Origin: an uncultured Verrucomicrobiota bacterium
Lineage (GTDB): Bacteria > Verrucomicrobiota > Verrucomicrobiia > Limisphaerales > MWDV01
Direction of reading: 5' to 3'
NCBI GenBank assembly: GCA_964634255.1
Contig: CAZWJC010000008.1
Span: forward strand, 381 to 64,380
DNA length: 64,000 nucleotides
Both the position numbers and the translations under genes were made by a program. The notes beneath the pieces are model-generated. The model worked only from the letters and a program-made list of their open reading frames with translations, had not been told where the DNA came from and searched no databases. Each line of letters opens with the position of its first letter. The first letter of the stretch is position 1. Positions 1 through 64,000 of this stretch are shown piece by piece.

Positions 1-394
1 CTTCGAAGTCCTTCTCCCACACGTCGAACACCGCCTTGCCTTCCTTCACGACGACCGAGTTCGTTTGAAAGCCACGCTCGCGTAGCCAGTAGGGTTCGTC
101 CTTCAAGCTGACATCCCGGAGGACTGACACCCGCACCGGCACGTTGGCGCGAAAGGAAATGTGTTCCGTGCCGAGGACCTCGCGCTCTTTCGCCGTTAGG
201 AACTGCTCCACCTTCGGCACGGTCAGGTTGGCCAGCTCATTTGTGTTGAGCGTGCGCTTCATCCGCTCGACAACCCCGGCCACTGTGTCGTGAACTGAAG
301 GATGTGGGCCGACGTGCGCCCAGAGCGGGGCCACGGCCCAGGCCATCAGCAGAATCGTAAGAGCCGTGGTGCGGCGATGGGTATTTGTGTTCAT
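1..394 (-). CDS. Hypothetical exported protein, N-terminal part only (gene runs off the left edge)
   Basis: My own reverse-strand translation from ATG at 394 gives MNTNTHRRTTALTILLMAWAVAPLWAHVGPHPSV... and stays open to position 1. The basic n-region plus hydrophobic core looks like a signal peptide. It is not in the ORF track because it has no stop inside the window. No family recognised. Confidence 0.45.
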   Translation of the reverse strand, partial: MNTNTHRRTTALTILLMAWAVAPLWAHVGPHPSVHDTVAGVVERMKRTLNTNELANLTVPKVEQFLTAKEREVLGTEHISFRANVPVRVSVLRDVSLKDEPYWLRERGFQTNSVVVKEGKAVFDVWEKDFE

Positions 395-570
395 GTCATG
401 CATTGCGAACGGCGACAATTTGGGGGCAGTTTGGTTCGGAGTAAAGTCGACCGCCGATCTTCGTGTTTTGCTGCGAGAAACGCTGCGAGGCAGGCCGTGC
501 TAGCAAGCCAGTGCGCCAGCGCTGCCGCCGCGGGATTGCCCGTCCCCACCTGCGCGCCTACGCTCTTGGC

Positions 571-1644
571 ATGAACAAATACAAAGTCCTCGTTGTGGGT
601 ATGGGCAAACGCGGCATGCACCACGCCACGTCGTTCAATGCCAATCCCAAGTTCCAGGTCGCGGGCATTTGCGACATTGACGCCAAACGTCTCGATGACG
701 CCGCCGCGAAGCTCGGCAACCCCGAGAAAGGCTCGGACGCCGCCGCGCTGGCCAAGGCCGTGAAGCCCGACGTGTTCTGCTTCTGCACGCTGCCCAACCT
801 GCGCACGCCGATGATCAAGGCCGCGCTGGATTCCGGCGCGAAGCTCATCGCGTTCGAGAAACCCGTTGCCCTCACTAGCGCCGAGGTGCTGAGCATCCGC
901 GACATGATCCGCAAAGCCGGCGCGAAAGCCGTCGTCAGCCACCAGCATCGCTACGGCAAGCATTACCAGAAGGTGAAGGAGATCGTCGCCAGCGGCGCGC
1001 TGGGCCGCGTCCACACCGTCTATGGCATGGCCACCGGTTGGATGACGCACATGCTCTCCCACATGATTGACTACTCGATGTGGTATAACGACTACGCCCC
1101 CGGCGTTTGGGCGATGGCGCAAGCCGCGGGCCGCGCCAAGTTCACGGACAATCATCCGTCGCCGGATTACATCGCGGGCTTCGTGCAATTCGCGAACGGC
1201 GTGCGCGGCATTTACGAATGCGGCGCGGGCGCGCCCGACCAACCGGAGGTCGGCAAGTGGTGGGGCAAGAACCGCATCGGCGCCCAGGGCACGGAAGGTT
1301 TCGTGGAAGTCTTGACCAACGGCGGTTGGCGCGCGGTTACCAAGGGCGGCGGCGCCCAGAGCGGCGACGGCGCGATGAATTACGACGCCGACATGCCGCC
1401 CTACATCCAAGAGATGGCCGATTGGTTGGACGACGACAAGAAGGTCCATCAGTGCAACATCGAGCACGCCTGCCTCGGCGCGGAAGTCATGCTGGCGCTC
1501 CAACGTTCCGCGTGCGAAGGCGGCCAGATCGCCCTGCCGCTCACTGCCGGTGCCGACGAGCAAGCCATGCTCAAGGCCAAGATCGCCGACAAGCCGGTCC
1601 TGGTTTCCTGCGAGCAGAACAAGAAAGAATTCGGGCTGGCGTAA
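571..1644 (+). CDS. Gfo/Idh/MocA family NAD(P)-dependent oxidoreductase
   Basis: ORF 463..1644. ATG at 571 gives MNKYKVLVVGMGKRGMHH..., the N-terminal Rossmann dinucleotide-binding fingerprint of this family. At ~357 aa the length is typical, and a hairpin terminator follows. Confidence 0.8.
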   Translation: MNKYKVLVVGMGKRGMHHATSFNANPKFQVAGICDIDAKRLDDAAAKLGNPEKGSDAAALAKAVKPDVFCFCTLPNLRTPMIKAALDSGAKLIAFEKPVALTSAEVLSIRDMIRKAGAKAVVSHQHRYGKHYQKVKEIVASGALGRVHTVYGMATGWMTHMLSHMIDYSMWYNDYAPGVWAMAQAAGRAKFTDNHPSPDYIAGFVQFANGVRGIYECGAGAPDQPEVGKWWGKNRIGAQGTEGFVEVLTNGGWRAVTKGGGAQSGDGAMNYDADMPPYIQEMADWLDDDKKVHQCNIEHACLGAEVMLALQRSACEGGQIALPLTAGADEQAMLKAKIADKPVLVSCEQNKKEFGLA

Positions 1645-1665
1645 GCGCGTTGTCGCAACTCGGTT

Positions 1666-2571
1666 TCACAAGGCCGCCGTTTCGGCGGCCTTTTGTTTTG
1701 GTGGAAGCACCGGCCGGTTGCCCTTTCGGTAATTGGCTGGCGTGAGGCCGGTGTAGCGCCGGAACACGGTGCAAAAATACTGCCCGGAGTTGAAACCGGT
1801 TTCCATGGCGATTTCGGTCATGGACCGGGTGGAGTTGCGGAGCAGCTCCTGCGCTTTCTCGATCCGCAACCGCTGGAGATAGTCATTCGGCGTGAGGCCC
1901 GTCTGGGACTTGAAGAGTTCGAACGTGCGGGCCCGGCTGAAGCCGAGATGGCGGACCAGATCCGGCATCTGAATGGGCTCGTGAAGGTGTTGCCGGAAAA
2001 AGGCCATGGCGGCCGCGACAGATTCCCGCGGCTCGGTGGGCGGCGCCAGCATTTGAAACATGGATTCCACCAGCACGGCACAGACGAGCGTGCGCAACGC
2101 GGCTGGGGCGTTTGCCGAATCGGGCTTCACTGGATGCGCAACGATTTCATCCATCAAGCGACGCACCAGCCAGCGCAGCGACGGATTGAACAGCCGTACC
2201 TTCCGGCTGGATTGTTCCAGCGCCGTGCGGAGGTGGCGGACATCGGTGTTGGTGAAGGTGGTGTTCCGCCACCCGCCGCGGCGTGAGGGGTTGATCGCCA
2301 GGCCGCAGATTGTCGAGGGTGAACGAACATTGTGCAATCCCCGGTGGACTGTGCGCGGTGGAATGACCAGGAAGTGGCCACCGCGCAATCTGACCGTCTC
2401 CCGGTTGCCGAACTCGTACGCGGTGGCGCCTTCCAGGAGAAAGAGGAGTTCGTAACCCTCGTGGGAGTGCCAACTGATGCGGTTGGCGGTGTGGCTGCGC
2501 ACGCGGCTCACATGGAGCACCATGGGCAACCCGATCTGCGGACCGGAGATTTCAACGGACTGGAGTTTCAT
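1666..2571 (-). CDS. AraC family transcriptional regulator (cupin sensor domain plus C-terminal AraC-type HTH)
   Basis: ORF 1666..2664. The internal ATG at 2571 (MKLQSVEISG...) avoids overlap with the divergent gene. The C-terminal half (...FFRQHLHEPIQMPDLVRHLGFSRARTFELFKSQTGLTPNDYLQRLRIEKAQELL...IAMETGFNSGQYFCTVFRRYTGLTPANYR) shows the two-HTH AraC signature. Confidence 0.85.
   Translation of the reverse strand: MKLQSVEISGPQIGLPMVLHVSRVRSHTANRISWHSHEGYELLFLLEGATAYEFGNRETVRLRGGHFLVIPPRTVHRGLHNVRSPSTICGLAINPSRRGGWRNTTFTNTDVRHLRTALEQSSRKVRLFNPSLRWLVRRLMDEIVAHPVKPDSANAPAALRTLVCAVLVESMFQMLAPPTEPRESVAAAMAFFRQHLHEPIQMPDLVRHLGFSRARTFELFKSQTGLTPNDYLQRLRIEKAQELLRNSTRSMTEIAMETGFNSGQYFCTVFRRYTGLTPANYRKGNRPVLPPKQKAAETAAL
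1671..1699 (+). terminator. Rho-independent terminator of the oxidoreductase gene
   Basis: AGGCCGCCG-TTT-CGGCGGCCT is a perfect 9-bp GC-rich stem (1671-1691) followed by TTTTGTTTT. It overlaps the last codons of the convergent AraC gene. Confidence 0.6.
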
Positions 2572-2654
2572 CACGCCTTCTGAGTCTGAATTTCGAAATC
2601 GTCCAATGGACGATATCGAACGACAATTCCAGAAAGCGATGCCAGTCTGGCAGC

Positions 2655-3533
2655 ATGAAGACAAGACGAATCTCAGATTGGTTGAAAACCCTGCCGCTGG
2701 CGGCCCTGTGCGCCACGGCCCTTCCGCTCGGCGCGCAGAATCTGACGCAGCACTGGAAGCTGGATGACGCCACTCTGACCTTCACCGATTACCTGGCACC
2801 CCTCATCAATGAGGTGGCGGGAGGTTCGCAGGCTTTCGTCCACAACGGCACCAACGCGTCGCCTGCGCCGCTGGCTGCCCAGCCCGGCGCTCGGGGGACA
2901 ACCGGGACTTCGGTTTTGTTACAGAACCGATACGAGCACATTGAATTGGGAAATGTGAGCCCGCGCACCGGGGCGTTCACCCTGGCGCTTTGGTTTAACC
3001 GAGACAGCGCTGCCACCTCGGGATTCGACCTGACCAGCAACCAAGAGCACATCATCTCCGCCAACCAAGCCCAGGCGGGCCGGTGGAACCTGAACGCTGT
3101 CAGCTTCAACTCTGCGACGGAGACGTTCAGCTTGCAGCTCTTCAGCAACCCGGGAGGTTGGACCGGCAGCGGCACCTCCAGCTCGTTCACGTTTGCCAGC
3201 GGGCTGACCAGCGACACTTGGTACCATTTCGCCATGACGCGTGACAGCGCCAACACTCTTACGTTCTACCTGAATGGAACGGAGGTAGCCTCACGCAGCA
3301 ATGCGAACGACTTCACCGAAGGCACCAGCGGGGTCTGGCTGGGGCTCGATCCCGCGCTGACCACGCCCGCCTCACGGGCCTTCACCGGCGCCTTTGACGA
3401 CGTGCGATTCTACGACGGTCCGTTGAGTGGCAGTCAGATTGCGGCTTTGGTCCCCGAGCCTGCCTCGTTCTCGCTCCTGCTCATCGTGGGGAGCGTTTTG
3501 GGGTGGGCCGCAAATCGGAAGCGTGGGTATTGA
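2655..3533 (+). CDS. PEP-CTERM-anchored LamG/concanavalin-like lectin-domain protein
   Basis: N-terminal signal peptide (MKTRRISDWLKTLPLAALCATALPLGAQ) and a LamG-like core (FTLALWFN...WYHFAMTRD...LTFYLNG...FTGAFDDVRFYD). The C-terminus VPEPASFSLLLIVGSVLGWAANRKRGY has the PEP motif, a TM helix and a basic cluster. Confidence 0.8.
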   Translation: MKTRRISDWLKTLPLAALCATALPLGAQNLTQHWKLDDATLTFTDYLAPLINEVAGGSQAFVHNGTNASPAPLAAQPGARGTTGTSVLLQNRYEHIELGNVSPRTGAFTLALWFNRDSAATSGFDLTSNQEHIISANQAQAGRWNLNAVSFNSATETFSLQLFSNPGGWTGSGTSSSFTFASGLTSDTWYHFAMTRDSANTLTFYLNGTEVASRSNANDFTEGTSGVWLGLDPALTTPASRAFTGAFDDVRFYDGPLSGSQIAALVPEPASFSLLLIVGSVLGWAANRKRGY

Positions 3534-3842
3534 GGCGCATCCTCAGGTTCCGGGACTGGCCCCCAAGTTCAAGGCTGGCGGGGCGGTTGAGGACGACAGC
3601 CCGGGGCCGGGCGACTCAAATCCAACTCCGAGGATGCAAAAACTCCCTGCCACGAGTTTTACGGGGGTCGCAGGGGCGTTGGCGGTGGGCAATGGGCTCG
3701 CCGCCAACGCCGACCTTAGTTGCTCCGCCCGCCCGGCGCTTCGGTCCGCCCGCAAGCGGTATCCGCACCTCGAGTCGATGAAACCTCTCATGAGAGCGCC
3801 AGCAAATTGCTCGGACAGGGGAGTAAGCCGTAATGTGAAGAG

Positions 3843-5552
3843 ATGAAGATAACCGATTTCAGGAACTTCCCCGCGATCGCTGCGGTGCGACATGCCTTGA
3901 GCCGCGTGGCGGCGAGAAAGCGCTGGTTCCGTTGCATCCCTCTCGTCGCCGGCGTTCTGTTGATGGCGTGGACCGTCCGAGCCGCTACAGGATCCGCCTC
4001 TGACCGCCCGCCGTCCCAATCGGTTCCGGGAGTCGTCATCACCCACAGCCCGGCATCGTCGGGGCTGTATATCGGCTCGCCCGCCATCACGATTCTCACC
4101 AACGGCGATTACGTGGCGGCGCACGACTTCTTCGGCCCAAAGAGCAAGGAACATGAACGTGCGTCCACCGAGGTGTTCCGCTCAACGGATCGCGGCAACA
4201 CTTGGAAGAAGGCCGCCGATATTCCTGGAGCGTTTTGGTCGTCGCTCTTCGTGCATCGCGGCGCGCTCTATCTGATCGGCCTGCATCGGCATCACGGTCA
4301 TATCAACATCTGCCGCTCGACCGACGGCGGCTTGACCTGGACTTCACCCACCAATCGCCAGACAGGTATTTTGCGCGACGACGTCCGCTACCACACTGCG
4401 CCCGTACCGGTGATCGAGCACAATGGCCGGCTATGGCGTGCGTTCGAGGATGCCATGGGTGGCACGAACTGGGGTGAGCGTTACCGCGCAGGGATGTTGT
4501 CCGTACCGGTGGACGCCGACCTGCTCGAGGCTGCGAACTGGACCTCCACCAGTTTCCTGCCGAGCGAGCGCGCTTGGAATGGTGGTGACATGGGCGGCTG
4601 GTTGGAAGGTAACGCGGTGATTACGCGTGAGGGCCGTGTGGTCAACGTGCTCCGCGTGGAAACCCGGAATTGCCCCGAGAAGGCAGCGATGGTCCACATC
4701 AGCCCTGACGGCAAGCTTGCCAGTTTTGATCCTGCGAAGGGCTTCATCAACTTCCCTGGCGGCGCGAAGAAGTTCACGATCCGCTTCGACGCGAAGAGCG
4801 ACCTCTACTGGTCGGTGGCTTCAGTCGTCCTGCCGCGCCTGCAAAAAGCCGGCCGGCCCGGCGGCATTCGCGACGCGCTCGCGCTCACCTGTTCGCCGAA
4901 TCTTCTCCACTGGACGGAGCGCTGCACCTTGCTCTACCACCCGGACATCGGGAAGCACGGCTTCCAGTATGTGGACTGGCAGTTCGATGGCGACGACATC
5001 ATCGCGGCCTGCCGCACGGCTTACGACGATGGTCTCGGTGGCGCGAACAACTACCACGACGCGAATTATCTCACCTTCCATCGCATCGCCAGTTTCCGTA
5101 ACAAGACACCGGCGGACTCTGTGCCGACGCCTGTGCCGCATGTGAAACGACTCCAAGGCGACGGTTGGGCCTTGGAAGGCGAGCGATTCGAGGTGGCCCG
5201 GCTGGAGAACGGCGCGAAGGCGTTTGCCAACCGCGACTACGTCTGGCAGGGCGTCCCGGCAGAGTATCGCGGCTGGCAATTCACACGCCTGCGAGGCGGT
5301 GAGCGGATGGACATGACCGTGAAGGCCGAGCGCGAAGCGATGCTGTATCTGGCCACCGCCGTGGGGCAGTCGGTCAACATCAACCTCGACGGCTGGACGC
5401 AAACGGCTGCCGCGTTCACTTACGGCGACCCAAAGAACACCAAGTTGACGGTGCTCACCCGCACGTTGAAAGCCGGGGAGGGACTCTGGCTGCCGCAGGG
5501 CAATTGGACGGGCGGACTTTTGCTCTGGCCGGCCAACGGGAATAACAAGTAA
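3843..5552 (+). CDS. BNR/Asp-box repeat glycosidase, sialidase (GH33)-like, with extra C-terminal domain
   Basis: Signal-anchor N-terminus. Asp-box motifs S-x-D-x-G-x-T-W are present (FRSTDRGNTWKK, CRSTDGGLTWTS). The 569-aa ORF has no competing frame. Confidence 0.75.
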   Translation: MKITDFRNFPAIAAVRHALSRVAARKRWFRCIPLVAGVLLMAWTVRAATGSASDRPPSQSVPGVVITHSPASSGLYIGSPAITILTNGDYVAAHDFFGPKSKEHERASTEVFRSTDRGNTWKKAADIPGAFWSSLFVHRGALYLIGLHRHHGHINICRSTDGGLTWTSPTNRQTGILRDDVRYHTAPVPVIEHNGRLWRAFEDAMGGTNWGERYRAGMLSVPVDADLLEAANWTSTSFLPSERAWNGGDMGGWLEGNAVITREGRVVNVLRVETRNCPEKAAMVHISPDGKLASFDPAKGFINFPGGAKKFTIRFDAKSDLYWSVASVVLPRLQKAGRPGGIRDALALTCSPNLLHWTERCTLLYHPDIGKHGFQYVDWQFDGDDIIAACRTAYDDGLGGANNYHDANYLTFHRIASFRNKTPADSVPTPVPHVKRLQGDGWALEGERFEVARLENGAKAFANRDYVWQGVPAEYRGWQFTRLRGGERMDMTVKAEREAMLYLATAVGQSVNINLDGWTQTAAAFTYGDPKNTKLTVLTRTLKAGEGLWLPQGNWTGGLLLWPANGNNK

Positions 5553-5559
5553 AGGCATT

Positions 5560-6510
5560 ATGACAACCCCAGCGAAGTCACCGTTACAGGGGATCGTTCC
5601 GCCGCTCGTCACACCGCTGGCGAGTCGGGACATGCTCGACGTGCCCGGATTGGAACGACTGATCGAACACGTGTTGAGGGGGGGCGTGCATGGGCTGTTC
5701 ATTCTGGGCACGAGCGGCGAAGCCCCGAGCTTGAGCTACCGGTTACGGCGCGAATTTGTCCAGCGCGTGTGCCGGCAGGTCGCTGGACGTGTGCCCGTGT
5801 TGGTAGGCATCACCGACACCTCGCTCGTCGAAGCGGTTTCCCTGGCCCGGCATGCCGCAGCCGCCGGGGCGGAAGCCGTGGTCACTTCGGCACCCTATTA
5901 CTTCCCCGCCGGACAGAGCGAGCTGCATGAATTCATCCGTCAACTGGTCCTCGAGTTGCCGTTGCCACTCTATCTCTACAACATGCCCCAGATGACCAAG
6001 ACGCAGTTCGAGCCGGACACGCTGCGGCGGTTGGCCGAACTGGACGGCATCATCGGCGTCAAAGATAGCTCCGGCAATCTGGATTACTTCCGGCAGGTAG
6101 TGGAGGTGGCCAAGGCCCGCCCGGATTGGCGGCTGTTCATGGGGCCGGAGCATTTGCTGGTGGAGGCTTTGCGCTTGGGTGGACACGGGGGCGTGAACGG
6201 CGGCGCACAGGTCGAGCCGCGGTTGCTTGTCAACATCTACGAGGCGGCGATGAACCAGGACGAAACCCGCGTGGCGGAACTGCAGCGTCGCTTGCTGCGG
6301 CTTGGCGAAATTTACCGCGCCGACTCCAACGCTTCGGCCGTGGTCAAAGGCATGAAGTGCGCGCTGGCCCTGATGGGTATCTGCAGCGACGTTCCTGCCG
6401 AGCCTATGACCCGATTCGCAACACCGGAACGAAAAAGCATCCGGACCACACTCGAAGGCTTGGGCCTTCTCAGCGCACGGATCAACGGTGTGACCGCGGC
6501 AACGGCTTGA
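5560..6510 (+). CDS. DapA/N-acetylneuraminate lyase family class I aldolase
   Basis: Family motifs are GLFILGTSGEAPSLS (GTTGE-like), TSAPYY and the Schiff-base lysine context IIGVKDSSGN. It starts 8 bp after the sialidase-like gene. Confidence 0.85.
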   Translation: MTTPAKSPLQGIVPPLVTPLASRDMLDVPGLERLIEHVLRGGVHGLFILGTSGEAPSLSYRLRREFVQRVCRQVAGRVPVLVGITDTSLVEAVSLARHAAAAGAEAVVTSAPYYFPAGQSELHEFIRQLVLELPLPLYLYNMPQMTKTQFEPDTLRRLAELDGIIGVKDSSGNLDYFRQVVEVAKARPDWRLFMGPEHLLVEALRLGGHGGVNGGAQVEPRLLVNIYEAAMNQDETRVAELQRRLLRLGEIYRADSNASAVVKGMKCALALMGICSDVPAEPMTRFATPERKSIRTTLEGLGLLSARINGVTAATA

Positions 6511-6574
6511 GCCCGGCTGGACCGTCTCACATTCATCGCTTGAGCCGCGCCGCCCATCGCTGTTTCATTGGAGT

Positions 6575-8044
6575 GTGATTCAGGACCGCTGCGCTCAAGA
6601 CCGGTCGCTCGCCGAGCCGCGCTGTCGCAAGACGGCGTTTGCCGGGCTCGTCTTCCTCATAGCTGCCAGCTTCACCTGCATGAAACCAACCCCGACCTTT
6701 GCCAATTCGGAGACTCCGGCCGCACGAGAGCGCCAAGTCACTCACGCCCGTTACGGCCACATCCTCACCAACACCGGCGTGTGGTCGCCCGATGGCCGCT
6801 GGATCGTCTATGACACCCGTTCTGATCCTGCGGGCTCGGTGTTCGACGGCAACCGCGTTGAAATGGTCAACGTCGAAACCGGCGAGGTGAAGGTGCTCTA
6901 CGAATCAAAGAACGGTGCGCATTGTGGCGTGGCGACGTTTCATCCGCGTGAATGGAAGGTGGTTTTCATCCTTGGCCCGGAAAACCCAACACCGGATTGG
7001 CAATACTCCGTTAGCCATCGCCAAGGGGTGATCGTGGACGTGCCGAAAACCGGCGCTCCGTCGCCCGCGACCACCCCACGCTTTCTGGATGCCCGCGATC
7101 TTACGCCGCCGTTCACGCCCGGCGCGCTGCGCGGCGGCTCGCATGTTCACGTTTGGGATCCCGCCGGCGAGTGGGTCAGTTTCACCTACGAGGATCACGT
7201 CCTCGCCCAGCTTGGTGAAGCAGATGCCTCGGCACACGATCTGAACCACCGCAACATCGGCGTGAGCGTCCCGGGCAGGCCAGTGCGTGTGGACTCCGAC
7301 CATCCGCGCAATCACTCCGGCGATTACTTCACCGTGCTGGTGACGCGGACCGTCGCCCAACCGAAACCCGGCTCGGACGAAATCAACCGCGCCTTCGAGG
7401 AAGGCTGGATTGGCACGAACGGCTACGTGCGCACGGATGGATCACGGCAGCGCCACGCCCTCGCGTTCTTGGGTAATGCCATTACCGCGAAAGGCGCAAC
7501 CAATTCCGAGGTGTTCGTGGCGGACCTGCCCGAAGACCTCACCCAGCCTGGCGACGGCCCCCTCTGCGGCACCGCGACTCATGCCCCGTTTCCTCCGCGC
7601 GGCGTGATGCAGCGCCGGCTGACTTTCACGGCGGATCGGAAGTTCCCCGGGGTTCAAGGCCCGCGCCATTGGCTGCGGAGTTCGCCTGACGGTTCCACCA
7701 TTGCGTTCTTGATGAAAGACGATGCCGGCGTGGCCCAGCTCTGGACGATCTCCCCCAACGGCGGCCCGGCGAAGAGACTCACGCGGAACCTTACGCCGAT
7801 CGCCAGTACGTTTACGTGGAGTCCCGACGGCCGTTACTTGGCGCACGTAACGGACAACAGTGTGTGTGTCAGCAACGCCCGCACGGGGGAAACCCGGCGA
7901 CTGACCGCACGCAGTGATGATGCTTCCGCTCCTCGACCGGAGGCGTGCGTCTTTTCGCCTGATGGCGGGGAGATCGCGTTCGTTCGCCCGATCGTATCTG
8001 ACAGCCAGCGATTCAACCAAATCCACCTGGTCTCACTCCGCTGA
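6575..8044 (+). CDS. TolB/DUF3748-like beta-propeller protein
   Basis: PD40-type strands (VWSPDGRWIVYDTRSD, SSPDGSTIAFLMKDD, WSPDGRYLAHVTDNS, FSPDGGEIAFV). The start is uncertain; an alternative ATG at 6680 gives MKPTPTF.... The family name comes from memory of the motif pattern only. Confidence 0.55.
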   Translation: MIQDRCAQDRSLAEPRCRKTAFAGLVFLIAASFTCMKPTPTFANSETPAARERQVTHARYGHILTNTGVWSPDGRWIVYDTRSDPAGSVFDGNRVEMVNVETGEVKVLYESKNGAHCGVATFHPREWKVVFILGPENPTPDWQYSVSHRQGVIVDVPKTGAPSPATTPRFLDARDLTPPFTPGALRGGSHVHVWDPAGEWVSFTYEDHVLAQLGEADASAHDLNHRNIGVSVPGRPVRVDSDHPRNHSGDYFTVLVTRTVAQPKPGSDEINRAFEEGWIGTNGYVRTDGSRQRHALAFLGNAITAKGATNSEVFVADLPEDLTQPGDGPLCGTATHAPFPPRGVMQRRLTFTADRKFPGVQGPRHWLRSSPDGSTIAFLMKDDAGVAQLWTISPNGGPAKRLTRNLTPIASTFTWSPDGRYLAHVTDNSVCVSNARTGETRRLTARSDDASAPRPEACVFSPDGGEIAFVRPIVSDSQRFNQIHLVSLR

Positions 8045-8183
8045 CAAGCGCGCGCGCTGCGCAACGAACACTCAAGCTTCTGGTCTGAAGAACTGAGCCC
8101 GGATCTTGGGAGCGTTCCAAGGGCGCGGGCGGAAAACCCGCACAGTCCACCGTTTCGACAAGGAAGCCTCGAAATGTTTCTTC

Positions 8184-8211
8184 TTGCACATCCAGATGAT
8201 TGCAGTATGAT
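8184..8211 (+). promoter_or_regulatory. Candidate sigma70-type promoter for the SPFH operon
   Basis: TTGCAC, a 16-nt spacer, then TATGAT, in a locally AT-richer stretch about 60 bp upstream of ATG 8269. Motif match only. Confidence 0.3.
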
Positions 8212-8268
8212 ATCGCAAAGATATCTTCCACCGTTTGGTTTGTGGGTTATCTGGGAATTAGGACTGAT

Positions 8269-9270
8269 ATGAAAACGACAACTGAGAACGCGAATCGCGA
8301 GCAAGTGGTCACCGTCAAGAACGGCTGGGCGATGCTGCCGCTCAACATCCTTCTGCTCATCGCTGGCCCGGCGATGTTCATCACCTCGATCGTCATGGGC
8401 GAGCGGCAGCATGGGCCGCCTTACTGGCCGCTCTTCGTGGCGGGGATACTGGTCCTTGCGGCTGCGATCATCATGATTTTCGGCTTTTTCGCCCTGCAGC
8501 CGAACCAGGCCCGAGTGCTCGTGCTGTTCGGGGAGTATCGCGGCACGGTGCGTGCGAGCGGCTTCCATTGGGGCAATCCGTTTTACTCCAACGGGCCTTC
8601 GTCCCTCCGCGCCATCGCCGAGGCGGGGAAGACCGGTGACAAGAACGCCATTGCCCAAGCGATGAAGAAGCACCCGTCGCGGAACAAGATCTCGCTCCGC
8701 GCCCGCAACCTGAACGGGGACAAGCTCAAGGTGAACGACAAGCGCGGCAACCCCATTGAGATCGGCGCCGTCGTGGTCTGGCGTGTGCAGGATACCGCCC
8801 AAGCCATGTTCGACGTGGACGACTACGAGAGCTACGTCTCCATCCAGAGTGAATCCGCGCTGCGCCATCTGGCCAACTCCTACGCCTACGACAACGGCGA
8901 GGAAAACGAGACCACGCTGCGCAGCGGCGTGGACGAGGTTTCTCTAGCCTTGAAGCAGGAACTCCATGAACGGCTGACCAAAGCCGGCGTGGTGGTCGAG
9001 GAGGCGCGCCTCACGCATCTGGCCTACGCGCCGGAAATCGCCCAAGCCATGCTGCGTCGCCAGCAGGCCGAAGCCGTCATTGCCGCGCGGCAGAAGATTG
9101 TCCACGGGGCGGTGAGCATGGTGGAGATGGCATTGAGGGATCTCGCCGAGAAGAAAGTCCTGACCCTCGACGACGATCGCAAGGCCGCGATGGTCAGCAA
9201 CCTCATGGTTGTGCTCTGCGGCGAATCGGAGGTTCACCCCGTCGTCAACACCGGCACCCTCTACGCCTGA
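8269..9270 (+). CDS. SPFH/band-7 (stomatin-prohibitin-flotillin-HflKC) domain membrane protein
   Basis: ORF 8200..9270 with ATG at 8269 ([11 protein letters not shown]...). Two N-terminal TM helices are followed by an SPFH core ([21 protein letters not shown]...[40 protein letters not shown]) and a C-terminal coiled-coil [17 protein letters not shown]. Confidence 0.85.
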
Positions 9271-9276
9271 GTTTGC

Positions 9277-9450
9277 ATGGCCGAACGCAAGAGTTTCCTG
9301 CTTCGAATGGACCCTGCGCTCTGGGCCGAGCTTGAGGCCTGGGCGCAGACCGAACTCCGCAGCGTGAACGGCCAGATCGAATACCTGTTGAAACAGGCGG
9401 TCCAGAAACGGAAGCGCGATAGTGCAACCACCACAACCGATGAAAGCTGA
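9277..9450 (+). CDS. Small ribbon-helix-helix (Arc/MetJ-like) DNA-binding protein, 57 aa
   Basis: My own translation gives [57 protein letters not shown]. The pattern is a beta-strand (SFLLRM) followed by helix, turn and helix, typical of RHH proteins. It starts 7 bp after the SPFH stop and falls below the 60-aa cut-off of the ORF track. Confidence 0.6.
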
Positions 9451-10867
9451 CCAACCCCAGTCTGCGGCGGTTTGCAGGATCCTGGGTTTCTCCCACATGT
9501 GGACGGCGCTCGCCGTTTTGATCACGGTGCTTCAGACTGGCTGGGCCGCGGAGTTGGTTGAAAGCCAGGTGATCAGTCGCGCCGAGGCATTCGTGGGCGA
9601 ACTCGACGCCGGCCGATTCACCAACGCCGTGGCCCGTTTTGACAGGACCATGGCCGCCGCGCTGCCAGCCCCGAAGCTCGCCGCCACCTGGCAAGCGGTG
9701 AACCGACAGGTAGGCGAGTTCAAACGGCGACATGCAAGTCGGACCGAAACGTTACCTCCTTACCAGATCGTTCTGGTCACGTGCGAGTTTACCCGCGACT
9801 GGCTGGATACGAAGGTTGTCTTTAATCCGGAAGGCGAGATCGCGGGGCTGTTCTTTCTTCCTGCCCGTAAACCGGGCTCGCAGGTTCCACCTTACGCAGA
9901 CACGAACGAATTCCGAGAAATCGAATCCTCGTTCGGAGCAGCGGGCTGGGAGCTGCCAGCCACACTGGCAATTCCGAAGGGTGAAGGTCCATTCCCTGCT
10001 GTGATCCTCGTCCACGGCAGCGGTCCGAATGATCGAGATGAGACGGTGGGGCCGAACAAACCGTTCCGTGATCTCGCGTGGGGTATGGCCAGCCGCGGCA
10101 TTGCGGTGCTCCGGTATGACAAGCGGACGAAGGTCCATGCTCAGAAATTGCTCGCCGAAGCCAACAAACTCAAACCCATTACCGTGCGCGAGGAGACGAT
10201 GGACGATGCCGGTTACGCACTGGAATGGCTTCGGCAACGTCGCGAGGTGGACGCCAGACGAATTGTCCTGCTCGGCCACAGCCTGGGCGGCATGCTCGCG
10301 CCGCGAATTGCCAAGGATCATCTGGGCTTTGCTGGATTGGTCCTCCTGGCTGGGTCCACGCGTCCGTTGGAGAAGGTGATGATCGAGCAAATCGAGTACA
10401 TCGCGAAGTCTGACGGCACCGTGACGGAACAAGAGCACCAGCAGATCGCACAGACGCGCAAGCTGGCTGAGCGAGTCGCGGCTTTGACGGCGAAGGATGC
10501 CACCAGTACTGAACCCATTCTGGGCGCGCCGCCGGCGTACTGGCTGGATCTCGGCAGCTACGACGCCCCTGCCGCGGCGGCGAGACTCCCTTTGCCGATG
10601 CTCATCCTCCAAGGCGTACGCGATTATCAAGTCACGGTTAAAGACCTGGCCGGCTGGCGTTCCGCGCTGGAAACCCGCAAGGACGCAACATTCAAGACGT
10701 ATCCCAAACTCAACCACCTGTTTATTGCTGGCGAAGGCCCGAGCACTCCCGCCGAATACGAAGTGCCCGGTTTTGTGGATGAGGAAGTGATCCGGGACAT
10801 CGCGCAGTGGATCACGCCCCGTTCGCCCAACGCTGACCAAGACCAGAATCGGCCTGCGCACAGGTGA
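9440..10867 (+). CDS. Secreted alpha/beta hydrolase with N-terminal DUF3887-like domain
   Basis: ORF 9422..10867. The nucleophile elbow is LLGHSLGG, with [14 protein letters not shown] upstream, and the signal-like segment is [17 protein letters not shown]. The start is ambiguous (GTG 9422, ATG 9440 or ATG 9497). Confidence 0.8.
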
Positions 10868-10901
10868 AGGCGTGCGAACGGAAGTGGCGGTCAGGAGGAG
10901 C

Positions 10902-10920
10902 GCGCCCGGTCCCCGGGCGC
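10902..10920 (+). terminator. GC-rich perfect hairpin downstream of the hydrolase gene (possible terminator, no U-tract)
   Basis: GCGCCCGG-TCC-CCGGGCGC, an 8-bp perfect stem with a 3-nt loop, 35 bp after the stop at 10867. Confidence 0.3.
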
Positions 10921-11097
10921 AGCGGCAGAACCTGCCAACCCCAGCGGGTGGCTTCCCTGCGCTGCGGACAGGGACTGTCCGCGGTCCGATGCCTCAGATG
11001 TGTGGGGATTTCGTTCGCCGTGACCGTCACTTCCAGTCGCACCGAGCAGCAGCCTGTCACTTGATTGCCAAGGTTGTTTGAGGCAGCCTGTGCAACC

Positions 11098-14000
11098 ATG
11101 AAGTATTCAGTTCGCTTGCGCGCCGTCGCTTTGTTTCTGACGGCGGTTGCCGCGGTTCTTGTTTGCCGACTCGCATCCCCTCCGCCACCGTCCGGACAGA
11201 GCGCCGCCGCTTCCGTAGATGCCAGAGCGAACACCCCCGCTGACGCTGGGCCAAACCTGTCGCCTGCATCAGCTCAGCCCGCCGCTTCCGCCCCGGTTTT
11301 GCCTGTCCCCACGCCGGTGGCTACGCCTGAAGGCAATAGCGTTTCGCGTGGCACGAATGTCTTTGCCTCCTTTGGCGAGTGGCAGACGCGGTTCGCCGTG
11401 GCAGACGCCACCACGCGCGCCCAATTGGAGAACGAAGGTGTGACCCTGGCGCACGCTCGGCGGGCGGCACTGCGCGAGTTGATCGTCCGCGATCCGCGCA
11501 AAGCTCTGGAGGTGGCGCTCCCGCTTGCTTCACGCACCGGCCTGCCGGGGTCAGTCAGCGCGCTGCTCGAGGAACACATCAGCGCCCGAGCCGATCTCAA
11601 TGTCATCTTTGCCCGACCGCAGCCGGGTCAGGAGCAAAGCTGCTCCGAGCCGGTCATCCGCACAGTCCAGTTGCCCGGGCGTTTCTATTACGCCTACACT
11701 TACGGTCGGCGATTGGGCCAGATGTCCACGCCCGCCAGTTCCATCATCGGCATCGCGGTGGACGACCGGCTTGCATTGCTGGACAAGCCGTATCGCGTGT
11801 TGGAGACGGAAGAAGTCACAGCACTGGCGAACCCTGCCGCACTGCTTTCGTCTGGCAATTGTCCGGCGTGTGGTCGGACCCTGCCCACAGCGACGGCAGA
11901 CGCCACTTTTGTGGACACGGGCGGAAGCGTGATGGCCTTGCATTCGGCGGCCGAGGCGCCGGCATATTTCACAGCGTCAGATGGAACCTTGATTTGGGCC
12001 GCGGGCGGTTCCGGTGGCACAGGAACAACCAGCCCGGTGGTTCCAGAAACCAGCAGTCAGGGCAACAAGAAGTTCCTGTTCATCCGCGTCCGCTTCGCCG
12101 ATGACGACCAAGGCTACGAACCGGAAACCGATTCCCAAGTGCGCGGCGACTTGGACACGACGATGCGCCGGTTCGCGGAGCAATCGTACGGCTCGTTGCA
12201 GGGCACGTACGCCTTCACGCCCACGCTCACGCTGCCCAAACCGCGCTCCGGCTACATGAACGGATGGAGCGACGTGGACGGCATGTCGGCGCTGATGACC
12301 GACGCGAAAGCGGCGGCCGGCGCCATTGCCTCCGACCCCGCGTTCCCGGGCGTCGCGTATCCGTTTTTGCCGGCGAACTACAGCCTGTTCGTCGCGCGCT
12401 GGAACGGCGAACCGGGCGGCTGTTGCAGCTACGGTGGCGGCGGCAACGCCTGGATCCGTTGGGACGGCGCGTCAGTGCTCATCCACGAATGGGGACACGC
12501 CGTCGGCCAACCGCATGCGAACTGGTGGAATCCCACGACGGACGACCCCATTGGCCCCGGCACGCACGAGGAATACGGGAACAAGTTCGACAACATGGGC
12601 GGCGGCGGCATCGAGGAAGACTTCGGTGCGATGCACAAGGCGGTGGTGAAATGGCTGCCGGCGACGAACTACTGGACCGTCACAAGCAACGGGACGTATC
12701 GCATCTATGCCCACGATCAGCCGACACTAACTCCAGCCAACCGCTACGGTGTGAAAGTCTTTCGCCCCTCCCGCGACGACACACAATACTGGCTGGAGCA
12801 CCGTGCCTACACGGTCAGCGGCGCCAACGCGCTCTTCTGGACGAACGGCCTCGCGGTCATGCGGGAGTGGGATTGGGAGCTGCTCGATATGACGCCCGGC
12901 TCGGCGAAAGGAAAGGACGACTGCACCCTCACGATCGGACGCACATGGAGTGACACCGCGGCGGGAATCCACTACACGCCGGTGGCGCGCGGCACCGCGC
13001 CACAGCCGTGGGTGGACGTGGTGGTGAACTTCGACGACGACGCGCGCCCCAATCATCCGCCAGTAGCGGTCGCGACAGCGAGCAGTTACTCCATCGCGAC
13101 CGGCACGAGCATCTCGCTTACCGCCACGGCGTCCGACCCCGATGGCGACACGCTGGCGTACGCGTGGGATTTCGGCGATGGCAATATCAGCGTCAACAAC
13201 CTCGCGACACAGACTAAGAACTGGAGTGCCGCCGGCAACTACGTCGTGCAGTGCGTCGTCTCCGATCGGCGCGGCGGAACGTGCCGCCAGTCCACGTTCA
13301 TTCGCGTGGGCACGCCGAGCGACTACAGCATCTCCGGGCGCGTGACTGCGGCGGACGGCACGCCCATCGCCAACGCGCGCGTCTCTGACGCTGCCGGGAA
13401 TTTGACCTTCAGCCGGAGCGATGGCTCCTACACCTTGGGCCGCCTGAGCGCCGGCTCATACTCACTCACTGCGGTTCGCAATGGCTACAAGTTCGCCCCG
13501 GTCGCCCGTACCATCACCGTCGGCCCCAGCGCGGTGGGAGCGGATTTCACCAGCGCTACAGTCATCGGACCGGGCTCGGGCCTTGCGCGGCAGGTCTGGC
13601 TGAACATCAACGGCAGTGCCGTCTCCGATCTCACCAACAATGTCCGCTTCCCGAACAGCCCTGACGCCACGGAGGCCTTGGCGGACGCGTTCGAGACGCC
13701 GCTGGATTGGAACGAGAGCTACGGGCAACGCCTGAGCGGTTGGTTCGTGCCGCCCCTCAGCGGCGGGTACCGCTTTTACATTGCGTCGGATGACGCCAGC
13801 CAGCTTTTCCTGAGCCCCACTACCAACGCGGCCAACAAGGCGCGCATCGCCTACTTGACCGGTTGGACAGACAGCCGCAACTGGACCGCCAACGCGTCGC
13901 AGAAATCCGCCTTGATCCAGCTCGCAGCCGGACAGCCGTATTACATCGAGGCTCTGCACAAGGAAGGCAGCGGAGGCGATAACCTCGCCGTGGGCATTGA

Positions 14001-16407
14001 CCTGCCCGACGGTACGGAAGAGAAGCCCATCCTCCATCATCGCCTCATTCCGTTGAGCAGTCCGCCCGTTCCCGCGCGTGAAGTCTCCCTGGTCGCCAGC
14101 GATCCGACTGCGACGGAGGGCACGGATACTGGCGCGTTCACCTTCACCCGCACTGGCGACACCACGGAGGCACTCGACGTGTTTTTTAACGTCTCGGGGA
14201 CTGCTGGCTACGGTGCCGACTACTCCGCCACCGGATTGAAGCGAACGATCCCCGCCGGTTCATCCAGCATTGAGCTGCTCATCTCTCCGGTGAATGACGC
14301 CGTCGCTGAGACGGCCGAAACCGTGGTCGCGACGCTGGTGACTGGAACGAACTACACGGTGTCGCCCTCGGCCGACAGTGCGCGGGTAACGATTAACGAC
14401 AACGACGGCACGCCCGCTGTTTCCATCGTGGCGAGCGGGCCGAACGCGTCGAAGACCGGACCGCAACCGGGGCGCTTCACGATTCAACGCGCCGGCATGG
14501 CCACCGCGGCGATCGCCGTCAACTACTCAATCACGGGCACCGCGGCCAACGGCGTGGATTACGCCCTCATCACCAACAAGGTCACGCTCGACGTTGGGCA
14601 AGCCACCGCGGACGTCGTCATCTCGCCAACGGCCACGACGGCCCTCGAAGCGCCGAAGACGGTGCTGCTGACCCTGACTGCTGGCACTGGCTATAGCGTC
14701 ACCAGTCCGGCCAGTGCCACGGTGACCATCGCGCAACCTGGGCCCGGCTTTGGCCTGTTGCGGGAATGGTGGACGGGTATTGGCAGCGCGGGCACGGTGG
14801 CGACGCTGACGAACTTCGCCAGCTACCCGGCGTCGCCCACCGGTCGCGAGTATCTCTCGACCAGCGCCGAAGGGCCGCACGATTGGGATGACAACTACGG
14901 AAGCCGCCTGCGCGGGTGGTTCATCGCACCGGCGACGGGCGCGTACTATTTCTTCATCGCCTCGGACGATGGCGGCGAGCTGCGGCTGGGCACCGGCGCG
15001 CTGGCCTCAAGCGCCCGCCGCATCGCCTACGTCAACGGCTGGGTGGATTACCACAACTGGACCGCCCAGGCGAATCAGCGGTCCGCCGCCGTCGCGTTGG
15101 TTGCCGGACAACGCTACTACCTCGAAGCCCTGCATGCGGAAGGCGGCGGGGGCGATCATGTTTCGGTGGGCGTGCAATTCCCCGGCGGCGCGTTGGAGCG
15201 CCCCATCACTGCACAGTGGCTCGAACCGTGGTCGGACAAGGGCACGCTCGTGGCGGCCTTTGCCAGCGTGCCGACGGCAGGCGAGGCGGGCGCGTTGGGC
15301 GAATTCACGCTGAAGCGTACCGGCGATCCCAGCGCGAACCTGCCGGTGACCTTCACGATTACCGGCACGGCGTCGAGCGGGGTTGACTACACGGCGCTGG
15401 GTACGTCCGCGACCTTCACTAACGGTCAAAGCGAGCTGAGGATTCCCGTTCGTGCCCTGCTCGATGCCACCATCGAAGGCCCGGAGACAGTCATCCTGAC
15501 GCTTCAAGCCAACGCGGCGTACGACCTCGGTTTCTCAAACGCGGCCACGGTCACCATTGTCGGGGATCCTCCGCGCGCGACCGTGAGCGCCACCGACTCG
15601 AATGCCGGCGAGGCCGGGAACAACACGGGCACGTTCCGCATCGCGTTCCCGAGCGCAACCTACGGGCCGGTCACTTTCAAATACGTGCTCGGCGGCACCT
15701 CGACACCAGGAGCGGACGTCGCCCCGTTGCCCGGCTCCGTTACGCTCGCGCCAGGGCAAAGCGGAACGAATATCACCGTTACACCGCTGGCCGACGAGTT
15801 CGTGGAGGGCCTGGAATCGCTCACCCTGACACTACTGCCTGGGAACGGTTATCTCGGCGGAACAGCGACCAACGCCACCGTGATGATCTCGGACGCCAAC
15901 ACAAACCATTCGCCGGTGCTGTCCACCAACGCGAACCAAACCCTGTTCGCCGGGCAGACGCTCACCCTCACCAACACGGCGACCGATCCGGATCTGCCGC
16001 CGCAGACGCTCATTTTCAGCTTGGTGGGCGCACCGGCAGGAATGCTGGTTGACCCGGTCAGCGGTGTGTTGAGTTGGCGACCGGGGCTGGCCCAATCACC
16101 GCTCCTCACTCAGGTTCAGGTGACGGTCAGCGACAACATGTCGCCGAGCCTTAGCGCCACCCAAAGCTTCTGGGTGACCGTGAACCGCCCGACCACCACG
16201 TTGGCTTCACCGGCGCTCACCGCAGATGGATTCACATTGCACCTCACTGGCGATCCCGGCCCCGACCTGACGATCCAGCATTCAACGAACCTGCTGGATT
16301 GGGTCACGTTGTGGACCACAAACTCACCGGCTCTGCCAATCGAATGGACTGACACCGCCGCCACGAACGCCACGCAGGGCTATTACCGTGTATTGCTGGG
16401 CCCGTGA
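11098..16407 (+). CDS. Giant exported zinc-metalloprotease-like / PKD / PA14 / Calx-beta / cadherin-like surface protein (1,769 aa)
   Basis: ORF 11065..16407 with ATG at 11098 (MKYSVRLRAVALFLTAVAAVLV, signal-like). HEWGHAVGQPH (HExxHxxGxxH) lies at 12484-12516. The PKD motif is ASDPDGDTLAYAWDFGDGN, and a CarboxypepD_reg-like segment begins ISGRVTAADGTPIANARV. There are two PA14-like units (YGQRLSGWFVPPLSGGYRFYIASDDASQLFL and YGSRLRGWFIAPATGAYYFFIASDDGGELRL) and about 7 Calx-beta-like units (e.g. ATEGTDTGAFTFTRTGD...). A cadherin-like unit and a C-terminal ...QGYYRVLLGP module close the protein. Confidence 0.85.
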   Translation: MKYSVRLRAVALFLTAVAAVLVCRLASPPPPSGQSAAASVDARANTPADAGPNLSPASAQPAASAPVLPVPTPVATPEGNSVSRGTNVFASFGEWQTRFAVADATTRAQLENEGVTLAHARRAALRELIVRDPRKALEVALPLASRTGLPGSVSALLEEHISARADLNVIFARPQPGQEQSCSEPVIRTVQLPGRFYYAYTYGRRLGQMSTPASSIIGIAVDDRLALLDKPYRVLETEEVTALANPAALLSSGNCPACGRTLPTATADATFVDTGGSVMALHSAAEAPAYFTASDGTLIWAAGGSGGTGTTSPVVPETSSQGNKKFLFIRVRFADDDQGYEPETDSQVRGDLDTTMRRFAEQSYGSLQGTYAFTPTLTLPKPRSGYMNGWSDVDGMSALMTDAKAAAGAIASDPAFPGVAYPFLPANYSLFVARWNGEPGGCCSYGGGGNAWIRWDGASVLIHEWGHAVGQPHANWWNPTTDDPIGPGTHEEYGNKFDNMGGGGIEEDFGAMHKAVVKWLPATNYWTVTSNGTYRIYAHDQPTLTPANRYGVKVFRPSRDDTQYWLEHRAYTVSGANALFWTNGLAVMREWDWELLDMTPGSAKGKDDCTLTIGRTWSDTAAGIHYTPVARGTAPQPWVDVVVNFDDDARPNHPPVAVATASSYSIATGTSISLTATASDPDGDTLAYAWDFGDGNISVNNLATQTKNWSAAGNYVVQCVVSDRRGGTCRQSTFIRVGTPSDYSISGRVTAADGTPIANARVSDAAGNLTFSRSDGSYTLGRLSAGSYSLTAVRNGYKFAPVARTITVGPSAVGADFTSATVIGPGSGLARQVWLNINGSAVSDLTNNVRFPNSPDATEALADAFETPLDWNESYGQRLSGWFVPPLSGGYRFYIASDDASQLFLSPTTNAANKARIAYLTGWTDSRNWTANASQKSALIQLAAGQPYYIEALHKEGSGGDNLAVGIDLPDGTEEKPILHHRLIPLSSPPVPAREVSLVASDPTATEGTDTGAFTFTRTGDTTEALDVFFNVSGTAGYGADYSATGLKRTIPAGSSSIELLISPVNDAVAETAETVVATLVTGTNYTVSPSADSARVTINDNDGTPAVSIVASGPNASKTGPQPGRFTIQRAGMATAAIAVNYSITGTAANGVDYALITNKVTLDVGQATADVVISPTATTALEAPKTVLLTLTAGTGYSVTSPASATVTIAQPGPGFGLLREWWTGIGSAGTVATLTNFASYPASPTGREYLSTSAEGPHDWDDNYGSRLRGWFIAPATGAYYFFIASDDGGELRLGTGALASSARRIAYVNGWVDYHNWTAQANQRSAAVALVAGQRYYLEALHAEGGGGDHVSVGVQFPGGALERPITAQWLEPWSDKGTLVAAFASVPTAGEAGALGEFTLKRTGDPSANLPVTFTITGTASSGVDYTALGTSATFTNGQSELRIPVRALLDATIEGPETVILTLQANAAYDLGFSNAATVTIVGDPPRATVSATDSNAGEAGNNTGTFRIAFPSATYGPVTFKYVLGGTSTPGADVAPLPGSVTLAPGQSGTNITVTPLADEFVEGLESLTLTLLPGNGYLGGTATNATVMISDANTNHSPVLSTNANQTLFAGQTLTLTNTATDPDLPPQTLIFSLVGAPAGMLVDPVSGVLSWRPGLAQSPLLTQVQVTVSDNMSPSLSATQSFWVTVNRPTTTLASPALTADGFTLHLTGDPGPDLTIQHSTNLLDWVTLWTTNSPALPIEWTDTAATNATQGYYRVLLGP

Positions 16408-16444
16408 ACGAGGCGGGGCGAATCGCTCCTCATGACATGCCCGG

Positions 16445-19400
16445 TCACTGGCTGAGCTTTAGCCGATAGAAGCGCGTGAGCCCAGTCACCGGCAGTTCTG
16501 CGCGGTAACGACCGCCGCTCAACTGCGGCTGAGTTTCGCAGCGTGTCCAAGCGGCGCCGGCGTTCAGACTCGGCGACTCCTGCAACTCGCACCCCGCGCA
16601 AGCCGCTGGCCATTCGACCACTACCTTGCCGCTTTCGAGGCGCACCGCGAGCGATGTGCCCGACACTTCCACCGCACGGGTGAAGCCCTGCGGCGCGCTG
16701 ATTGTCCAGTCGCCCGTCCAGTTGCCGGCTTCCGGCAGCACAAGATCACGAACGGTGGTCCATGTCGCCGCGGCAGTCAGGTTCGTGGCGGAGACGAGGG
16801 CGTAGCGCTGGTCCGGTAAACCGTAGAGGCTCAGTACCGCCAAGCCGTTGGTGGCGTGTTGCAGATCAACAATCGGCTCGCGTGCGATCACGAAGACCCG
16901 GCCCGCACCCGCAGCGCCACGTTCCAGCGTCCGCCCGTCGCGTAGGTAACCAACGAGTGATTGCACCGTGAGCGGCACGATGGCCGAATGCTCGGCAGGC
17001 CCGGCCTGGAAGGCCAAGCGAGTGAGCGTCAGGCTGCCTTGCAGCGAAACGTCCGCGGGGCTTGTGAACTGGAGTTGGAAACGGTTCGAGCCGACTTGTT
17101 GGATGCCCGACGATGCGACTTCCGAGGCGAGCAATTGCAGCGCGAGGTTCGTCAATCGGCTTAGGTCCGTTTCCAGCACGAACGTCAGGTTGGTCAGGTC
17201 GGCGCCGCTGTCGAGGCGCAGCGGGACGGAGTTGTTCAAGCCGACCAGAAGATTCGTCGAGCCGACGTGCAACGTGAAGTCGGCGCGCGTGTCGCGGACG
17301 ATCACGGTGAGTTGTTGCGTCGCACTCAGGCTGGGGGAGCCGTCGTCGTAAGCCACGATGGTGATCGCGTTCGTGCTTGGCCCCTGGAGATCGCTCGGGC
17401 GCCAGCGGAGGACGCCATTGGTTGCGTCGAGAGACACACCGGTCGGAACGTCCGAGCCGAGGCGATAGCGCAGCTTGTTGGCGGGCACGTCGAAGTCCTG
17501 AGCGCTGCTGGCGGCGGTGAGCAACGAGCCCTCGTTCACGGTCCGATTGGTGAAAGTGGCGAGCACAGGTGCGGTGTTCACCTCACGCACGATGATGGTC
17601 AACGGTTGCGTGGCGCTGGCCGGCGGGATGCCGTTGTCCGTGGCTGTAACGGCGAACGTATTCGTGCTCGGGCCATTCGCTTCGCCAGTTACCCAAGTAA
17701 GTTGGCCGCTGGCCGCGTTCAGGACGACGCCGGCTGGTGCGCCACTGCTGAGCGCATAGCGAATTGCCGAGCCCTCCGGATCACTGGCGTTTAGCGTCAG
17801 TTGTAGTGTGCCGCCCTCCTCAAGAGTCTGTGTCGCCGGGGCGGTGAGCAAAGGCGCTTGGTTCGTGAGCGTGGCGGAAGTCGTGGCATCGGGCGTTGTG
17901 GGCGGAGCTTCGCGATTGCCCCGTTCATCCGTGGCGATGCTGTAGAACGCGTAACGCGAGCCGAGTTCGCCGGAGAACATGGCCGCGGGCAACGGCGTGT
18001 GCTGGAGCCAGGGCGTGAACATGCCGTCATTCACCGACACGAACACGTCGTAGAACGCCACGCCGCTGCCGTTGGTGTCGGCACCGTTCCAGGCAACCTG
18101 GAAAGCAGGTGGGCTTTGCGCGGCGAGCTCGGCGACCGCGCTGGTGGGTGCGGTGGTGTCCGGCTGCGGCGCGGGCGTATAGTAGAGCGTGTAAGCCCCC
18201 GCGCTGTTGAAGTCGAGCAGGTGGAGGACGTTCTCGCTGACCGGTCGCCGGCCCATACCGATGAAGGTGCGGTCCGTCGTCCACGCATTCGTGCCGAGCG
18301 GAATGCGAACGCCATCGCTGACATGGACGACGTTCGTGAGGATGAATTCGCCTTTGCCCGGCTCCGGAACGCGCAGGTAAGTCCAGCCCGCCAGCATCGG
18401 CGCGGTGAGTTGCACCACGAGGTTCTGCGCCGAGGGCGGCGCAGCCACGGTCGCGGTTTCGACGACGCTAACCGAGTTCGTGCGGCCATCGCTGAGGTAG
18501 AGTGTGTCCGGCAAGTCACGCTCGTCGGCGATTTCATTGACGAGGAAGTCGGGCTTGCCATCTTCAAATGCACCGCCCGCCCAGACGAGATGGTTCATCT
18601 CGTGAATGGTTACCGATTCGACCAGCGAAGCCGCCCGCCCGCCGAGCAACTCGTCGTGCTCGAAGGTCGCGTTGTAGTCCAGGAACAGGCCTTGGAGCGT
18701 GGAGGTCAGGAGCCAACGCCCGATGGCGGTCTGTCCGGGCTGAATGTCGCCGAAGGTCGCTGTGAGCGATGGCGTCAGGTTTTGCCCGGCCACTTCGGTG
18801 GCAAGAATCTTGAAGTCCACCAGCAGTCCCTTCTGGTTCTCGACGATGCGAGGTTGGGCGGAAGCGATCTTGAAGTTCTTCGCCACGCCGTAGCCTGTGT
18901 TGCAGACCATCACGGCGAGTGAGAACGGCTGGGCGGGTTCGATCACGTCGGTGAACGGATCATCGCTGAACACGTCGCGCTGGTGGAAGTAGTCCACCGT
19001 GAGCCGCGCGTTCGGATAGACGTTGACGGCCGCCGGCGCCATCACGGACGCGGACGGGACGCCGCCGACCAGGTAAGTCATGGCGCCACCGACGTAGTAT
19101 TGAGCGACGCCGTTGGTGGCCGCCGCGTCTGTCGGCAAGATGACCCAGCGTGCCTGTCCCGTGCTGGCCGCCGGCATTGCCCACAACTCACGGCCGATGG
19201 CAAAGTCGTTCGTGGCCGGAATTCCAGGATCGGTCACCGTGAGGCCGGCGAGTTCTGCCGGCAGGATCACGAACCGGTCGTTGGCGAGTTCACCGGACTC
19301 GTCGTAGATGGACAACACCACATACAGGTCGGTGATGGGGGACTCCGCCTCGTTGACGATTTCCAGCATTGCGCCAACTGCCTTCCGCGTGAAGGTGGCG

Positions 19401-22400
19401 TCCTGTTCCATCTGGAGTTTCACGGTGGCGCAGACCCCGGCGCCGGACGCATCCTTGGGACTGCGACTGGCCGGCTTCACCGAGGCGACCGGTGTGGCAG
19501 GAGCGGGCTGCGGCGGGAGCGATTCATAGGTTATCGTCCGCGAGCGAGTGGTTGCCGCCAACGCGGTGTTGCGAGTCCCGGCGCCGGATGTGCCCGCCGG
19601 AGCGCCTGGGGACTGATTCAATTGTGACGCGCTCGCCACGCCGAGTATCTGTGCGACGCTGTCCGCGTCGAGTTCGGGCAGAACTGGCGCGAGCTGCTGA
19701 GCCTGAAGGAGCGGGAGGCAGGAGTTGGTAATCAACGTTCGCGAGATGCCGTGTTTCACGTAGCGCTCGGTTTGTTTTACGGTGACAGAGCCTTCAATCT
19801 CCACCTTGGCCACCAAACCATCGAAGCAGCTTTCCAGCTTGGGCGGGCTGTCGCTGCAGGCGCTGTATTTCAAACTCAATCCGGTTTCAAATCCTGCCGC
19901 CCCTTTGGCGCTGCCCTTGTACTTGAGATTCCCTTCTTCCACCGACAAGGTGGCCGTAGCCTTCACACCCGCAAAGGCCTTGCCGCCGAGCGTGAAAGTC
20001 ATGCAGAGCCTCGGGTCCTGGAAGTGGCATTTGGTGGACAACTCCAGTTCGCCGGAGCCGTAAAGGGTGAACTCCACACCCGCGAGCAGGTCCGCTTTCG
20101 CCTCGATCGGTGCGGCAGGCGGTTGCTTGATTTCCCAGCCCAGCTCCGGCTGGAATCCCAAGCCGATGACGGTTTCGATGCCCACGCCCACTTTGGTCTT
20201 GGTCTTCAACCCGCGGTTGCCGTTCGTGTCGCAACAGTTGCAGAACTGGCCGGAAACGGACGTCGTCAGGCGCACGCCGCGCAACTTAAGGCCGGGCGCT
20301 TGCACGGCCAGGATGCTGTTGATGCTGTCTTTGATCGGGCCGGCCAAGTCGTAGCGCAAGCCGAGTTGCGATGTCCAACAATCATCAGTGCCGCAACTGC
20401 ACGCCTGCATGGCCGTCACGTAGTTCTGGCTATCGCTAAACGTGAGATCGGTCTTGCCCGAAGGCGCGCTTTCGCCCGGCAGGGCGCTCGTGGGCGGGGG
20501 GGGGGCCAAATACGGGATGCGCGACGTGCCGTCTTCGCCCGGTTTGCTCTTGCAGTCACCGACCAAACCCCAGAGCAGGACCGGCACTTTCATGGGGATG
20601 CCCCGCGGTCCGCAGATGTATTTGTAACCCAGGTACGGCCAAAGATAGCAATCGCTGTCGCCGGCGTCCTTCGGCGACAGCCCGCCCCCGGCGCGCTTCC
20701 GCTGGATCAGGACAGGGACTGTGATCGTGCTGTGCGCCGGGAGTTCGCCGAGCTCCTTGAGCAACGGAGTGAAGGTCCAGTTCGCGTGACTCGGAAATAC
20801 GAACTGCGCGTCCTGGGCGGCGATCAAGCCGTGATTCTTGATCGTGAAGTTCACCTGCGTCTCGTCACCTTGAATCTGCGAGAGGTCCACCACGTTGGGC
20901 TCGATCGTTACGACCGGCGCCGGCACGGTGGTTTCAAACGTGGTTTCCAGGGTGATCTTCGTCCGATCCTCGATGGCGATTTCTTCCACCTTCCAGGTGT
21001 AGCGGACGAGCTGAGTGCGCAAGAAAACGAGTTGGTCGTTGGTTTCGCCCGGCTTCACATCCACGGTTCCGGTCGTGGTGTCGTGCTTGGCGACCGCGGC
21101 CTCCAAATTGTAGCGGCCCTCGGGCAGTTCCTCGAACGCCAGTTCTCCCTGCGCGTCGGTTTCGCCCCGCGCCACCACCGAGTTGTCGAACGGATCCCGC
21201 AGCACCACGGCGACGCCGGCGAGGTTGGTGGGCGGCGAACCGTAGTAAGCCATTTCGTCCACCGTGGTGATCTTCAGCGTGCCGACCGCAGCGGACACGA
21301 CCTTCAGCTTGAACTCGACCGGATTGAACAAACCCTCGCCCGTCACGGCCAGCGTGCCGGTCAGTTCTCCAATGGCTTGTTCCGGTGGCGGCAGGAATTG
21401 GAGCGTGAAGTGATTCGTTTCGCCTGATGCGAGTGCCGGGATCGGATTGGTCGAAGCCACACTCAACCAGGGCAGATTGGGTAGCGCGAGCGTCAGCGGC
21501 GAACTGGCCGCGCCACCGGTGTTGATCACTTCCAGTTCGACGAAGCGCTGCTGGCCACGCACCAGGCCCACATTAAGTGAGCCGGGCAGCACCACCAGCC
21601 GCGGGCGCAACGGCTTGATGATCAATTCCACCGGCACTTCCACATACGCGCCTTCCGTCGTGGCGCACACAAACGTAAATGTCACCAGCGACTCCTCGTC
21701 CAGCAACGACGTGATCGAGTAACTCACCGTCACGCTGCCCGAGGCCGGGATTGTGTTGATGGCTTGCGCCTGCACCGCGATGTTCGCCGTCGTGCTCGCC
21801 TGCACGCTGAGCCCGTGCAACGGCAGGTCGGCTTGGTTCTGTAATTGGAACTGGCCGGTGAACGTTGCCAGCGAGCTCATCTGCTGTCGAATGGGCGTCG
21901 AGTTTGCCTTTAAGCCCAGCAGCGTGAAGTGATCCTGCGCGCTCACGACGGCAACGCCGGGATGATCCGCCCCCACTTCGTACGAGCCCGCCTCGCCGGG
22001 CAGAGGATTCCATTGGATAGCGTAACGCCCTTCGCTGTCGGTCAGGGCGGAAATGACGCGGCTCATGCCGTTGTGAACCACGTGAATGTTCACCAGCTTG
22101 AACGCCGCCGGGGCGCCCAGCGCATTCGTCGCGCGACCCTGTAACGGTACCGGTGTGCCCGCCAAAGCAGTGTCCACCCCCGCCTCAACCGAGGCATGAT
22201 AAGCCGCACCGACCGTGATGGCCTGCGGGCTCATCGCAGTGTTGTTGTCTTCCAGAATCTCCTCCACCGCACCGCTCGTGTCGGTCTGAACGAGGATCCA
22301 GTAGTTGGCGCAGGCTTGGGGCAGGCGAACTTGGAGCGTCTGCTCGAAGAACTGGCCGGGCGGTAACATGCCGTTGAAAGTGTATTGGCCGGCGAGCGTG

Positions 22401-25400
22401 TCGTCGCCCACCGCAGCATCGCTGGAGAGAAAGACGCGCGTGATGAAGTTGCTATAGGTGGTGTTGAAGCCCTGGTTCGCCAAGCGGTAGTTCACACTCA
22501 CGTAGGCTTCCGCGTCCGCAGTGGTCGGCACGTTTACGCTCGACACCACCAGGTCGGGCAGGACGGAGTCGCTCACCGTGACGCGCTCGCTGGCTGAGGC
22601 AAACCCTGTGGCGGTCGCAGTCAGCGTGACCGTCCGATTGCCGTCGTTAGTGCCGTCGCCCACGGTGCCAATCTCGAACGCGGCCGAAGCTTGGCCCGCG
22701 GGGATCATTACAAGTCCTGGCGACGAGACCTCCGTGAGATCACTGGAAGTCACCGTGACCGCAAGCGCGTTCGTGGGCGGCGTGCTGCGGATAACCGTGC
22801 CTGTCCCAGCGGGCAGCACCCCTTCGGCGAGCAGCTTTGGATTCACTGTGAGGGTCAACGCCGGCCCGTCGTCGTCGGTGACCAGCAAGGTGACCGCCGG
22901 GAGGTTGGCCACTTGCTCTGCGCCTTGCGAGGCAAGCACGTAGCCGCCGATCCAGTTCGTCTTCGTCCCGTCCACGATGACGTTGTCCACGGTCGCCACG
23001 GCGAACGTGGCCGAGGCTTCGTTTTCCGAAATGACCACGCGCGCGGGTACGGTTGCCGTGGAGGGATCGCCCGAGACGAGTTCCACCGTCAGCGTCCGCG
23101 CCGTCACGGGCGTGCGCGTGACCGTTGCCAGAGTCGCTTGCGCGCCGGCACCTTCGCTGACCACCGGGTTGGCCAAGGCGAGCGTGACTGCGGGCGTGTC
23201 ATCGTCGTACACCGTGACGGACGTGGAATCACCGATGAAACCCGAAGCGCTCGCGACCACGGTGCAATCGGCTGGACCTTCCACCAACGTATCGTTAGCT
23301 GCGAGCAGGGAGAAACTCGCGTTGGTGGCCCCGGCAGGAATGGTGACGTAGCCCGGCGCCTGCAATCGGAACCGGCTGTAGCTCTCGATCAACACGGTCA
23401 AATCGTTGGTGATGCCCCCGTCGCGCGAGATGACTCCCGCCAATGCCGCACCTTCCAGCACATGAGGGAAGGCGGTCGCCAGCCGCAGTTGCGGACGGTT
23501 GGCGTCCAGCACGCGCACGAAGACTTGATCAAAAGCCACGCCCGGGGCTGTCGCCGTCAGCGTCACGTCCTTCGGGCCGTCCACCACTCCGTCAGCGATA
23601 ATCGTCACCTCGAAGTTGGTCGAAGCCGCGCCCGCCGGGATTGTGACGTTTGCCGGCACGCGCAGTTCAGCGGTGTTGCTGCTGACGAGGGAAACGACCA
23701 GGTTGCTCGTCACATTCCCGCTGCGGGTGATCACGCCCTGAATCGGCGTGCCCGCTGCCGCCTCGCTTACCTCCGTCATAGGCAATTGCATCGTCAGCGT
23801 GCTGAGCGGGACGACCGCGTTGGTGGTGATGGCGTTGTTGTTGCCTTCGTTGAGTTCAATCAGATCGTCGCCGCTGTCCGCCACCACTACGAAGTTCACC
23901 GCTGGGGCACTGAATGTCGGCGGCAGCGTTACCACTTGCGTGCGGGTCACGGATTCACCGACGGCAAGCTGGTTGGTGCATTGCAGTAGGAACAGGAACT
24001 GATCGTTCCCGACGTTCGTATCGCCGGAGAGATAAATGGAATCCGTCCAAGGAACCGAAACCGCAGCAGTGCCCTGATTGGTGACGGTCCACACCAATTC
24101 GACCGGCATGCCTGCTATGGCCGATCCGGGGCCCGCAAGGTCGACGACGGCCAAATCAGGCCGCGGCGGCAACGTCAGCGCGATGCAGGCGCCGCGGAGG
24201 TTGTTCGCCTCGTTGCCTTCCTGCAGCGTGCTGGCAGCATCGGCGGCAAGGACGATGAAGTAAACGCCCGCTGCGGATTGCGCGGCGAGGGGCAGGGTGA
24301 CGGTTTGCGTTCGCGTGTAGGTGGTGCCGACTGCTAGCGGACTGGCGTTCGCGGCGACGGTTGCCAGGAGCGTTGCGCCGGAAAGCGAGTTACTCGCAGC
24401 GCTCAGGTAAAGCTTGTCGCTCCAAGTGGACGACGCGGTCGCCGTGCCGGCGTTCGTGACGGCCCACGAGATGGTGATGGTGTCGCCGAACTGCGCGGCG
24501 GCGGGCGTCGTGACTTCACGCACCACCAGGTCGGGCGACGGTAGCGTGACCGCGGACGCCGCCACACGCAGGTTGTTCGCTTCATTGACTTCGGTGAGCG
24601 CGTTATCCGGATCGGCCGTGACGACGAACCATTTCTGACCTGTGAAGCTTGGCGGAATAATGACGGTGTTAGTAAAAAATGCGGACGCCCCTGCGCCGAG
24701 TGGAGAGGAGAGTGTGACGGTAGCCAGCGTGACCGCGCCGTTGCCGGCGGCGTCATTCGCGAGGGCAATGCGAGCATTCCATGGGACGCTGATGTTGCCG
24801 GGGCCGAGGTTGGTCATCGTCCAAACCACGTTTACCGGCGCACCGGGCACGGCTTCGGTTGGACCAGCAACCGCGAGGACGGCGAGGTCCGGCGGTACGG
24901 TGACGCTCGCGACCTGGCTGGTCGCTGCGCCGTAGGTGTTGGTTACGACGACGAAGTAATCGCCCGCTTGCGCTGAGGTCAGTGTGGCGAACGGAATCGT
25001 TAGCGCCATCCCGTTGGCGCCCGCCAGCAGTTGACCATTGTGGAACCATTGGTAGTGCAGCGTCGGCGAACCCAGCGCCATCGAGGCGAGCGTTACATCC
25101 GCCAGCGCAACCGAATTGCTAGCCGGCTGAACCGCAATCACCGGGGCTTGAGGCACGCCCGCCAGATAGACGGTGCCGTTCTGGCCCCACTGCGCGCCCG
25201 ATCCACCGGAAGCGGTGATGCGATTGGTGTCGAAGCCAGTGAGATTGGAAGCGTAGAGGGCGATGCGTCCGCCACCGCCGCCACCGCCCGGGCCGCCGGT
25301 GCCACTGGCGCCGCCATTGGCGCTGATCGTTCCACCGCCGGTGAGTGTGCCAACTTGCATCAAGACGGAACCACCCGAGCCGCCGCCGTAGTGAGTGTCG

Positions 25401-28381
25401 CTGGCGTTGCCGCCACCAGCCACGATGCTGCCGTCCAACTGAACCGTGCCGCCCACGCTCAGGCGAATCGTCCCACCCCCGCTTCCCTGGATGCCGCCAC
25501 TGCCGAAGTCAATAGGTAGCGTCTCTAAATCATAAGTCCCGCCGCCGCCCTGGTAACCACCATATACCTGGCCCCCGCCACCACCGCCGCCGTGTCCACC
25601 GCCGCCGCCGTTGCCGTTGTAGGCCGACCACCCAGCACCCGGTCCGGTCTTCGCGGGATAGCCCAGGCCGGTTACGTTGAGCTGACCGTTCGTTTCAATG
25701 GTGGCGTCACCAGAGACGGCGAGGTTGAAGGTGTCTTGTTGCGCCGCATGACTCAGCGCGGCACCGCCGTTGACACGAAGGTTGACGATGGACGAGATGT
25801 TCTCTGGATAGATCATTGCTGCGCCGGTAGCCGTGAGATCAAAGATCTCGCCCGCCGACCAGAAGTCCGGTCGCAAGACGGTAATGCCGCCTCCGCCGTT
25901 TCGGTTGTCCACCAGCACGTGTCCACGAGGGGAAGAAGTCGCGTGCGTGAAGATCGTGCCCGCACCGCCGCGTTGAGAGCCCGCGCCGCCGCTCGCAATG
26001 ACGACTCCCGTGAACGTGTTTGTGCCAAAGACCAGGGCAATGCGACCGCCCCCGCCGCCGCCCCCGCCACCATTGCCACCGTTGGCAGTGACCGTCCCCG
26101 AACCGGTGAACGTGGCGGCATCTATCCAAATGCTGCCGCCGGCGCCGGCGCCGGCGTAAGCGCTGTTATTCCCGCGGTCATTTCCGTTGGCGTTGATGAC
26201 GCCGTCCACTTGGAGCGTGCCGGTAACCACAAGCCGGATTGCTCCGCCGCCATGTCCGCCGAGCCCGGAGTAACCATTGCCACCGCCACTGCCAAAATCG
26301 ACCGGTGACGTGATCCAATCGTATGCGCTCCCGCCGGGCCGACCATTGGCCGCATAACCACCCTGACCGCCGTGAGCGCCGCCGCTGCCATGATCCCCCC
26401 AATTGCCGCCCGCCCCAGGCCCACTGGCGGATGAGTAACCCAGCCCGGCCACGTTGATCTGGCCATTGGTTTCAATGACGAGATCGCCAGTGACCGTGAG
26501 ATCGAAGTCGGGTTGCTGAGCCGCGTGGCTCAGCACCGCACCGTCGTTCACCCGCAGGCTTGCGAGGGTCATCGGCCCTTGGATTTGAACGGCGGAAGCC
26601 CCGGCGCAGAGCAGATCGAATGACGTCCCGGCCGACCAGAAGGCGTTCGTGAGTGTTGTGACAATGCCGGCATTGCCACCGTTGTCAATCCGCACTTGGC
26701 CGCGTGCGGTGCCGTTCATTTGGCGAAAGACGGTGCCGGCGCCGCCGCGCTGGTAACCGCTGCCCCCCAGTGCTTGGATGGTTCCCGCGAAATTGTCGGA
26801 ATTCAAGTAGAGCGCAATGCGTCCGCCGCCGCCGCCGCCGCCGGCAGTGCCACCGGCGCCTCCGTTGGCTGAGACCGAGCCGGCGCCCGCGAACGTACCT
26901 GCCGTGATCCACACGCTGCCGCCCGAACCACCGCCCGCGTAGTAGCTGCTCCCGGAGTAGATCATCGCGCCACCGTCGGCAGCGATTGCGCCGTCCACCC
27001 GAAGGGTGCCGCCGACGTTGAGTTGGACCGCGCCGCCGCCGTAACCGCCGCGGCCACCGTAGCCGTTGCCACCGCCACTGCCAAAGTCGGTCGGGGTCGG
27101 TATGAAATCGTAGGCCCCACCGCCGGGCACGCCGTTTTGACCGTAACCGCCCTGTCCACCGTGACCGCCGCCGCTGCCATCGTCTCCCCAGTTACCTCCC
27201 GCCCCCGGCCCGCTGGCCGAGGCGTAGCCCAGTCCCGTCACACTAATCTGGCCGTTGGTCTCAATGATAACATCACCTATGACTGTGAGGTCCAAGGGGG
27301 TTTGCAGGGGGTGATTCACCACCGCGCCGCCGTTCACCCGCAGGCTCGCCAGGGTCATCGGTCCTTGGACTTGGACGACGGATGCCCCGCTGCAAAGCAA
27401 GTCGAATGAAACACCGGCGGGCCAGAAGGCGTTTGTGAGCGTCGTGGCGATGCTGGCGTTGCCGCCATTTTCAATGCGCACTTGACCGTGCGCGGTGCCG
27501 TTGGTCTGGCGAAAGATCGTGCCCGCGCTGCCCCGCTGCCAACCGGTACCGCCAAGTGCCTGGACCGTTCCCGAGAAACTGTCGGTGGTGAAGTAGAGCG
27601 CGATCCGCCCGCCGCCGCCACCACCGCCGGCGTAGCTCGCACCCCCGCCGCCGCTGGCCGAGATGACGCCCGCACCCGAGAGCGTGCCCGCCGTGATCCA
27701 CACGCTTCCGCCCGCGCCGCCGCCCGCGTAGCCATCGCTCCCGGCCCAAATCATCGCGCCGCCGTCGGCAGTGATCGTGCCGTCCACCTGAAGCCTCCCT
27801 CCAACGCTGAGTTCAATCACGCCGCCGCCGTAACCGCCGCGGCCACCGTAGCCGTTGCCACCGCCGCTGCCGAAGTCGACGGGTGTCGGGATCAAATCGT
27901 AGGCGCCGCCGCCGCTTCGTCCATTGGGGGTGTGACCACCATGCCCACCATGCCCACCTCCGCTGCCTTGGTCTCCCCAATTGCCGCCCGCACCGGGACC
28001 GCTGGCGGACGCGTAGCCGCGGGCTGATGCATTGATGCTGCAGCCCGTCGCGACCGTGACATCGCCGGTGATGGTCAACAGTACGCGGTTGTTCGTCTCG
28101 CCGTTGGGTGCCGTGGCGTGCGTGAGCACGGCGTTGCTGGTCAGCAACAGCGACGCGAACGAGTGCGGGCCGTTCACCGTCAGCGTGCAGTTGCTCGCGA
28201 CGATCTCCTGGCCGTCATAGGTCACATCCCCGGCACCGATGGTGGTGTTGTTCGTGAACAGGGCAGCCTCAGCGCTAATCGTCAGGGCCACGAGCACGGT
28301 TGCCATCGCCGGGAGTGAACTGTTGCGGGCGGATCGCAGGTTGGCTGAACCTCGGATCGATGAACGAGAGTGCGGCTTCAT
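16445..28381 (-). CDS. Giant exported multidomain surface protein (~3,980 aa)
   Basis: One uninterrupted ORF 16445..28510. ATG at 28381 gives MKPHSRSS...MATVLVALTISAEA, which is signal-like. In N-to-C order it contains four Gly-rich units, an Ig-like unit (HYQWFHNGQLL...GDYFVVVTNTYG), at least 4 CARDB-like units (PDLAV...VTNxG...NEANN), about 5 Calx-beta-like units and Ig/CarboxypepD_reg-like units. These are followed by a Cys-rich core, an unknown ~700-aa region with HEMNH, an FN3-like unit, 2 cadherin-like units, a cohesin-like unit and a tail ending ...TRFYRLKLSQ. Confidence 0.85.
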   Translation of the reverse strand: MKPHSRSSIRGSANLRSARNSSLPAMATVLVALTISAEAALFTNNTTIGAGDVTYDGQEIVASNCTLTVNGPHSFASLLLTSNAVLTHATAPNGETNNRVLLTITGDVTVATGCSINASARGYASASGPGAGGNWGDQGSGGGHGGHGGHTPNGRSGGGAYDLIPTPVDFGSGGGNGYGGRGGYGGGVIELSVGGRLQVDGTITADGGAMIWAGSDGYAGGGAGGSVWITAGTLSGAGVISASGGGGASYAGGGGGGGRIALYFTTDSFSGTVQALGGTGWQRGSAGTIFRQTNGTAHGQVRIENGGNASIATTLTNAFWPAGVSFDLLCSGASVVQVQGPMTLASLRVNGGAVVNHPLQTPLDLTVIGDVIIETNGQISVTGLGYASASGPGAGGNWGDDGSGGGHGGQGGYGQNGVPGGGAYDFIPTPTDFGSGGGNGYGGRGGYGGGAVQLNVGGTLRVDGAIAADGGAMIYSGSSYYAGGGSGGSVWITAGTFAGAGSVSANGGAGGTAGGGGGGGRIALYLNSDNFAGTIQALGGSGYQRGGAGTVFRQMNGTARGQVRIDNGGNAGIVTTLTNAFWSAGTSFDLLCAGASAVQIQGPMTLASLRVNDGAVLSHAAQQPDFDLTVTGDLVIETNGQINVAGLGYSSASGPGAGGNWGDHGSGGAHGGQGGYAANGRPGGSAYDWITSPVDFGSGGGNGYSGLGGHGGGAIRLVVTGTLQVDGVINANGNDRGNNSAYAGAGAGGSIWIDAATFTGSGTVTANGGNGGGGGGGGGRIALVFGTNTFTGVVIASGGAGSQRGGAGTIFTHATSSPRGHVLVDNRNGGGGITVLRPDFWSAGEIFDLTATGAAMIYPENISSIVNLRVNGGAALSHAAQQDTFNLAVSGDATIETNGQLNVTGLGYPAKTGPGAGWSAYNGNGGGGGHGGGGGGGQVYGGYQGGGGTYDLETLPIDFGSGGIQGSGGGTIRLSVGGTVQLDGSIVAGGGNASDTHYGGGSGGSVLMQVGTLTGGGTISANGGASGTGGPGGGGGGGRIALYASNLTGFDTNRITASGGSGAQWGQNGTVYLAGVPQAPVIAVQPASNSVALADVTLASMALGSPTLHYQWFHNGQLLAGANGMALTIPFATLTSAQAGDYFVVVTNTYGAATSQVASVTVPPDLAVLAVAGPTEAVPGAPVNVVWTMTNLGPGNISVPWNARIALANDAAGNGAVTLATVTLSSPLGAGASAFFTNTVIIPPSFTGQKWFVVTADPDNALTEVNEANNLRVAASAVTLPSPDLVVREVTTPAAAQFGDTITISWAVTNAGTATASSTWSDKLYLSAASNSLSGATLLATVAANASPLAVGTTYTRTQTVTLPLAAQSAAGVYFIVLAADAASTLQEGNEANNLRGACIALTLPPRPDLAVVDLAGPGSAIAGMPVELVWTVTNQGTAAVSVPWTDSIYLSGDTNVGNDQFLFLLQCTNQLAVGESVTRTQVVTLPPTFSAPAVNFVVVADSGDDLIELNEGNNNAITTNAVVPLSTLTMQLPMTEVSEAAAGTPIQGVITRSGNVTSNLVVSLVSSNTAELRVPANVTIPAGAASTNFEVTIIADGVVDGPKDVTLTATAPGVAFDQVFVRVLDANRPQLRLATAFPHVLEGAALAGVISRDGGITNDLTVLIESYSRFRLQAPGYVTIPAGATNASFSLLAANDTLVEGPADCTVVASASGFIGDSTSVTVYDDDTPAVTLALANPVVSEGAGAQATLATVTRTPVTARTLTVELVSGDPSTATVPARVVISENEASATFAVATVDNVIVDGTKTNWIGGYVLASQGAEQVANLPAVTLLVTDDDGPALTLTVNPKLLAEGVLPAGTGTVIRSTPPTNALAVTVTSSDLTEVSSPGLVMIPAGQASAAFEIGTVGDGTNDGNRTVTLTATATGFASASERVTVSDSVLPDLVVSSVNVPTTADAEAYVSVNYRLANQGFNTTYSNFITRVFLSSDAAVGDDTLAGQYTFNGMLPPGQFFEQTLQVRLPQACANYWILVQTDTSGAVEEILEDNNTAMSPQAITVGAAYHASVEAGVDTALAGTPVPLQGRATNALGAPAAFKLVNIHVVHNGMSRVISALTDSEGRYAIQWNPLPGEAGSYEVGADHPGVAVVSAQDHFTLLGLKANSTPIRQQMSSLATFTGQFQLQNQADLPLHGLSVQASTTANIAVQAQAINTIPASGSVTVSYSITSLLDEESLVTFTFVCATTEGAYVEVPVELIIKPLRPRLVVLPGSLNVGLVRGQQRFVELEVINTGGAASSPLTLALPNLPWLSVASTNPIPALASGETNHFTLQFLPPPEQAIGELTGTLAVTGEGLFNPVEFKLKVVSAAVGTLKITTVDEMAYYGSPPTNLAGVAVVLRDPFDNSVVARGETDAQGELAFEELPEGRYNLEAAVAKHDTTTGTVDVKPGETNDQLVFLRTQLVRYTWKVEEIAIEDRTKITLETTFETTVPAPVVTIEPNVVDLSQIQGDETQVNFTIKNHGLIAAQDAQFVFPSHANWTFTPLLKELGELPAHSTITVPVLIQRKRAGGGLSPKDAGDSDCYLWPYLGYKYICGPRGIPMKVPVLLWGLVGDCKSKPGEDGTSRIPYLAPPPPTSALPGESAPSGKTDLTFSDSQNYVTAMQACSCGTDDCWTSQLGLRYDLAGPIKDSINSILAVQAPGLKLRGVRLTTSVSGQFCNCCDTNGNRGLKTKTKVGVGIETVIGLGFQPELGWEIKQPPAAPIEAKADLLAGVEFTLYGSGELELSTKCHFQDPRLCMTFTLGGKAFAGVKATATLSVEEGNLKYKGSAKGAAGFETGLSLKYSACSDSPPKLESCFDGLVAKVEIEGSVTVKQTERYVKHGISRTLITNSCLPLLQAQQLAPVLPELDADSVAQILGVASASQLNQSPGAPAGTSGAGTRNTALAATTRSRTITYESLPPQPAPATPVASVKPASRSPKDASGAGVCATVKLQMEQDATFTRKAVGAMLEIVNEAESPITDLYVVLSIYDESGELANDRFVILPAELAGLTVTDPGIPATNDFAIGRELWAMPAASTGQARWVILPTDAAATNGVAQYYVGGAMTYLVGGVPSASVMAPAAVNVYPNARLTVDYFHQRDVFSDDPFTDVIEPAQPFSLAVMVCNTGYGVAKNFKIASAQPRIVENQKGLLVDFKILATEVAGQNLTPSLTATFGDIQPGQTAIGRWLLTSTLQGLFLDYNATFEHDELLGGRAASLVESVTIHEMNHLVWAGGAFEDGKPDFLVNEIADERDLPDTLYLSDGRTNSVSVVETATVAAPPSAQNLVVQLTAPMLAGWTYLRVPEPGKGEFILTNVVHVSDGVRIPLGTNAWTTDRTFIGMGRRPVSENVLHLLDFNSAGAYTLYYTPAPQPDTTAPTSAVAELAAQSPPAFQVAWNGADTNGSGVAFYDVFVSVNDGMFTPWLQHTPLPAAMFSGELGSRYAFYSIATDERGNREAPPTTPDATTSATLTNQAPLLTAPATQTLEEGGTLQLTLNASDPEGSAIRYALSSGAPAGVVLNAASGQLTWVTGEANGPSTNTFAVTATDNGIPPASATQPLTIIVREVNTAPVLATFTNRTVNEGSLLTAASSAQDFDVPANKLRYRLGSDVPTGVSLDATNGVLRWRPSDLQGPSTNAITIVAYDDGSPSLSATQQLTVIVRDTRADFTLHVGSTNLLVGLNNSVPLRLDSGADLTNLTFVLETDLSRLTNLALQLLASEVASSGIQQVGSNRFQLQFTSPADVSLQGSLTLTRLAFQAGPAEHSAIVPLTVQSLVGYLRDGRTLERGAAGAGRVFVIAREPIVDLQHATNGLAVLSLYGLPDQRYALVSATNLTAAATWTTVRDLVLPEAGNWTGDWTISAPQGFTRAVEVSGTSLAVRLESGKVVVEWPAACAGCELQESPSLNAGAAWTRCETQPQLSGGRYRAELPVTGLTRFYRLKLSQ
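20496..20505 (-). repeat. Homopolymeric G10 (C10 on the coding strand) tract inside the giant gene
   Basis: Forward sequence ...tgggc gggggggggg ccaaa.... The coding strand reads ttg gcc ccc ccc ccg ccc acg, giving L-A-P-P-P-P-T, which matches the track translation ...YLAPPPPTSALPG.... Confidence 0.9.
25150..28030 (-). repeat. In-frame tandem coding repeat, 4 units of about 789 bp (263/263/259 aa plus a shorter 4th)
   Basis: Units begin at residues ~163, 426, 689 and 948 of the 4,021-aa track ORF: [AG][RL]GY[AS]SASGPGAGGNWGD...FGSGGGNGYGGRGGYGGG...GGGGGGGRIALY...AGT[IV]FRQ.NGTA.GQVRI.NGGNA...LASLRVN.GA. Units 1 and 2 are near-identical over long stretches. Confidence 0.85.
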
Positions 28382-28680
28382 AGGCAGGGCAGGCAGGTGG
28401 TTTCTCCGGAGGGATTGCGCTTGAATCTGGAACTGGTCTGGAGTGCAACGACCACACCCTGGCGAAGTTTGGAGAGCCAGCCTTTCGGGAGATGACCAGT
28501 TGAAACCCAACGGTCCATAGTTGACGCGAGGTTTATACCAGTCGCGGAGCTTTGCGGCAAGGTCAGGACGGATCAGGATTACTACGGTCTTGCCACCGGA
28601 ACAATCCGGAGGAGCTTGCTAGCCCGGGCCAGCGCTTTTCGGCGTGTCCAATCGGACCGGTTCGTGGTTGAATCGCGCCC

Positions 28681-29466
28681 GTGGAAGTCATCATTCAGCC
28701 GACGGCGGAAGCCGCCGCCGCCTTCGCCGCACGGATCATCGCCCGCGAGCTCCGGGCCAATCCGCATCTCGTCCTCGGCCTGGCCACCGGCAAGACCATG
28801 GAGCGCGTGTATCGCCAGCTCGTGCGCATGCATCAGGAGGAGCGCCTCGACTTCTCTCTTTGCCGCACCTTCAACCTGGACGAGTACGTGGGTCTTTTCC
28901 CGACCGACCCGAACTCCTACCGGTTCTACATGAACCAGCACCTGTTCCGCCATGTGAACATTGACCTGAGGAACACGCATTTGCCCAACGGCCTGGCTAG
29001 CGACTTGGCGGTGGAATGCCAGCGGTACGAGACCGTGATGGAGCGCTGTGGGGGAATTGATCTGCAGCTCTTGGGCATCGGCAAGGCCGGGCACATCGGG
29101 TTCAACGAACCGCTCTCCGCCTTGCGCTCCCGGACGCGCGTCAAAGCCCTCACGCCCACGACGATCAAGCAGAATGCGCCCATGTTCGGCGGCGAGGACA
29201 AAATGCCGCGCCGCGCCATCACGATGGGCGTGGGCACGATCATGGAAGCGCGCCGCTGCCTCTTGCTGGCCACAGGGGACAGCAAGGCCGGTATTCTTGC
29301 CCAAGCCGTGGAAGGTCCCATTACCAGCATGGTCACTGCGACCGCGCTGCAACTCCATCCGCGCTGCACCGTGGTCGTGGATGAGGAAGCCAGCGCGAAC
29401 CTCAAGGAGCGCGACTATTACCGCTGGATCTTCGAGAACGAACCCGAGTGGGAGAGCTATCGGTAA
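28681..29466 (+). CDS. nagB: Glucosamine-6-phosphate deaminase
   Basis: The 261-aa product begins (V/M)EVIIQPTAEAAAAFAARIIARELRANPHLVLGLATGKTMERVYRQLV...FNLDEYVGL...LLGIGKAGHIGFNEP, the canonical NagB signature. GTG start. Confidence 0.9.
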   Translation: MEVIIQPTAEAAAAFAARIIARELRANPHLVLGLATGKTMERVYRQLVRMHQEERLDFSLCRTFNLDEYVGLFPTDPNSYRFYMNQHLFRHVNIDLRNTHLPNGLASDLAVECQRYETVMERCGGIDLQLLGIGKAGHIGFNEPLSALRSRTRVKALTPTTIKQNAPMFGGEDKMPRRAITMGVGTIMEARRCLLLATGDSKAGILAQAVEGPITSMVTATALQLHPRCTVVVDEEASANLKERDYYRWIFENEPEWESYR

Positions 29467-29667
29467 GGGAAGAAACACCGAACATCGAACGCTCAACTTC
29501 GAATGCTGAACAGCCTCAATCGGTGACCTGTTAAAAACTAGGTTTCACACCCGCTTGGTTGGCTCACGGTTGTCGGGGCGTTAGTCTGCCCATCCACGGC
29601 TCGGAGGAGGGCTCGCTCAAAAACGTGGAGAGAGTGGTGTCATCCTCGGACGGCAGGAAGCCGGCCT

Positions 29668-29886
29668 TCAGGAGTGCCGGAAGGTAATGCGCGCCTTGTT
29701 TAAGTCGTAGGGCGACATCTCCACATTGACCTTGTCGCCGACGCTGATGCGGATGAAATGCTTGCGCATCTTGCCGGAGATGTGGGCGAGGACCTCGTGC
29801 CCATTAGGCAATGCCACGCGGAACATGGTGCCAGGCAGCACCTGGGTTACGCTTCCAGTCAGTTCAATCGGTTCTTCTTTCGCCAT
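29668..29886 (-). CDS. infA: Translation initiation factor IF-1
   Basis: The last 72 codons of track ORF 29668..30570 read [72 protein letters not shown], a full-length S1-like IF-1. The upstream 228 codons of that ORF are non-coding read-through. Confidence 0.95.
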
Positions 29887-30084
29887 GCGACCAATCGCGC
29901 TTCGGGCCATTTCCTGCCATGAACAACCGCCAAAGGCAACTCCTTTTCCTCCTACATTCACCCGTGCTCGCCGCTGCCGCAGCGTTTCTCCCCGAGCCAG
30001 CGCGCGGGGCTGGCAGCGCAGCCGACGCAGGTCAAAAAACGCGTGGACAAGTGCGGGGGAGTGTTTAAAGTGCCGCCCAACGAT

Positions 30085-30363
30085 ATGAAAAAGAACCCTT
30101 TTATTCCAGCCTTGATTGGGGTGCTGGCCGTGCTCACGGTGTTCGGCGCCTGGGCAATCTGGAACACCTACGTTTTTTCCAAAAAGAGCCGCACCCTGCA
30201 GGCTCAGGCCGCATTCATCAACAACACGCGCATGGTGATGGACGCGCTCGTCAAGGACACCGTCGAATACAGCCGGAAGAACCCAGCCGTGGATCCAGTC
30301 CTGAACTCCATTGGCCTCAATCCTACGGATGCCCGCAACGCCACGAAGAATCCCAACCGCTGA
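30085..30363 (+). CDS. Small single-pass membrane protein (hypothetical)
   Basis: ORF 30043..30363. ATG at 30085 gives [26 protein letters not shown]..., one TM helix. No family recognised. Confidence 0.5.
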
Positions 30364-30369
30364 TTGCAC

Positions 30370-30864
30370 ATGAACGAGAATCCTACCCCCAAGCCCGTAT
30401 CCTCTGCACCGGCTCCTGAGGTGGTCGAATCCTTTGAGACCCTGCAACGGCAGTTCCAGACGGTGCTGCTGATTTTGATCGTTCTGGTCGCCGTGTTGGA
30501 TTGCTACATGTGGCGGCAATGGCGGTTGATCAAAGGCGAAGTGCGCACCATCGAACCGCAGGCCATGCAAATCGCGGCCCAGTATCAGAGTGTCACGCTA
30601 CCACTGGCCAAGAACTTCTCGGGCCAGCTTGCGGCCTATTCCAAAACCCACGCGGATTTCCTGCCGATTTGGACCAATTACGTGCCCGTGTTGACGAAGA
30701 TGGGATTACTGGCTGCGCCGGGAGCTGCCGCTCCCGCCGCCGCCGCTCAGCCTGCAAAATCGCCAGCGGCCGCGCCGGCTGCCACGCCACAGCCTCCGAA
30801 GGCCGCCGCGCCGGCGCCGGCCAAGGCCCCCGCTGCCGCCCCCGCGCCTGCCCCGAAGAAGTAG
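30370..30864 (+). CDS. Single-pass membrane protein with Ala/Pro-rich C-terminal tail (hypothetical)
   Basis: ORF 30364..30864 with first ATG at 30370. The TM helix is [17 protein letters not shown] and the low-complexity tail is [45 protein letters not shown]. It abuts the previous gene. Confidence 0.55.
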
Positions 30865-30879
30865 TATCGTAGCGGTCGG

Positions 30880-31287
30880 TTACTTCGATGCCTCGCTTGG
30901 GGTGAGTTTTGCACCGCAAGCGAGGCAAAACTTTGCGTGAGGCGGGCAGACTTCCCCGCAATCCGCGCAGGTGAGGTGCGCCGCGGAATGCCGGCGGTGG
31001 ATGACGAGGTTGCGGATGTACGGAATCCAGGTGAAGGCGTAGGCGAAGATGAAAACGGAGTCTTCCTTGTGGAGGGAATAGATCAGCAGAAGGAGCGATC
31101 CGGCCAGGCTCAGCCACCAGAAGGCCGTGGGCACGACCACCCGCCGCAACTTCTCCGTGGCATACCATTGCACGAAGAACCTCGAGAAGAACACGGCGTT
31201 TCCCACCCAGCCGACCACTTTCCACGCACCCCACTCGATGCCGAGGAACTTGCCGTCGTGCCAGATCACATTCGTCAGCCAATCCAT
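30880..31287 (-). CDS. Lipid-A-disaccharide synthase N-terminal (LAB_N) domain membrane protein fused to a C-terminal zinc ribbon
   Basis: The LAB_N pattern is GWVGNAVFFSRFFVQWYATEKLRRVVVPTAFWWLSLAGSLLLLIYSL...YIRNLVI. The C-terminus CADCGEVCPPHAKFCLACGAKL is a CxxC...CxxC zinc ribbon. Confidence 0.75.
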   Translation of the reverse strand: MDWLTNVIWHDGKFLGIEWGAWKVVGWVGNAVFFSRFFVQWYATEKLRRVVVPTAFWWLSLAGSLLLLIYSLHKEDSVFIFAYAFTWIPYIRNLVIHRRHSAAHLTCADCGEVCPPHAKFCLACGAKLTPSEASK

Positions 31288-31446
31288 GGGCGGAGTCTAG
31301 CGTGCCTTCGCGGATTCGGGTAGCCGGAAAGCTCGGCTCAGAGCGAAACGGGTTGCCCCACCGCGGCCCGGACGAAGCCGATTGCCGCGCTTGCCCCCCG
31401 AGACAATTCGAAGATGCCGCTGGCAGCCTGCCGGCAGCGTGTGGGC

Positions 31447-31740
31447 TCAGGCGAGCTTCTCCCAAAGCGTGATCTGGGGCGGTTCGGCGACCAACGCCGG
31501 CAGTTTGGCCAACAACGCCTGGAGGTGCGGGCGCGCAAGGTGATCGTCCAAGTGCTGCTTGCTGGACCAGTTTTCGTGAAATAGGAAGTGGCCGGGACTA
31601 TCCGTGGCTTGGTGCAAATCGTAGTTGATGCAACCCGGCTCTTTCCGGGTGGTCGGGATGAGTGCGAGCAGTTCCTGCCGCAACACGGTTTCCTGGCCGG
31701 GTTTGGCTTTGAAGGTGGCGACGACGGTGAGGGTTTTCAT
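31447..31740 (-). CDS. Antibiotic-biosynthesis-monooxygenase (ABM/YgiN-like) domain protein
   Basis: ORF 31447..31848. ATG at 31740 gives MKTLTVVATFKAKPGQETVLRQELLALIPTTRKEPGCINYDLHQATDSPGHFLFHENWSSKQHLDDHLARPHL, the typical ~97-aa ferredoxin-like ABM fold sequence. Confidence 0.8.
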   Translation of the reverse strand: MKTLTVVATFKAKPGQETVLRQELLALIPTTRKEPGCINYDLHQATDSPGHFLFHENWSSKQHLDDHLARPHLQALLAKLPALVAEPPQITLWEKLA

Positions 31741-31780
31741 CGTTTGGTTGAGCAATAGCGTTAAGAGAAACGGTAGTTCA

Positions 31781-32317
31781 CTACGGAGCGGCTGTATCAG
31801 TAGGGATGGACTCAAAGACGGCGGCGGACTTGTTCTTGCGGACGGCATCCCAGCGAAACACCCGCCCGTTCATGGTGATGAACACGTCGGGCGGGAGAAG
31901 TTGGACGGCGGCAAAGGCCAGGCCGAGATTGAACAGGCCGTCCGATTGCCCAAAGGCAAAGGGGACCATCGCGCCGACGAGCACAATCGTCTTGCCGAGA
32001 CGGGCCTGAGCCAGGTGGCGGGCGGTCAGCACCATCGTGTCCGTGCCATGGGTGATGATGAGCCGCGGCTCCGGTGCGGCGGCGGCAGCGGCACGGATGC
32101 CTTCGCGGTCGGTGTCGGTCATGTCGAGGCTGTCCTTGAGCAGGACGATCTGGACTTTGGACTCGGGCAACGCCACGCGCGCCTGAGCCAGCATGGCCAG
32201 CACGTTGGTCCGCGAGAAACCCAGCGTGCCCTCGACCGGGGAGTAAGTCTTGTCAATCGTCCCGCCGGTGACCAACACGCGCAGATCGAGGCCGGGACTG
32301 GACGCCGGAGAATGCAT
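31781..32317 (-). CDS. Asparaginase-domain protein (short, N-terminal-domain type)
   Basis: ORF 31781..32632. ATG at 32317 avoids overlap with pyrF. The motif VLVTGGTIDK matches the catalytic Thr motif TGGTI, followed by IITHGTDTM. 178 aa. Confidence 0.7.
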   Translation of the reverse strand: MHSPASSPGLDLRVLVTGGTIDKTYSPVEGTLGFSRTNVLAMLAQARVALPESKVQIVLLKDSLDMTDTDREGIRAAAAAAPEPRLIITHGTDTMVLTARHLAQARLGKTIVLVGAMVPFAFGQSDGLFNLGLAFAAVQLLPPDVFITMNGRVFRWDAVRKNKSAAVFESIPTDTAAP

Positions 32318-32328
32318 GACGGCGGAAG

Positions 32329-33033
32329 CTACTTCAGGGAAGCCAGAATCTGCTCCGCCGTGGCGCTCGGATTGGGTGCGGCGTAGATGGGCCGGCCAAT
32401 GACCAGCCAGCTTGCGCCAGCCTCGATGGCTTCGCGGGGCGTGAGCGTGCGCTTCTGGTCGTCCGCCTTTTCCGCGCCGGTGCGGATGCCCGGGGTGACG
32501 AGCTTCACGTGCGCTGGGAGCATCTGGCGCAGTCCGACAATTTCGAGCGGCGAGCACACCAACCCGCGCAGTCCCGCCTGCACCGCGAGGCCCGCCAATC
32601 GCTCGACATGCCGGCCTACATTCGGCTCGCACCCGATTTCCGCGAGCGCGTTGCTGTCCATGCTGGTCAACACCGTGACGCCGAGGACGAGCGGCGCGTT
32701 GCGGCCGGATTGGGACGCCGTCTGTTCCGCGGCGTGCTGAGCGGCGCGCATCATCTCCGCGCCGCCGCTGGTGTGGATCGTGAGCATCTGCACGTCGAGG
32801 CGCACGGCAGAGGCCACGGCTTTGGCGACGGTGTTCGGGATGTCGTGGAACTTGAGGTCGAGGAAGACCGCGGCGCCGGTGTCGCGCACGCGGCGGACGA
32901 TGTCCGGCCCGGCGGCGGTGAAGAGTTCGCTGCCGATCTTGAAGGCGCCGACGGCGGGGGCGACTTCACCGGCGAGCTTCAGCGCCTGTTCGGCGGTTGG
33001 CACATCCAGGGCGACGATGATGGGATTCTGCAT
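32329..33033 (-). CDS. pyrF: Orotidine-5'-phosphate decarboxylase
   Basis: MQNPIIVALDVPTAEQALKLA...AFKIGSELFTAAGPDIV...VFLDLKFHDIPNTV...LTIHTSGG...VIGRPIY shows the canonical PyrF motifs (DxKxxD, the catalytic Lys context). Confidence 0.9.
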   Translation of the reverse strand: MQNPIIVALDVPTAEQALKLAGEVAPAVGAFKIGSELFTAAGPDIVRRVRDTGAAVFLDLKFHDIPNTVAKAVASAVRLDVQMLTIHTSGGAEMMRAAQHAAEQTASQSGRNAPLVLGVTVLTSMDSNALAEIGCEPNVGRHVERLAGLAVQAGLRGLVCSPLEIVGLRQMLPAHVKLVTPGIRTGAEKADDQKRTLTPREAIEAGASWLVIGRPIYAAPNPSATAEQILASLK

Positions 33034-33117
33034 CGTGCCGAATATCGAAGCCGGCAGTCCGGAACGAAAGCCAAAAATGGCAATCCGTCGGAAAGAAGAC
33101 AGTCTAGCTGACCAGAG

Positions 33118-35778
33118 TCAAGGCAGCGGCACCGCGCGCACCCGGAAGAAGCTCTGCGGCGCGTTGGTGTACGGGCCAAACCATTCGGTTTCTGGGAAAC
33201 GTCCCGGCACATTTGTCACCAAGGTGAGCGAGGCGACGTTGGTGCCGGCGAAGATGTCGTACGCATGATTCTCGTTGCCCGGCCAGCTCAACCGCGCCAG
33301 GGCGGTGTTCCATCGGGACAGGTCCAACACGAGCTTGGTATCGTCTACGGTCGGGTCGGTCATCAGGAGCTGTTCCGCGGCGTTGCTATAGCCATCGCCA
33401 TCTGGATCATCGCCGGGCGAGAGTGCCGCGAGGCAATCAACGTGGTTGATTTCCCAGTAATCATCCAGCCCATCGCCATCCCGGTCATGGATGGGCACCC
33501 CGTGCAGAATCAGGCTGACCTGGGTCACGGCACCGGTGTTGCCAATGAACTCGTCGCTGAAGGAGACGATCCAATCACCCGGTGTGCCTTCGAAGAAATG
33601 GTGCGTCGAGTAATACGTCCAATCTACTGGCCCGGGCGACGTGTCGGAGTTCAGGCGCTGGAGAACGCTCCGGGTGCCTGCGGGCGAATCCAGTGTGATC
33701 CGCACGTCGCTGCGCATGGGATGGTCGCTCAACACGCGTACGCCGACGTGTTCGCAGCGGAGCGTGTTGGTGACGTGGAATACGTAGCTGGTCGAGTTGA
33801 GACTCACTTGGGCCCGCACCGCGTCGTTCGTTTGCAGTAATGCGCGTAACGCCATGCCAGTGCTGTAGGTGATGAAACCCGAAGGCAACGGGGTGAAGTC
33901 CGTTCCAACCATCGGGGCGAACTGGTCGCCACCGGGGGTGCCGATACCGCTGCTGTTGGTCGCGAAATTATGCATGAAGGCAAACGCCGCCCCCCTGTGC
34001 GCTACGTTTTGGAGCGGGCCCGCGTAATCATTCCCGCTGCGCTCGATCAACACACCTTTGTTTGTCAGGTCGAGCGTGATCGGGTTGGTGGCGGGACCGA
34101 CGAAAACAAGGGGCAACTCGGAGGTTGGAGATTCGGCGTTCGGTCCGAGGCTGGGCAGCGCCAGGATGGAGGCGAGTTGGGGCGGCACGTTGGTGCCGGT
34201 GACCCGCAGCCGGAAGCCGGCATCCGGAATCGTTGCCGGGTTAGTGGTGGTCAGGGTGACCGTCGTCACGGGCGGGCGGCTCATCCACGCTCGGGCCAGC
34301 CGGACAGCTTCGCCCGCGTCCGGCACCCCAAAACCGTCGTTGTGGCTCACGAGGAAGCCCGCACCATTGGGGTGAAGGTCGGGATCCTCGAAGTCGAAAT
34401 GGCGCGAGGACAGGATCAGGATTTGTTGGACGTCCCGGTAGCTCAGATTCGGGTTCGCCGAGAGGATCAAGGCGACAACGCCTGCGATCTGCGGTGCGGA
34501 GGCTGAGGTGCCGCTGAAACCAAACGAACCCCACACGTAGCCATTCACATCTTCATGGGGCGGAAAGAAGTTGATCTGGTTGACGCCGCGTGTGCCGAGT
34601 AAGTCTGTAGTGAACAATCCATCCAACCCGACGGCGGCGTCTCCGCTGGGGGCAGCCACCAAGATGCAGGCGCCCGGCTCGCTGTAGGTCGTCGTTCGGC
34701 CGCTGATTCGGACGGCGCCCACGGTGATAACACGGGGATCGGCACTGTAGCCGTCATCATTCGCATTGGCCCCCTGCTCCCGATCGTTGCCTGCTGAACG
34801 CACCAGGACCTCGCCCAGTCCGCCCCGGCCTTGCGTCACGGCATTCGATATGCCGATCTCCTCCAGCAAAGTCAGGCCGTTCTGCAAAAGTCCGACGTGT
34901 GCCCAACTGTGATTCTGGACCGCCACGATGTTCGAAGCATACTGGAACATGTCCATCAGCCGCTCGTCGCTGACCAAGGTGGTGTTGGTCTTGTGGATCA
35001 CCCAGCTTGCGACGTTGGCGCTGGGGGCGACGCCGACCATACGCGCGTTGTTCAGTGTCGCTGCCGCAAGACCGGCCACTTCTGTGCCATGTGCCCAAGT
35101 GGCCGTACCGGCGATCGGATTCCCGTTGGTGGTTTGATTGTCAAAGTTGAAGTGCGGTGCTCCGGCCACACGGGCAGCCAATTCGGGATGGGCGAGCTCC
35201 ACCCCCAGATCCGCGATGGCAATGGTCACCCCCTGCCCAGTCGCCAATGGCCACGCAGCACGAACATTGAGGTCCACCCCGGCGCTGTCGCCGTTGTCGT
35301 TGCGATGCTCCAGCGGCCATTCATTCGCGAAAAACGCGTCGGTAGGACGAGCGGCGTAAGGACCGTGCCAGTCCACCGGTTGGTGCAAGACCGGATAGCT
35401 GGCCACCACGCCTGCGAGTCCGGCCAGCCGTTGCGCCTCCCGCGCCGCCGTCCAGGCGTCTGGAGCTTGCAGAATGATAACACCGGGCTGGACCATGCGC
35501 GCCACTTGCAGTTCACGCCCTGCAATCAACTCAGCCAAGGCAACCGCGTCCTCAAGTTGAACTACAACCCGGTCGCCAAACTCGACGACGGCGTTGGTCT
35601 CGCCCACTCGTCGGGCGGTAAGCCATCGGGCTTCGAGACCGTCGAGGGATCGTCTAGTGACCGCTGGTACTGCTTGGTACGTGTTGGCGTGAGGGGTCTT
35701 GAATTGAAATACCTCACTAGCCTGTGAGCCGAACTCCGAGATAACCACCAGCGCAAACACCAAGCTCGCTTGTTTCAT
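33118..35778 (-). CDS. Secreted subtilisin/kexin-like S8 serine protease with proprotein-convertase P-domain and thrombospondin-type-3-like Ca-binding repeats
   Basis: ORF 33118..35814. ATG at 35778 gives MKQASLVFALVVISEFGSQA, a signal peptide. The catalytic triad contexts are VTIAIADLGVE (Asp), WAHGTEVAGLAAA (His) and FSGTSASAPQIAGVVALI (Ser). The P-domain-like segment is VGVRVLSDHPMRSDVRITLDSPAGTRSVL, and DRDGDGLDDYWE and DDPDGDGYSNAAE repeats follow. The tail ends ...SFFRVRAVPLP. Confidence 0.85.
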   Translation of the reverse strand: MKQASLVFALVVISEFGSQASEVFQFKTPHANTYQAVPAVTRRSLDGLEARWLTARRVGETNAVVEFGDRVVVQLEDAVALAELIAGRELQVARMVQPGVIILQAPDAWTAAREAQRLAGLAGVVASYPVLHQPVDWHGPYAARPTDAFFANEWPLEHRNDNGDSAGVDLNVRAAWPLATGQGVTIAIADLGVELAHPELAARVAGAPHFNFDNQTTNGNPIAGTATWAHGTEVAGLAAATLNNARMVGVAPSANVASWVIHKTNTTLVSDERLMDMFQYASNIVAVQNHSWAHVGLLQNGLTLLEEIGISNAVTQGRGGLGEVLVRSAGNDREQGANANDDGYSADPRVITVGAVRISGRTTTYSEPGACILVAAPSGDAAVGLDGLFTTDLLGTRGVNQINFFPPHEDVNGYVWGSFGFSGTSASAPQIAGVVALILSANPNLSYRDVQQILILSSRHFDFEDPDLHPNGAGFLVSHNDGFGVPDAGEAVRLARAWMSRPPVTTVTLTTTNPATIPDAGFRLRVTGTNVPPQLASILALPSLGPNAESPTSELPLVFVGPATNPITLDLTNKGVLIERSGNDYAGPLQNVAHRGAAFAFMHNFATNSSGIGTPGGDQFAPMVGTDFTPLPSGFITYSTGMALRALLQTNDAVRAQVSLNSTSYVFHVTNTLRCEHVGVRVLSDHPMRSDVRITLDSPAGTRSVLQRLNSDTSPGPVDWTYYSTHHFFEGTPGDWIVSFSDEFIGNTGAVTQVSLILHGVPIHDRDGDGLDDYWEINHVDCLAALSPGDDPDGDGYSNAAEQLLMTDPTVDDTKLVLDLSRWNTALARLSWPGNENHAYDIFAGTNVASLTLVTNVPGRFPETEWFGPYTNAPQSFFRVRAVPLP

Positions 35779-35832
35779 TAATCGGCAGGCTACCGGGAAG
35801 TCGGAAAGAAGCAAGCGCCCGCGCCCGTGGCT

Positions 35833-37518
35833 TCACAGTTTTCGCACCTCGGCTGGCTTGCACCAGCGTTGTTTGGTAAACGCCGCAGCGGTGCCGACGG
35901 CGAATAGCGCGAAACTTCCAACGATAGCGACCACCCCCGCGGGTGTAGCTGCCAGCGCCGTGAACAGCATGTTAACGGGAACCAAGATCGCGACGAGCGT
36001 GGCGGCCACCGGGATGACGAGCGGCAATCGCTTCTGCCGGACCCACCAGTGTATCCAGCACACTGTCACGACCAGCGTGGCGGTGGCGGGCGGTTGCCAG
36101 AACGGAGCGTCCGACCGCGCCCAGACAAAGGAATGTGCTACCCACCCGATGGCGGTCAAGATGCGTGCAGCGGCGGCCCCTTCGTGTTCGTAATCCCTCC
36201 AGCGCAGACTGTGCAGGAGATAGTAGATCAATCCGCCTTGGACGGCCCAATGCAGCGCCGCATCGGCTGGCCGGGCCCACACCCAAAGCAGCGACGCGGC
36301 AGCAACGGCGCCGAGGATGGCCAGCTTCGGGTCACGCGAGACAGTGGAGCGCAGCACCAGATAGGCGGCGACGGCCAAGACGATCAGATTGAGGCGCGGG
36401 CTGAGGCTGGCTATCGCCGTGCCGGCCCATTCCCCGGGGAAGGTGGCAACCAGCAAGGCCATCGAAACGATAAACAGGTGACCGGCCAATTGGTTCTGAC
36501 GACTGAGCAGCATTTTGAGGGCGAAGCCCGTCACATTAAGGCACATCAACGCGAAGCAAACTCGGTTTCCGTTTGTGTTGGCTGCCAGCAACGCGGCAGC
36601 GATCGGCAGCGCCAGCGTTAGTGCGTGCAACTTGCGAGCACGCTCGGCAACGAAGTCTTCCAGGCGCAGGTGTAACACCCAAGCCAGGACACACAACGCC
36701 GGGGCGAGAAGTTCTCGGCGTAGCGCGAAGTCATAGACGTAGCCGAGCGAGTAGAGATGCACGCCCGTTCCGGCGAGCCACAAGGAAGATAATGCGACGG
36801 GAAACCACCGGCGTTGCACCAGTAGTTTCCCGTCAACGCGCGGGTGAGGCAGCAGGCTCGTCAGCGCGCAAAGCAAAGGCAGCAGCCACAGCCAGCTCAA
36901 CTCATTCACTGCATAGGCCGCCCCGCTGGTCGGCCGGGTTCCCACCTTAAATTCGTGCAGATGGCGGTAAATCACGGGCCAGGCGGCGTTCGTGACCAAC
37001 ACCCCCAGCCCCACAAGCAGAAGGCGCGGCGACGGCGAAAACCCAACCAAAAAACGCCGTGCCGCGCCCATCCGCATCCCCACCAACACCACCGTCAGCC
37101 CACAAAAAATCCAAATCAGCTTCTGCTGAACCAGTGCCGCTTGACTGACCAACATGAACGGCACGAGCACGAACAGGTTTTCCAACACCAGCAACAGCGT
37201 GCTGTCATACCACACCGCCCGCCACGCAAGCACAATGGCCGTTCCGACCAGCAGCAATTCGTAAAGCTGCAGCGCCGAGTAACTGAACACCAGTTGCGCC
37301 AGTTCGGTGCGCAGGAAATCCGGCTCTGCCAACGCACGGTTCATCCCGAACAACAGCAATGCGGCACTGACCAAATAAAACGGGTTGCAGGCCAAGAACC
37401 GCTTCGACCAAATCAACCACGACTGCACCACCACAATTTCCTGCCCGCCCCTGCTGACTGTGCCGACCGCCGGAGTTATCTCCGTCTTGAGAGGACCAGG
37501 TTTTATCTGTTCACTCAT
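35833..37518 (-). CDS. Polytopic integral membrane protein (hypothetical, many predicted TM helices)
   Basis: ORF 35833..37602 with ATG at 37518 (MSEQIKPGPLK...). The 561-aa product is dominated by hydrophobic helices (e.g. FYLVSAALLLFGM, LLLVGTAIVLAW, LLLVLENLFVLVPFMLV, WIFCGLTVVLVGM...). No family recognised. It is co-directional with the S8 protease gene and 54 bp upstream of it. Confidence 0.65.
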   Translation of the reverse strand: MSEQIKPGPLKTEITPAVGTVSRGGQEIVVVQSWLIWSKRFLACNPFYLVSAALLLFGMNRALAEPDFLRTELAQLVFSYSALQLYELLLVGTAIVLAWRAVWYDSTLLLVLENLFVLVPFMLVSQAALVQQKLIWIFCGLTVVLVGMRMGAARRFLVGFSPSPRLLLVGLGVLVTNAAWPVIYRHLHEFKVGTRPTSGAAYAVNELSWLWLLPLLCALTSLLPHPRVDGKLLVQRRWFPVALSSLWLAGTGVHLYSLGYVYDFALRRELLAPALCVLAWVLHLRLEDFVAERARKLHALTLALPIAAALLAANTNGNRVCFALMCLNVTGFALKMLLSRQNQLAGHLFIVSMALLVATFPGEWAGTAIASLSPRLNLIVLAVAAYLVLRSTVSRDPKLAILGAVAAASLLWVWARPADAALHWAVQGGLIYYLLHSLRWRDYEHEGAAAARILTAIGWVAHSFVWARSDAPFWQPPATATLVVTVCWIHWWVRQKRLPLVIPVAATLVAILVPVNMLFTALAATPAGVVAIVGSFALFAVGTAAAFTKQRWCKPAEVRKL

Positions 37519-37878
37519 ACTGCCTCCGCGGTCGAGTCTCACGTCATCGGCGACTCCGCGAGTCGCACACTGTTCTTCAGCATCACGTGGGCCAGCGGCC
37601 AATCGTCATGGTAAATCATGGTTTTGGCTGAAAACTGTGGAGTCGGTTCAAGACGGTTCACGAAAAACCGCCTGTCCTGCGGGAAATTTTCACGCCTTTT
37701 GCGTGATTCTCACGCGCCAAGCCGCCTCCCGTGAGTGTGACTGGCGTGCCGCCGTCAGGTCGGCCTCACTGGTTCTTGCGTCACCATAGAAGTCGGTTCT
37801 GCGGACTGGCGCTTGGCAACGCGCGGTTCGCCGACTGCCGGTTTTGACTTTGTACGAGGCTTCTCCTAGCCTCCCGAT

Positions 37879-39168
37879 ATGAGAGTGATTCGATTCACCG
37901 ACCGCGACTTTGCCGTGAAGCTCCGTGAAGTGACCGCGCCGTCCAGCCTGTTCGATCCGGTCATCGAACAGCGCACGCGAGTGATTCTGGACGCGGTTCA
38001 AGCGCGCGGAGATGACGCCGTGCTGGAATTCACGGAGAAGTTCGACGGCGCGAAACTCGCGGCCGACCAACTCTCGGTCACGCAGGCCGAACTCATGGCG
38101 GCGTCGCTCAAAGCCGACGAACCGCTCCGGGCCGCCGTGGCGGAGGCTGAGGCGAACATCGCCCGGTTCGCCCGCAAATCCCGCCGGAAAAACTGGCAGA
38201 CCAGAAACTCCCATGGCGCGACGGTCGGCGAGAAGTTTGACGCCTTCGAGCGCATCGGCGTTTACATTCCCGGCGGCAAGGCGCCGCTGGTTTCAACGGC
38301 GCTCATGACCATCACGCTGGCCAAGGTCGCCGGGTGCAAGGAGATTGTCGTTACGACCCCGTGTGGCAAGGACGGCTCGATCAATCCCGCGTTGCTGTTC
38401 GCGGCGCGGGCAGCGGGGGCGACGGAGATTTATCGCGTGGGCGGGGCGCAGGCTATTGCTGCCATGGCCTATGGCACGGGCACGATTCGCCGCGTACAGA
38501 AGATTTTCGGGCCGGGCAACGCCTATGTCGTCACGGCCAAACGGCTGCTCGTGGGTTATGTGGCCATCGACCTCCTGCCGGGGCCGAGCGAATTGCTGGT
38601 TCTGGCCGACGACACGGCTAACCCGGTCTACGTAGCGGCAGACTTGTTGGCACAGGCCGAACACGGTTCCGGACACGAGCGCGTCTGGCTGGTCACCACG
38701 TCCGCCAGACTGCTGAAGGCTGTGGAGACAGCTGTCGCAAAGCAATTGCCCAAGCTGGCGCGGCGCGAGTTCGTCAAAGGCGTTCTCGACGACAACGCCT
38801 GGCTCATCCAGACGGCTTCGCTTGACGACGGAGTGGCGCTCGCCAACCAGCTTGCCCCGGAGCATTGCGAGGTGATGACCCGTCGCGCGAGGGAAGTCAG
38901 CCGCGGCATCCTGACGGCGGGGGCGATCTTCCTGGGACCGTGGTCGCCGACCGTTTTGGGCGATTATGTGGCGGGGCCGAGCCACACTTTGCCCACGGGC
39001 GGCGCGGGCGTATCCTTCGCCGGGTTGACCGTGGACCAGTTCCAGCGCCGGACCAGTGTGGTGGAATACACGCGCGCCTCGCTTCGCAAAGCACTGCCGG
39101 CCGTGAAGCAATTTGCCGAGGTAGAGGGGTTGGAGGCACACGGAAAGAGCGCCGCCGTTCGGCTTTGA
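37879..39168 (+). CDS. hisD: Histidinol dehydrogenase
   Basis: The 429-aa product shows the canonical HisD pattern: ...AVLEFTEKFDG...VGVYIPGGKAPLVSTALM...IFGPGNAYV...GPSELLVLAD...AQAEHG...APEHCE...FLGPWSP...GDY.AGPSHTLPT.G. Confidence 0.92.
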   Translation: MRVIRFTDRDFAVKLREVTAPSSLFDPVIEQRTRVILDAVQARGDDAVLEFTEKFDGAKLAADQLSVTQAELMAASLKADEPLRAAVAEAEANIARFARKSRRKNWQTRNSHGATVGEKFDAFERIGVYIPGGKAPLVSTALMTITLAKVAGCKEIVVTTPCGKDGSINPALLFAARAAGATEIYRVGGAQAIAAMAYGTGTIRRVQKIFGPGNAYVVTAKRLLVGYVAIDLLPGPSELLVLADDTANPVYVAADLLAQAEHGSGHERVWLVTTSARLLKAVETAVAKQLPKLARREFVKGVLDDNAWLIQTASLDDGVALANQLAPEHCEVMTRRAREVSRGILTAGAIFLGPWSPTVLGDYVAGPSHTLPTGGAGVSFAGLTVDQFQRRTSVVEYTRASLRKALPAVKQFAEVEGLEAHGKSAAVRL

Positions 39169-39272
39169 CCATGCCCGGCGGACTCTGAGTTGCCACCTGC
39201 CGGCGCCGTCGCTTCGGCAAAGAATTTCATTTCCAAGCCCTGCCCAGACGCCAGAATAGGCGCGATTACTTT

Positions 39273-39767
39273 ATGACGCTGAATGATGCCCAACGACAGC
39301 AGGTCGCCGCGTGGATTGCCGCGGGCGCCAAACTGTCCGAAATCCAGAGCCGTCTCGCGACCGAGTTCGGCCTCCGCCTGACTTACATGGACGTCCGCTT
39401 CCTCGTGGATGACCTCAAGCTCACGCCCAAGGACGCCGAACCGCCCAAGCCGGCGGCACCGGTTGCCGTGCCACCGACCGCGTCGGCCAAACCGCCGGTT
39501 GAGAGCGAGGCCGACACGGAACTCCTGCCGGCTGAGCCTCCTCCCGGCTTGGGGGGTGTCTCGGTGATGGTGGACAAGATTGCGCGGCCGGGCGCGATTG
39601 TCAGCGGCAAGGTGACGTTTAGCGATGCCCAGCAAGCCGACTGGTATTTGGATCAGACTGGTCGCCTTGGCGTTGTTCCGAAGCAACAGGGTTACAAACC
39701 CTCCCCTATGGATGTGCAGGAGTTTCAGATGGCCCTCCAGGAGGAGTTGGCCAAGATGGGATTCTAG
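39273..39767 (+). CDS. Hypothetical protein (164 aa; N-terminal HTH-like segment, Pro/Ala linker, C-terminal globular part)
   Basis: Clean ORF in the expected strand context: MTLNDAQRQQVAAWIAAGAKLSEIQSRLATEFGLRLTYMDVRFLV.... No family recognised. Confidence 0.55.
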   Translation: MTLNDAQRQQVAAWIAAGAKLSEIQSRLATEFGLRLTYMDVRFLVDDLKLTPKDAEPPKPAAPVAVPPTASAKPPVESEADTELLPAEPPPGLGGVSVMVDKIARPGAIVSGKVTFSDAQQADWYLDQTGRLGVVPKQQGYKPSPMDVQEFQMALQEELAKMGF

Positions 39768-39785
39768 ACTCAACCAGCCTCTGCC

Positions 39786-40838
39786 ATGCTCCGCCGCGCT
39801 TGGATTCAATTGCTGCCAGTCGCGCTCGCGTTACTGGCTGGATGCAGCACGCCCCGTCCCGACGATCCCCGCTTTGTTCAGACCGGCGAATCGGTTGTGC
39901 TGGTCGGGGAGCGGCCGGGCCGTCTCGCCTTCTCACCGGAGCCGCCGTGGCCGATCGTTGTCCGCAGCACGTATCTACCCGGCTTGCCGGAAACCGTCAA
40001 TTACCAGCCGGGCCGGGATTTCGTGGTGGACGATTCGGGCTACATCTGGCGCACGCCCACTTCGCGGATCCCGGATTTCCAAACGAACATGCTGTATGGC
40101 AAGGAGGACTTCGATCACAGCCAGTTTCCGGGCTTCGGCAACGGCCGGTTCTTCGCCTACGTGGATTACACGCACCGCGGTAAATTCCAGCCCAAGCTGG
40201 CGAAACGGGAGTTTAGTGCAGCCATGTTGCCTGGAACGCAGGCCAAACTCCGTGCTGGCGAGGCGCTCCGCATCGTGGCCTACGGCGACAGCATCACGGC
40301 GGGCGGCGACGCTTCCGCGCCCAAGCTGATCTTCTGGGAACGCTGGGCCGACGCCCTTCGCCAGAAGTATCCACGCGCCACGATCACCACGACCAACGGC
40401 GCCACGGGTGGTGACGCCACCGTGCAGGGTCTAGCCCGGCTTTCGGAAAAGGTGATCGCACAGAAGCCCGATCTTGTGCTGATTGGCTTTGGCATGAACG
40501 ATCACAACCGAAACTGCGTGGCGGTCCCGGTTTTCATGGAGAATCTCCGTAAGCTGGTGGATCGTGTGCGGGCAGAATCCGGTGCGGAGGTCGTGTTGTT
40601 TTCCGCCTTCCCGCCGAACCCGAAATGGCACTTCGGCTCGCACAACATGGCCGCCTACGCCGCGGCCACGGAAACCGTCGCCCGCGAGAAGGTTTGTGCT
40701 TTTGCCGACGTTTACAGTCTCTGGCTGAAACTCAACCAACGGAAGCAGCCCGAGGACGTCCTTGGCAACAACATCAACCACCCGAACGACTACGGGCACT
40801 GGATTTACCTCCAAGCGTTTCAAGGGCTTGGGCTCTAG
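39786..40838 (+). CDS. SGNH/GDSL-family hydrolase lipoprotein
   Basis: The lipobox is LLPVALALLAGCS and block I is RIVAYGDSITAGG. LIGFGMNDH (block III-like) and a C-terminal HPNDYGH (block V D-x-x-H) are also present. Confidence 0.8.
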   Translation: MLRRAWIQLLPVALALLAGCSTPRPDDPRFVQTGESVVLVGERPGRLAFSPEPPWPIVVRSTYLPGLPETVNYQPGRDFVVDDSGYIWRTPTSRIPDFQTNMLYGKEDFDHSQFPGFGNGRFFAYVDYTHRGKFQPKLAKREFSAAMLPGTQAKLRAGEALRIVAYGDSITAGGDASAPKLIFWERWADALRQKYPRATITTTNGATGGDATVQGLARLSEKVIAQKPDLVLIGFGMNDHNRNCVAVPVFMENLRKLVDRVRAESGAEVVLFSAFPPNPKWHFGSHNMAAYAAATETVAREKVCAFADVYSLWLKLNQRKQPEDVLGNNINHPNDYGHWIYLQAFQGLGL

Positions 40839-41008
40839 CCTCTAGTTGTGGGATGCTGAGAAGGCTCGCGCCGGAGGTGTCCTCGGCGTGTCGCAACGGG
40901 TCGGCCACGCCGGTGAATCTGGCTTGGCTTCCCAGTTCTCTGGCGGAATATTTGCGAACTTCAGGCTTGCTTCTGTTACCCCGCCCTGTCGAAATTACCC
41001 AGAGATTT

Positions 41009-44000
41009 ATGGCATCCCTTCGCTCTATAAACGCCCATATCGAACTGTTTGGGACGGGCAATCAAGCCCGGTCGTGTTTTACTCGCATCCTCTGGCTGGC
41101 CGTTGTCGCTTCGGTGCTCACGCTCCGCTCCACCGCTTTGGGCGGTGCGGTCTGGGCTTGGGGTAATAACAGCGACGGCCAGTGCAGCGTGCCCCCGAAT
41201 CTGCCAGCCGTGACGGCCGTGGCCGGTGGCGGACTCCACAGCTTGGCGCTCACCCAGGACGGGCGTGTCCTCGCTTGGGGCTGGAATGTGCTGAATGAGA
41301 CCAATGTTCCGCCCGGACTGGCCAACGTGGTCGCCATCGCCGCCAACTACGGCTACTCGCTCGCGCTGAAGCGGGACGGCACGGTTGTTGGCTGGGGGAC
41401 GGTTTCCAACACCATCCCCGCCGGGCTGACGAATATCGCCGCCTTGGCGGCTGGGTTGGATCATTGTCTCGCGCTTCGCCGCAATGGCACGGTCGTTTCC
41501 TGGGGGAATTCCTACGCGGTTCCCGCTAATTTGACCAACGTTATCGGCATTGCTGCGGGTGACGGACACAGCGTTGCCGTCACGGCAAGTGGCCAGGTCG
41601 TGGCTTGGGGAAAGAACACCTCAGGTCAGGCCGACGTGCCTGCCGACCTCACCAATGCCGTGGCGGTCGCGGCGGGGAACAACCACTCGCTGGCGCTTCG
41701 GTCAAATGGCCGGGTTGTCGCTTGGGGTGACAACGCGGACGGCCAGACGAGCGTGCCGTCCGGTTTGGCGAATGTCGTTGCCATCGCCGCTGGCGGTGGG
41801 CACAACCTCGCGCTCAAGGCCGACGGCACCATTACCCTGTGGGGACGGAACAACTTTGGCCAAGCCAGCCCTTCCAGCCTTTCCGATGTTGTTGGCATCT
41901 CCGGTGGCGCCTACCACAGCCTCGCGCTGGTGGGAGATGCGTCACCCGTCATTACGGGCCAACCCATGAACCAAACCGCCATGCTCACCCGCGAAGCCAC
42001 GTTTCGGGTGCTGGCGGTAGGAAGCCGTCCGTTGCGTTATTACTGGTTCCATAACGGAACACTCCTGCCAGGTGCCAACGCCGCAGCGCTCACCCTGACC
42101 GACATTGAGATGAGCGATGCCGGCCTCTACCACGCAATCGTGTCCAACGTCTATGGCGCCGTGACCAGCTCTCCAGCCATGCTCACGCCGGTTGAACCGC
42201 CCCTGTTTGTCTCCGTCCAGCCGGCCGAGCAGAATGTGTCTTGCGGCGATCAGGTCGGCTTCCAAGCCATCGCAGGTGGGTTTGCCCCGCTGAGCTATCA
42301 ATGGCGGTTCCAGGGAACTGACATTGCGGGGGCGACTAATTCGGATCTGGTGTTGCCGGGCATCCTGACCAATCAAGCGGGCGGGTACTCGGTGGTGGTG
42401 ACCAACGTGTCCGGGATCGTGACGAGCGCCGTGGCCACGCTGGCCGTGGCCGTGGAATCGCCCGTGATCACCAGTCCGTTGACCGCCGTCGGCACGCAGG
42501 GCAGCCCCTTCGCCTATACCATCACGGCGCTGCATGCGGTGAGCTTCAGCGCTCTGGGCTTGCCGCCGGGGCTTACGCTTAACCCGCTTACGGGGGTCAT
42601 CTCCGGCACGCTGCTCGAAGCAGGTTCGTTTGAGACGATCATTTTGGCCGCCAACTCCTGCGGACAGACGGCCGAGACACTGGTCGTGACAATCGGCTCG
42701 GCAATCCCAGTTATCACCAGTGGCGGCACGGTCACGGGCACCGAGGAGACGGCCATTGCCTCCTACCGAATCACCGCCACACAGACGCCCACTTCCTTTG
42801 GCGCGGCAAACCTGCCCTCGGGTTTGTCGCTGGATGCCAATACGGGCATCATCTCGGGCGCTCCGATCTTTGCCGGAACCTTCACGGCGACCATCTCCGC
42901 CAGCAACATGTGGGGGGTGGGTTCAGCTCGCCTGCAGTTCAATGTCGCCAATCGCGTCATCAGCGGCCTGGCCGTCACGGACGTGAGCTACAACTACCAT
43001 TCGCCTTACCTCTTGGATTTCGAGTTTACGCTTCGCGATGGCAACAATAACGGGATCGTCACGCAGCCGTCGCTGTTGTCAGCCGTATGCATGGAGAACA
43101 CGCACCCAGGCGTGTCGCTGGCCTTGGGGCCGGATGGTACCGCGGAGCAAATCACCGCCACCACTCTGATAACCAACTACGTCGCTGAAACCGGCGTCTA
43201 CATCACCCGGAATACCGGCAAAGTGACCAGTAAGATTACCAAGACCTACTTGGTGTTGGATTACACCGAGAGTATTTCGGATCCCATCCTGAATGGGGAC
43301 GCCAATGGCGATGGCATTTCGGATGGCGTGGATTTCATGGTCAGCGGTGCCCAGTACTTCGTGAATCAGCAACCGGCAGATGCCCAGATCGGGGTCTATG
43401 AGTTCCACCGGGACGATCTTGATCCGAGCCAGGTCTTGGCGCTCACCAAGGATAAGGCGCTCCTCAACAACGCGATCGCGGGGATCTGGACCAACAACGT
43501 CAACTGGTTTTATGCGGGTTCGCGCTGCTGGGATGCGGTGGATGCGGCCATTCTTGCCTTGGGCGCGGCCAACCCGGACGAGCAGCACCATGTGATTTTC
43601 ATCTCCGATGGTCTGGACTCGTCCAGCGCTGCTACGCCGGATCAGGTGATAGAGGATGCCCAAGCTGGCAATGTGCGGGTGCATTGCATCGCGTTTGGCG
43701 ATAACGCCGATACGAATACGCTTGGCCAGATTACCTCCGCGACCGGCGGGCGGATGTTCCTCGCCGAGATCACGTCCGATCTGTTCGATCAATTCGCCCT
43801 GATCTCCAAAGACATCCAGGCGCAATACACCCTCCGCTGGGCTTCGTTGCGGAGAGACGCGACCGAAATCGCGCCGTTCTTCCTCCTCTCTTACCAAGGC
43901 TACACGGCTGCCCCGGCCGAGTGGACCTCGCGTATTGACTCCACCAACCGCGAGGTTTACACGAGCACATTCGAAGAGGAGGTTGATGACTCCGTGGACC

Positions 44001-44923
44001 CGCCGGTGACCAACTTGATCGAGACGATTGAGACCAACATTGTCAGCGACTTCTTCGTGGTGTGGGAAAACCGCGATCTGGGCGGCTACGTGGCCACCAA
44101 CTACGTTGGTAATGTGACTGAAGGTGCCCTCCGGTTGGCCTTGGACGAGGAGGTCAAGCCCACGGGCATCAACTTGCGCGCCACTTACATCCCGCGGTAC
44201 ATCCGGCAACTGCGCTTGCGCTACCGGCCCAACTGGCCTTGCAGTGCCAGCCTGAACGCGACCAACGCGGGGGAGATGCTCTATGGCTGGAATCTGATTG
44301 AGACCAATGATGTGGATGGCAGCACGTGTGTGTTGATCAGCAGCACCAATCCGGCAAGCATTACCACCAGTCTGCCCTTCCCTGGATTTGGCCCGTTGCT
44401 CACGTTCACCTTCAAGGACGTCCTCACCAAGCCGAAGGAAGCCTTCTCCTTCATCACCGTGGACAATTCGATCTACACCGGCATCCCAGCCGGCGGACAG
44501 AAATTCCTGTTTGAGCCCGGAAACACGAACAACTTCGTGACCAGCTATCCCGCTCTGCCCTACGGCACACCCGTTCCGTGGCTGATGGCCAACGGAATCA
44601 CCAGCAACTTCGCCGCCGCCGAAACCAACGACTTTGATGGTGATCGCGTGCTCACGTGGCAGGAATACCGCGCCAACACGAATCCGAAGGACAAGAATTC
44701 CCGATTCGCCATCACGAGCATGACCACGGACTTCTATGGCCGGTACGAAATCACCTTCACCACGGCGTCCAACCGCTGGTACCGGGCAGAAGCATCCGAA
44801 GACCTCGTGAATTGGGAAACGCTGGAAGACAACATCCCCGGCACTGGCACGCCGATCACGGTGACGGATCCGCAGAGTCCAGCGGTGTCGACGCGGATGA
44901 ACTACCGGGTGCGGGTTTGGTGA
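41009..44923 (+). CDS. Large exported RCC1-repeat / Ig-like / putative-Ig / vWA-domain protein (1,304 aa)
   Basis: ORF 40625..44923; its 5' extension overlaps the SGNH gene, so ATG 41009 (MASLRSIN...ILWLAVVASVLTL) is preferred. It has about 7 RCC1 blades (AWGNNSDGQCSVP...GGLHSLAL...) and 2 Ig I-set-like units (YYWFHNGTLL...GLYHAIVSNVYG; YQWRFQGTDI...GGYSVVVTNVSG). Three putative-Ig units follow (SPFAYTITA...LPPGLTLNPLTGVISG). A vWA/MIDAS-like segment is HVIFISDGLDSSS...VHCIAFGD...TGGRMF, with a TSP3-like ETNDFDGDRV, and the tail ends ...MNYRVRVW. Confidence 0.8.
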   Translation: MASLRSINAHIELFGTGNQARSCFTRILWLAVVASVLTLRSTALGGAVWAWGNNSDGQCSVPPNLPAVTAVAGGGLHSLALTQDGRVLAWGWNVLNETNVPPGLANVVAIAANYGYSLALKRDGTVVGWGTVSNTIPAGLTNIAALAAGLDHCLALRRNGTVVSWGNSYAVPANLTNVIGIAAGDGHSVAVTASGQVVAWGKNTSGQADVPADLTNAVAVAAGNNHSLALRSNGRVVAWGDNADGQTSVPSGLANVVAIAAGGGHNLALKADGTITLWGRNNFGQASPSSLSDVVGISGGAYHSLALVGDASPVITGQPMNQTAMLTREATFRVLAVGSRPLRYYWFHNGTLLPGANAAALTLTDIEMSDAGLYHAIVSNVYGAVTSSPAMLTPVEPPLFVSVQPAEQNVSCGDQVGFQAIAGGFAPLSYQWRFQGTDIAGATNSDLVLPGILTNQAGGYSVVVTNVSGIVTSAVATLAVAVESPVITSPLTAVGTQGSPFAYTITALHAVSFSALGLPPGLTLNPLTGVISGTLLEAGSFETIILAANSCGQTAETLVVTIGSAIPVITSGGTVTGTEETAIASYRITATQTPTSFGAANLPSGLSLDANTGIISGAPIFAGTFTATISASNMWGVGSARLQFNVANRVISGLAVTDVSYNYHSPYLLDFEFTLRDGNNNGIVTQPSLLSAVCMENTHPGVSLALGPDGTAEQITATTLITNYVAETGVYITRNTGKVTSKITKTYLVLDYTESISDPILNGDANGDGISDGVDFMVSGAQYFVNQQPADAQIGVYEFHRDDLDPSQVLALTKDKALLNNAIAGIWTNNVNWFYAGSRCWDAVDAAILALGAANPDEQHHVIFISDGLDSSSAATPDQVIEDAQAGNVRVHCIAFGDNADTNTLGQITSATGGRMFLAEITSDLFDQFALISKDIQAQYTLRWASLRRDATEIAPFFLLSYQGYTAAPAEWTSRIDSTNREVYTSTFEEEVDDSVDPPVTNLIETIETNIVSDFFVVWENRDLGGYVATNYVGNVTEGALRLALDEEVKPTGINLRATYIPRYIRQLRLRYRPNWPCSASLNATNAGEMLYGWNLIETNDVDGSTCVLISSTNPASITTSLPFPGFGPLLTFTFKDVLTKPKEAFSFITVDNSIYTGIPAGGQKFLFEPGNTNNFVTSYPALPYGTPVPWLMANGITSNFAAAETNDFDGDRVLTWQEYRANTNPKDKNSRFAITSMTTDFYGRYEITFTTASNRWYRAEASEDLVNWETLEDNIPGTGTPITVTDPQSPAVSTRMNYRVRVW

Positions 44924-44976
44924 TGGGGCAGGCCGCCTGTACCGAGTGTGCAGCGGGAGAAATATCGGCGCCAAGA

Positions 44977-45061
44977 TGGTGCTCGCGACAGGACTTGAAC
45001 CTGTATGGGTTGCCCCACTAGAACCTGAATCTAGCGCGTCTGCCAATTCCGCCACGCGAGC
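44977..45061 (-). tRNA. tRNA-Leu (anticodon CAG), type II with long variable arm, CCA encoded
   Basis: The reverse complement is GCTCGCGTGGCGGAATTGGCAGACGCGCTAGATTCAGGTTCTAGTGGGGCAACCCATACAGGTTCAAGTCCTGTCGCGAGCACCA. It has a 7-bp acceptor stem (GCTCGCG/CGCGAGC) and an anticodon stem CTAGA/TCTAG with loop TTCAGGT. The T-arm is ACAGG-TTCAAGT-CCTGT. Confidence 0.9.
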
Positions 45062-45228
45062 AGGCGACCGACGGGCATTCTATTACCCGGTCGGCGACTG
45101 CGGAGCAAGCCCGAACCGGAAAAAACAACGCGATTCAGCGGAGTAGTTTCTTGCCGCCGCGCATGAGGCGGGGGTTTCCGACTGCTCCGCGGCGAGTGGT
45201 AGCGGCTTGTTCCGGCACGAATTGACTT

Positions 45229-45945
45229 ATGGGCGCATTTCTCTTCACCGGCTGGGCCAGCGTGTTCGATCCGAAACGCGGCCTGTTTGACACCTGTTCC
45301 AGCGTCATTTATCACGACTGTGACGAGCCATCGGCGCGGGCCCGGTTTGAGGATGGCCTCCAACATGGTGGTCGTGCCGAAGACGAGCACTCGCGCAAGA
45401 TCGAGCAGATCACTGTGTCACCGATCGTGGACCGGCTCTTCACCGAAACCGGCGATGAAACGTTGGATTGGGCAGCCGTGGACGCGCAGGCAGGCCAGGT
45501 CTTGGAAGCGGGCGAAGCGGCCTACGAACAACAAGGTTACTGGGCGGATTGCAATGAGTTGGTTTCTCCAGCCCGCTTGGCCCCGGACATCCCCACACTG
45601 CAGCGCAATCTCCCTGACGACGTTCGTTCTGGCTTGAACTGGTCGGCGGAGGCGCAGAACTACTTCCTCGTTTCCGCGCTCGTCATCCCCAGCCCGGTTG
45701 AACCAGAACCAGACTACGACAACCCCGAACCGACCGACCTCGAGGGCGATCTGCCCGGCGGCCGCCGGGAAGCGTCGTTCCCGGAGTTGGCGGCGAAGGA
45801 AGCAACGGCGGTCATCAAAGCGCGAAACACGGTCGTGGCCGCCTGGCTCTGGCGGCGCTATGCCGCGGAAACGCCGCTGGCTCGCAATCCCATTCGCGTG
45901 GACGGCTGGTGCGCAGTCGTCGGACCCTCGAAGGAAGCCGCGTGA
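45229..45945 (+). CDS. Hypothetical acidic protein (238 aa)
   Basis: Clean ORF whose stop overlaps the GTG start of the next gene (GTGA). No motif recognised. Confidence 0.5.
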   Translation: MGAFLFTGWASVFDPKRGLFDTCSSVIYHDCDEPSARARFEDGLQHGGRAEDEHSRKIEQITVSPIVDRLFTETGDETLDWAAVDAQAGQVLEAGEAAYEQQGYWADCNELVSPARLAPDIPTLQRNLPDDVRSGLNWSAEAQNYFLVSALVIPSPVEPEPDYDNPEPTDLEGDLPGGRREASFPELAAKEATAVIKARNTVVAAWLWRRYAAETPLARNPIRVDGWCAVVGPSKEAA

Positions 45946-47090
45946 GCTGGTCGGTCAAGTTCCTGTGGATTTGCTGCGCCTTGGCGTTCACGCCATGTCT
46001 GCCTCGGGTTGGCGCGGCGCCGATGCCCACCAATACCCTCGTCTTCAATCTCCCTGCCACGCAGGAAAACCCGCGCAGCTCTGAGGGCGCGTTCGTCACC
46101 CTGAAACCGGGTCGAGTGCTGTTCCTCTACACCCAGTTCTATGGCGGCGGCGCGGACGAAAGTCCCGCGCGTATCGTGTCTGTCCAGTCGGACGATGCGG
46201 GGCGTACCTGGTCGCGCGAGCCGCGGGTGGTCGTCGAGAATGTTGGGCACGAAAACGTGATGAGCGTTTCCCTGCTGCGCCTGCAGAGCGGCAAGCTCGC
46301 GCTGTTTTATCTCATCAAGAACGGCCTGCATGATTGCCGCCCATGGCTGCAACTTTCCGAAGACGAGGCCCAAACCTGGTCGCCGCCGAAGCTCGTCGTG
46401 GATGCGCCCGGCTATTTCGTCCTGAACAACGACCGCGTGGTGCAGCTTACTTCCGGCCGGCTGATTGCGCCGGTCGCGTTCCATCGCTCCCGCAAGTCCG
46501 ATCCCAAAGACCCGCGGAGCTTTGATTCGCGCTCGCTCGCCCTCTGGTTTCTTTCGGACGACGAAGGCAAGACGTGGCGGGAGGCCAACGATTGGTGGGG
46601 GCCGCCTGCGCCCAGCCGCAGCGGACTTCAAGAGCCTGGCGTCGTCGAACTGGCCGATGGGCGACTGCGCAGTTGGATGCGTACCGACCTGGGCGCGCAG
46701 TACGAGTGCCTCTCCACCAACGCGGGCGTGGCGTGGTCACCCCCGGTGGCCGGTCCGCTCCGGTCGCCCCTCTCGCCCGCCAGCATCAAACGCCTGTCCG
46801 ACTCGTCGGATTTGCTGGCGGTGTTCAACGATCACTCCGGCCAGTTCCCGTTCGCGCCGGGCAAACGCACGCCACTCGTCGTGGCGATCTCGCGCGATGG
46901 TGGAGAAACGTGGCCGCTCCGCACAGTCGTGGAAGATGATCCGGAAGGCCGCTATTGCTACACGGCCATTCACTTTGTGGAGAACGCCGTGTTGCTTGGC
47001 TATTTCGATTTTCGCGCCACGGCGAAGAATCCGCTCGGCAATCGCCAGCTTATCCGGCGGATTGAGTTGGACCGGCTGACGCGCAAATAG
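45942..47090 (+). CDS. BNR/Asp-box repeat sialidase-like glycosidase (second copy)
   Basis: ORF 45909..47090. GTG at 45942 gives (V)SWSVKFLWICCALAFTPCLPRVGA, a signal peptide. There are four Asp-boxes: SDDAGRTWS, SEDEAQTWS, SDDEGKTWR and SRDGGETWP. Confidence 0.75.
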   Translation: MSWSVKFLWICCALAFTPCLPRVGAAPMPTNTLVFNLPATQENPRSSEGAFVTLKPGRVLFLYTQFYGGGADESPARIVSVQSDDAGRTWSREPRVVVENVGHENVMSVSLLRLQSGKLALFYLIKNGLHDCRPWLQLSEDEAQTWSPPKLVVDAPGYFVLNNDRVVQLTSGRLIAPVAFHRSRKSDPKDPRSFDSRSLALWFLSDDEGKTWREANDWWGPPAPSRSGLQEPGVVELADGRLRSWMRTDLGAQYECLSTNAGVAWSPPVAGPLRSPLSPASIKRLSDSSDLLAVFNDHSGQFPFAPGKRTPLVVAISRDGGETWPLRTVVEDDPEGRYCYTAIHFVENAVLLGYFDFRATAKNPLGNRQLIRRIELDRLTRK

Positions 47091-47133
47091 GAAACCCGGC
47101 CACGGTCGTTTGGGAATTGCGTACCAGCGCGCC

Positions 47134-48903
47134 CTATTTCACCGCGCTGTCCGCCGGGTGGATCCACACCCAATCGTTCTTGTCGAGGTCGGGTTTAGGG
47201 TAAGTCCACCCGCGCCAATCACGATGACGCGGGCTGGGTTTGCCGCCGTCATCCACTTTGTTGACGCCGACCGAATAAAGGACAAAACCGCCGCCGTCTG
47301 TGCGCCGATACTTCAGCGGCGCGCCCGTCACGATGTCGTGCGGCGGCTTCGTCACAAATTGCGGCGCGAGCGCATCCAGCGCCGCCGGGAACTCGCCGTT
47401 GGCCAGCCGATACCGCTCCAGCGCGCAAGCCAGCGTGGCGAGGTCCACCACCGTCTGCGCAAACGGGAAACTTTCGCGGGCTCCGGCATACATCTCCCAC
47501 AGTTTCGGCGTGATGAAGACCGGGAAGAATGGGTCGGAGTCGCCGAACAGTTCGCGCGGGCGAACGTTGGGTTTCGCTGCGACGCGGCGCGCAGCCAAGT
47601 CAATGGCCGCGCTTGCGTAATCCAAGTGCAGCCGGTGGATCGTGGCCTGATCTTGGAGCGACCACCCGACCGGATAGATGAGGCGCACGAGGTCCAACGC
47701 GCGTTGTTCGTCAGCCTTGTCAAAGACTTCCCGGGAAGGCTTGGGAGTCGAAGTGGGGATTAAGCGGTCCACGAGCGCCGCCATGGTCAGAGCATCCGCA
47801 CGCACCGCGTCGGCGTAGTCACTGAGAAGATCAAGCTTCTCGATCTGGCGCTGCAACTCGGCGACTTGCGCCGTCGTCCAACTGTGCTGCGCCAGCCCTT
47901 CCCACAACGGTTGCAGCGCATCCATGACGGCAAGGTGGTGGTGGGTGTAGGTGAGTGAGGATGGCTGGGGCCGTTGCCGACCGTAATCCGCCAGCCGCAG
48001 GATGAATAGCACGTCGCGGAACGCCGCCGCCGCATCTTGCGATGCCAGTTCCGCCGTGGCGCGCAATTGCACCAGCCGCAACAACCGATCCAAGTTCCCT
48101 CTTGCCTGACTGGACATCATGTTGTCCGCGTCTTGTTCCAAGGGAAACCAGCATGCCGGGCGATCACTGTAGGATCGCAGCGACTCGATCATCGGCGCAT
48201 AGGACTCCAGCATTTCCAGCATTGCGGCGGCAGCCTGTGCTGGAAGTGTGGAGTTCTGGCGATTGGTACTGACCCAGAAGTCCTTGTGCTGATTCGTCCG
48301 CGAGTGAAACTCGCGATAAAGTCCCAGGTCTGCGGCCCGCCCGTCGAGCCACGGTGCGAACGGCGCCGCCTGCCAGGGCCGCAGGTGGAACCGTCCCAGG
48401 CTGCCGAGTTGCGGTGACGTTGGCTGGCTTGCTTTGCTGGGCTGACGTTCAAAGAACGGCGCGAAGAGCGGCGCCTTGGCGAAGTTCTGATCATCCGGCG
48501 GTTGCGGCACGAGGAGGGTCTCGTAGTCCAGCGATTCACCGCGGGCCTGGGCTTCGCGCGCCACCGCGGCCCAGGCGCGTTTGCCGCGCCACAGTTCGAC
48601 GGCGTAAAACAGCGCCACGGTGGAGACGATGAAAACAAGGGTCCACCCGCAGAGCCGCCACGCATCGCGTCCCACCAGCCAGCGCCAGCCACGCCGCCAT
48701 GCGCCTGCACCAACCCGGACCAGCGCGTTCACGACCAGCAGCACCACCACCCCGAGGAAGAACGCCGGCAAGCCGTGAATGTGTCCCTCACGTTGTTCCC
48801 AGGTGATCTGGCTGTAGGCGGTCCACGCCAGCAACGCCACAATGGCAATTACTGGCCAGAGCCACTTCCTCCGAACCGTTGTTTCTGATGAATTCGTCTT
48901 CAT
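47134..48903 (-). CDS. Membrane-anchored hypothetical protein with GspG-pseudopilin-like C-terminal domain (589 aa)
   Basis: Three N-terminal TM helices. The C-terminus ALERYRLANGEFPAALDALAPQFVTKPPHDIVTGAPLKYRRTDGGGFVLYSVGVNKVDDGG follows the GspG globular-domain pattern (Y..dnG.yP..L..L......P.DPwG.pY.Y......f.l.S.G.DG..G). Its ATG overlaps the stop of the upstream anti-sigma gene (ATGA). Confidence 0.7.
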   Translation of the reverse strand: MKTNSSETTVRRKWLWPVIAIVALLAWTAYSQITWEQREGHIHGLPAFFLGVVVLLVVNALVRVGAGAWRRGWRWLVGRDAWRLCGWTLVFIVSTVALFYAVELWRGKRAWAAVAREAQARGESLDYETLLVPQPPDDQNFAKAPLFAPFFERQPSKASQPTSPQLGSLGRFHLRPWQAAPFAPWLDGRAADLGLYREFHSRTNQHKDFWVSTNRQNSTLPAQAAAAMLEMLESYAPMIESLRSYSDRPACWFPLEQDADNMMSSQARGNLDRLLRLVQLRATAELASQDAAAAFRDVLFILRLADYGRQRPQPSSLTYTHHHLAVMDALQPLWEGLAQHSWTTAQVAELQRQIEKLDLLSDYADAVRADALTMAALVDRLIPTSTPKPSREVFDKADEQRALDLVRLIYPVGWSLQDQATIHRLHLDYASAAIDLAARRVAAKPNVRPRELFGDSDPFFPVFITPKLWEMYAGARESFPFAQTVVDLATLACALERYRLANGEFPAALDALAPQFVTKPPHDIVTGAPLKYRRTDGGGFVLYSVGVNKVDDGGKPSPRHRDWRGWTYPKPDLDKNDWVWIHPADSAVK

Positions 48904-49487
48904 GCGACCTCCAGATCAGCGGGGCTGGCGGGCGAACGTTGGCTGCGCGGGGGCAAGGCGTCCGGCGCGGTCAGTTTCGGTCGAGACGGCTTCCCGGCAT
49001 CCGCGCGGAGCAGCGGCGACAAATGTTCCACTTTCAACGCGAGCAAAACCTCGCGAAGCGACACCGGCGGAGCGCTCGCCAGCGAAGCTGGCTTGGATGC
49101 GTCTGGGGCGGAGCAACGGAAGAACAAAACCAGCGCCCACATCGCCGTCAGACTGCCCCACGCCAGCCGCCGTCCGGACCACCAGCCGGAGAACCACGTG
49201 TCAGGACGCGCTGTCCCCGGCGCGCCGTCAGAAACGGCATCTGACCCCCTCACCGCCATCATCCAGCGCCGACGCAACGCAGCGGGCGCTTCAACCTCCG
49301 GCAAACGCTGGCCCGCTTCAGCCAGACCACGGGTAAGGTTCCGCAATTCTGCAAGCTTGGCCCGGCAGGTGACGCATTCGGCAAGATGCACTTCCAGCGC
49401 CGTCCGCTCTGTCTCTGCCAATGCGCCCGCGGCGAGCAGACTCAGATCCACCGCGTAACGCCCGCATTTGTTGAACAGCCATTTCAC
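48900..49487 (-). CDS. Anti-sigma factor, zf-HC2 (putative zinc finger) type, single-pass membrane protein
   Basis: The N-terminus ...ERTALEVHLAECVTCRAKLAELRNL carries the H-x3-C-x2-C motif of zf-HC2 anti-sigma factors, followed by one TM segment (WGSLTAMWALVLFF). Confidence 0.7.
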   Translation of the reverse strand: MKWLFNKCGRYAVDLSLLAAGALAETERTALEVHLAECVTCRAKLAELRNLTRGLAEAGQRLPEVEAPAALRRRWMMAVRGSDAVSDGAPGTARPDTWFSGWWSGRRLAWGSLTAMWALVLFFRCSAPDASKPASLASAPPVSLREVLLALKVEHLSPLLRADAGKPSRPKLTAPDALPPRSQRSPASPADLEVA

Positions 49488-49650
49488 GCTCCTGTATCCC
49501 CAGTCACGGTGGAAAGGTTCATGGAAATTCTGAGCCCTGTGGGGCTACGCCCCGTCCCTGGTCTGGATTCGGAGCCCCACTCCTGCGTGTTCGACCGCCT
49601 CAACCGACGGACACAGCTCAGCTCTCCAGCATCGCGTGCGTCAATACGGA

Positions 49651-50316
49651 CTATCCTGCGCGCAGCCGGCCGCGCAACGTAAGGTCGGTCGGCTTTGCCT
49701 TCGCGCCCAGCCAGGGCAACCGGTGAATCCGCCGCGGCTCGATGAACTCGCCAAGTAACTCGGCGTTCGTGCGCGTGGCGCTGTCGGGTTTGGGCAGGTC
49801 GAAGAATACCACCTGCGCCCGCGCAGCCAGCCCCGCTGGCAACGCTTCCAGCGTGAGCCGAATTTGATTCACCGCTCCCAGCCGGTTCGGCGACACGATG
49901 ATGGGCGTGGCCTTCAGCGCCACGATGAGTTCGCGAGACGCGAAATCCTCGCCCATCGGACTGAGCAACCCGCCTGCGCCCTCCACCACGACGATTTCAA
50001 AGCCCCGGCTCACACGCCGGATGTGTTTCACCACTTCCGCCAACCTCACGCGTTTGCGTTCGCGCCGCGCTGCCAGCACGGGTGCGATCGCCGCCCGGAA
50101 ATGCCACGGGTTCACCTCATCAAGCGCCAAAACCTTACCCGCCGCGGTGCTTAGCGCCACGGCGTCATCGCGACCGCCAGAGCACAGGGGCTTGAGCGCG
50201 GCTACGCGCGCGCCGCGCTCGCGCAGAAACCGCGTCAGCAACGTCGCGAACACGGTCTTGCCCGCATCGGTATCCGTGCCGGTGATGAAGATCGTGGTGG
50301 CCACGGGGTGTTTCAT
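49651..50316 (-). CDS. bioD: Dethiobiotin synthase
   Basis: ORF 49651..50346. ATG at 50316 gives MKHPVATTIFITGTDTDAGKTVFATLL...LKPLCSGG...VVVEGAGGLLSP, with the BioD P-loop GTDTxxGKT and the EGAGG motif. Confidence 0.85.
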   Translation of the reverse strand: MKHPVATTIFITGTDTDAGKTVFATLLTRFLRERGARVAALKPLCSGGRDDAVALSTAAGKVLALDEVNPWHFRAAIAPVLAARRERKRVRLAEVVKHIRRVSRGFEIVVVEGAGGLLSPMGEDFASRELIVALKATPIIVSPNRLGAVNQIRLTLEALPAGLAARAQVVFFDLPKPDSATRTNAELLGEFIEPRRIHRLPWLGAKAKPTDLTLRGRLRAG

Positions 50317-50346
50317 GGACCAAGAAGTCTCGCTCGGTCGGCGCAT

Positions 50347-51198
50347 TTAGTTCATGCCGGGTGTTCGTGGCGTGCGGGAGCGAAGCCATCGGAGATCAGG
50401 ATCATTCGCCGGCACCGTCGTGCTGCTTGGGAAGGAGAACGCCACCGGGAATTTCAACGCACTTGACTGCCAGCGGTGTGTTTCCGCATGGCCGTCTGCA
50501 AAGGCCACACCGGCGCCGCCGTCGTGGTAATTCGCCGGCAGGTCGATCCAAGATTTGGAATAGGGAGCGAAAAGGCCGCCTTCGTTCATGCTGTCCGGGT
50601 GCTCGTCAATGGAGACCCACGTCTCGGCAGGTCGCGGATTCAGCAATCCGGTCAGGTTTTTCACCTGCACATAGGCAGCGTCGGTCGGCCCCATTAAGAC
50701 GTTGCCGTTGGCCACGTAGAGATTCTGCGACATGCTCCGAACACGTTCCTGCCACCCGCGCGCTCGCTGGGCTGAGCTGACGTACTGGTCGGCCGGGCAT
50801 TTGAACAGGCGGCCATCCCGACCGCAGTACTGTGCCAAGATCGAATACTGTGGATCGGTCAAATATAGGGTGTTGGTATTGGCCGAACTGGTCGTCCAGT
50901 CCAGCCACCCGGCAGCCCACATGGGCTGGGTTGGACTCTGGGCCGGCCCACCCCACATGCTGGTCGCCAGCTTGTCGTTGTTGTCGTCGGCGTACATGAG
51001 CCAGGCCCGGCAGAGCTGGGCGTGGTTGTTGAGGCACAGGAAGGCGCGGCCTTCCGGCTGCGTGCGGGCCAGGGCGGGTGTGAGCAGCGTGGCCAACACG
51101 GCGATCACGGCGAGTACGAGGATCAATTCGAGGAGCGTGAACGCAGTGGCGCCGCCGCGCCCGCGCTCGCTTCCGGTGGTATTGAATGGTGATTTCAT
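50347..51198 (-). CDS. DUF1559 / prepilin-type N-terminal cleavage-methylation domain protein (H-X9-DG family)
   Basis: The N-terminus GGATAFTLLELILVLAVIAVLATLLTPAL matches the type IV pilin-like methylation motif. The C-terminus HDGGAGVAFADGH matches the H-x9-DG signature. This family is greatly expanded in Planctomycetes and Verrucomicrobia. Confidence 0.85.
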   Translation of the reverse strand: MKSPFNTTGSERGRGGATAFTLLELILVLAVIAVLATLLTPALARTQPEGRAFLCLNNHAQLCRAWLMYADDNNDKLATSMWGGPAQSPTQPMWAAGWLDWTTSSANTNTLYLTDPQYSILAQYCGRDGRLFKCPADQYVSSAQRARGWQERVRSMSQNLYVANGNVLMGPTDAAYVQVKNLTGLLNPRPAETWVSIDEHPDSMNEGGLFAPYSKSWIDLPANYHDGGAGVAFADGHAETHRWQSSALKFPVAFSFPSSTTVPANDPDLRWLRSRTPRTPGMN

Positions 51199-51210
51199 GG
51201 TGGCCTCGAT

Positions 51211-54200
51211 TCAGAATGCGATCACGCGGTAGAACCGCTGCGCGTTGGTTGCCGGGCTGTCTTGAAGCCAAGCCTTCCAGCCGTCATTCGTTATGCTGCC
51301 GGAGCAATCTCGCCAGATGGGATCGTCTAGGTCGTCCTTGCACTGCACCCGGGGATTGTCCCCCGGCATCAGCGGCCAGGAAAGCACCGGTCCTTGACCC
51401 GGTGTGGCAGGTGGCAGGATCACCATGGTAAATATCGCCGTCGCGAACAAATCGCCACTTGCGTTCAAGTCGTTTGCGGCAAGGTCCGACGCCCAAGACT
51501 GGATGAGAAGCGTCTGCCCGTCCGCGCTGAACCGGGCGCGCAGCGAGTGGTCATCTGCCGGTCCATCCGAAAAGCGGCTGGTGCTGAGGAGGGTGTTTAG
51601 GCCGGTCTGCCGGTCGTAAAGCATGATCTGGCGGAAGGCGCTGCAGGCTCCAGCCACGAGGTTGGTGGCCCAAGTGCGGTAAGCGACGAACCGCCCGCTG
51701 GGGCTGATGACAGGTGAATCTGATCCTCCGGAGCCAGGCTCAACCGAGTTCCACACATGGCTTAACAGAGACGTGGCTCCGCTATCGAGGTCTCGCAGGA
51801 ACACTTGATTCGTGGCGGCAAGTTGGCGGGCGTACGCCAGCCATTTGCCGTCGGCACTGAAGGCGGGGGCTGTCCAAGTGCTGGGAGAAGCCGCGGCCAC
51901 GCTCCACGTCGTGTTCGCTTCGCGGTCCATGAAGACCAACTGCGTGGCCGTTACCGACGCAATCCGCTTGCCGTCGGGGCTGCTCGCTACACCAAAACCG
52001 TAACTGGCGGACGTGGCATTGGTGAAAACCCGAGCCGCGAGCGAGGAGTCCCAGACGAAGCTGTAAACCGCGCCCGCGCCGTCACCGGGACGACTGAGAT
52101 ACGCCACGAAACGACCATCGGGTGTCATCGTCAGGGCGTCCACGCTCATGGTGGTGAGAGCCCAGTTAGTGGCCGATTGGGTGTCGCGAAGAAACAGATT
52201 GAGATTGCCCGTGAAACCGATGAAGTCCCCGGTGAGATAGCGCGCCTGACTGCGAAACAGGAGCCATCGGCCGTCCTTGCTCAGCAACGGTGCGGAGCAA
52301 GAGCCGTCGGAGGGCCGCCCGTCGGGTCTCCGGCTTGCCAGTACTGTTGCCACGGCCTGAAGGTCGCGCACGAAGATATCCGCCAACTTGTTGGTGTCGT
52401 CTGCCACGAGGTTCGTTGCGCTGCTGGCGAAGGCGATGAAACGTCCATCGCCGCTGATGGCCGGCTCAAACGAGGGGCCATTGCCACTCACGCCTGCAAC
52501 ATCGGCGCTCACCAGGATGGTCCGGCCCGTCGCCATGTCGCGCACGAAGACGTCGCGGTAACCATTGGTGTCGCTCGCCACCAAGTTGTCCGCGTCGCTG
52601 GCGTATGCAATGAACCGCCCGTCGTCGCTAGCAGAGAACTGGGTCAGGGCGCTCAGGCTGTTCGGCGTCGAGGAGGCCAAGGTCGGATGGCGGGCGGAGA
52701 TCAACTCGTTTGTGCCTGCGACCATGTCCCGGACGAACACGTCAAGCCGGTGGTTATTGTCGTCAGGGACCAGGTTGCCATCGGGGCACTCAAATGCAAT
52801 GAAGCGTCCATCGGCGCTGAGAGCCGGCACGGTGGCGCTGGTGACGCCGGCGGCGGTGCCATTCGTGCCCACATCCACCAGCGCGGTTGTCGCTGCCTGC
52901 AAGTCCCGCACATAGAGATGCCAGTCTCCGAGAGCGCCATTCGTCACCAATCCGGAAGCGTTCGAGAGAAACGCCACGTAACGTCCGGTGGAGTCCAGGA
53001 AGGGCCACGACGAAACCGAGTTCGTGGGGACGGCGCCGGAAAGACTGCTGCTGGCCAAAGAGATCATTCCGGAGGCGGCATCCCAAACCTGCACGCAGGT
53101 TGTTGTGCCTGCCACCCCGTTGCTGTTCGCGACGAAGGCGATCCGTTGGCCATCGGGCGTCAGGTCGAGGCTTCTCGAGTTCTCGGCGCTCGGGATGGAA
53201 GTCACTGCATTCGTGTGAATCAAGTCCGTGACGCCGGTTTCAAGGCCGTAGCGCAGGATGATTCCGGAGTAAGTCGAAGCCGGCAGCGGTGAAAGGCTCG
53301 CCTGGTAGGCGACGAACTTCCCGTCGGCGCTGAGCGCGAGGTTGTAGCAAATCCCGTTCGTCTTGCCCGTCACGCTTTGCACTGCCGGACGCATGCCCGC
53401 ACTGGCCCAGACATTCGTGCCCGCGAGACGGTCGTGGATGTAAATGTCGCCGACGGTGCGGACCCCAGGCATGAGATTCGTGGCCGTGCTGGAGAAGGCG
53501 ACAAACCGGCCATCCGGCGTGATCTCCGGCGACTCGGAACTGCCAACCGGCCAAAGGGCGGCCGGGTTTGCGGAGCGCGCCCCGACGCTGACCAGCGCTG
53601 TCACGAGTGCCACCGTATCGCGCACGAAGACGTCTGCGATCCGATTCGTGTCGTTCGGCACCAGATCATTCGCCTCGCTGACGAACGCCACGTAACGCCC
53701 GTCCGGCGTCATCACCGCGCTGCGCGACGCGCCATTGCCCGGGAGGCCGTTCGTGTTGGCGCTGACCAGCAATGTTGCCCCGCTGGACAGGTCGCGGAGG
53801 AACACGTCCGCCGCGCCGTTCGTATCGCCCGAGACGAGGCTGGGGGCGCCGCTTTCAAAGAGGGCGAACAGGTTGTTGGTCGAGAGCGCCAGCGGGAACG
53901 AATCGCCATCGCCGCCGCCGAGTCCAGAGGAGTTGACGCTGACCAGCGTCGTGGTCTGGCTCCATCGGTCGCGCAGGAAGACGTTGAACCGGGCGGGAAT
54001 GAGCGATGGGATCGGGGTGTTATTACTGGTGATGACGAGGTTGTTGGCCGTGCTGGCGAACAACACGAACCGACCGTCCTGGTTGAGAATCGGCAGGCAG
54101 GAATCGCCATTGCCACCGACCGGCGACGACTGGCCAGGATTCAGGAGCGAAACAGGCTGTACCCAAGCGGCGCGTGCGACCAAGGATACGAATAGGAAGA

Positions 54201-54249
54201 TGGAAGTCAGCGAGGCAAAACTACCGACCTTGCAGCGTTCTTTGTCCAT
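51211..54249 (-). CDS. Large exported protein made of ~15 PD40/TolB-like beta-propeller repeats (1,012 aa)
   Basis: ORF 51211..54303. ATG at 54249 gives MDKERCKVGSFASLTSIFLFVSLVARA, a signal peptide. The reiterated unit is [ST].DGR[FY][VI]AF.S.A.NLV..DTN...D[VI]FVRD, and the tail ends ...QRFYRVIAF. Confidence 0.8.
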   Translation of the reverse strand: MDKERCKVGSFASLTSIFLFVSLVARAAWVQPVSLLNPGQSSPVGGNGDSCLPILNQDGRFVLFASTANNLVITSNNTPIPSLIPARFNVFLRDRWSQTTTLVSVNSSGLGGGDGDSFPLALSTNNLFALFESGAPSLVSGDTNGAADVFLRDLSSGATLLVSANTNGLPGNGASRSAVMTPDGRYVAFVSEANDLVPNDTNRIADVFVRDTVALVTALVSVGARSANPAALWPVGSSESPEITPDGRFVAFSSTATNLMPGVRTVGDIYIHDRLAGTNVWASAGMRPAVQSVTGKTNGICYNLALSADGKFVAYQASLSPLPASTYSGIILRYGLETGVTDLIHTNAVTSIPSAENSRSLDLTPDGQRIAFVANSNGVAGTTTCVQVWDAASGMISLASSSLSGAVPTNSVSSWPFLDSTGRYVAFLSNASGLVTNGALGDWHLYVRDLQAATTALVDVGTNGTAAGVTSATVPALSADGRFIAFECPDGNLVPDDNNHRLDVFVRDMVAGTNELISARHPTLASSTPNSLSALTQFSASDDGRFIAYASDADNLVASDTNGYRDVFVRDMATGRTILVSADVAGVSGNGPSFEPAISGDGRFIAFASSATNLVADDTNKLADIFVRDLQAVATVLASRRPDGRPSDGSCSAPLLSKDGRWLLFRSQARYLTGDFIGFTGNLNLFLRDTQSATNWALTTMSVDALTMTPDGRFVAYLSRPGDGAGAVYSFVWDSSLAARVFTNATSASYGFGVASSPDGKRIASVTATQLVFMDREANTTWSVAAASPSTWTAPAFSADGKWLAYARQLAATNQVFLRDLDSGATSLLSHVWNSVEPGSGGSDSPVISPSGRFVAYRTWATNLVAGACSAFRQIMLYDRQTGLNTLLSTSRFSDGPADDHSLRARFSADGQTLLIQSWASDLAANDLNASGDLFATAIFTMVILPPATPGQGPVLSWPLMPGDNPRVQCKDDLDDPIWRDCSGSITNDGWKAWLQDSPATNAQRFYRVIAF

Positions 54250-54398
54250 AGCATCACACCTCGGATTCGCCGCGACACTAAAAGTGCGGCTGTGACCAGT
54301 CAAGCTGCATCCCGAGAATGTTCGGGGCGACCAGCCTATGGGTCGCTCATTTGCGCCAACTCAAGTTACCCCTCCACTTCGGAAAGCCGGCAGCTTTC

Positions 54399-55469
54399 TC
54401 AAATCTTCACCTTGAACTCCTCGCCCTTCTTGAGCGATTGCGCAAAGGCTGCCAACAACTGCGGGATCATTTCGAGGTCCTTCAGGCTGACGACTTCGAC
54501 GGGCGAGTGCATGTAGCGGTTCGGCAGGCTGATCAGGCCGCTGGCGATGCCGCCCCGCGTCCAGAAAATCACGTCGGTGTCCGTGCCGCTCGTCGAAGAC
54601 ATCGCTTCGTGCTGGAGCGGAATTTTCTTCGCCTTGGCCACAGCTTCGATGCGTGCGACGACTTCCGGATGATTGCAGCCGCCGTGCGTCACGGCCGGGC
54701 CTTTGCCGATCTTCACGTCGCCATGCTGCGCCTTGTTTACGGTCGGGTAATCCGTGGCGTGCGTCACGTCCACCACGAGCGCCACATCGGGTTTAAGCGA
54801 GTAGGCAATCTGCCGTGCACCGAGCAGGCCGACTTCCTCCTGCACGTTCGAGACGGCGCAGACTTCCGCGTTCAGCTTGCCACCGGCTTCCTTGAGCAGT
54901 CGCAGCGCCTCGATCACGGCGAATGTGCCGATGCGGTTGTCGAACGCCCGCGCCACGGCCAGGTCGCCACGGAGGATGTCAAACTCGTCCACGAGCGTGA
55001 TGGGGTCGCCAATGCGGACGAGCTTTTCGGCCTCGGCGCGCTTGGCCACGCCGATGTCAATGAACAGCTCGTGAATCTTCGGCGGCTTGGGATCGCCCTC
55101 CAGCTTCATCAAGTGCGGCGCAACGTTGCCGACGACGCCTTTCACCGGTCCTTTTGCGGTGTGGATGACGACGCGCTGGGCCTTGGTGATGGCTGCGTCC
55201 ACGCCGCCCATCTTGCGGACGTAGAGGTAGCCGTTGTCGTCAATGTAGTTCACGGCCATGGCGATTTCGTCGGCGTGGCCGGCGAGCATCAGGCGCGGCG
55301 AGCCGCCCTTGTTCAGCACGGCGACGCAATTGCCATAAGCGTCGGAAAAGGTTTCGTCGGCGAATTGCTTCGCGTAATCGAGCCACACCCGCTGGCCGCG
55401 CGTTTCGTGGCCGACGGGGCTGGGGGTGTTCACGAGCGTCCGGAGAAAACTCAGAGATTGTTCGCGCAT
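54399..55469 (-). CDS. M42 family metallopeptidase (glutamyl aminopeptidase / FrvX-like)
   Basis: MREQSLSFLRTLVNTPSPVGHETRGQRVW...GNCVAVLNKGGSPRLMLAGHADEIAM...RAFDNRIGTF...VQEEVGLLGA...D.THATD is the typical M42 motif set. 356 aa. Confidence 0.88.
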   Translation of the reverse strand: MREQSLSFLRTLVNTPSPVGHETRGQRVWLDYAKQFADETFSDAYGNCVAVLNKGGSPRLMLAGHADEIAMAVNYIDDNGYLYVRKMGGVDAAITKAQRVVIHTAKGPVKGVVGNVAPHLMKLEGDPKPPKIHELFIDIGVAKRAEAEKLVRIGDPITLVDEFDILRGDLAVARAFDNRIGTFAVIEALRLLKEAGGKLNAEVCAVSNVQEEVGLLGARQIAYSLKPDVALVVDVTHATDYPTVNKAQHGDVKIGKGPAVTHGGCNHPEVVARIEAVAKAKKIPLQHEAMSSTSGTDTDVIFWTRGGIASGLISLPNRYMHSPVEVVSLKDLEMIPQLLAAFAQSLKKGEEFKVKI

Positions 55470-55701
55470 GGGCGGAGATTAGCGCAGCCTCGGCCGGACG
55501 TCGAGCGTGTGAGAGACGGAGGGCGTGCCTAGCAGTAGCGGTCACCGGGCCCAGCGGTCCAGGTGACGAGCGCGACGGAACCTCCGTGGCCTCATCGCAA
55601 GGCGAGACACTGCGTGCTGAGAACGTCGTGTAGTCCACAGAATTCGCTCGCCAGACAGCTTCGTTCGCAGAAAATGGCCGCGGACTTTGAACTGAATCAA
55701 C

Positions 55702-56595
55702 ATGACAACATCACGTCGCCAATTCTTCGCCCTCTCCACGATCGCTGCGGCTGCCGCCACCCTGCCGCACCGCGCCGCCGCGGTCACGCTTGCCGATCCC
55801 GCCCAGCCGGCGCGGCTGCGTCTGTCCTGCCAGGAAGGTGTCGCGCACGGCAAGTCGCTGGCCGAGAAGCTGGATTTCATGGAGGCGAACGGGTTCGAAG
55901 GCATCGAGCCATGGGGCGGCGGACTGGGCAAGCGCGTCGAAGAATTCCAGAAGGCACTCCAGGGTCGCAAGATCAAGGTGAGCGCCATCTGCGCCGGATT
56001 CGAGGGTGTGCTGATTTCCGACCAGGAAGCCGAGCGCACCAAGGCGATGAACACGATGAAGGAAATCCTGACCGCCGCGGGCGCGCTGGGATCCACGGGC
56101 ATGATCATGGTGCCGGCGTTCAACGGTCAAACGAAGCTCGGCCACCAGGAATCCCGCGAGTTGCTGGTGAAGCTGCTGCCCGAACTCGGCGAGCACGCCA
56201 AGAAGGTCGGCACGACGATCATCCTCGAACCGCTCAATCGGCAGGAATGTCACTTCCTCCGCCAGGTGGCCGACGGCGCCGCGATTTGCCGCGATGCGAA
56301 ACATCCGGGCGTCACGGTCATGGGCGACTTCTGGCACATGACCTGGGAGGAGACGAGCGACTTCGCGGCGTTCGTTGCCGCCGGCAAGTATCTCCAGCAC
56401 GTCCATTGCGCGAGCCGCAAGACCCGCAACACGCCGGGCGAAGACGAGGGCGACAACTACGTGGACGGCCTGAAGGGGCTGAAGCTCATCGGCTATCAGA
56501 ATTTCGTCAGCTTGGAATGTGGCTGCAAGGGCGACCGCGCGAAGGTCGTCGCCGCCGCTGCGAAACTGCTGCGCGATCAGTGGCAGCAGGCGTGA
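55702..56595 (+). CDS. Tat-exported sugar phosphate isomerase/epimerase (xylose-isomerase-like TIM barrel)
   Basis: The twin-arginine leader is MTTSRRQFFALSTIAAAAATLPHRAAA, and the AP-endonuclease-2/TIM-barrel pattern includes ...IILEPLNRQECHFL...GDFWHM... Confidence 0.78.
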   Translation: MTTSRRQFFALSTIAAAAATLPHRAAAVTLADPAQPARLRLSCQEGVAHGKSLAEKLDFMEANGFEGIEPWGGGLGKRVEEFQKALQGRKIKVSAICAGFEGVLISDQEAERTKAMNTMKEILTAAGALGSTGMIMVPAFNGQTKLGHQESRELLVKLLPELGEHAKKVGTTIILEPLNRQECHFLRQVADGAAICRDAKHPGVTVMGDFWHMTWEETSDFAAFVAAGKYLQHVHCASRKTRNTPGEDEGDNYVDGLKGLKLIGYQNFVSLECGCKGDRAKVVAAAAKLLRDQWQQA

Positions 56596-56622
56596 GCCGG
56601 GATGCCAGGCGTTGCCAGCGTG

Positions 56623-56695
56623 CTGCCGGCTTCCAGCCGGCAGGACCATCTGATTCACGCCGTTGTGAAGTGATCTTCCGGCGGGACGCCGGAAG
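56623..56695 (+). terminator. Two perfect 9-bp GC-rich hairpins downstream of the isomerase gene (possible terminator/REP-like, no U-tract)
   Basis: CTGCCGGCT-TCC-AGCCGGCAG lies at 56623-56643 and CTTCCGGCG-GGA-CGCCGGAAG at 56675-56695. Confidence 0.35.
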
Positions 56696-56820
56696 CACGT
56701 TGCTGGAACTCCGGCCAGACTCCCGCCCGGATCCGCAGGAATGGTAGCCGCCCCCGCGCCCGCCGACTTTTTCGCTGACTTTCGGCGTTCGCCCGCGCAC
56801 AGTCGGGGCGCAAAGAACGC

Positions 56821-58221
56821 ATGAACAAACCGTCTCCAGTCTCCCGCAGCGGACGTTTCGCCGCCGGCCCCGGCGCCGACGTGGCGCAATTCTCCGAATC
56901 CATCTCCTTCGATCACCGGCTCTGGCAGCATGACATCCTGGGCTCGCTGGCCCATGCCGCGATGCTCCACAAGATCGGCCTGCTCACGCGCGCGGAACAC
57001 GCCGGCATCGCCCGCGGGCTGAAAGCCATCGCCCGCGAGATCGAGCAAGGCAAGTTTCGCTGGAAGGCTGAGTTGGAAGATGTGCACATGAACATCGAAG
57101 CCGAACTGACACGGCGCGCGCCGGCGGGTGCGAAGCTCCACACCGGCCGCTCGCGCAACGATCAGGTCGCCCTCGACATGCGGCTCTGGCTGCGGGACGA
57201 GATTGTGTCCTTGCTCGGCGAGATCGTCGGCTTGCAGCAATCGCTGGTGCGGCTCGGCGAGAGGAACGCCGACGTGTTGATCCCCGGCTACACCCACATG
57301 CAGCGCGCCCAGCCGGTCTATTTCGCGCACCACCTGCTGGCCTACGTCGAGATGCTGGAGCGCGATTGCGAGCGGCTCTGGGACGGTCTGGATCGCGTGA
57401 ACGTCTGCCCGCTCGGTGCGGGTGCAATCGCGGGCTCAACGCTGCCGCTGGACCGCGCGTTCGTGGCCAGGCAGCTTGGCTTCGTGGACCTCGATGGCAA
57501 GCCGCGGCTGACGCAGAATTCCATGGACGCCGTCAGCGACCGGGATTTCGCCATCGAGTTTTGCGCCCACGCGGCGTTGCTGGCCGTGCATCTCTCGCGG
57601 CTCGCCGAGGACGTGGTCCTCTGGGCCGGCGCGGAGTTCAACTTCATCCGCATCGCCGACGCCTACACCACCGGCTCGTCGCTCATGCCGCAAAAGAAGA
57701 ACCCGGACGTGGCGGAGCTTTCGCGCGGCAAATCGGCGCGCGTGATCGGCAACCTCGTGGCGCTGCTCACGCTGCTGAAGGGCCTGCCGATGACCTACAA
57801 CCGCGATTTGCAGGAGGACAAGGAACGGCTCTTCGATACCGCGGACACCGTGCGGGCGACCGTCCGGCTCATGGCGGCGATGCTGCGGCACACGACCGTG
57901 AGCCGCGCCGCCTGCGAAGCCGCCGCGAGCGATCCGGCGTTGCTGGCTACGGACCTCGCCGATTACCTCGTGCGCAAAGGCATGCCCTTCCGACAAGCGC
58001 ACCACGTCGTCGGCGCAGTGGTGGCGTTGGCGGAGAAGGCGGGCAAGCCGCTGAACCAGCTTTCGCTCGCTGAGCTGCAATCCGTGGACAAGACCTTCGG
58101 GCGCGATGCGTTGAAGGTGTTCGATCTCCGCGCCGCGATGGCAAAGCGCAACCTCGTCGGCGCGCCGGGGACGAAGCAGGTGCGGGAGCAGCTTGTGCGA
58201 TGGAAGGTTTATCAAGGCTAG
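56821..58221 (+). CDS. argH: Argininosuccinate lyase
   Basis: The 466-aa product shows ...[26 protein letters not shown]...[17 protein letters not shown]...[11 protein letters not shown]...[12 protein letters not shown]..., the canonical fumarase/ASL superfamily signature GSSxMPxKxN. Confidence 0.93.
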
Positions 58222-58406
58222 CGGACGGAGTGTGCGCCCGTGCCACTTTGGGCACGTCGTGCGCCATCGCACAATTGGATGCTCGCTGAGCGTCTTTTGA
58301 GATGGACGAGCGTTTCTGTTCTTGCCATACAGGAGTATCTGGAACTCGGGACGCTGGTTAAAGATGTATCCGCGCGATTGCTTGCTGCGGGATTAACTGC
58401 AAATTC

Positions 58407-59081
58407 ATGAAGACGAGCTTATTTCTGATTATTGTAGCAATCTCTCTGTTGTGGGGCGGCGGACAGGGCCTGTTCACTGCGATCACCAACCTTAAACCGA
58501 AGGAGTACGCGGTTGAGGAGTATTTGAATCACAGACCATCCGCGAAGTGGCTTCGCCTGAAGGGAGGTGTGGTTGATCTTACTGGCCTGACTTACTCCAG
58601 CTTTTTGGGCGTGGGCACCATCACCGAAATCTACGTTCCTATTCGGCCCTCCACCGCATCTTCAAACGATGAAGTCCACATTCTCTTCGCGACCAAAGAA
58701 CCTTCGCTGCTTGCAAAGGCTGAGAAGCTACGTCAGTTGAGGACGGAATCGGAAGCCCTTCGGTATTTGCAGGCGCATAGGGATGAACTGATCTTTCCGA
58801 GGGAACTTGAGGGTCTGATTCGATTCGGCATTGAATTCAAAGATCGAGACGAACGCTGGCTGAGAACGCACAACGAGAATCTAGCGGATGATTTTGTGGT
58901 CTTGGCAGATGGGGAACGCCCCGAGTTTATGGTGTATGCTTTCCTGTTTCTTGGTGGCGTGGCCGTATCGGGGTGGATCCTGAAGAATCTTTTTGGCGTC
59001 CGCGCCAAGCCACCCGGTTCCCAGCCACCGCCTCTGCCGCCTCGTCTGAGCGAGGTGCCTCCCTTGCTCAACCCAAAATAG
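58407..59081 (+). CDS. Hypothetical two-TM membrane protein in a visibly lower-GC segment (224 aa)
   Basis: The N-terminal TM helix is MKTSLFLIIVAISLLWGGG, the C-terminal TM helix is FMVYAFLFLGGVAVSGWIL, and the tail is Pro-rich. Codon usage is AT-richer than in neighbouring genes. No family recognised. Confidence 0.55.
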   Translation: MKTSLFLIIVAISLLWGGGQGLFTAITNLKPKEYAVEEYLNHRPSAKWLRLKGGVVDLTGLTYSSFLGVGTITEIYVPIRPSTASSNDEVHILFATKEPSLLAKAEKLRQLRTESEALRYLQAHRDELIFPRELEGLIRFGIEFKDRDERWLRTHNENLADDFVVLADGERPEFMVYAFLFLGGVAVSGWILKNLFGVRAKPPGSQPPPLPPRLSEVPPLLNPK

Positions 59082-59161
59082 AAGCGCTTGAAGGTTGTGC
59101 CACCTGCATATCGTTTACGGGCGGCTTTTCGCCTTTGTGGAGAAGGTAGTGAGTTCGAACC

Positions 59162-59395
59162 GTGAACAGGAACGATTTGACCACGGTTGACCCGGGCATT
59201 CTCGGCGGGACGCCGGTCTTCAAGGGCACACGAGTTCCGGTCAAAACGCTGTTTGACTACCTCGAAGGCAATTATTCCCTCGACGGATTCCTGGAATGCT
59301 TCCCATCCGTGACGCGGGAGATGGCCCAGCGCGTATTGAAGGGCGCGAAGGCAGGATTGGCTTTCCCCGCTTGTCTTGGTGGTGAAACGCCTTAA
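59162..59395 (+). CDS. DUF433 domain protein (antitoxin-like, homeodomain-like fold)
   Basis: (V/M)NRNDLTTVDPGILGGTPVFKGTRVPVKTLFDYLEGNYSLDGFLECFPSVTREMAQRVL matches the DUF433 core pattern (DP.i..G.PvikGTRipv..i...l..G.s.eei...yP.lt.e.i...l). GTG start. Confidence 0.72.
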   Translation: MNRNDLTTVDPGILGGTPVFKGTRVPVKTLFDYLEGNYSLDGFLECFPSVTREMAQRVLKGAKAGLAFPACLGGETP

Positions 59396-59404
59396 TCTTT
59401 CGCC

Positions 59405-59668
59405 ATGACGTTTCCGATCACCGCTTACATTGAGGCCGCGTTGGAACTGGCGCGTTATGACAAGCTGGACGACGGCTCGTTCGCAGGCGAAATTCCCAAG
59501 CTCAAGGGCGTGGCAGCGTTTGGCCGCACGTTGCGCGAATGCGAGGCGGAACTGCGCTCGACGCTGGAGGATTGGATTCTGGTTGGTCTGAAGCTCGGCC
59601 ACCGGCTGCCGGTGCTGGCCGGCATTGACTTGAACAAGGTCCCCAATGGCCGCATGGCGACCACTTAA
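59405..59668 (+). CDS. hicB: HicB-family antitoxin (UPF0150 fold only, no obvious DNA-binding extension)
   Basis: MTFPITAYIEAALELARYDKLDDGSFAGEIPKLKGVAAFGRTLRECEAELRSTLEDWILVGLKLGHRLP matches the HicB N-domain pattern (...dG.f.a.iP.l.G..a.G.T.eEa...l.eal..wl......g..lP). Confidence 0.75.
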   Translation: MTFPITAYIEAALELARYDKLDDGSFAGEIPKLKGVAAFGRTLRECEAELRSTLEDWILVGLKLGHRLPVLAGIDLNKVPNGRMATT

Positions 59669-59876
59669 GCGCCGCGAGTTCATCCGCAGACTCCGAGCGC
59701 TCGGCTTCGACGGCCCGTGGTCCGGCACGCGTCATCAGTTCATGATTCTCAGACAGCACCGCCAGACGATTCCCAGCAACGCCGAGTTCTCCGTGCCGCA
59801 AGTCCGCCTGTTGGTGCGCCAAGTTGAATCCGTCCTTGAACGTCCGGTTTCTCCGGACGAATGGGACTCCCTGTAA
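59646..59876 (+). CDS. hicA: HicA-family mRNA-interferase toxin
   Basis: MAAWRPLKRREFIRRLRALGFDGPWSGTRHQFMILRQHRQTIPSNAEFSVPQVRLLVRQV matches the HicA/YcfA pattern (...e.ik.L...GF......GsHh.f......tvP.h.e.....l..ilkq.). It overlaps hicB by 23 bp. Confidence 0.7.
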   Translation: MAAWRPLKRREFIRRLRALGFDGPWSGTRHQFMILRQHRQTIPSNAEFSVPQVRLLVRQVESVLERPVSPDEWDSL

Positions 59877-59949
59877 ATGGCGGACGCTTTGAACCATCAG
59901 CTCCAAGGCACAGCTCGCCAGGGCGAGGGCAACCGATTGACGCAATACC

Positions 59950-60810
59950 ATGAAACCCGCCAACACCCTCCAAGTCTCCTGCGTGCAACTCCACTGGGCG
60001 AAGCCGCTGGAGCGCAATCTCGAACGCACGCTGAACTACATCCGGCTCGCGGCCGGCGAGGGCAGCCGCGTGGTGTTGTTCCCGGAAGCGAATCTGACCG
60101 GTTATGACTTTCCTGATGTGCTCAAGCTGTCGCCAGCAGCCGTCCAGCAGGCATTGGACGAGACCTGCCGCGCGGCGGCGGCGGCGGGCATCTGGGTGAT
60201 CGTCGGCACGCTCAAGAAGACTTCAGACCGCTTCCTGAATCTGGCGCATGTCATTTCGCCCGAAGGACGCATCGTGCATGAGTACGCGAAGGTTCACATG
60301 GCCGGGCGCGACGAGAAGCAATACTGCCGCGGCGGCAACAAGCTTTCGCTCTTCGAGGTTGACGGCGTGCTCTGCACGGTGGTCATCTGCCGCGACGGAC
60401 GGCACCCGGAGTTGTATCGCCTGCCCGCCATGGCCGGCGCGCAGATTCTGTTTCATCCCTCATGCAGTTCGGATGAAGTCGAGGCGGTGTTGTGGAAGCG
60501 CGTGGCAGGCCGGGCGCAGCAGCCGATTGGGCCAAACAGCAGAATCTTCCATTGCGTCGCCAACACGGTCGGACAGTCCGCGGACGGCAAACAGACCTCC
60601 AGCGGCCAGTCGTTCATCCGCGAGCCGTCCGGGATGCCGTTGGCCGAGGCCGGCTATTACCAGGAAGAAATGATCACGGCCGTGCTCGACTTGGAACGCG
60701 CCGACCGAAGCTACGTGGTGGACAGCCTGAATGCCCCGCCTTTTCTGAGTCGCTACTGGGAGGAAATGGTCAAAGAGGTTAAGGCGCGGGCGAACCTCAA
60801 GCCCGAATGA
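59950..60810 (+). CDS. Carbon-nitrogen hydrolase (nitrilase superfamily) protein
   Basis: The Glu-Lys-Cys triad contexts are VVLFPEANLTGY (Glu), HEYAKVHMAG (Lys) and CTVVICRDGRHPE (Cys). Confidence 0.82.
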   Translation: MKPANTLQVSCVQLHWAKPLERNLERTLNYIRLAAGEGSRVVLFPEANLTGYDFPDVLKLSPAAVQQALDETCRAAAAAGIWVIVGTLKKTSDRFLNLAHVISPEGRIVHEYAKVHMAGRDEKQYCRGGNKLSLFEVDGVLCTVVICRDGRHPELYRLPAMAGAQILFHPSCSSDEVEAVLWKRVAGRAQQPIGPNSRIFHCVANTVGQSADGKQTSSGQSFIREPSGMPLAEAGYYQEEMITAVLDLERADRSYVVDSLNAPPFLSRYWEEMVKEVKARANLKPE

Positions 60811-60921
60811 CGTGATGAAGGGAAACCGCCAGGCCGTCTCAAAGTTCTGTGGCAGCGGACGTGAGTCCGTTCCGCTGCGTTTGGAGCAAAGCGAGCTGAC
60901 GTTCGCTGCTGCAACCTCAGC

Positions 60922-61335
60922 ATGAAATCTGTTCCCAAGATCGCCACGACCGGCGAATTCAAGTTCACCGTCGGTCCGGAGCACAACATCACCTTCGCTA
61001 CGGACGGCATGCCGGCGGTGTTGAGCACGCCGAACCTGATCGGCCTGATCGAGCGCACTGCCCGGGAGTCCTTGCAGCCGTTCCTCGAAGCGGACGAACG
61101 CACGGTCGGCACGGAAATCGAGTTGCGGCATCTCGCGCCCACGCCACTGGGGGCGCGGGTCAGCATCACGACGCGCGTCATTCACGTCGAAGGGCGGAAG
61201 GTTTCGTTCCAAGTCGAGGCGCGGGACGAGGCGGAGCTGATTGCGCGCGGCTTGCACGAACGCGCCGTGATCCGGGTGGGCAGCTTTGCGCGGCGGTTGG
61301 AACGGAAGGCGGCGGGAGGCGGCACGTTGGCGTGA
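60922..61335 (+). CDS. Hotdog-fold thioesterase (FlK/fluoroacetyl-CoA-thioesterase-like family)
   Basis: The 137-aa product reads ...FTVGPEHNITFATDGMPAVLSTPNLIGLIERTARESLQPFLEADERTVGTEIELRHLAPTPLGARVSITTRVIHVEGRKVSFQVEARDE, typical of this hotdog subfamily. Confidence 0.72.
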   Translation: MKSVPKIATTGEFKFTVGPEHNITFATDGMPAVLSTPNLIGLIERTARESLQPFLEADERTVGTEIELRHLAPTPLGARVSITTRVIHVEGRKVSFQVEARDEAELIARGLHERAVIRVGSFARRLERKAAGGGTLA

Positions 61336-62354
61336 ACGCGCAGCTCCAGCAACTGCTCAAGCGGACCTCCCGCTCGTTCTATCTGACGCTGCGGGTGCTG
61401 CCGGGCGCGGTGCGTTCGCAAATCGGCCTCGCCTACCTGCTGGCCCGCACCACGGACACCATTGCGGACACCGGTATTGTCTCCGTGGAGCAACGGCTGG
61501 CGGCGCTGCAGAAGCTGCGCCAGCGGATTCAAGGGAGCAGCAGCGTCGCGCTGGACTTCGGCGAACTGGCCCGGCATCAGGGTTTGCCTGCCGAACGCCT
61601 CTTGCTGGAACGTTGCGAGGAGGGCCTCGCCGCGTTGCAGGCGCTTTCGCCGACCGACGCACGACTTGTGCGGCAAGTTCTGGAGACGATCACCAGCGGG
61701 CAGGAGTTGGACTTGCGGCGCTTCGCTGGGGCTTCCGGGCAGCACATCATTGCGCTGCAAACGGACGCCGACCTGGACGATTACACCTATCGCGTGGCGG
61801 GTTGCGTGGGCGAGTTTTGGACGCGGATGTGCCGGGCGCATCTCTTCCCGCGGGCGAAGCTGGATGATGCGCAGTTGCTGGCGGATGGCGTGCGATTCGG
61901 TAAGGGGCTGCAACTCGTAAACATCCTCCGCGACCTGCCGGCGGATTTGCGTCAGGGCCGGTGTTACTTGCCGTCGGAACGGCTCGCGGCCGTTGGCCTG
62001 CAACCGACAGATTTGCTTCAGCCGACGAACGCGCCCAAGCTCAGTCCGCTTTACTACGAATACCTGGATCGTGCACTGGCGCACTTGGCGGCGGGCTGGG
62101 GCTACACGAACGCGCTGCCGCGCGGACAGGTGCGGGTGCGATTGGCCTGTGCGTGGCCGATTCTCATCGGCGCGCGGACGTTGGAACGCCTGCGCGTTGC
62201 CAATCCGTTGGATGGAACACATCGAGTAAAAGTAAGCCGCGCCGACGTGCGCGGCATCCTGCTGCGATCTGTCTGGCTTTACCCGCGCCGGGCGGCGTGG
62301 GTAGACCAGTTTCCGGCTGGGAATGCTGTTGCGTCGGGCCGTCATTTGCCGTAA
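61332..62354 (+). CDS. Squalene/phytoene synthase family protein (head-to-head prenyl diphosphate synthase)
   Basis: The GTG start overlaps the previous stop (GTGA). Motifs are TSRSFYLTLRVLP, the first Asp-rich box ARTTDTIADT, then YTYRVAGCVGEFW and LQLVNILRDLPADLRQGRCYLP (second box region). Confidence 0.82.
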   Translation: MNAQLQQLLKRTSRSFYLTLRVLPGAVRSQIGLAYLLARTTDTIADTGIVSVEQRLAALQKLRQRIQGSSSVALDFGELARHQGLPAERLLLERCEEGLAALQALSPTDARLVRQVLETITSGQELDLRRFAGASGQHIIALQTDADLDDYTYRVAGCVGEFWTRMCRAHLFPRAKLDDAQLLADGVRFGKGLQLVNILRDLPADLRQGRCYLPSERLAAVGLQPTDLLQPTNAPKLSPLYYEYLDRALAHLAAGWGYTNALPRGQVRVRLACAWPILIGARTLERLRVANPLDGTHRVKVSRADVRGILLRSVWLYPRRAAWVDQFPAGNAVASGRHLP

Positions 62355-62363
62355 TAAACGGTC

Positions 62364-63134
62364 ATGCGGATCTCAAAAACACTCTCCTTGTTTTGCGTGG
62401 GGACGCTCTCGCTGAGCGGGCTGACGCTGCATGCGGCGGACACGGAAGCGCAGGCGAAGGCGCGGGAAGCTTTGCGCCAGCAGATGCAACAGCCGAGTGC
62501 CCAGCCGTCTGCTGCGGCGGTGCCCAGCCAGAGTAACGCGGCCGCCGGTCTCCCGGATTCGGACACCACCGCCAAAACACGCGCGGCGGTTCGCCAGAAG
62601 CTGAGTGACCTCAATCGCGTGGACGCGGCCAGCAAGGTAGCGCAACCTCCGCCCGCGGATTCGGAGACGACCGCCAAGGCGCGCGCGGCCCTGCGGCAGA
62701 AGATGGGCGAGCTTTCGACCCAACCTTCGCCGGAAGCGATCCGGGCCGAGGAAGCCAAGGCCGCCGCTGCCAAGGCGAAAGCGGATGCTGAGGCGGCCAA
62801 GGCCGCGGAAAAGGCCAGAGCGGAACAAGCCAAAGCGGAAGCGGAGAAGGCCAAGCAGGAAGCGGCCCGCGCGAAAGCTGCCGCGGAAGCCGAAGCTGCC
62901 AAGGCAAAGGCGGAAGCCGCCGCCCGGGCGGAAGCGGAAAAGCAGGCTATGAAAGAAGCCGAGAAGAAGCAGACGAAAGCGCCTGAAGCCGCCGCCCAGC
63001 CGGTCGCAGCCCCCGTTGGAGAGACCGGCAGCAAGGAAGCCCGGCTGGCGGAGTTGCTCGAGCTTTACAAGGCTGACAAGATTACGCCGCAGGAATACCA
63101 TACCAAGCGGGCCAAGATCATCGCCGAGCGGTAA
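62364..63134 (+). CDS. Secreted Lys/Ala/Glu-rich coiled-coil protein with C-terminal SHOCT-like motif
   Basis: The signal peptide is MRISKTLSLFCVGTLSLSGLTLHA. There are three copies of D[ST](D/E)T.AK.R(A/E)A[LV]RQ[QK][ML] and a long (K/E)A(E/K)A run. The C-terminus ELLELYKADKITPQEYHTKRAKIIAER is SHOCT-like. Confidence 0.7.
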   Translation: MRISKTLSLFCVGTLSLSGLTLHAADTEAQAKAREALRQQMQQPSAQPSAAAVPSQSNAAAGLPDSDTTAKTRAAVRQKLSDLNRVDAASKVAQPPPADSETTAKARAALRQKMGELSTQPSPEAIRAEEAKAAAAKAKADAEAAKAAEKARAEQAKAEAEKAKQEAARAKAAAEAEAAKAKAEAAARAEAEKQAMKEAEKKQTKAPEAAAQPVAAPVGETGSKEARLAELLELYKADKITPQEYHTKRAKIIAER

Positions 63135-63153
63135 GTTTGGATTTCCTCCAACG

Positions 63154-63182
63154 CCCGCCGGATGGAAGTCTGGCGGGTTTTT
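63154..63182 (+). terminator. Rho-independent terminator
   Basis: CCCGCCGGA-TGGAAG-TCTGGCGGG is a 9-bp stem with one G.U pair, followed by TTTTT, 20 bp after the stop at 63134. Confidence 0.62.
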
Positions 63183-63219
63183 CGTTGACCCCCATAACAC
63201 ACGAGAGTTTTTTTGATCT

Positions 63220-64000
63220 ATGCACTATTTCCGTTACGTCGGAAGCCAATTGTTTTGTGAAGGTGTCGCCGTCGAGGCGTTGGCCCGCAAGTTCGGGACG
63301 CCGCTCTACGTCTATTCGCACCGGACCCTTACCGAGCATTTCGCGCGGCTGGACATGGCCATGGCGGATGTCGAGCACCTGATTTGTTTCGCAGTGAAGT
63401 CGAACTCGAACCAGTCCGTGCTGCGGACCGTGGCGAACTTGGGCGGCGGCTTTGACATTGTCAGCGCCGGTGAGCTCCAGCGGGTTATTGCCGCCGGGGG
63501 CGACGCGCGGAAGTGTGTGTTCGCCGGCGTGGGCAAGACCGAGGCAGAAATCGAGTTTGCGCTCCGGCGCGGCGTGTATTGCTTCAACGCCGAGAGTGAA
63601 CCCGAGCTGCAGCGGATCAACCGTATTGCGGCGAAGTTGCGCAAGGTGGCGCCGGTGGCCGTGCGCGTGAATCCGGATGTGGAGGCGCACACCCACGCGA
63701 AGATCACCACCGGCACGTACGAGAACAAGTTCGGTATCGCGCTGGAACAAGTGGAAGGCGTGTATGCTCGCGCAGCAAAGCTGAAGAACCTGCGCCTGCG
63801 CGGTGTGCAGATGCACATCGGGTCGCAGCTTACCCAAGTCGGGCCGTTCGAGCAGGCGGTGCAGCGTATCGCCCCGCTGGCGGAACGCCTGAAAGCGCGG
63901 CACGGGATCGAGTTCTTCAGCCTCGGCGGCGGGTTGGGCATCGTTTACCAGAACGCGTTAGCCAGTGGGGATGCGGCTTGGTGGCGTTCCAAGTCCGCGC
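63220..64000 (+). CDS. lysA: Diaminopimelate decarboxylase, N-terminal ~260 aa (gene runs off the right edge)
   Basis: My own translation from ATG 63220 gives MHYFRYVGSQLFCEGVAVEALARKFGTPLYVYSHRTLTEHFARLDMAMADVEHLICFAVKSNSNQSVLRTVANLGGGFDIVSAGELQRVIAAGGDARKCVFAGVGKT.... This shows the PLP-lysine context (AVKSN) and the fold-type-III decarboxylase pattern. It is open to the window end, so it is absent from the ORF track. Confidence 0.85.
   Translation, partial: MHYFRYVGSQLFCEGVAVEALARKFGTPLYVYSHRTLTEHFARLDMAMADVEHLICFAVKSNSNQSVLRTVANLGGGFDIVSAGELQRVIAAGGDARKCVFAGVGKTEAEIEFALRRGVYCFNAESEPELQRINRIAAKLRKVAPVAVRVNPDVEAHTHAKITTGTYENKFGIALEQVEGVYARAAKLKNLRLRGVQMHIGSQLTQVGPFEQAVQRIAPLAERLKARHGIEFFSLGGGLGIVYQNALASGDAAWWRSKSA

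Follow-up and report, generated by a model that had tools for sequence, protein, structure and literature searches.

The 64,000-nucleotide stretch of Verrucomicrobiota DNA analysed here (the window) encodes five ORFs of at least 850 amino acids, and the question raised by this locus is why all five should finish in the same way. The original prediction was that these large exported proteins, otherwise unrelated in their cargo, share an unnamed and strictly C-terminal module with the motif [FY][FY]R[VL] just before the stop codon, and that this tail may be a sorting or anchoring tag. It has to be decided whether the five tails are homologous, and whether the motif is a linear signal or part of a fold.

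The terminal modules of the five large proteins

Each of the five ORFs closes with one homologous module of about 65-75 amino acids (Table 1), and all five tail peptides quoted in the original prediction were recovered in the translations. The Pfam architectures of the five proteins are each different, in agreement with the view of unrelated cargo, and an N-terminal basic-plus-hydrophobic segment is present in every one of them according to a crude scan for hydropathy rather than SignalP, which agrees with the proposed export. Two details needed revision: for the S8 protease the peptide is right while the interval 33121-33310 is 190 nt long and out of frame, the correct reading being 33121-33360 on the minus strand, and the aromatic-aromatic-Arg pattern is found in four tails only, the RCC1/VWA protein having N-Y-R-V.

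Table 1. Genes, terminal modules and adjoining features of the five large proteins of the window.
Feature	Position	Strand	Description	hmmsearch envelope (residues)	Residues to stop
Metalloprotease-like protein, gene	11065-16407	+	1780 aa, PKD/PA14/Calx-beta and HExxH motif		
Metalloprotease-like protein, terminal module	16177-16404	+	ends ...QGYYRVLLGP	1705-1780	0
CARDB-rich giant, gene	16445-28510	-	4021 aa		
Giant, terminal module	16448-16681	-	ends ...TRFYRLKLSQ	3980-4057 (stop-to-stop ORF)	0
Giant, degenerate internal module copy	~16682-16891	-	abuts terminal copy upstream; ends ...GFTRAVEV		
S8 subtilase/P-domain protease, gene	33118-35814	-	898 aa		
S8 protease, divergent S8-type terminal module	33121-33354	-	conserved blocks LARLSWPG, PGRFPETEWF, FFRVRAVPLP		
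TSP3-type calcium-binding repeat linker (bacterial)	33355-33408	-	DPDGDGYSNAAEQ, immediately before S8 module		
RCC1/Ig/He_PIG/VWA protein, gene	40625-44923	+	1432 aa		
RCC1/VWA protein, terminal module	44684-44920	+	ends ...RMNYRVRVW	1378-1456	0
PD40 beta-propeller protein, gene	51211-54303	-	1030 aa		
PD40 protein, terminal module	51214-51447	-	ends ...QRFYRVIAF	972-1049	0

The degenerate copy in the giant, which had an E of 0.52 at first detection, scores E 6.6e-5 with profile A3 and 1.3e-4 to 0.03 when the profiles come from non-window sequences, and is the sixth module copy of the window. The linker DPDGDGYSNAAEQ of the S8 protease matches Pfam TSP3_bac with 26.5 bits when the whole protein is scanned and with E 0.002 when the tail alone is used. 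A scan for a terminator between the convergent genes, at 16404/16448, found none.

Among the 265 stop-to-stop ORFs of at least 100 amino acids in the window, only four carry [FYW][FYW]R[VLI] within the last 14 residues, and all four belong to the five ORFs of at least 850 amino acids; by our own hypergeometric arithmetic the chance of this distribution is about 2.5e-8. The ends of long ORFs might resemble one another by chance or through their composition, and in favour of this, leave-one-out profiles made from the five tails alone never recovered the fifth tail, so that five sequences by themselves are insufficient to show homology. Enriched profiles solved this problem. Independent profiles, made of non-window sequences only and with close orthologues left out, matched the tails of the metalloprotease-like protein (E 3e-10), the giant (E 1e-6), the PD40 protein (E 6e-5) and the RCC1/VWA protein (E 2e-3 to 1e-5), with noise starting from E > 2 upward. 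For the divergent S8-type tail, hhalign gives the tie to the canonical profile: 67 columns align in register, with E 5.6e-8 and a probability of 94.7%. With these matches, the restriction of the motif to the largest ORFs and a module family of thousands of members, we reject chance resemblance, the probability of which is negligible. Homologue searches with short tail profiles gave only gene fragments at contig ends, usable as seeds and not for judging position in full-length proteins.

A compact fold related to FN3

The FN3 domain has about 90 amino acids and seven strands, arranged in the sheets A-B-E and C'-C-F-G. We are highly confident that the module is a six-strand FN3-like beta-sandwich with strands A, B, C, C', E and F and no G, the motif forming the F strand. 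The AlphaFold model of the metalloprotease-like tail, which represents the canonical type, has six strands and a mean pLDDT of 86.8, and a separate model of the S8-type tail gives the same six-strand fold with a domain pLDDT of about 90; both models stop after the F-like strand. Since the G strand is absent, the aromatic-Tyr-Arg-Val/Leu signature of the F strand comes to lie 3-5 residues from the stop, where it resembles a terminal motif; the protein end is indeed usually 3-5 residues beyond it. The best PDB matches in Foldseek were TENCON, the FN3 domain of Pel3/PelI, the RsgI4 sensor and the FN3 of collagen XX, at query-normalised TM-scores of 0.6-0.68 with E values of at least 0.03, none reaching E <= 0.001. 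By sequence profile the best PDB match was 3mpc, a 'Fn3-like protein' (E 0.0023), whose chain extends for about 30 residues past the aligned YY.

The module and FN3 are both Greek-key beta-sandwiches. In each, strand B holds a Trp, strand C a Tyr and strand F a Y-R-V signature, and an 'S-x-D/N-L-x-x-W' turn is also shared; the conserved positions of the module are W23, Y31, W43 and F70-Y71-R72-V73. The module profile also matches classical FN3 arrays, such as that of P0044 with YYYRVSA. The two differ in size and strand number, and alignment to the P0044 repeats shows what is missing: after YRV, a P0044 repeat continues for about 15 further residues, which make up the FG loop and G strand, before the following repeat begins, while in compact arrays only about five residues stand there. 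The fn3 model PF00041 misses all five tails, even at E <= 10, as well as the module copies in P0047, P0048, P0062 and P0090, and does so even in arrays beside a detected classical FN3 domain; comparable scans do pick up classical FN3 in P0052, P0080 and P0097. No model of Pfam-A or NCBIfam matched the module in the five tails at E <= 10, in accordance with its description as unnamed.

Position, tandem arrays and the nature of the motif

In 210 kb of related DNA, 17 of 18 module matches stop 0-2 residues before the stop codon. Compact arrays reach the C-terminus in 87 of 94 cases, as against 14 of 55 arrays with the FN3 period, and among 120 orthologues of the S8 protease the module is kept in all and terminal in 118. 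The enrichment at the C-terminus of proteins with signal-peptide-like N-termini is thus strong, and the proposal of a strictly C-terminal module stands as a bias and fails as a rule, given the internal copy in the giant and tandem arrays of up to about nine copies. Arrays of 3-9 copies are common. In the 149 top matches about 645 of 746 copies are internal, a count that includes classical FN3 arrays; in the 87 compact arrays with a C-terminal end there are 342 copies, 255 of them internal. The possibility that the module is simply a generic FN3/Ig domain, found equally often at internal positions, therefore holds for the fold, which is FN3/Ig-like, and not for the position, as nearly all of the arrays extend to the C-terminus.

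Terminal and internal copies are not equivalent. The terminal copy is the best match to the terminal-type profile in 52 of the 87 arrays, where 25.4 would be expected (z = 6.4), and the last two strands (F58, D60, R69, F70, Y71, R72) are better conserved in terminal than in internal copies (p = 6e-6), while no such difference was seen in the N-terminal half of the module (p = 0.78). The stronger conservation of the last strands is the pattern which a recognised C-terminal hairpin would give.

The motif itself is not confined to the end of proteins. It is present in 178 of the 255 internal copies, and internal array copies with RFYR[VLA] are found in P0047, P0048, P0052, P0062, P0090 and P0063. 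Its third residue is Arg in about 64% of the 120 S8 orthologues, followed by Gln, His, Lys and Glu. None of the five tails has a hydrophobic or transmembrane helix or a basic cluster; the maximal 15-residue hydropathy in their last 45 amino acids is -0.45 to 1.11, compared to 2.08 in the PEP-CTERM protein of the window. Conservation scores were 0.62 for the tail, 0.73 for the catalytic domain and 0.53 for the N-terminal region; this fits a folded domain under ordinary purifying selection, and was counted in favour of such a domain.

By the definition in PMC3237569, tags of the PEP-CTERM, LPXTG and GlyGly-CTERM type combine three parts: a motif, a transmembrane helix and then a basic cluster at the C-terminus. 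Like the module, they are C-terminal regions common to unrelated exported proteins and occur in many copies per genome. If [FY][FY]R[VL] were the motif recognised in a cleavable linear tag, as in the PEP-CTERM/exosortase or LPXTG/sortase systems, this would suit the C-terminal place on unrelated cargo, and the genome does have systems of this sort, as the window's own PEP-CTERM protein shows. The tail of that protein, at 3450-3530, reaches 20.3 bits where the cut-off is 20.7, and it contains the hydrophobic helix to be expected of such a tail, by which it is distinguished from the module, as had been proposed. In the module tails neither helix nor basic cluster follows the motif, the module is folded and also internal, and the recurrence of the same motif in internal array copies argues against a sortase- or exosortase-type signal. 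The predicted FN3-like sandwich, together with the motif in internal tandem copies, leads us to read [FY][FY]R[VL] as the predicted last beta-strand of the fold, buried in a model of high confidence, and not as a linear recognition or cleavage tag. For practical purposes the linear tag is refuted, and we consider it extremely improbable; the reading of the tail as a linear tag did not survive the variable Arg, the internal copies, the folded domain and the missing transmembrane helix.

Distribution, possible role and significance

The module is a very common, uncurated domain of Sec-exported multidomain proteins of Verrucomicrobiota, where it stands at the very end of the protein, alone or as the last unit of an array. 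Its profile matched 50,307 protein clusters at E <= 1e-3, a count inflated by classical FN3 arrays, and those matches with an identifying organism name (few clusters are named) were all from Verrucomicrobiota. Cargo types include proteases, a PD40 propeller, RCC1/VWA, CARDB, DUF11, cadherin-like and LamG-like proteins. A search with the S8 cargo minus its tail, aimed at relatives that bear a known tag instead, returned, as its 120 best matches, only orthologues retaining the module; P0194 is 100% identical to the S8 protein of the window, for which exact look-ups gave no record, and the orthologue in L007, the sole exception in tail type, has a canonical-type tail in place of the S8 type. A swap of tags on LamG cargo was considered and rejected, as no significant similarity links the LamG/PEP-CTERM protein of the window to the protein with the module that is encoded next to the S8 gene in L007.

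Family scans of the neighbourhoods of module genes found no candidate sorting enzyme; they showed housekeeping genes (pyrF, hisD, argH, infA, bioD), a prepilin-like protein and several ORFs without a family match. The T9SS machinery (PorU/PorV/SprA and others) had no match among the window ORFs scanned (contig of about 66 kb, 20-kb loci). One array-bearing protease is encoded directly after a GspF and pseudopilin cassette. A search of the literature on the motif and on C-terminal domains of Verrucomicrobia gave no relevant description.

With a rough probability of 55% for the statement as a whole, we propose that these tails are compact, G-less FN3-like end modules which are not cleaved and most likely serve in binding or retention, the functional part being what we infer. 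The module would be an autonomously folded and non-catalytic end module, unlike a cleavable sortase- or exosortase-type tag, and would most likely hold exported enzymes and adhesins non-covalently on the cell envelope or on a polymeric substrate, extra upstream copies acting as spacers. Secreted proteases may end in PPC (PF04151), a beta-sandwich of about 70 amino acids that is in some cases duplicated. The module too ends secreted S8 proteases; it has no sequence match to PPC, its cargo is far wider than peptidases, and in P0063 PPC and module are separate domains of one protein. Against the retention module counts the tie to the C-terminus, which is tighter than an ordinary accessory domain should show, and so do the closer fit of terminal copies to the terminal-type profile and the stronger conservation of their last two strands.

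This tie is what a folded export or attachment signal resembling the T9SS CTD would account for. A putative outer-membrane machinery would read the last hairpin of the terminal module after Sec export and translocate and/or tether the cargo, with the upstream copies as duplicated spacers. To our knowledge T9SS has not been described in Verrucomicrobiota, and we know of no T9SS CTDs in tandem arrays. The two domains are alike as small Ig-like sandwiches at the extreme C-terminus of diverse cargo with Sec signals. Of the seven strands of the T9SS CTD, an Ig-like beta-sandwich, the final pair serves as the primary signal (PMC4804311), and it is likewise the last two strands which are most constrained in the module, specifically in its terminal copies. 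The near-obligate terminal position on cargo of great variety that has signal-like segments at the N-terminus, the presence of the module on all five of the largest ORFs of the window, the short distance, usually 3-5 residues, from motif to protein end, with 87 of 120 S8 orthologues ending in Pro, and the single case of the GspF and pseudopilin cassette also speak for such a signal. On the other side, TIGR04183, PF18962 (Por_Secre_tail) and other sorting-domain models did not match the five 100-aa tails at E <= 10, the module has six strands instead of seven and is often arrayed, its motif Arg is replaceable among orthologues, the window has housekeeping neighbours and no candidate machinery, the literature search found no description, and the papers found describe T9SS as restricted to Bacteroidota. 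The conservation of terminal copies could moreover be structural, the end strand having no downstream linker. A signal of this kind is possible, though at well below even odds. In its most specific form, which we put forward as a tentative and rather doubtful idea, the terminal G-less copy would be the recognition domain of a new Verrucomicrobiota pathway for outer-membrane export or surface attachment, with the last hairpin (F-x-D ... R-F-Y-R) as signal and hundreds of cargo proteins per genome.

The missing strand could also be supplied from outside, much as pilins of the chaperone-usher type are completed by donor-strand complementation: the module would then be an incomplete Ig-type fold, and a partner such as an envelope anchor or another subunit would insert the G strand in trans beside the exposed F strand, by which the cargo would be tethered or polymerised. 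G is absent both in the alignment and in the two models, and terminal copies are most constrained in F and the strand before it, as this would lead one to expect. AlphaFold, however, predicts a confident and self-contained six-strand sandwich (pLDDT 87-90), no partner was identified, and the internal copies of compact arrays also have no G, with nothing but a short Pro-rich linker after them. Strand donation is therefore very unlikely.

How giant enzymes and adhesins pass and are retained at the outer membrane of Verrucomicrobiota is poorly understood. If the position bias of the module does not reflect recognition, the family still teaches caution, since a conserved 'terminal motif' may be no more than the strand with which a truncated version of a common fold ends. 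If the bias is due to recognition by a machinery, the family would supply the phylogenetic profile with which to find it, the approach by which exosortase and rhombosortase were found. In either case the module represents a very large family invisible to Pfam-A and NCBIfam with testable traits, i.e. a G-less FN3-like fold, an almost constant C-terminal place and a terminal copy under added constraint. A curated model of it would provide an annotation for tens of thousands of C-terminal regions now called 'hypothetical' and would mark exported cargo in metagenome-assembled genomes.

The five largest proteins and their neighbours

Only five ORFs in the window reach 850 aa, and all of them end in the module, a domain of about 65-75 residues. 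Their cargo is unrelated, as originally predicted, since the Pfam architectures all differ, and the five tail peptides were all found in the translations. An N-terminal basic-plus-hydrophobic segment is present in each (5/5). The aromatic-aromatic motif [FY][FY]R[VL] holds for four tails but not for the RCC1 protein, which has NYRV with one aromatic only; for the S8 protease the peptide was right but the interval assigned to it (190 nt) was out of frame. Among the 265 stop-to-stop ORFs of at least 100 aa, [FYW][FYW]R[VLI] occurs within the last 14 residues of four, all belonging to the five large proteins, for which our own hypergeometric arithmetic gives a chance of about 2.5e-8.

Coordinates of the features. 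Positions refer to the window unless another locus is named; E is the E value of the terminal copy, or of the copy named, in the independent-profile search.
Feature	Position	Strand	Length (aa)	Pfam content	E
Metalloprotease-like protein	11065-16407	+	1780	PKD, PA14, Calx-beta	3e-10
HExxH motif of the same gene	~12450-12480	+			
Interval between the convergent giant genes	16405-16447				
CARDB-rich giant	16445-28510	-	4021	CARDB	1e-6
Giant, extra module copy	16682-16891	-			0.03 (fuller profile: 1.3e-4)
Giant, N-terminal third	~25000-28300	-			
S8 protease	33118-35814	-	898	Peptidase_S8, P-domain, TSP3	
S8 tail peptide	33121-33360	-			
RCC1/VWA protein	40625-44923	+	1432	RCC1, Ig, He_PIG, VWA	2e-3
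PD40 protein	51211-54303	-	1030	PD40	6e-5
PEP-CTERM protein	2655-3533	+	292	Laminin_G_3	
Prepilin-like ORF	50347-51198	-	283		
Small module protein	L007 12892-14397	-			
Locus with S8 protease P0063 (length: the protease)	L011 1-18985		2994		

The metalloprotease-like protein carries a HExxH zinc-metalloprotease motif (IHEWGHAVGQPH), and the region of about 600 aa around it has no Pfam match, so that its catalytic domain is without family assignment. Reading the translation of the giant revealed, in its N-terminal third, four Gly-rich repeats of about 220 aa (GLGYASASGPGAGGNWGDxGSGGGHGG ... GGGGGGRIALY ... GGAGT[IV]F), which look like a beta-helix-type repeat and match no Pfam family. These two genes converge, ending about 40 bp apart, and a scan of the interval found no terminator-like hairpin.

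The C-terminus of the Laminin_G_3 protein is a canonical PEP-CTERM tail (VPEPASFSLLLIVGSVLGWAANRKRGY; Pfam 20.3 bits, just below the 20.7 cut-off), so an exosortase-type system probably exists in this genome alongside the FN3-like tails. The ORF that directly follows the PD40 gene downstream, and is co-oriented with it, has a prepilin-type N-terminal segment and weak matches to ComGC, GspG and Verru_Chthon cassette protein D (residues 18-46). In a 10.5-Mb contig (L011) the S8 protease P0063, of 2994 aa and with its 7-8 module copies at the C-terminus, directly follows a cassette composed of a T2SS GspF homologue, three genes matched by Pfam N_methyl (prepilin-type), two more ORFs and a protein of 1385 aa, with weak matches to Verru_Chthon cassette proteins D, C and A; this adjacency, a single case, may be coincidental.

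A compact FN3-like domain without G strand

A leave-one-out profile from the five tails alone never recovered the left-out fifth, and relatives were therefore gathered for enriched profiles from short metagenome gene fragments and from tails in nine loci of Verrucomicrobiota metagenome-assembled genomes. An independent profile, made of non-window sequences only and with close orthologues left out, was searched against the six-frame translation of the window, where noise lies at E above 2, and the predicted relationship was borne out for four tails. The fifth, that of the S8 protease, is linked by its own profile, which hhalign placed in register with the canonical one over 67 columns (probability 94.7%, E 5.6e-8); this tail is a divergent subtype. 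Together these matches give six copies in the window, five terminal and one internal. The internal copy, absent from the original list, is a degenerate one directly upstream of the giant's terminal copy and ends GFTRAVEV where RFYRL would stand.

The tails were rightly called unnamed: Pfam-A and NCBIfam models cover none of the five even at E <= 10, nor do they cover the module copies of array proteins. AlphaFold predicted a confident six-strand beta-sandwich for a canonical tail (25-sequence alignment, pLDDT 86.8) and an identical strand pattern for the S8-type tail from a separate 29-sequence alignment (domain pLDDT about 90). In the PDB, Foldseek ranked FN3 domains highest (TENCON, the one of the pectate lyases Pel3/PelI, the RsgI4 sensor and collagen XX FN3), with a query-normalised TM-score of 0.6-0.68, yet E at best 0.007-0.03. 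The PDB sequence profile search gave as first match the "Fn3-like protein" 3mpc (E 0.0023), whose chain extends about 30 residues beyond the aligned YY. The module profile also matches classical FN3 arrays, such as P0044 with ...YYYRVSA...; in these the following repeat begins about 15 residues after YRV, a stretch made up of the FG loop and G strand, against about 5 in compact arrays. From the predicted six strands, the FN3 matches and the missing spacer it follows that the module is an FN3-like domain that lacks the G strand. It is compact, its copies are homologous, and no curated model describes it. The apparent terminal motif [FY][FY]R[VL] is the F-strand signature of FN3, which this truncation brings next to the stop codon.

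Abundance and position of the module

At the 50% identity level, 50,307 clusters were matched at E <= 1e-3, a figure that takes in classical FN3 arrays, and 2,387 at E <= 1e-10; the matches with a named organism were all to Verrucomicrobiota, Verrucomicrobiae or Pedosphaera. The best 150 matches are multi-copy proteins of two classes. Those with a repeat period below 88 aa, the compact module arrays, end within 10 aa of the C-terminus in 87 of 94 cases, as against 14 of 55 for arrays with the FN3-like period of 88 aa or more. In the compact arrays that do reach the C-terminus, the motif is mostly 3-5 residues away from it. Of the seven arrays with a compact period that stop short, two (P0080 and P0097) are in fact classical fn3 arrays according to Pfam. 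The 210 kb formed by the window and the nine loci hold 18 significant matches, of which 17 end 0-2 residues from a stop codon, the other being the giant's internal copy. One copy is kept in all of the 120 best S8 protease orthologues (54-100% identity), at the protein end in 118, with Pro as final residue in 87. The C-terminal bias far exceeds that of the classical FN3 arrays which this search also picked up; the prediction of a C-terminal module stands as a bias, but not as strict terminality, given the arrays and the giant's internal copy.

Two recurring small architectures also end in the module (P0034; P0018, P0023, P0024, P0027 and P0030-P0033; and one protein of locus L007): one is a protein of 145 aa that has a signal peptide and contains IDWFTLDGGGG, the other a family with ...GGGNWMGIDYV...

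Possible roles of the terminal copy

We favour, at a probability of roughly 55%, a folded, non-catalytic end module that would probably serve binding or retention, with extra upstream copies acting as spacers. That the tails resemble each other by chance is scarcely credible beside the independent-profile matches and the hhalign alignment. A linear, cleavable sorting tag is very improbable. Its motif is present in 178 of the 255 internal copies of compact arrays (RFYR[VLA] in P0047, P0048, P0052, P0062, P0090 and P0063, the last with 7-8 module copies), and about one S8 orthologue in three has Q, H, K or E in place of the arginine. Within the S8 family, conservation of the tail is that of an ordinary domain: the tail scores 0.62, the catalytic domain 0.73 and the P-domain 0.77. 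A transmembrane helix and a basic cluster define the LPXTG, PEP-CTERM and GlyGly-CTERM class (PMC3237569), whereas neither was found in the five tails, and the five proteins have no C-terminal hydrophobic helix, unlike the PEP-CTERM protein. A tag of sortase or exosortase type was rejected, the motif being the F strand of a folded domain with internal copies and no helix. The window neighbours are housekeeping genes (pyrF, hisD, argH, infA, bioD), other exported proteins and ORFs without family match, and no candidate sorting enzyme was found among them.

The main rival, which we consider less likely than the end module, is that the terminal copy works as the T9SS C-terminal domain does and would be a signal for export or attachment in a putative Verrucomicrobiota pathway. 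It draws on the C-terminal bias, so much stronger than in classical FN3 arrays, and on the 87 compact arrays reaching the C-terminus. In 52 of these the terminal copy scores best against a terminal-copy profile (25.4 expected, z = 6.4; mean gain 5.8 bits), and terminal copies conserve F58, D60, R69, F70, Y71 and R72, which belong to the last two strands, better than internal copies do (paired Wilcoxon p = 6e-6), while six conserved positions of the N-terminal half do not differ (p = 0.78). In the T9SS C-terminal domain, an Ig-like sandwich too, the primary signal resides in the last two strands (PMC4804311); the parallel is suggestive but is no evidence for membership. The stronger conservation could also be structural in origin, because no linker follows a terminal strand. 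It is unlikely that a partner protein donates a strand to complete the fold.

The FN3-like fold is common and the motif is structural; the module family is very large, lacks annotation and keeps to the C-terminus to an unusual degree.
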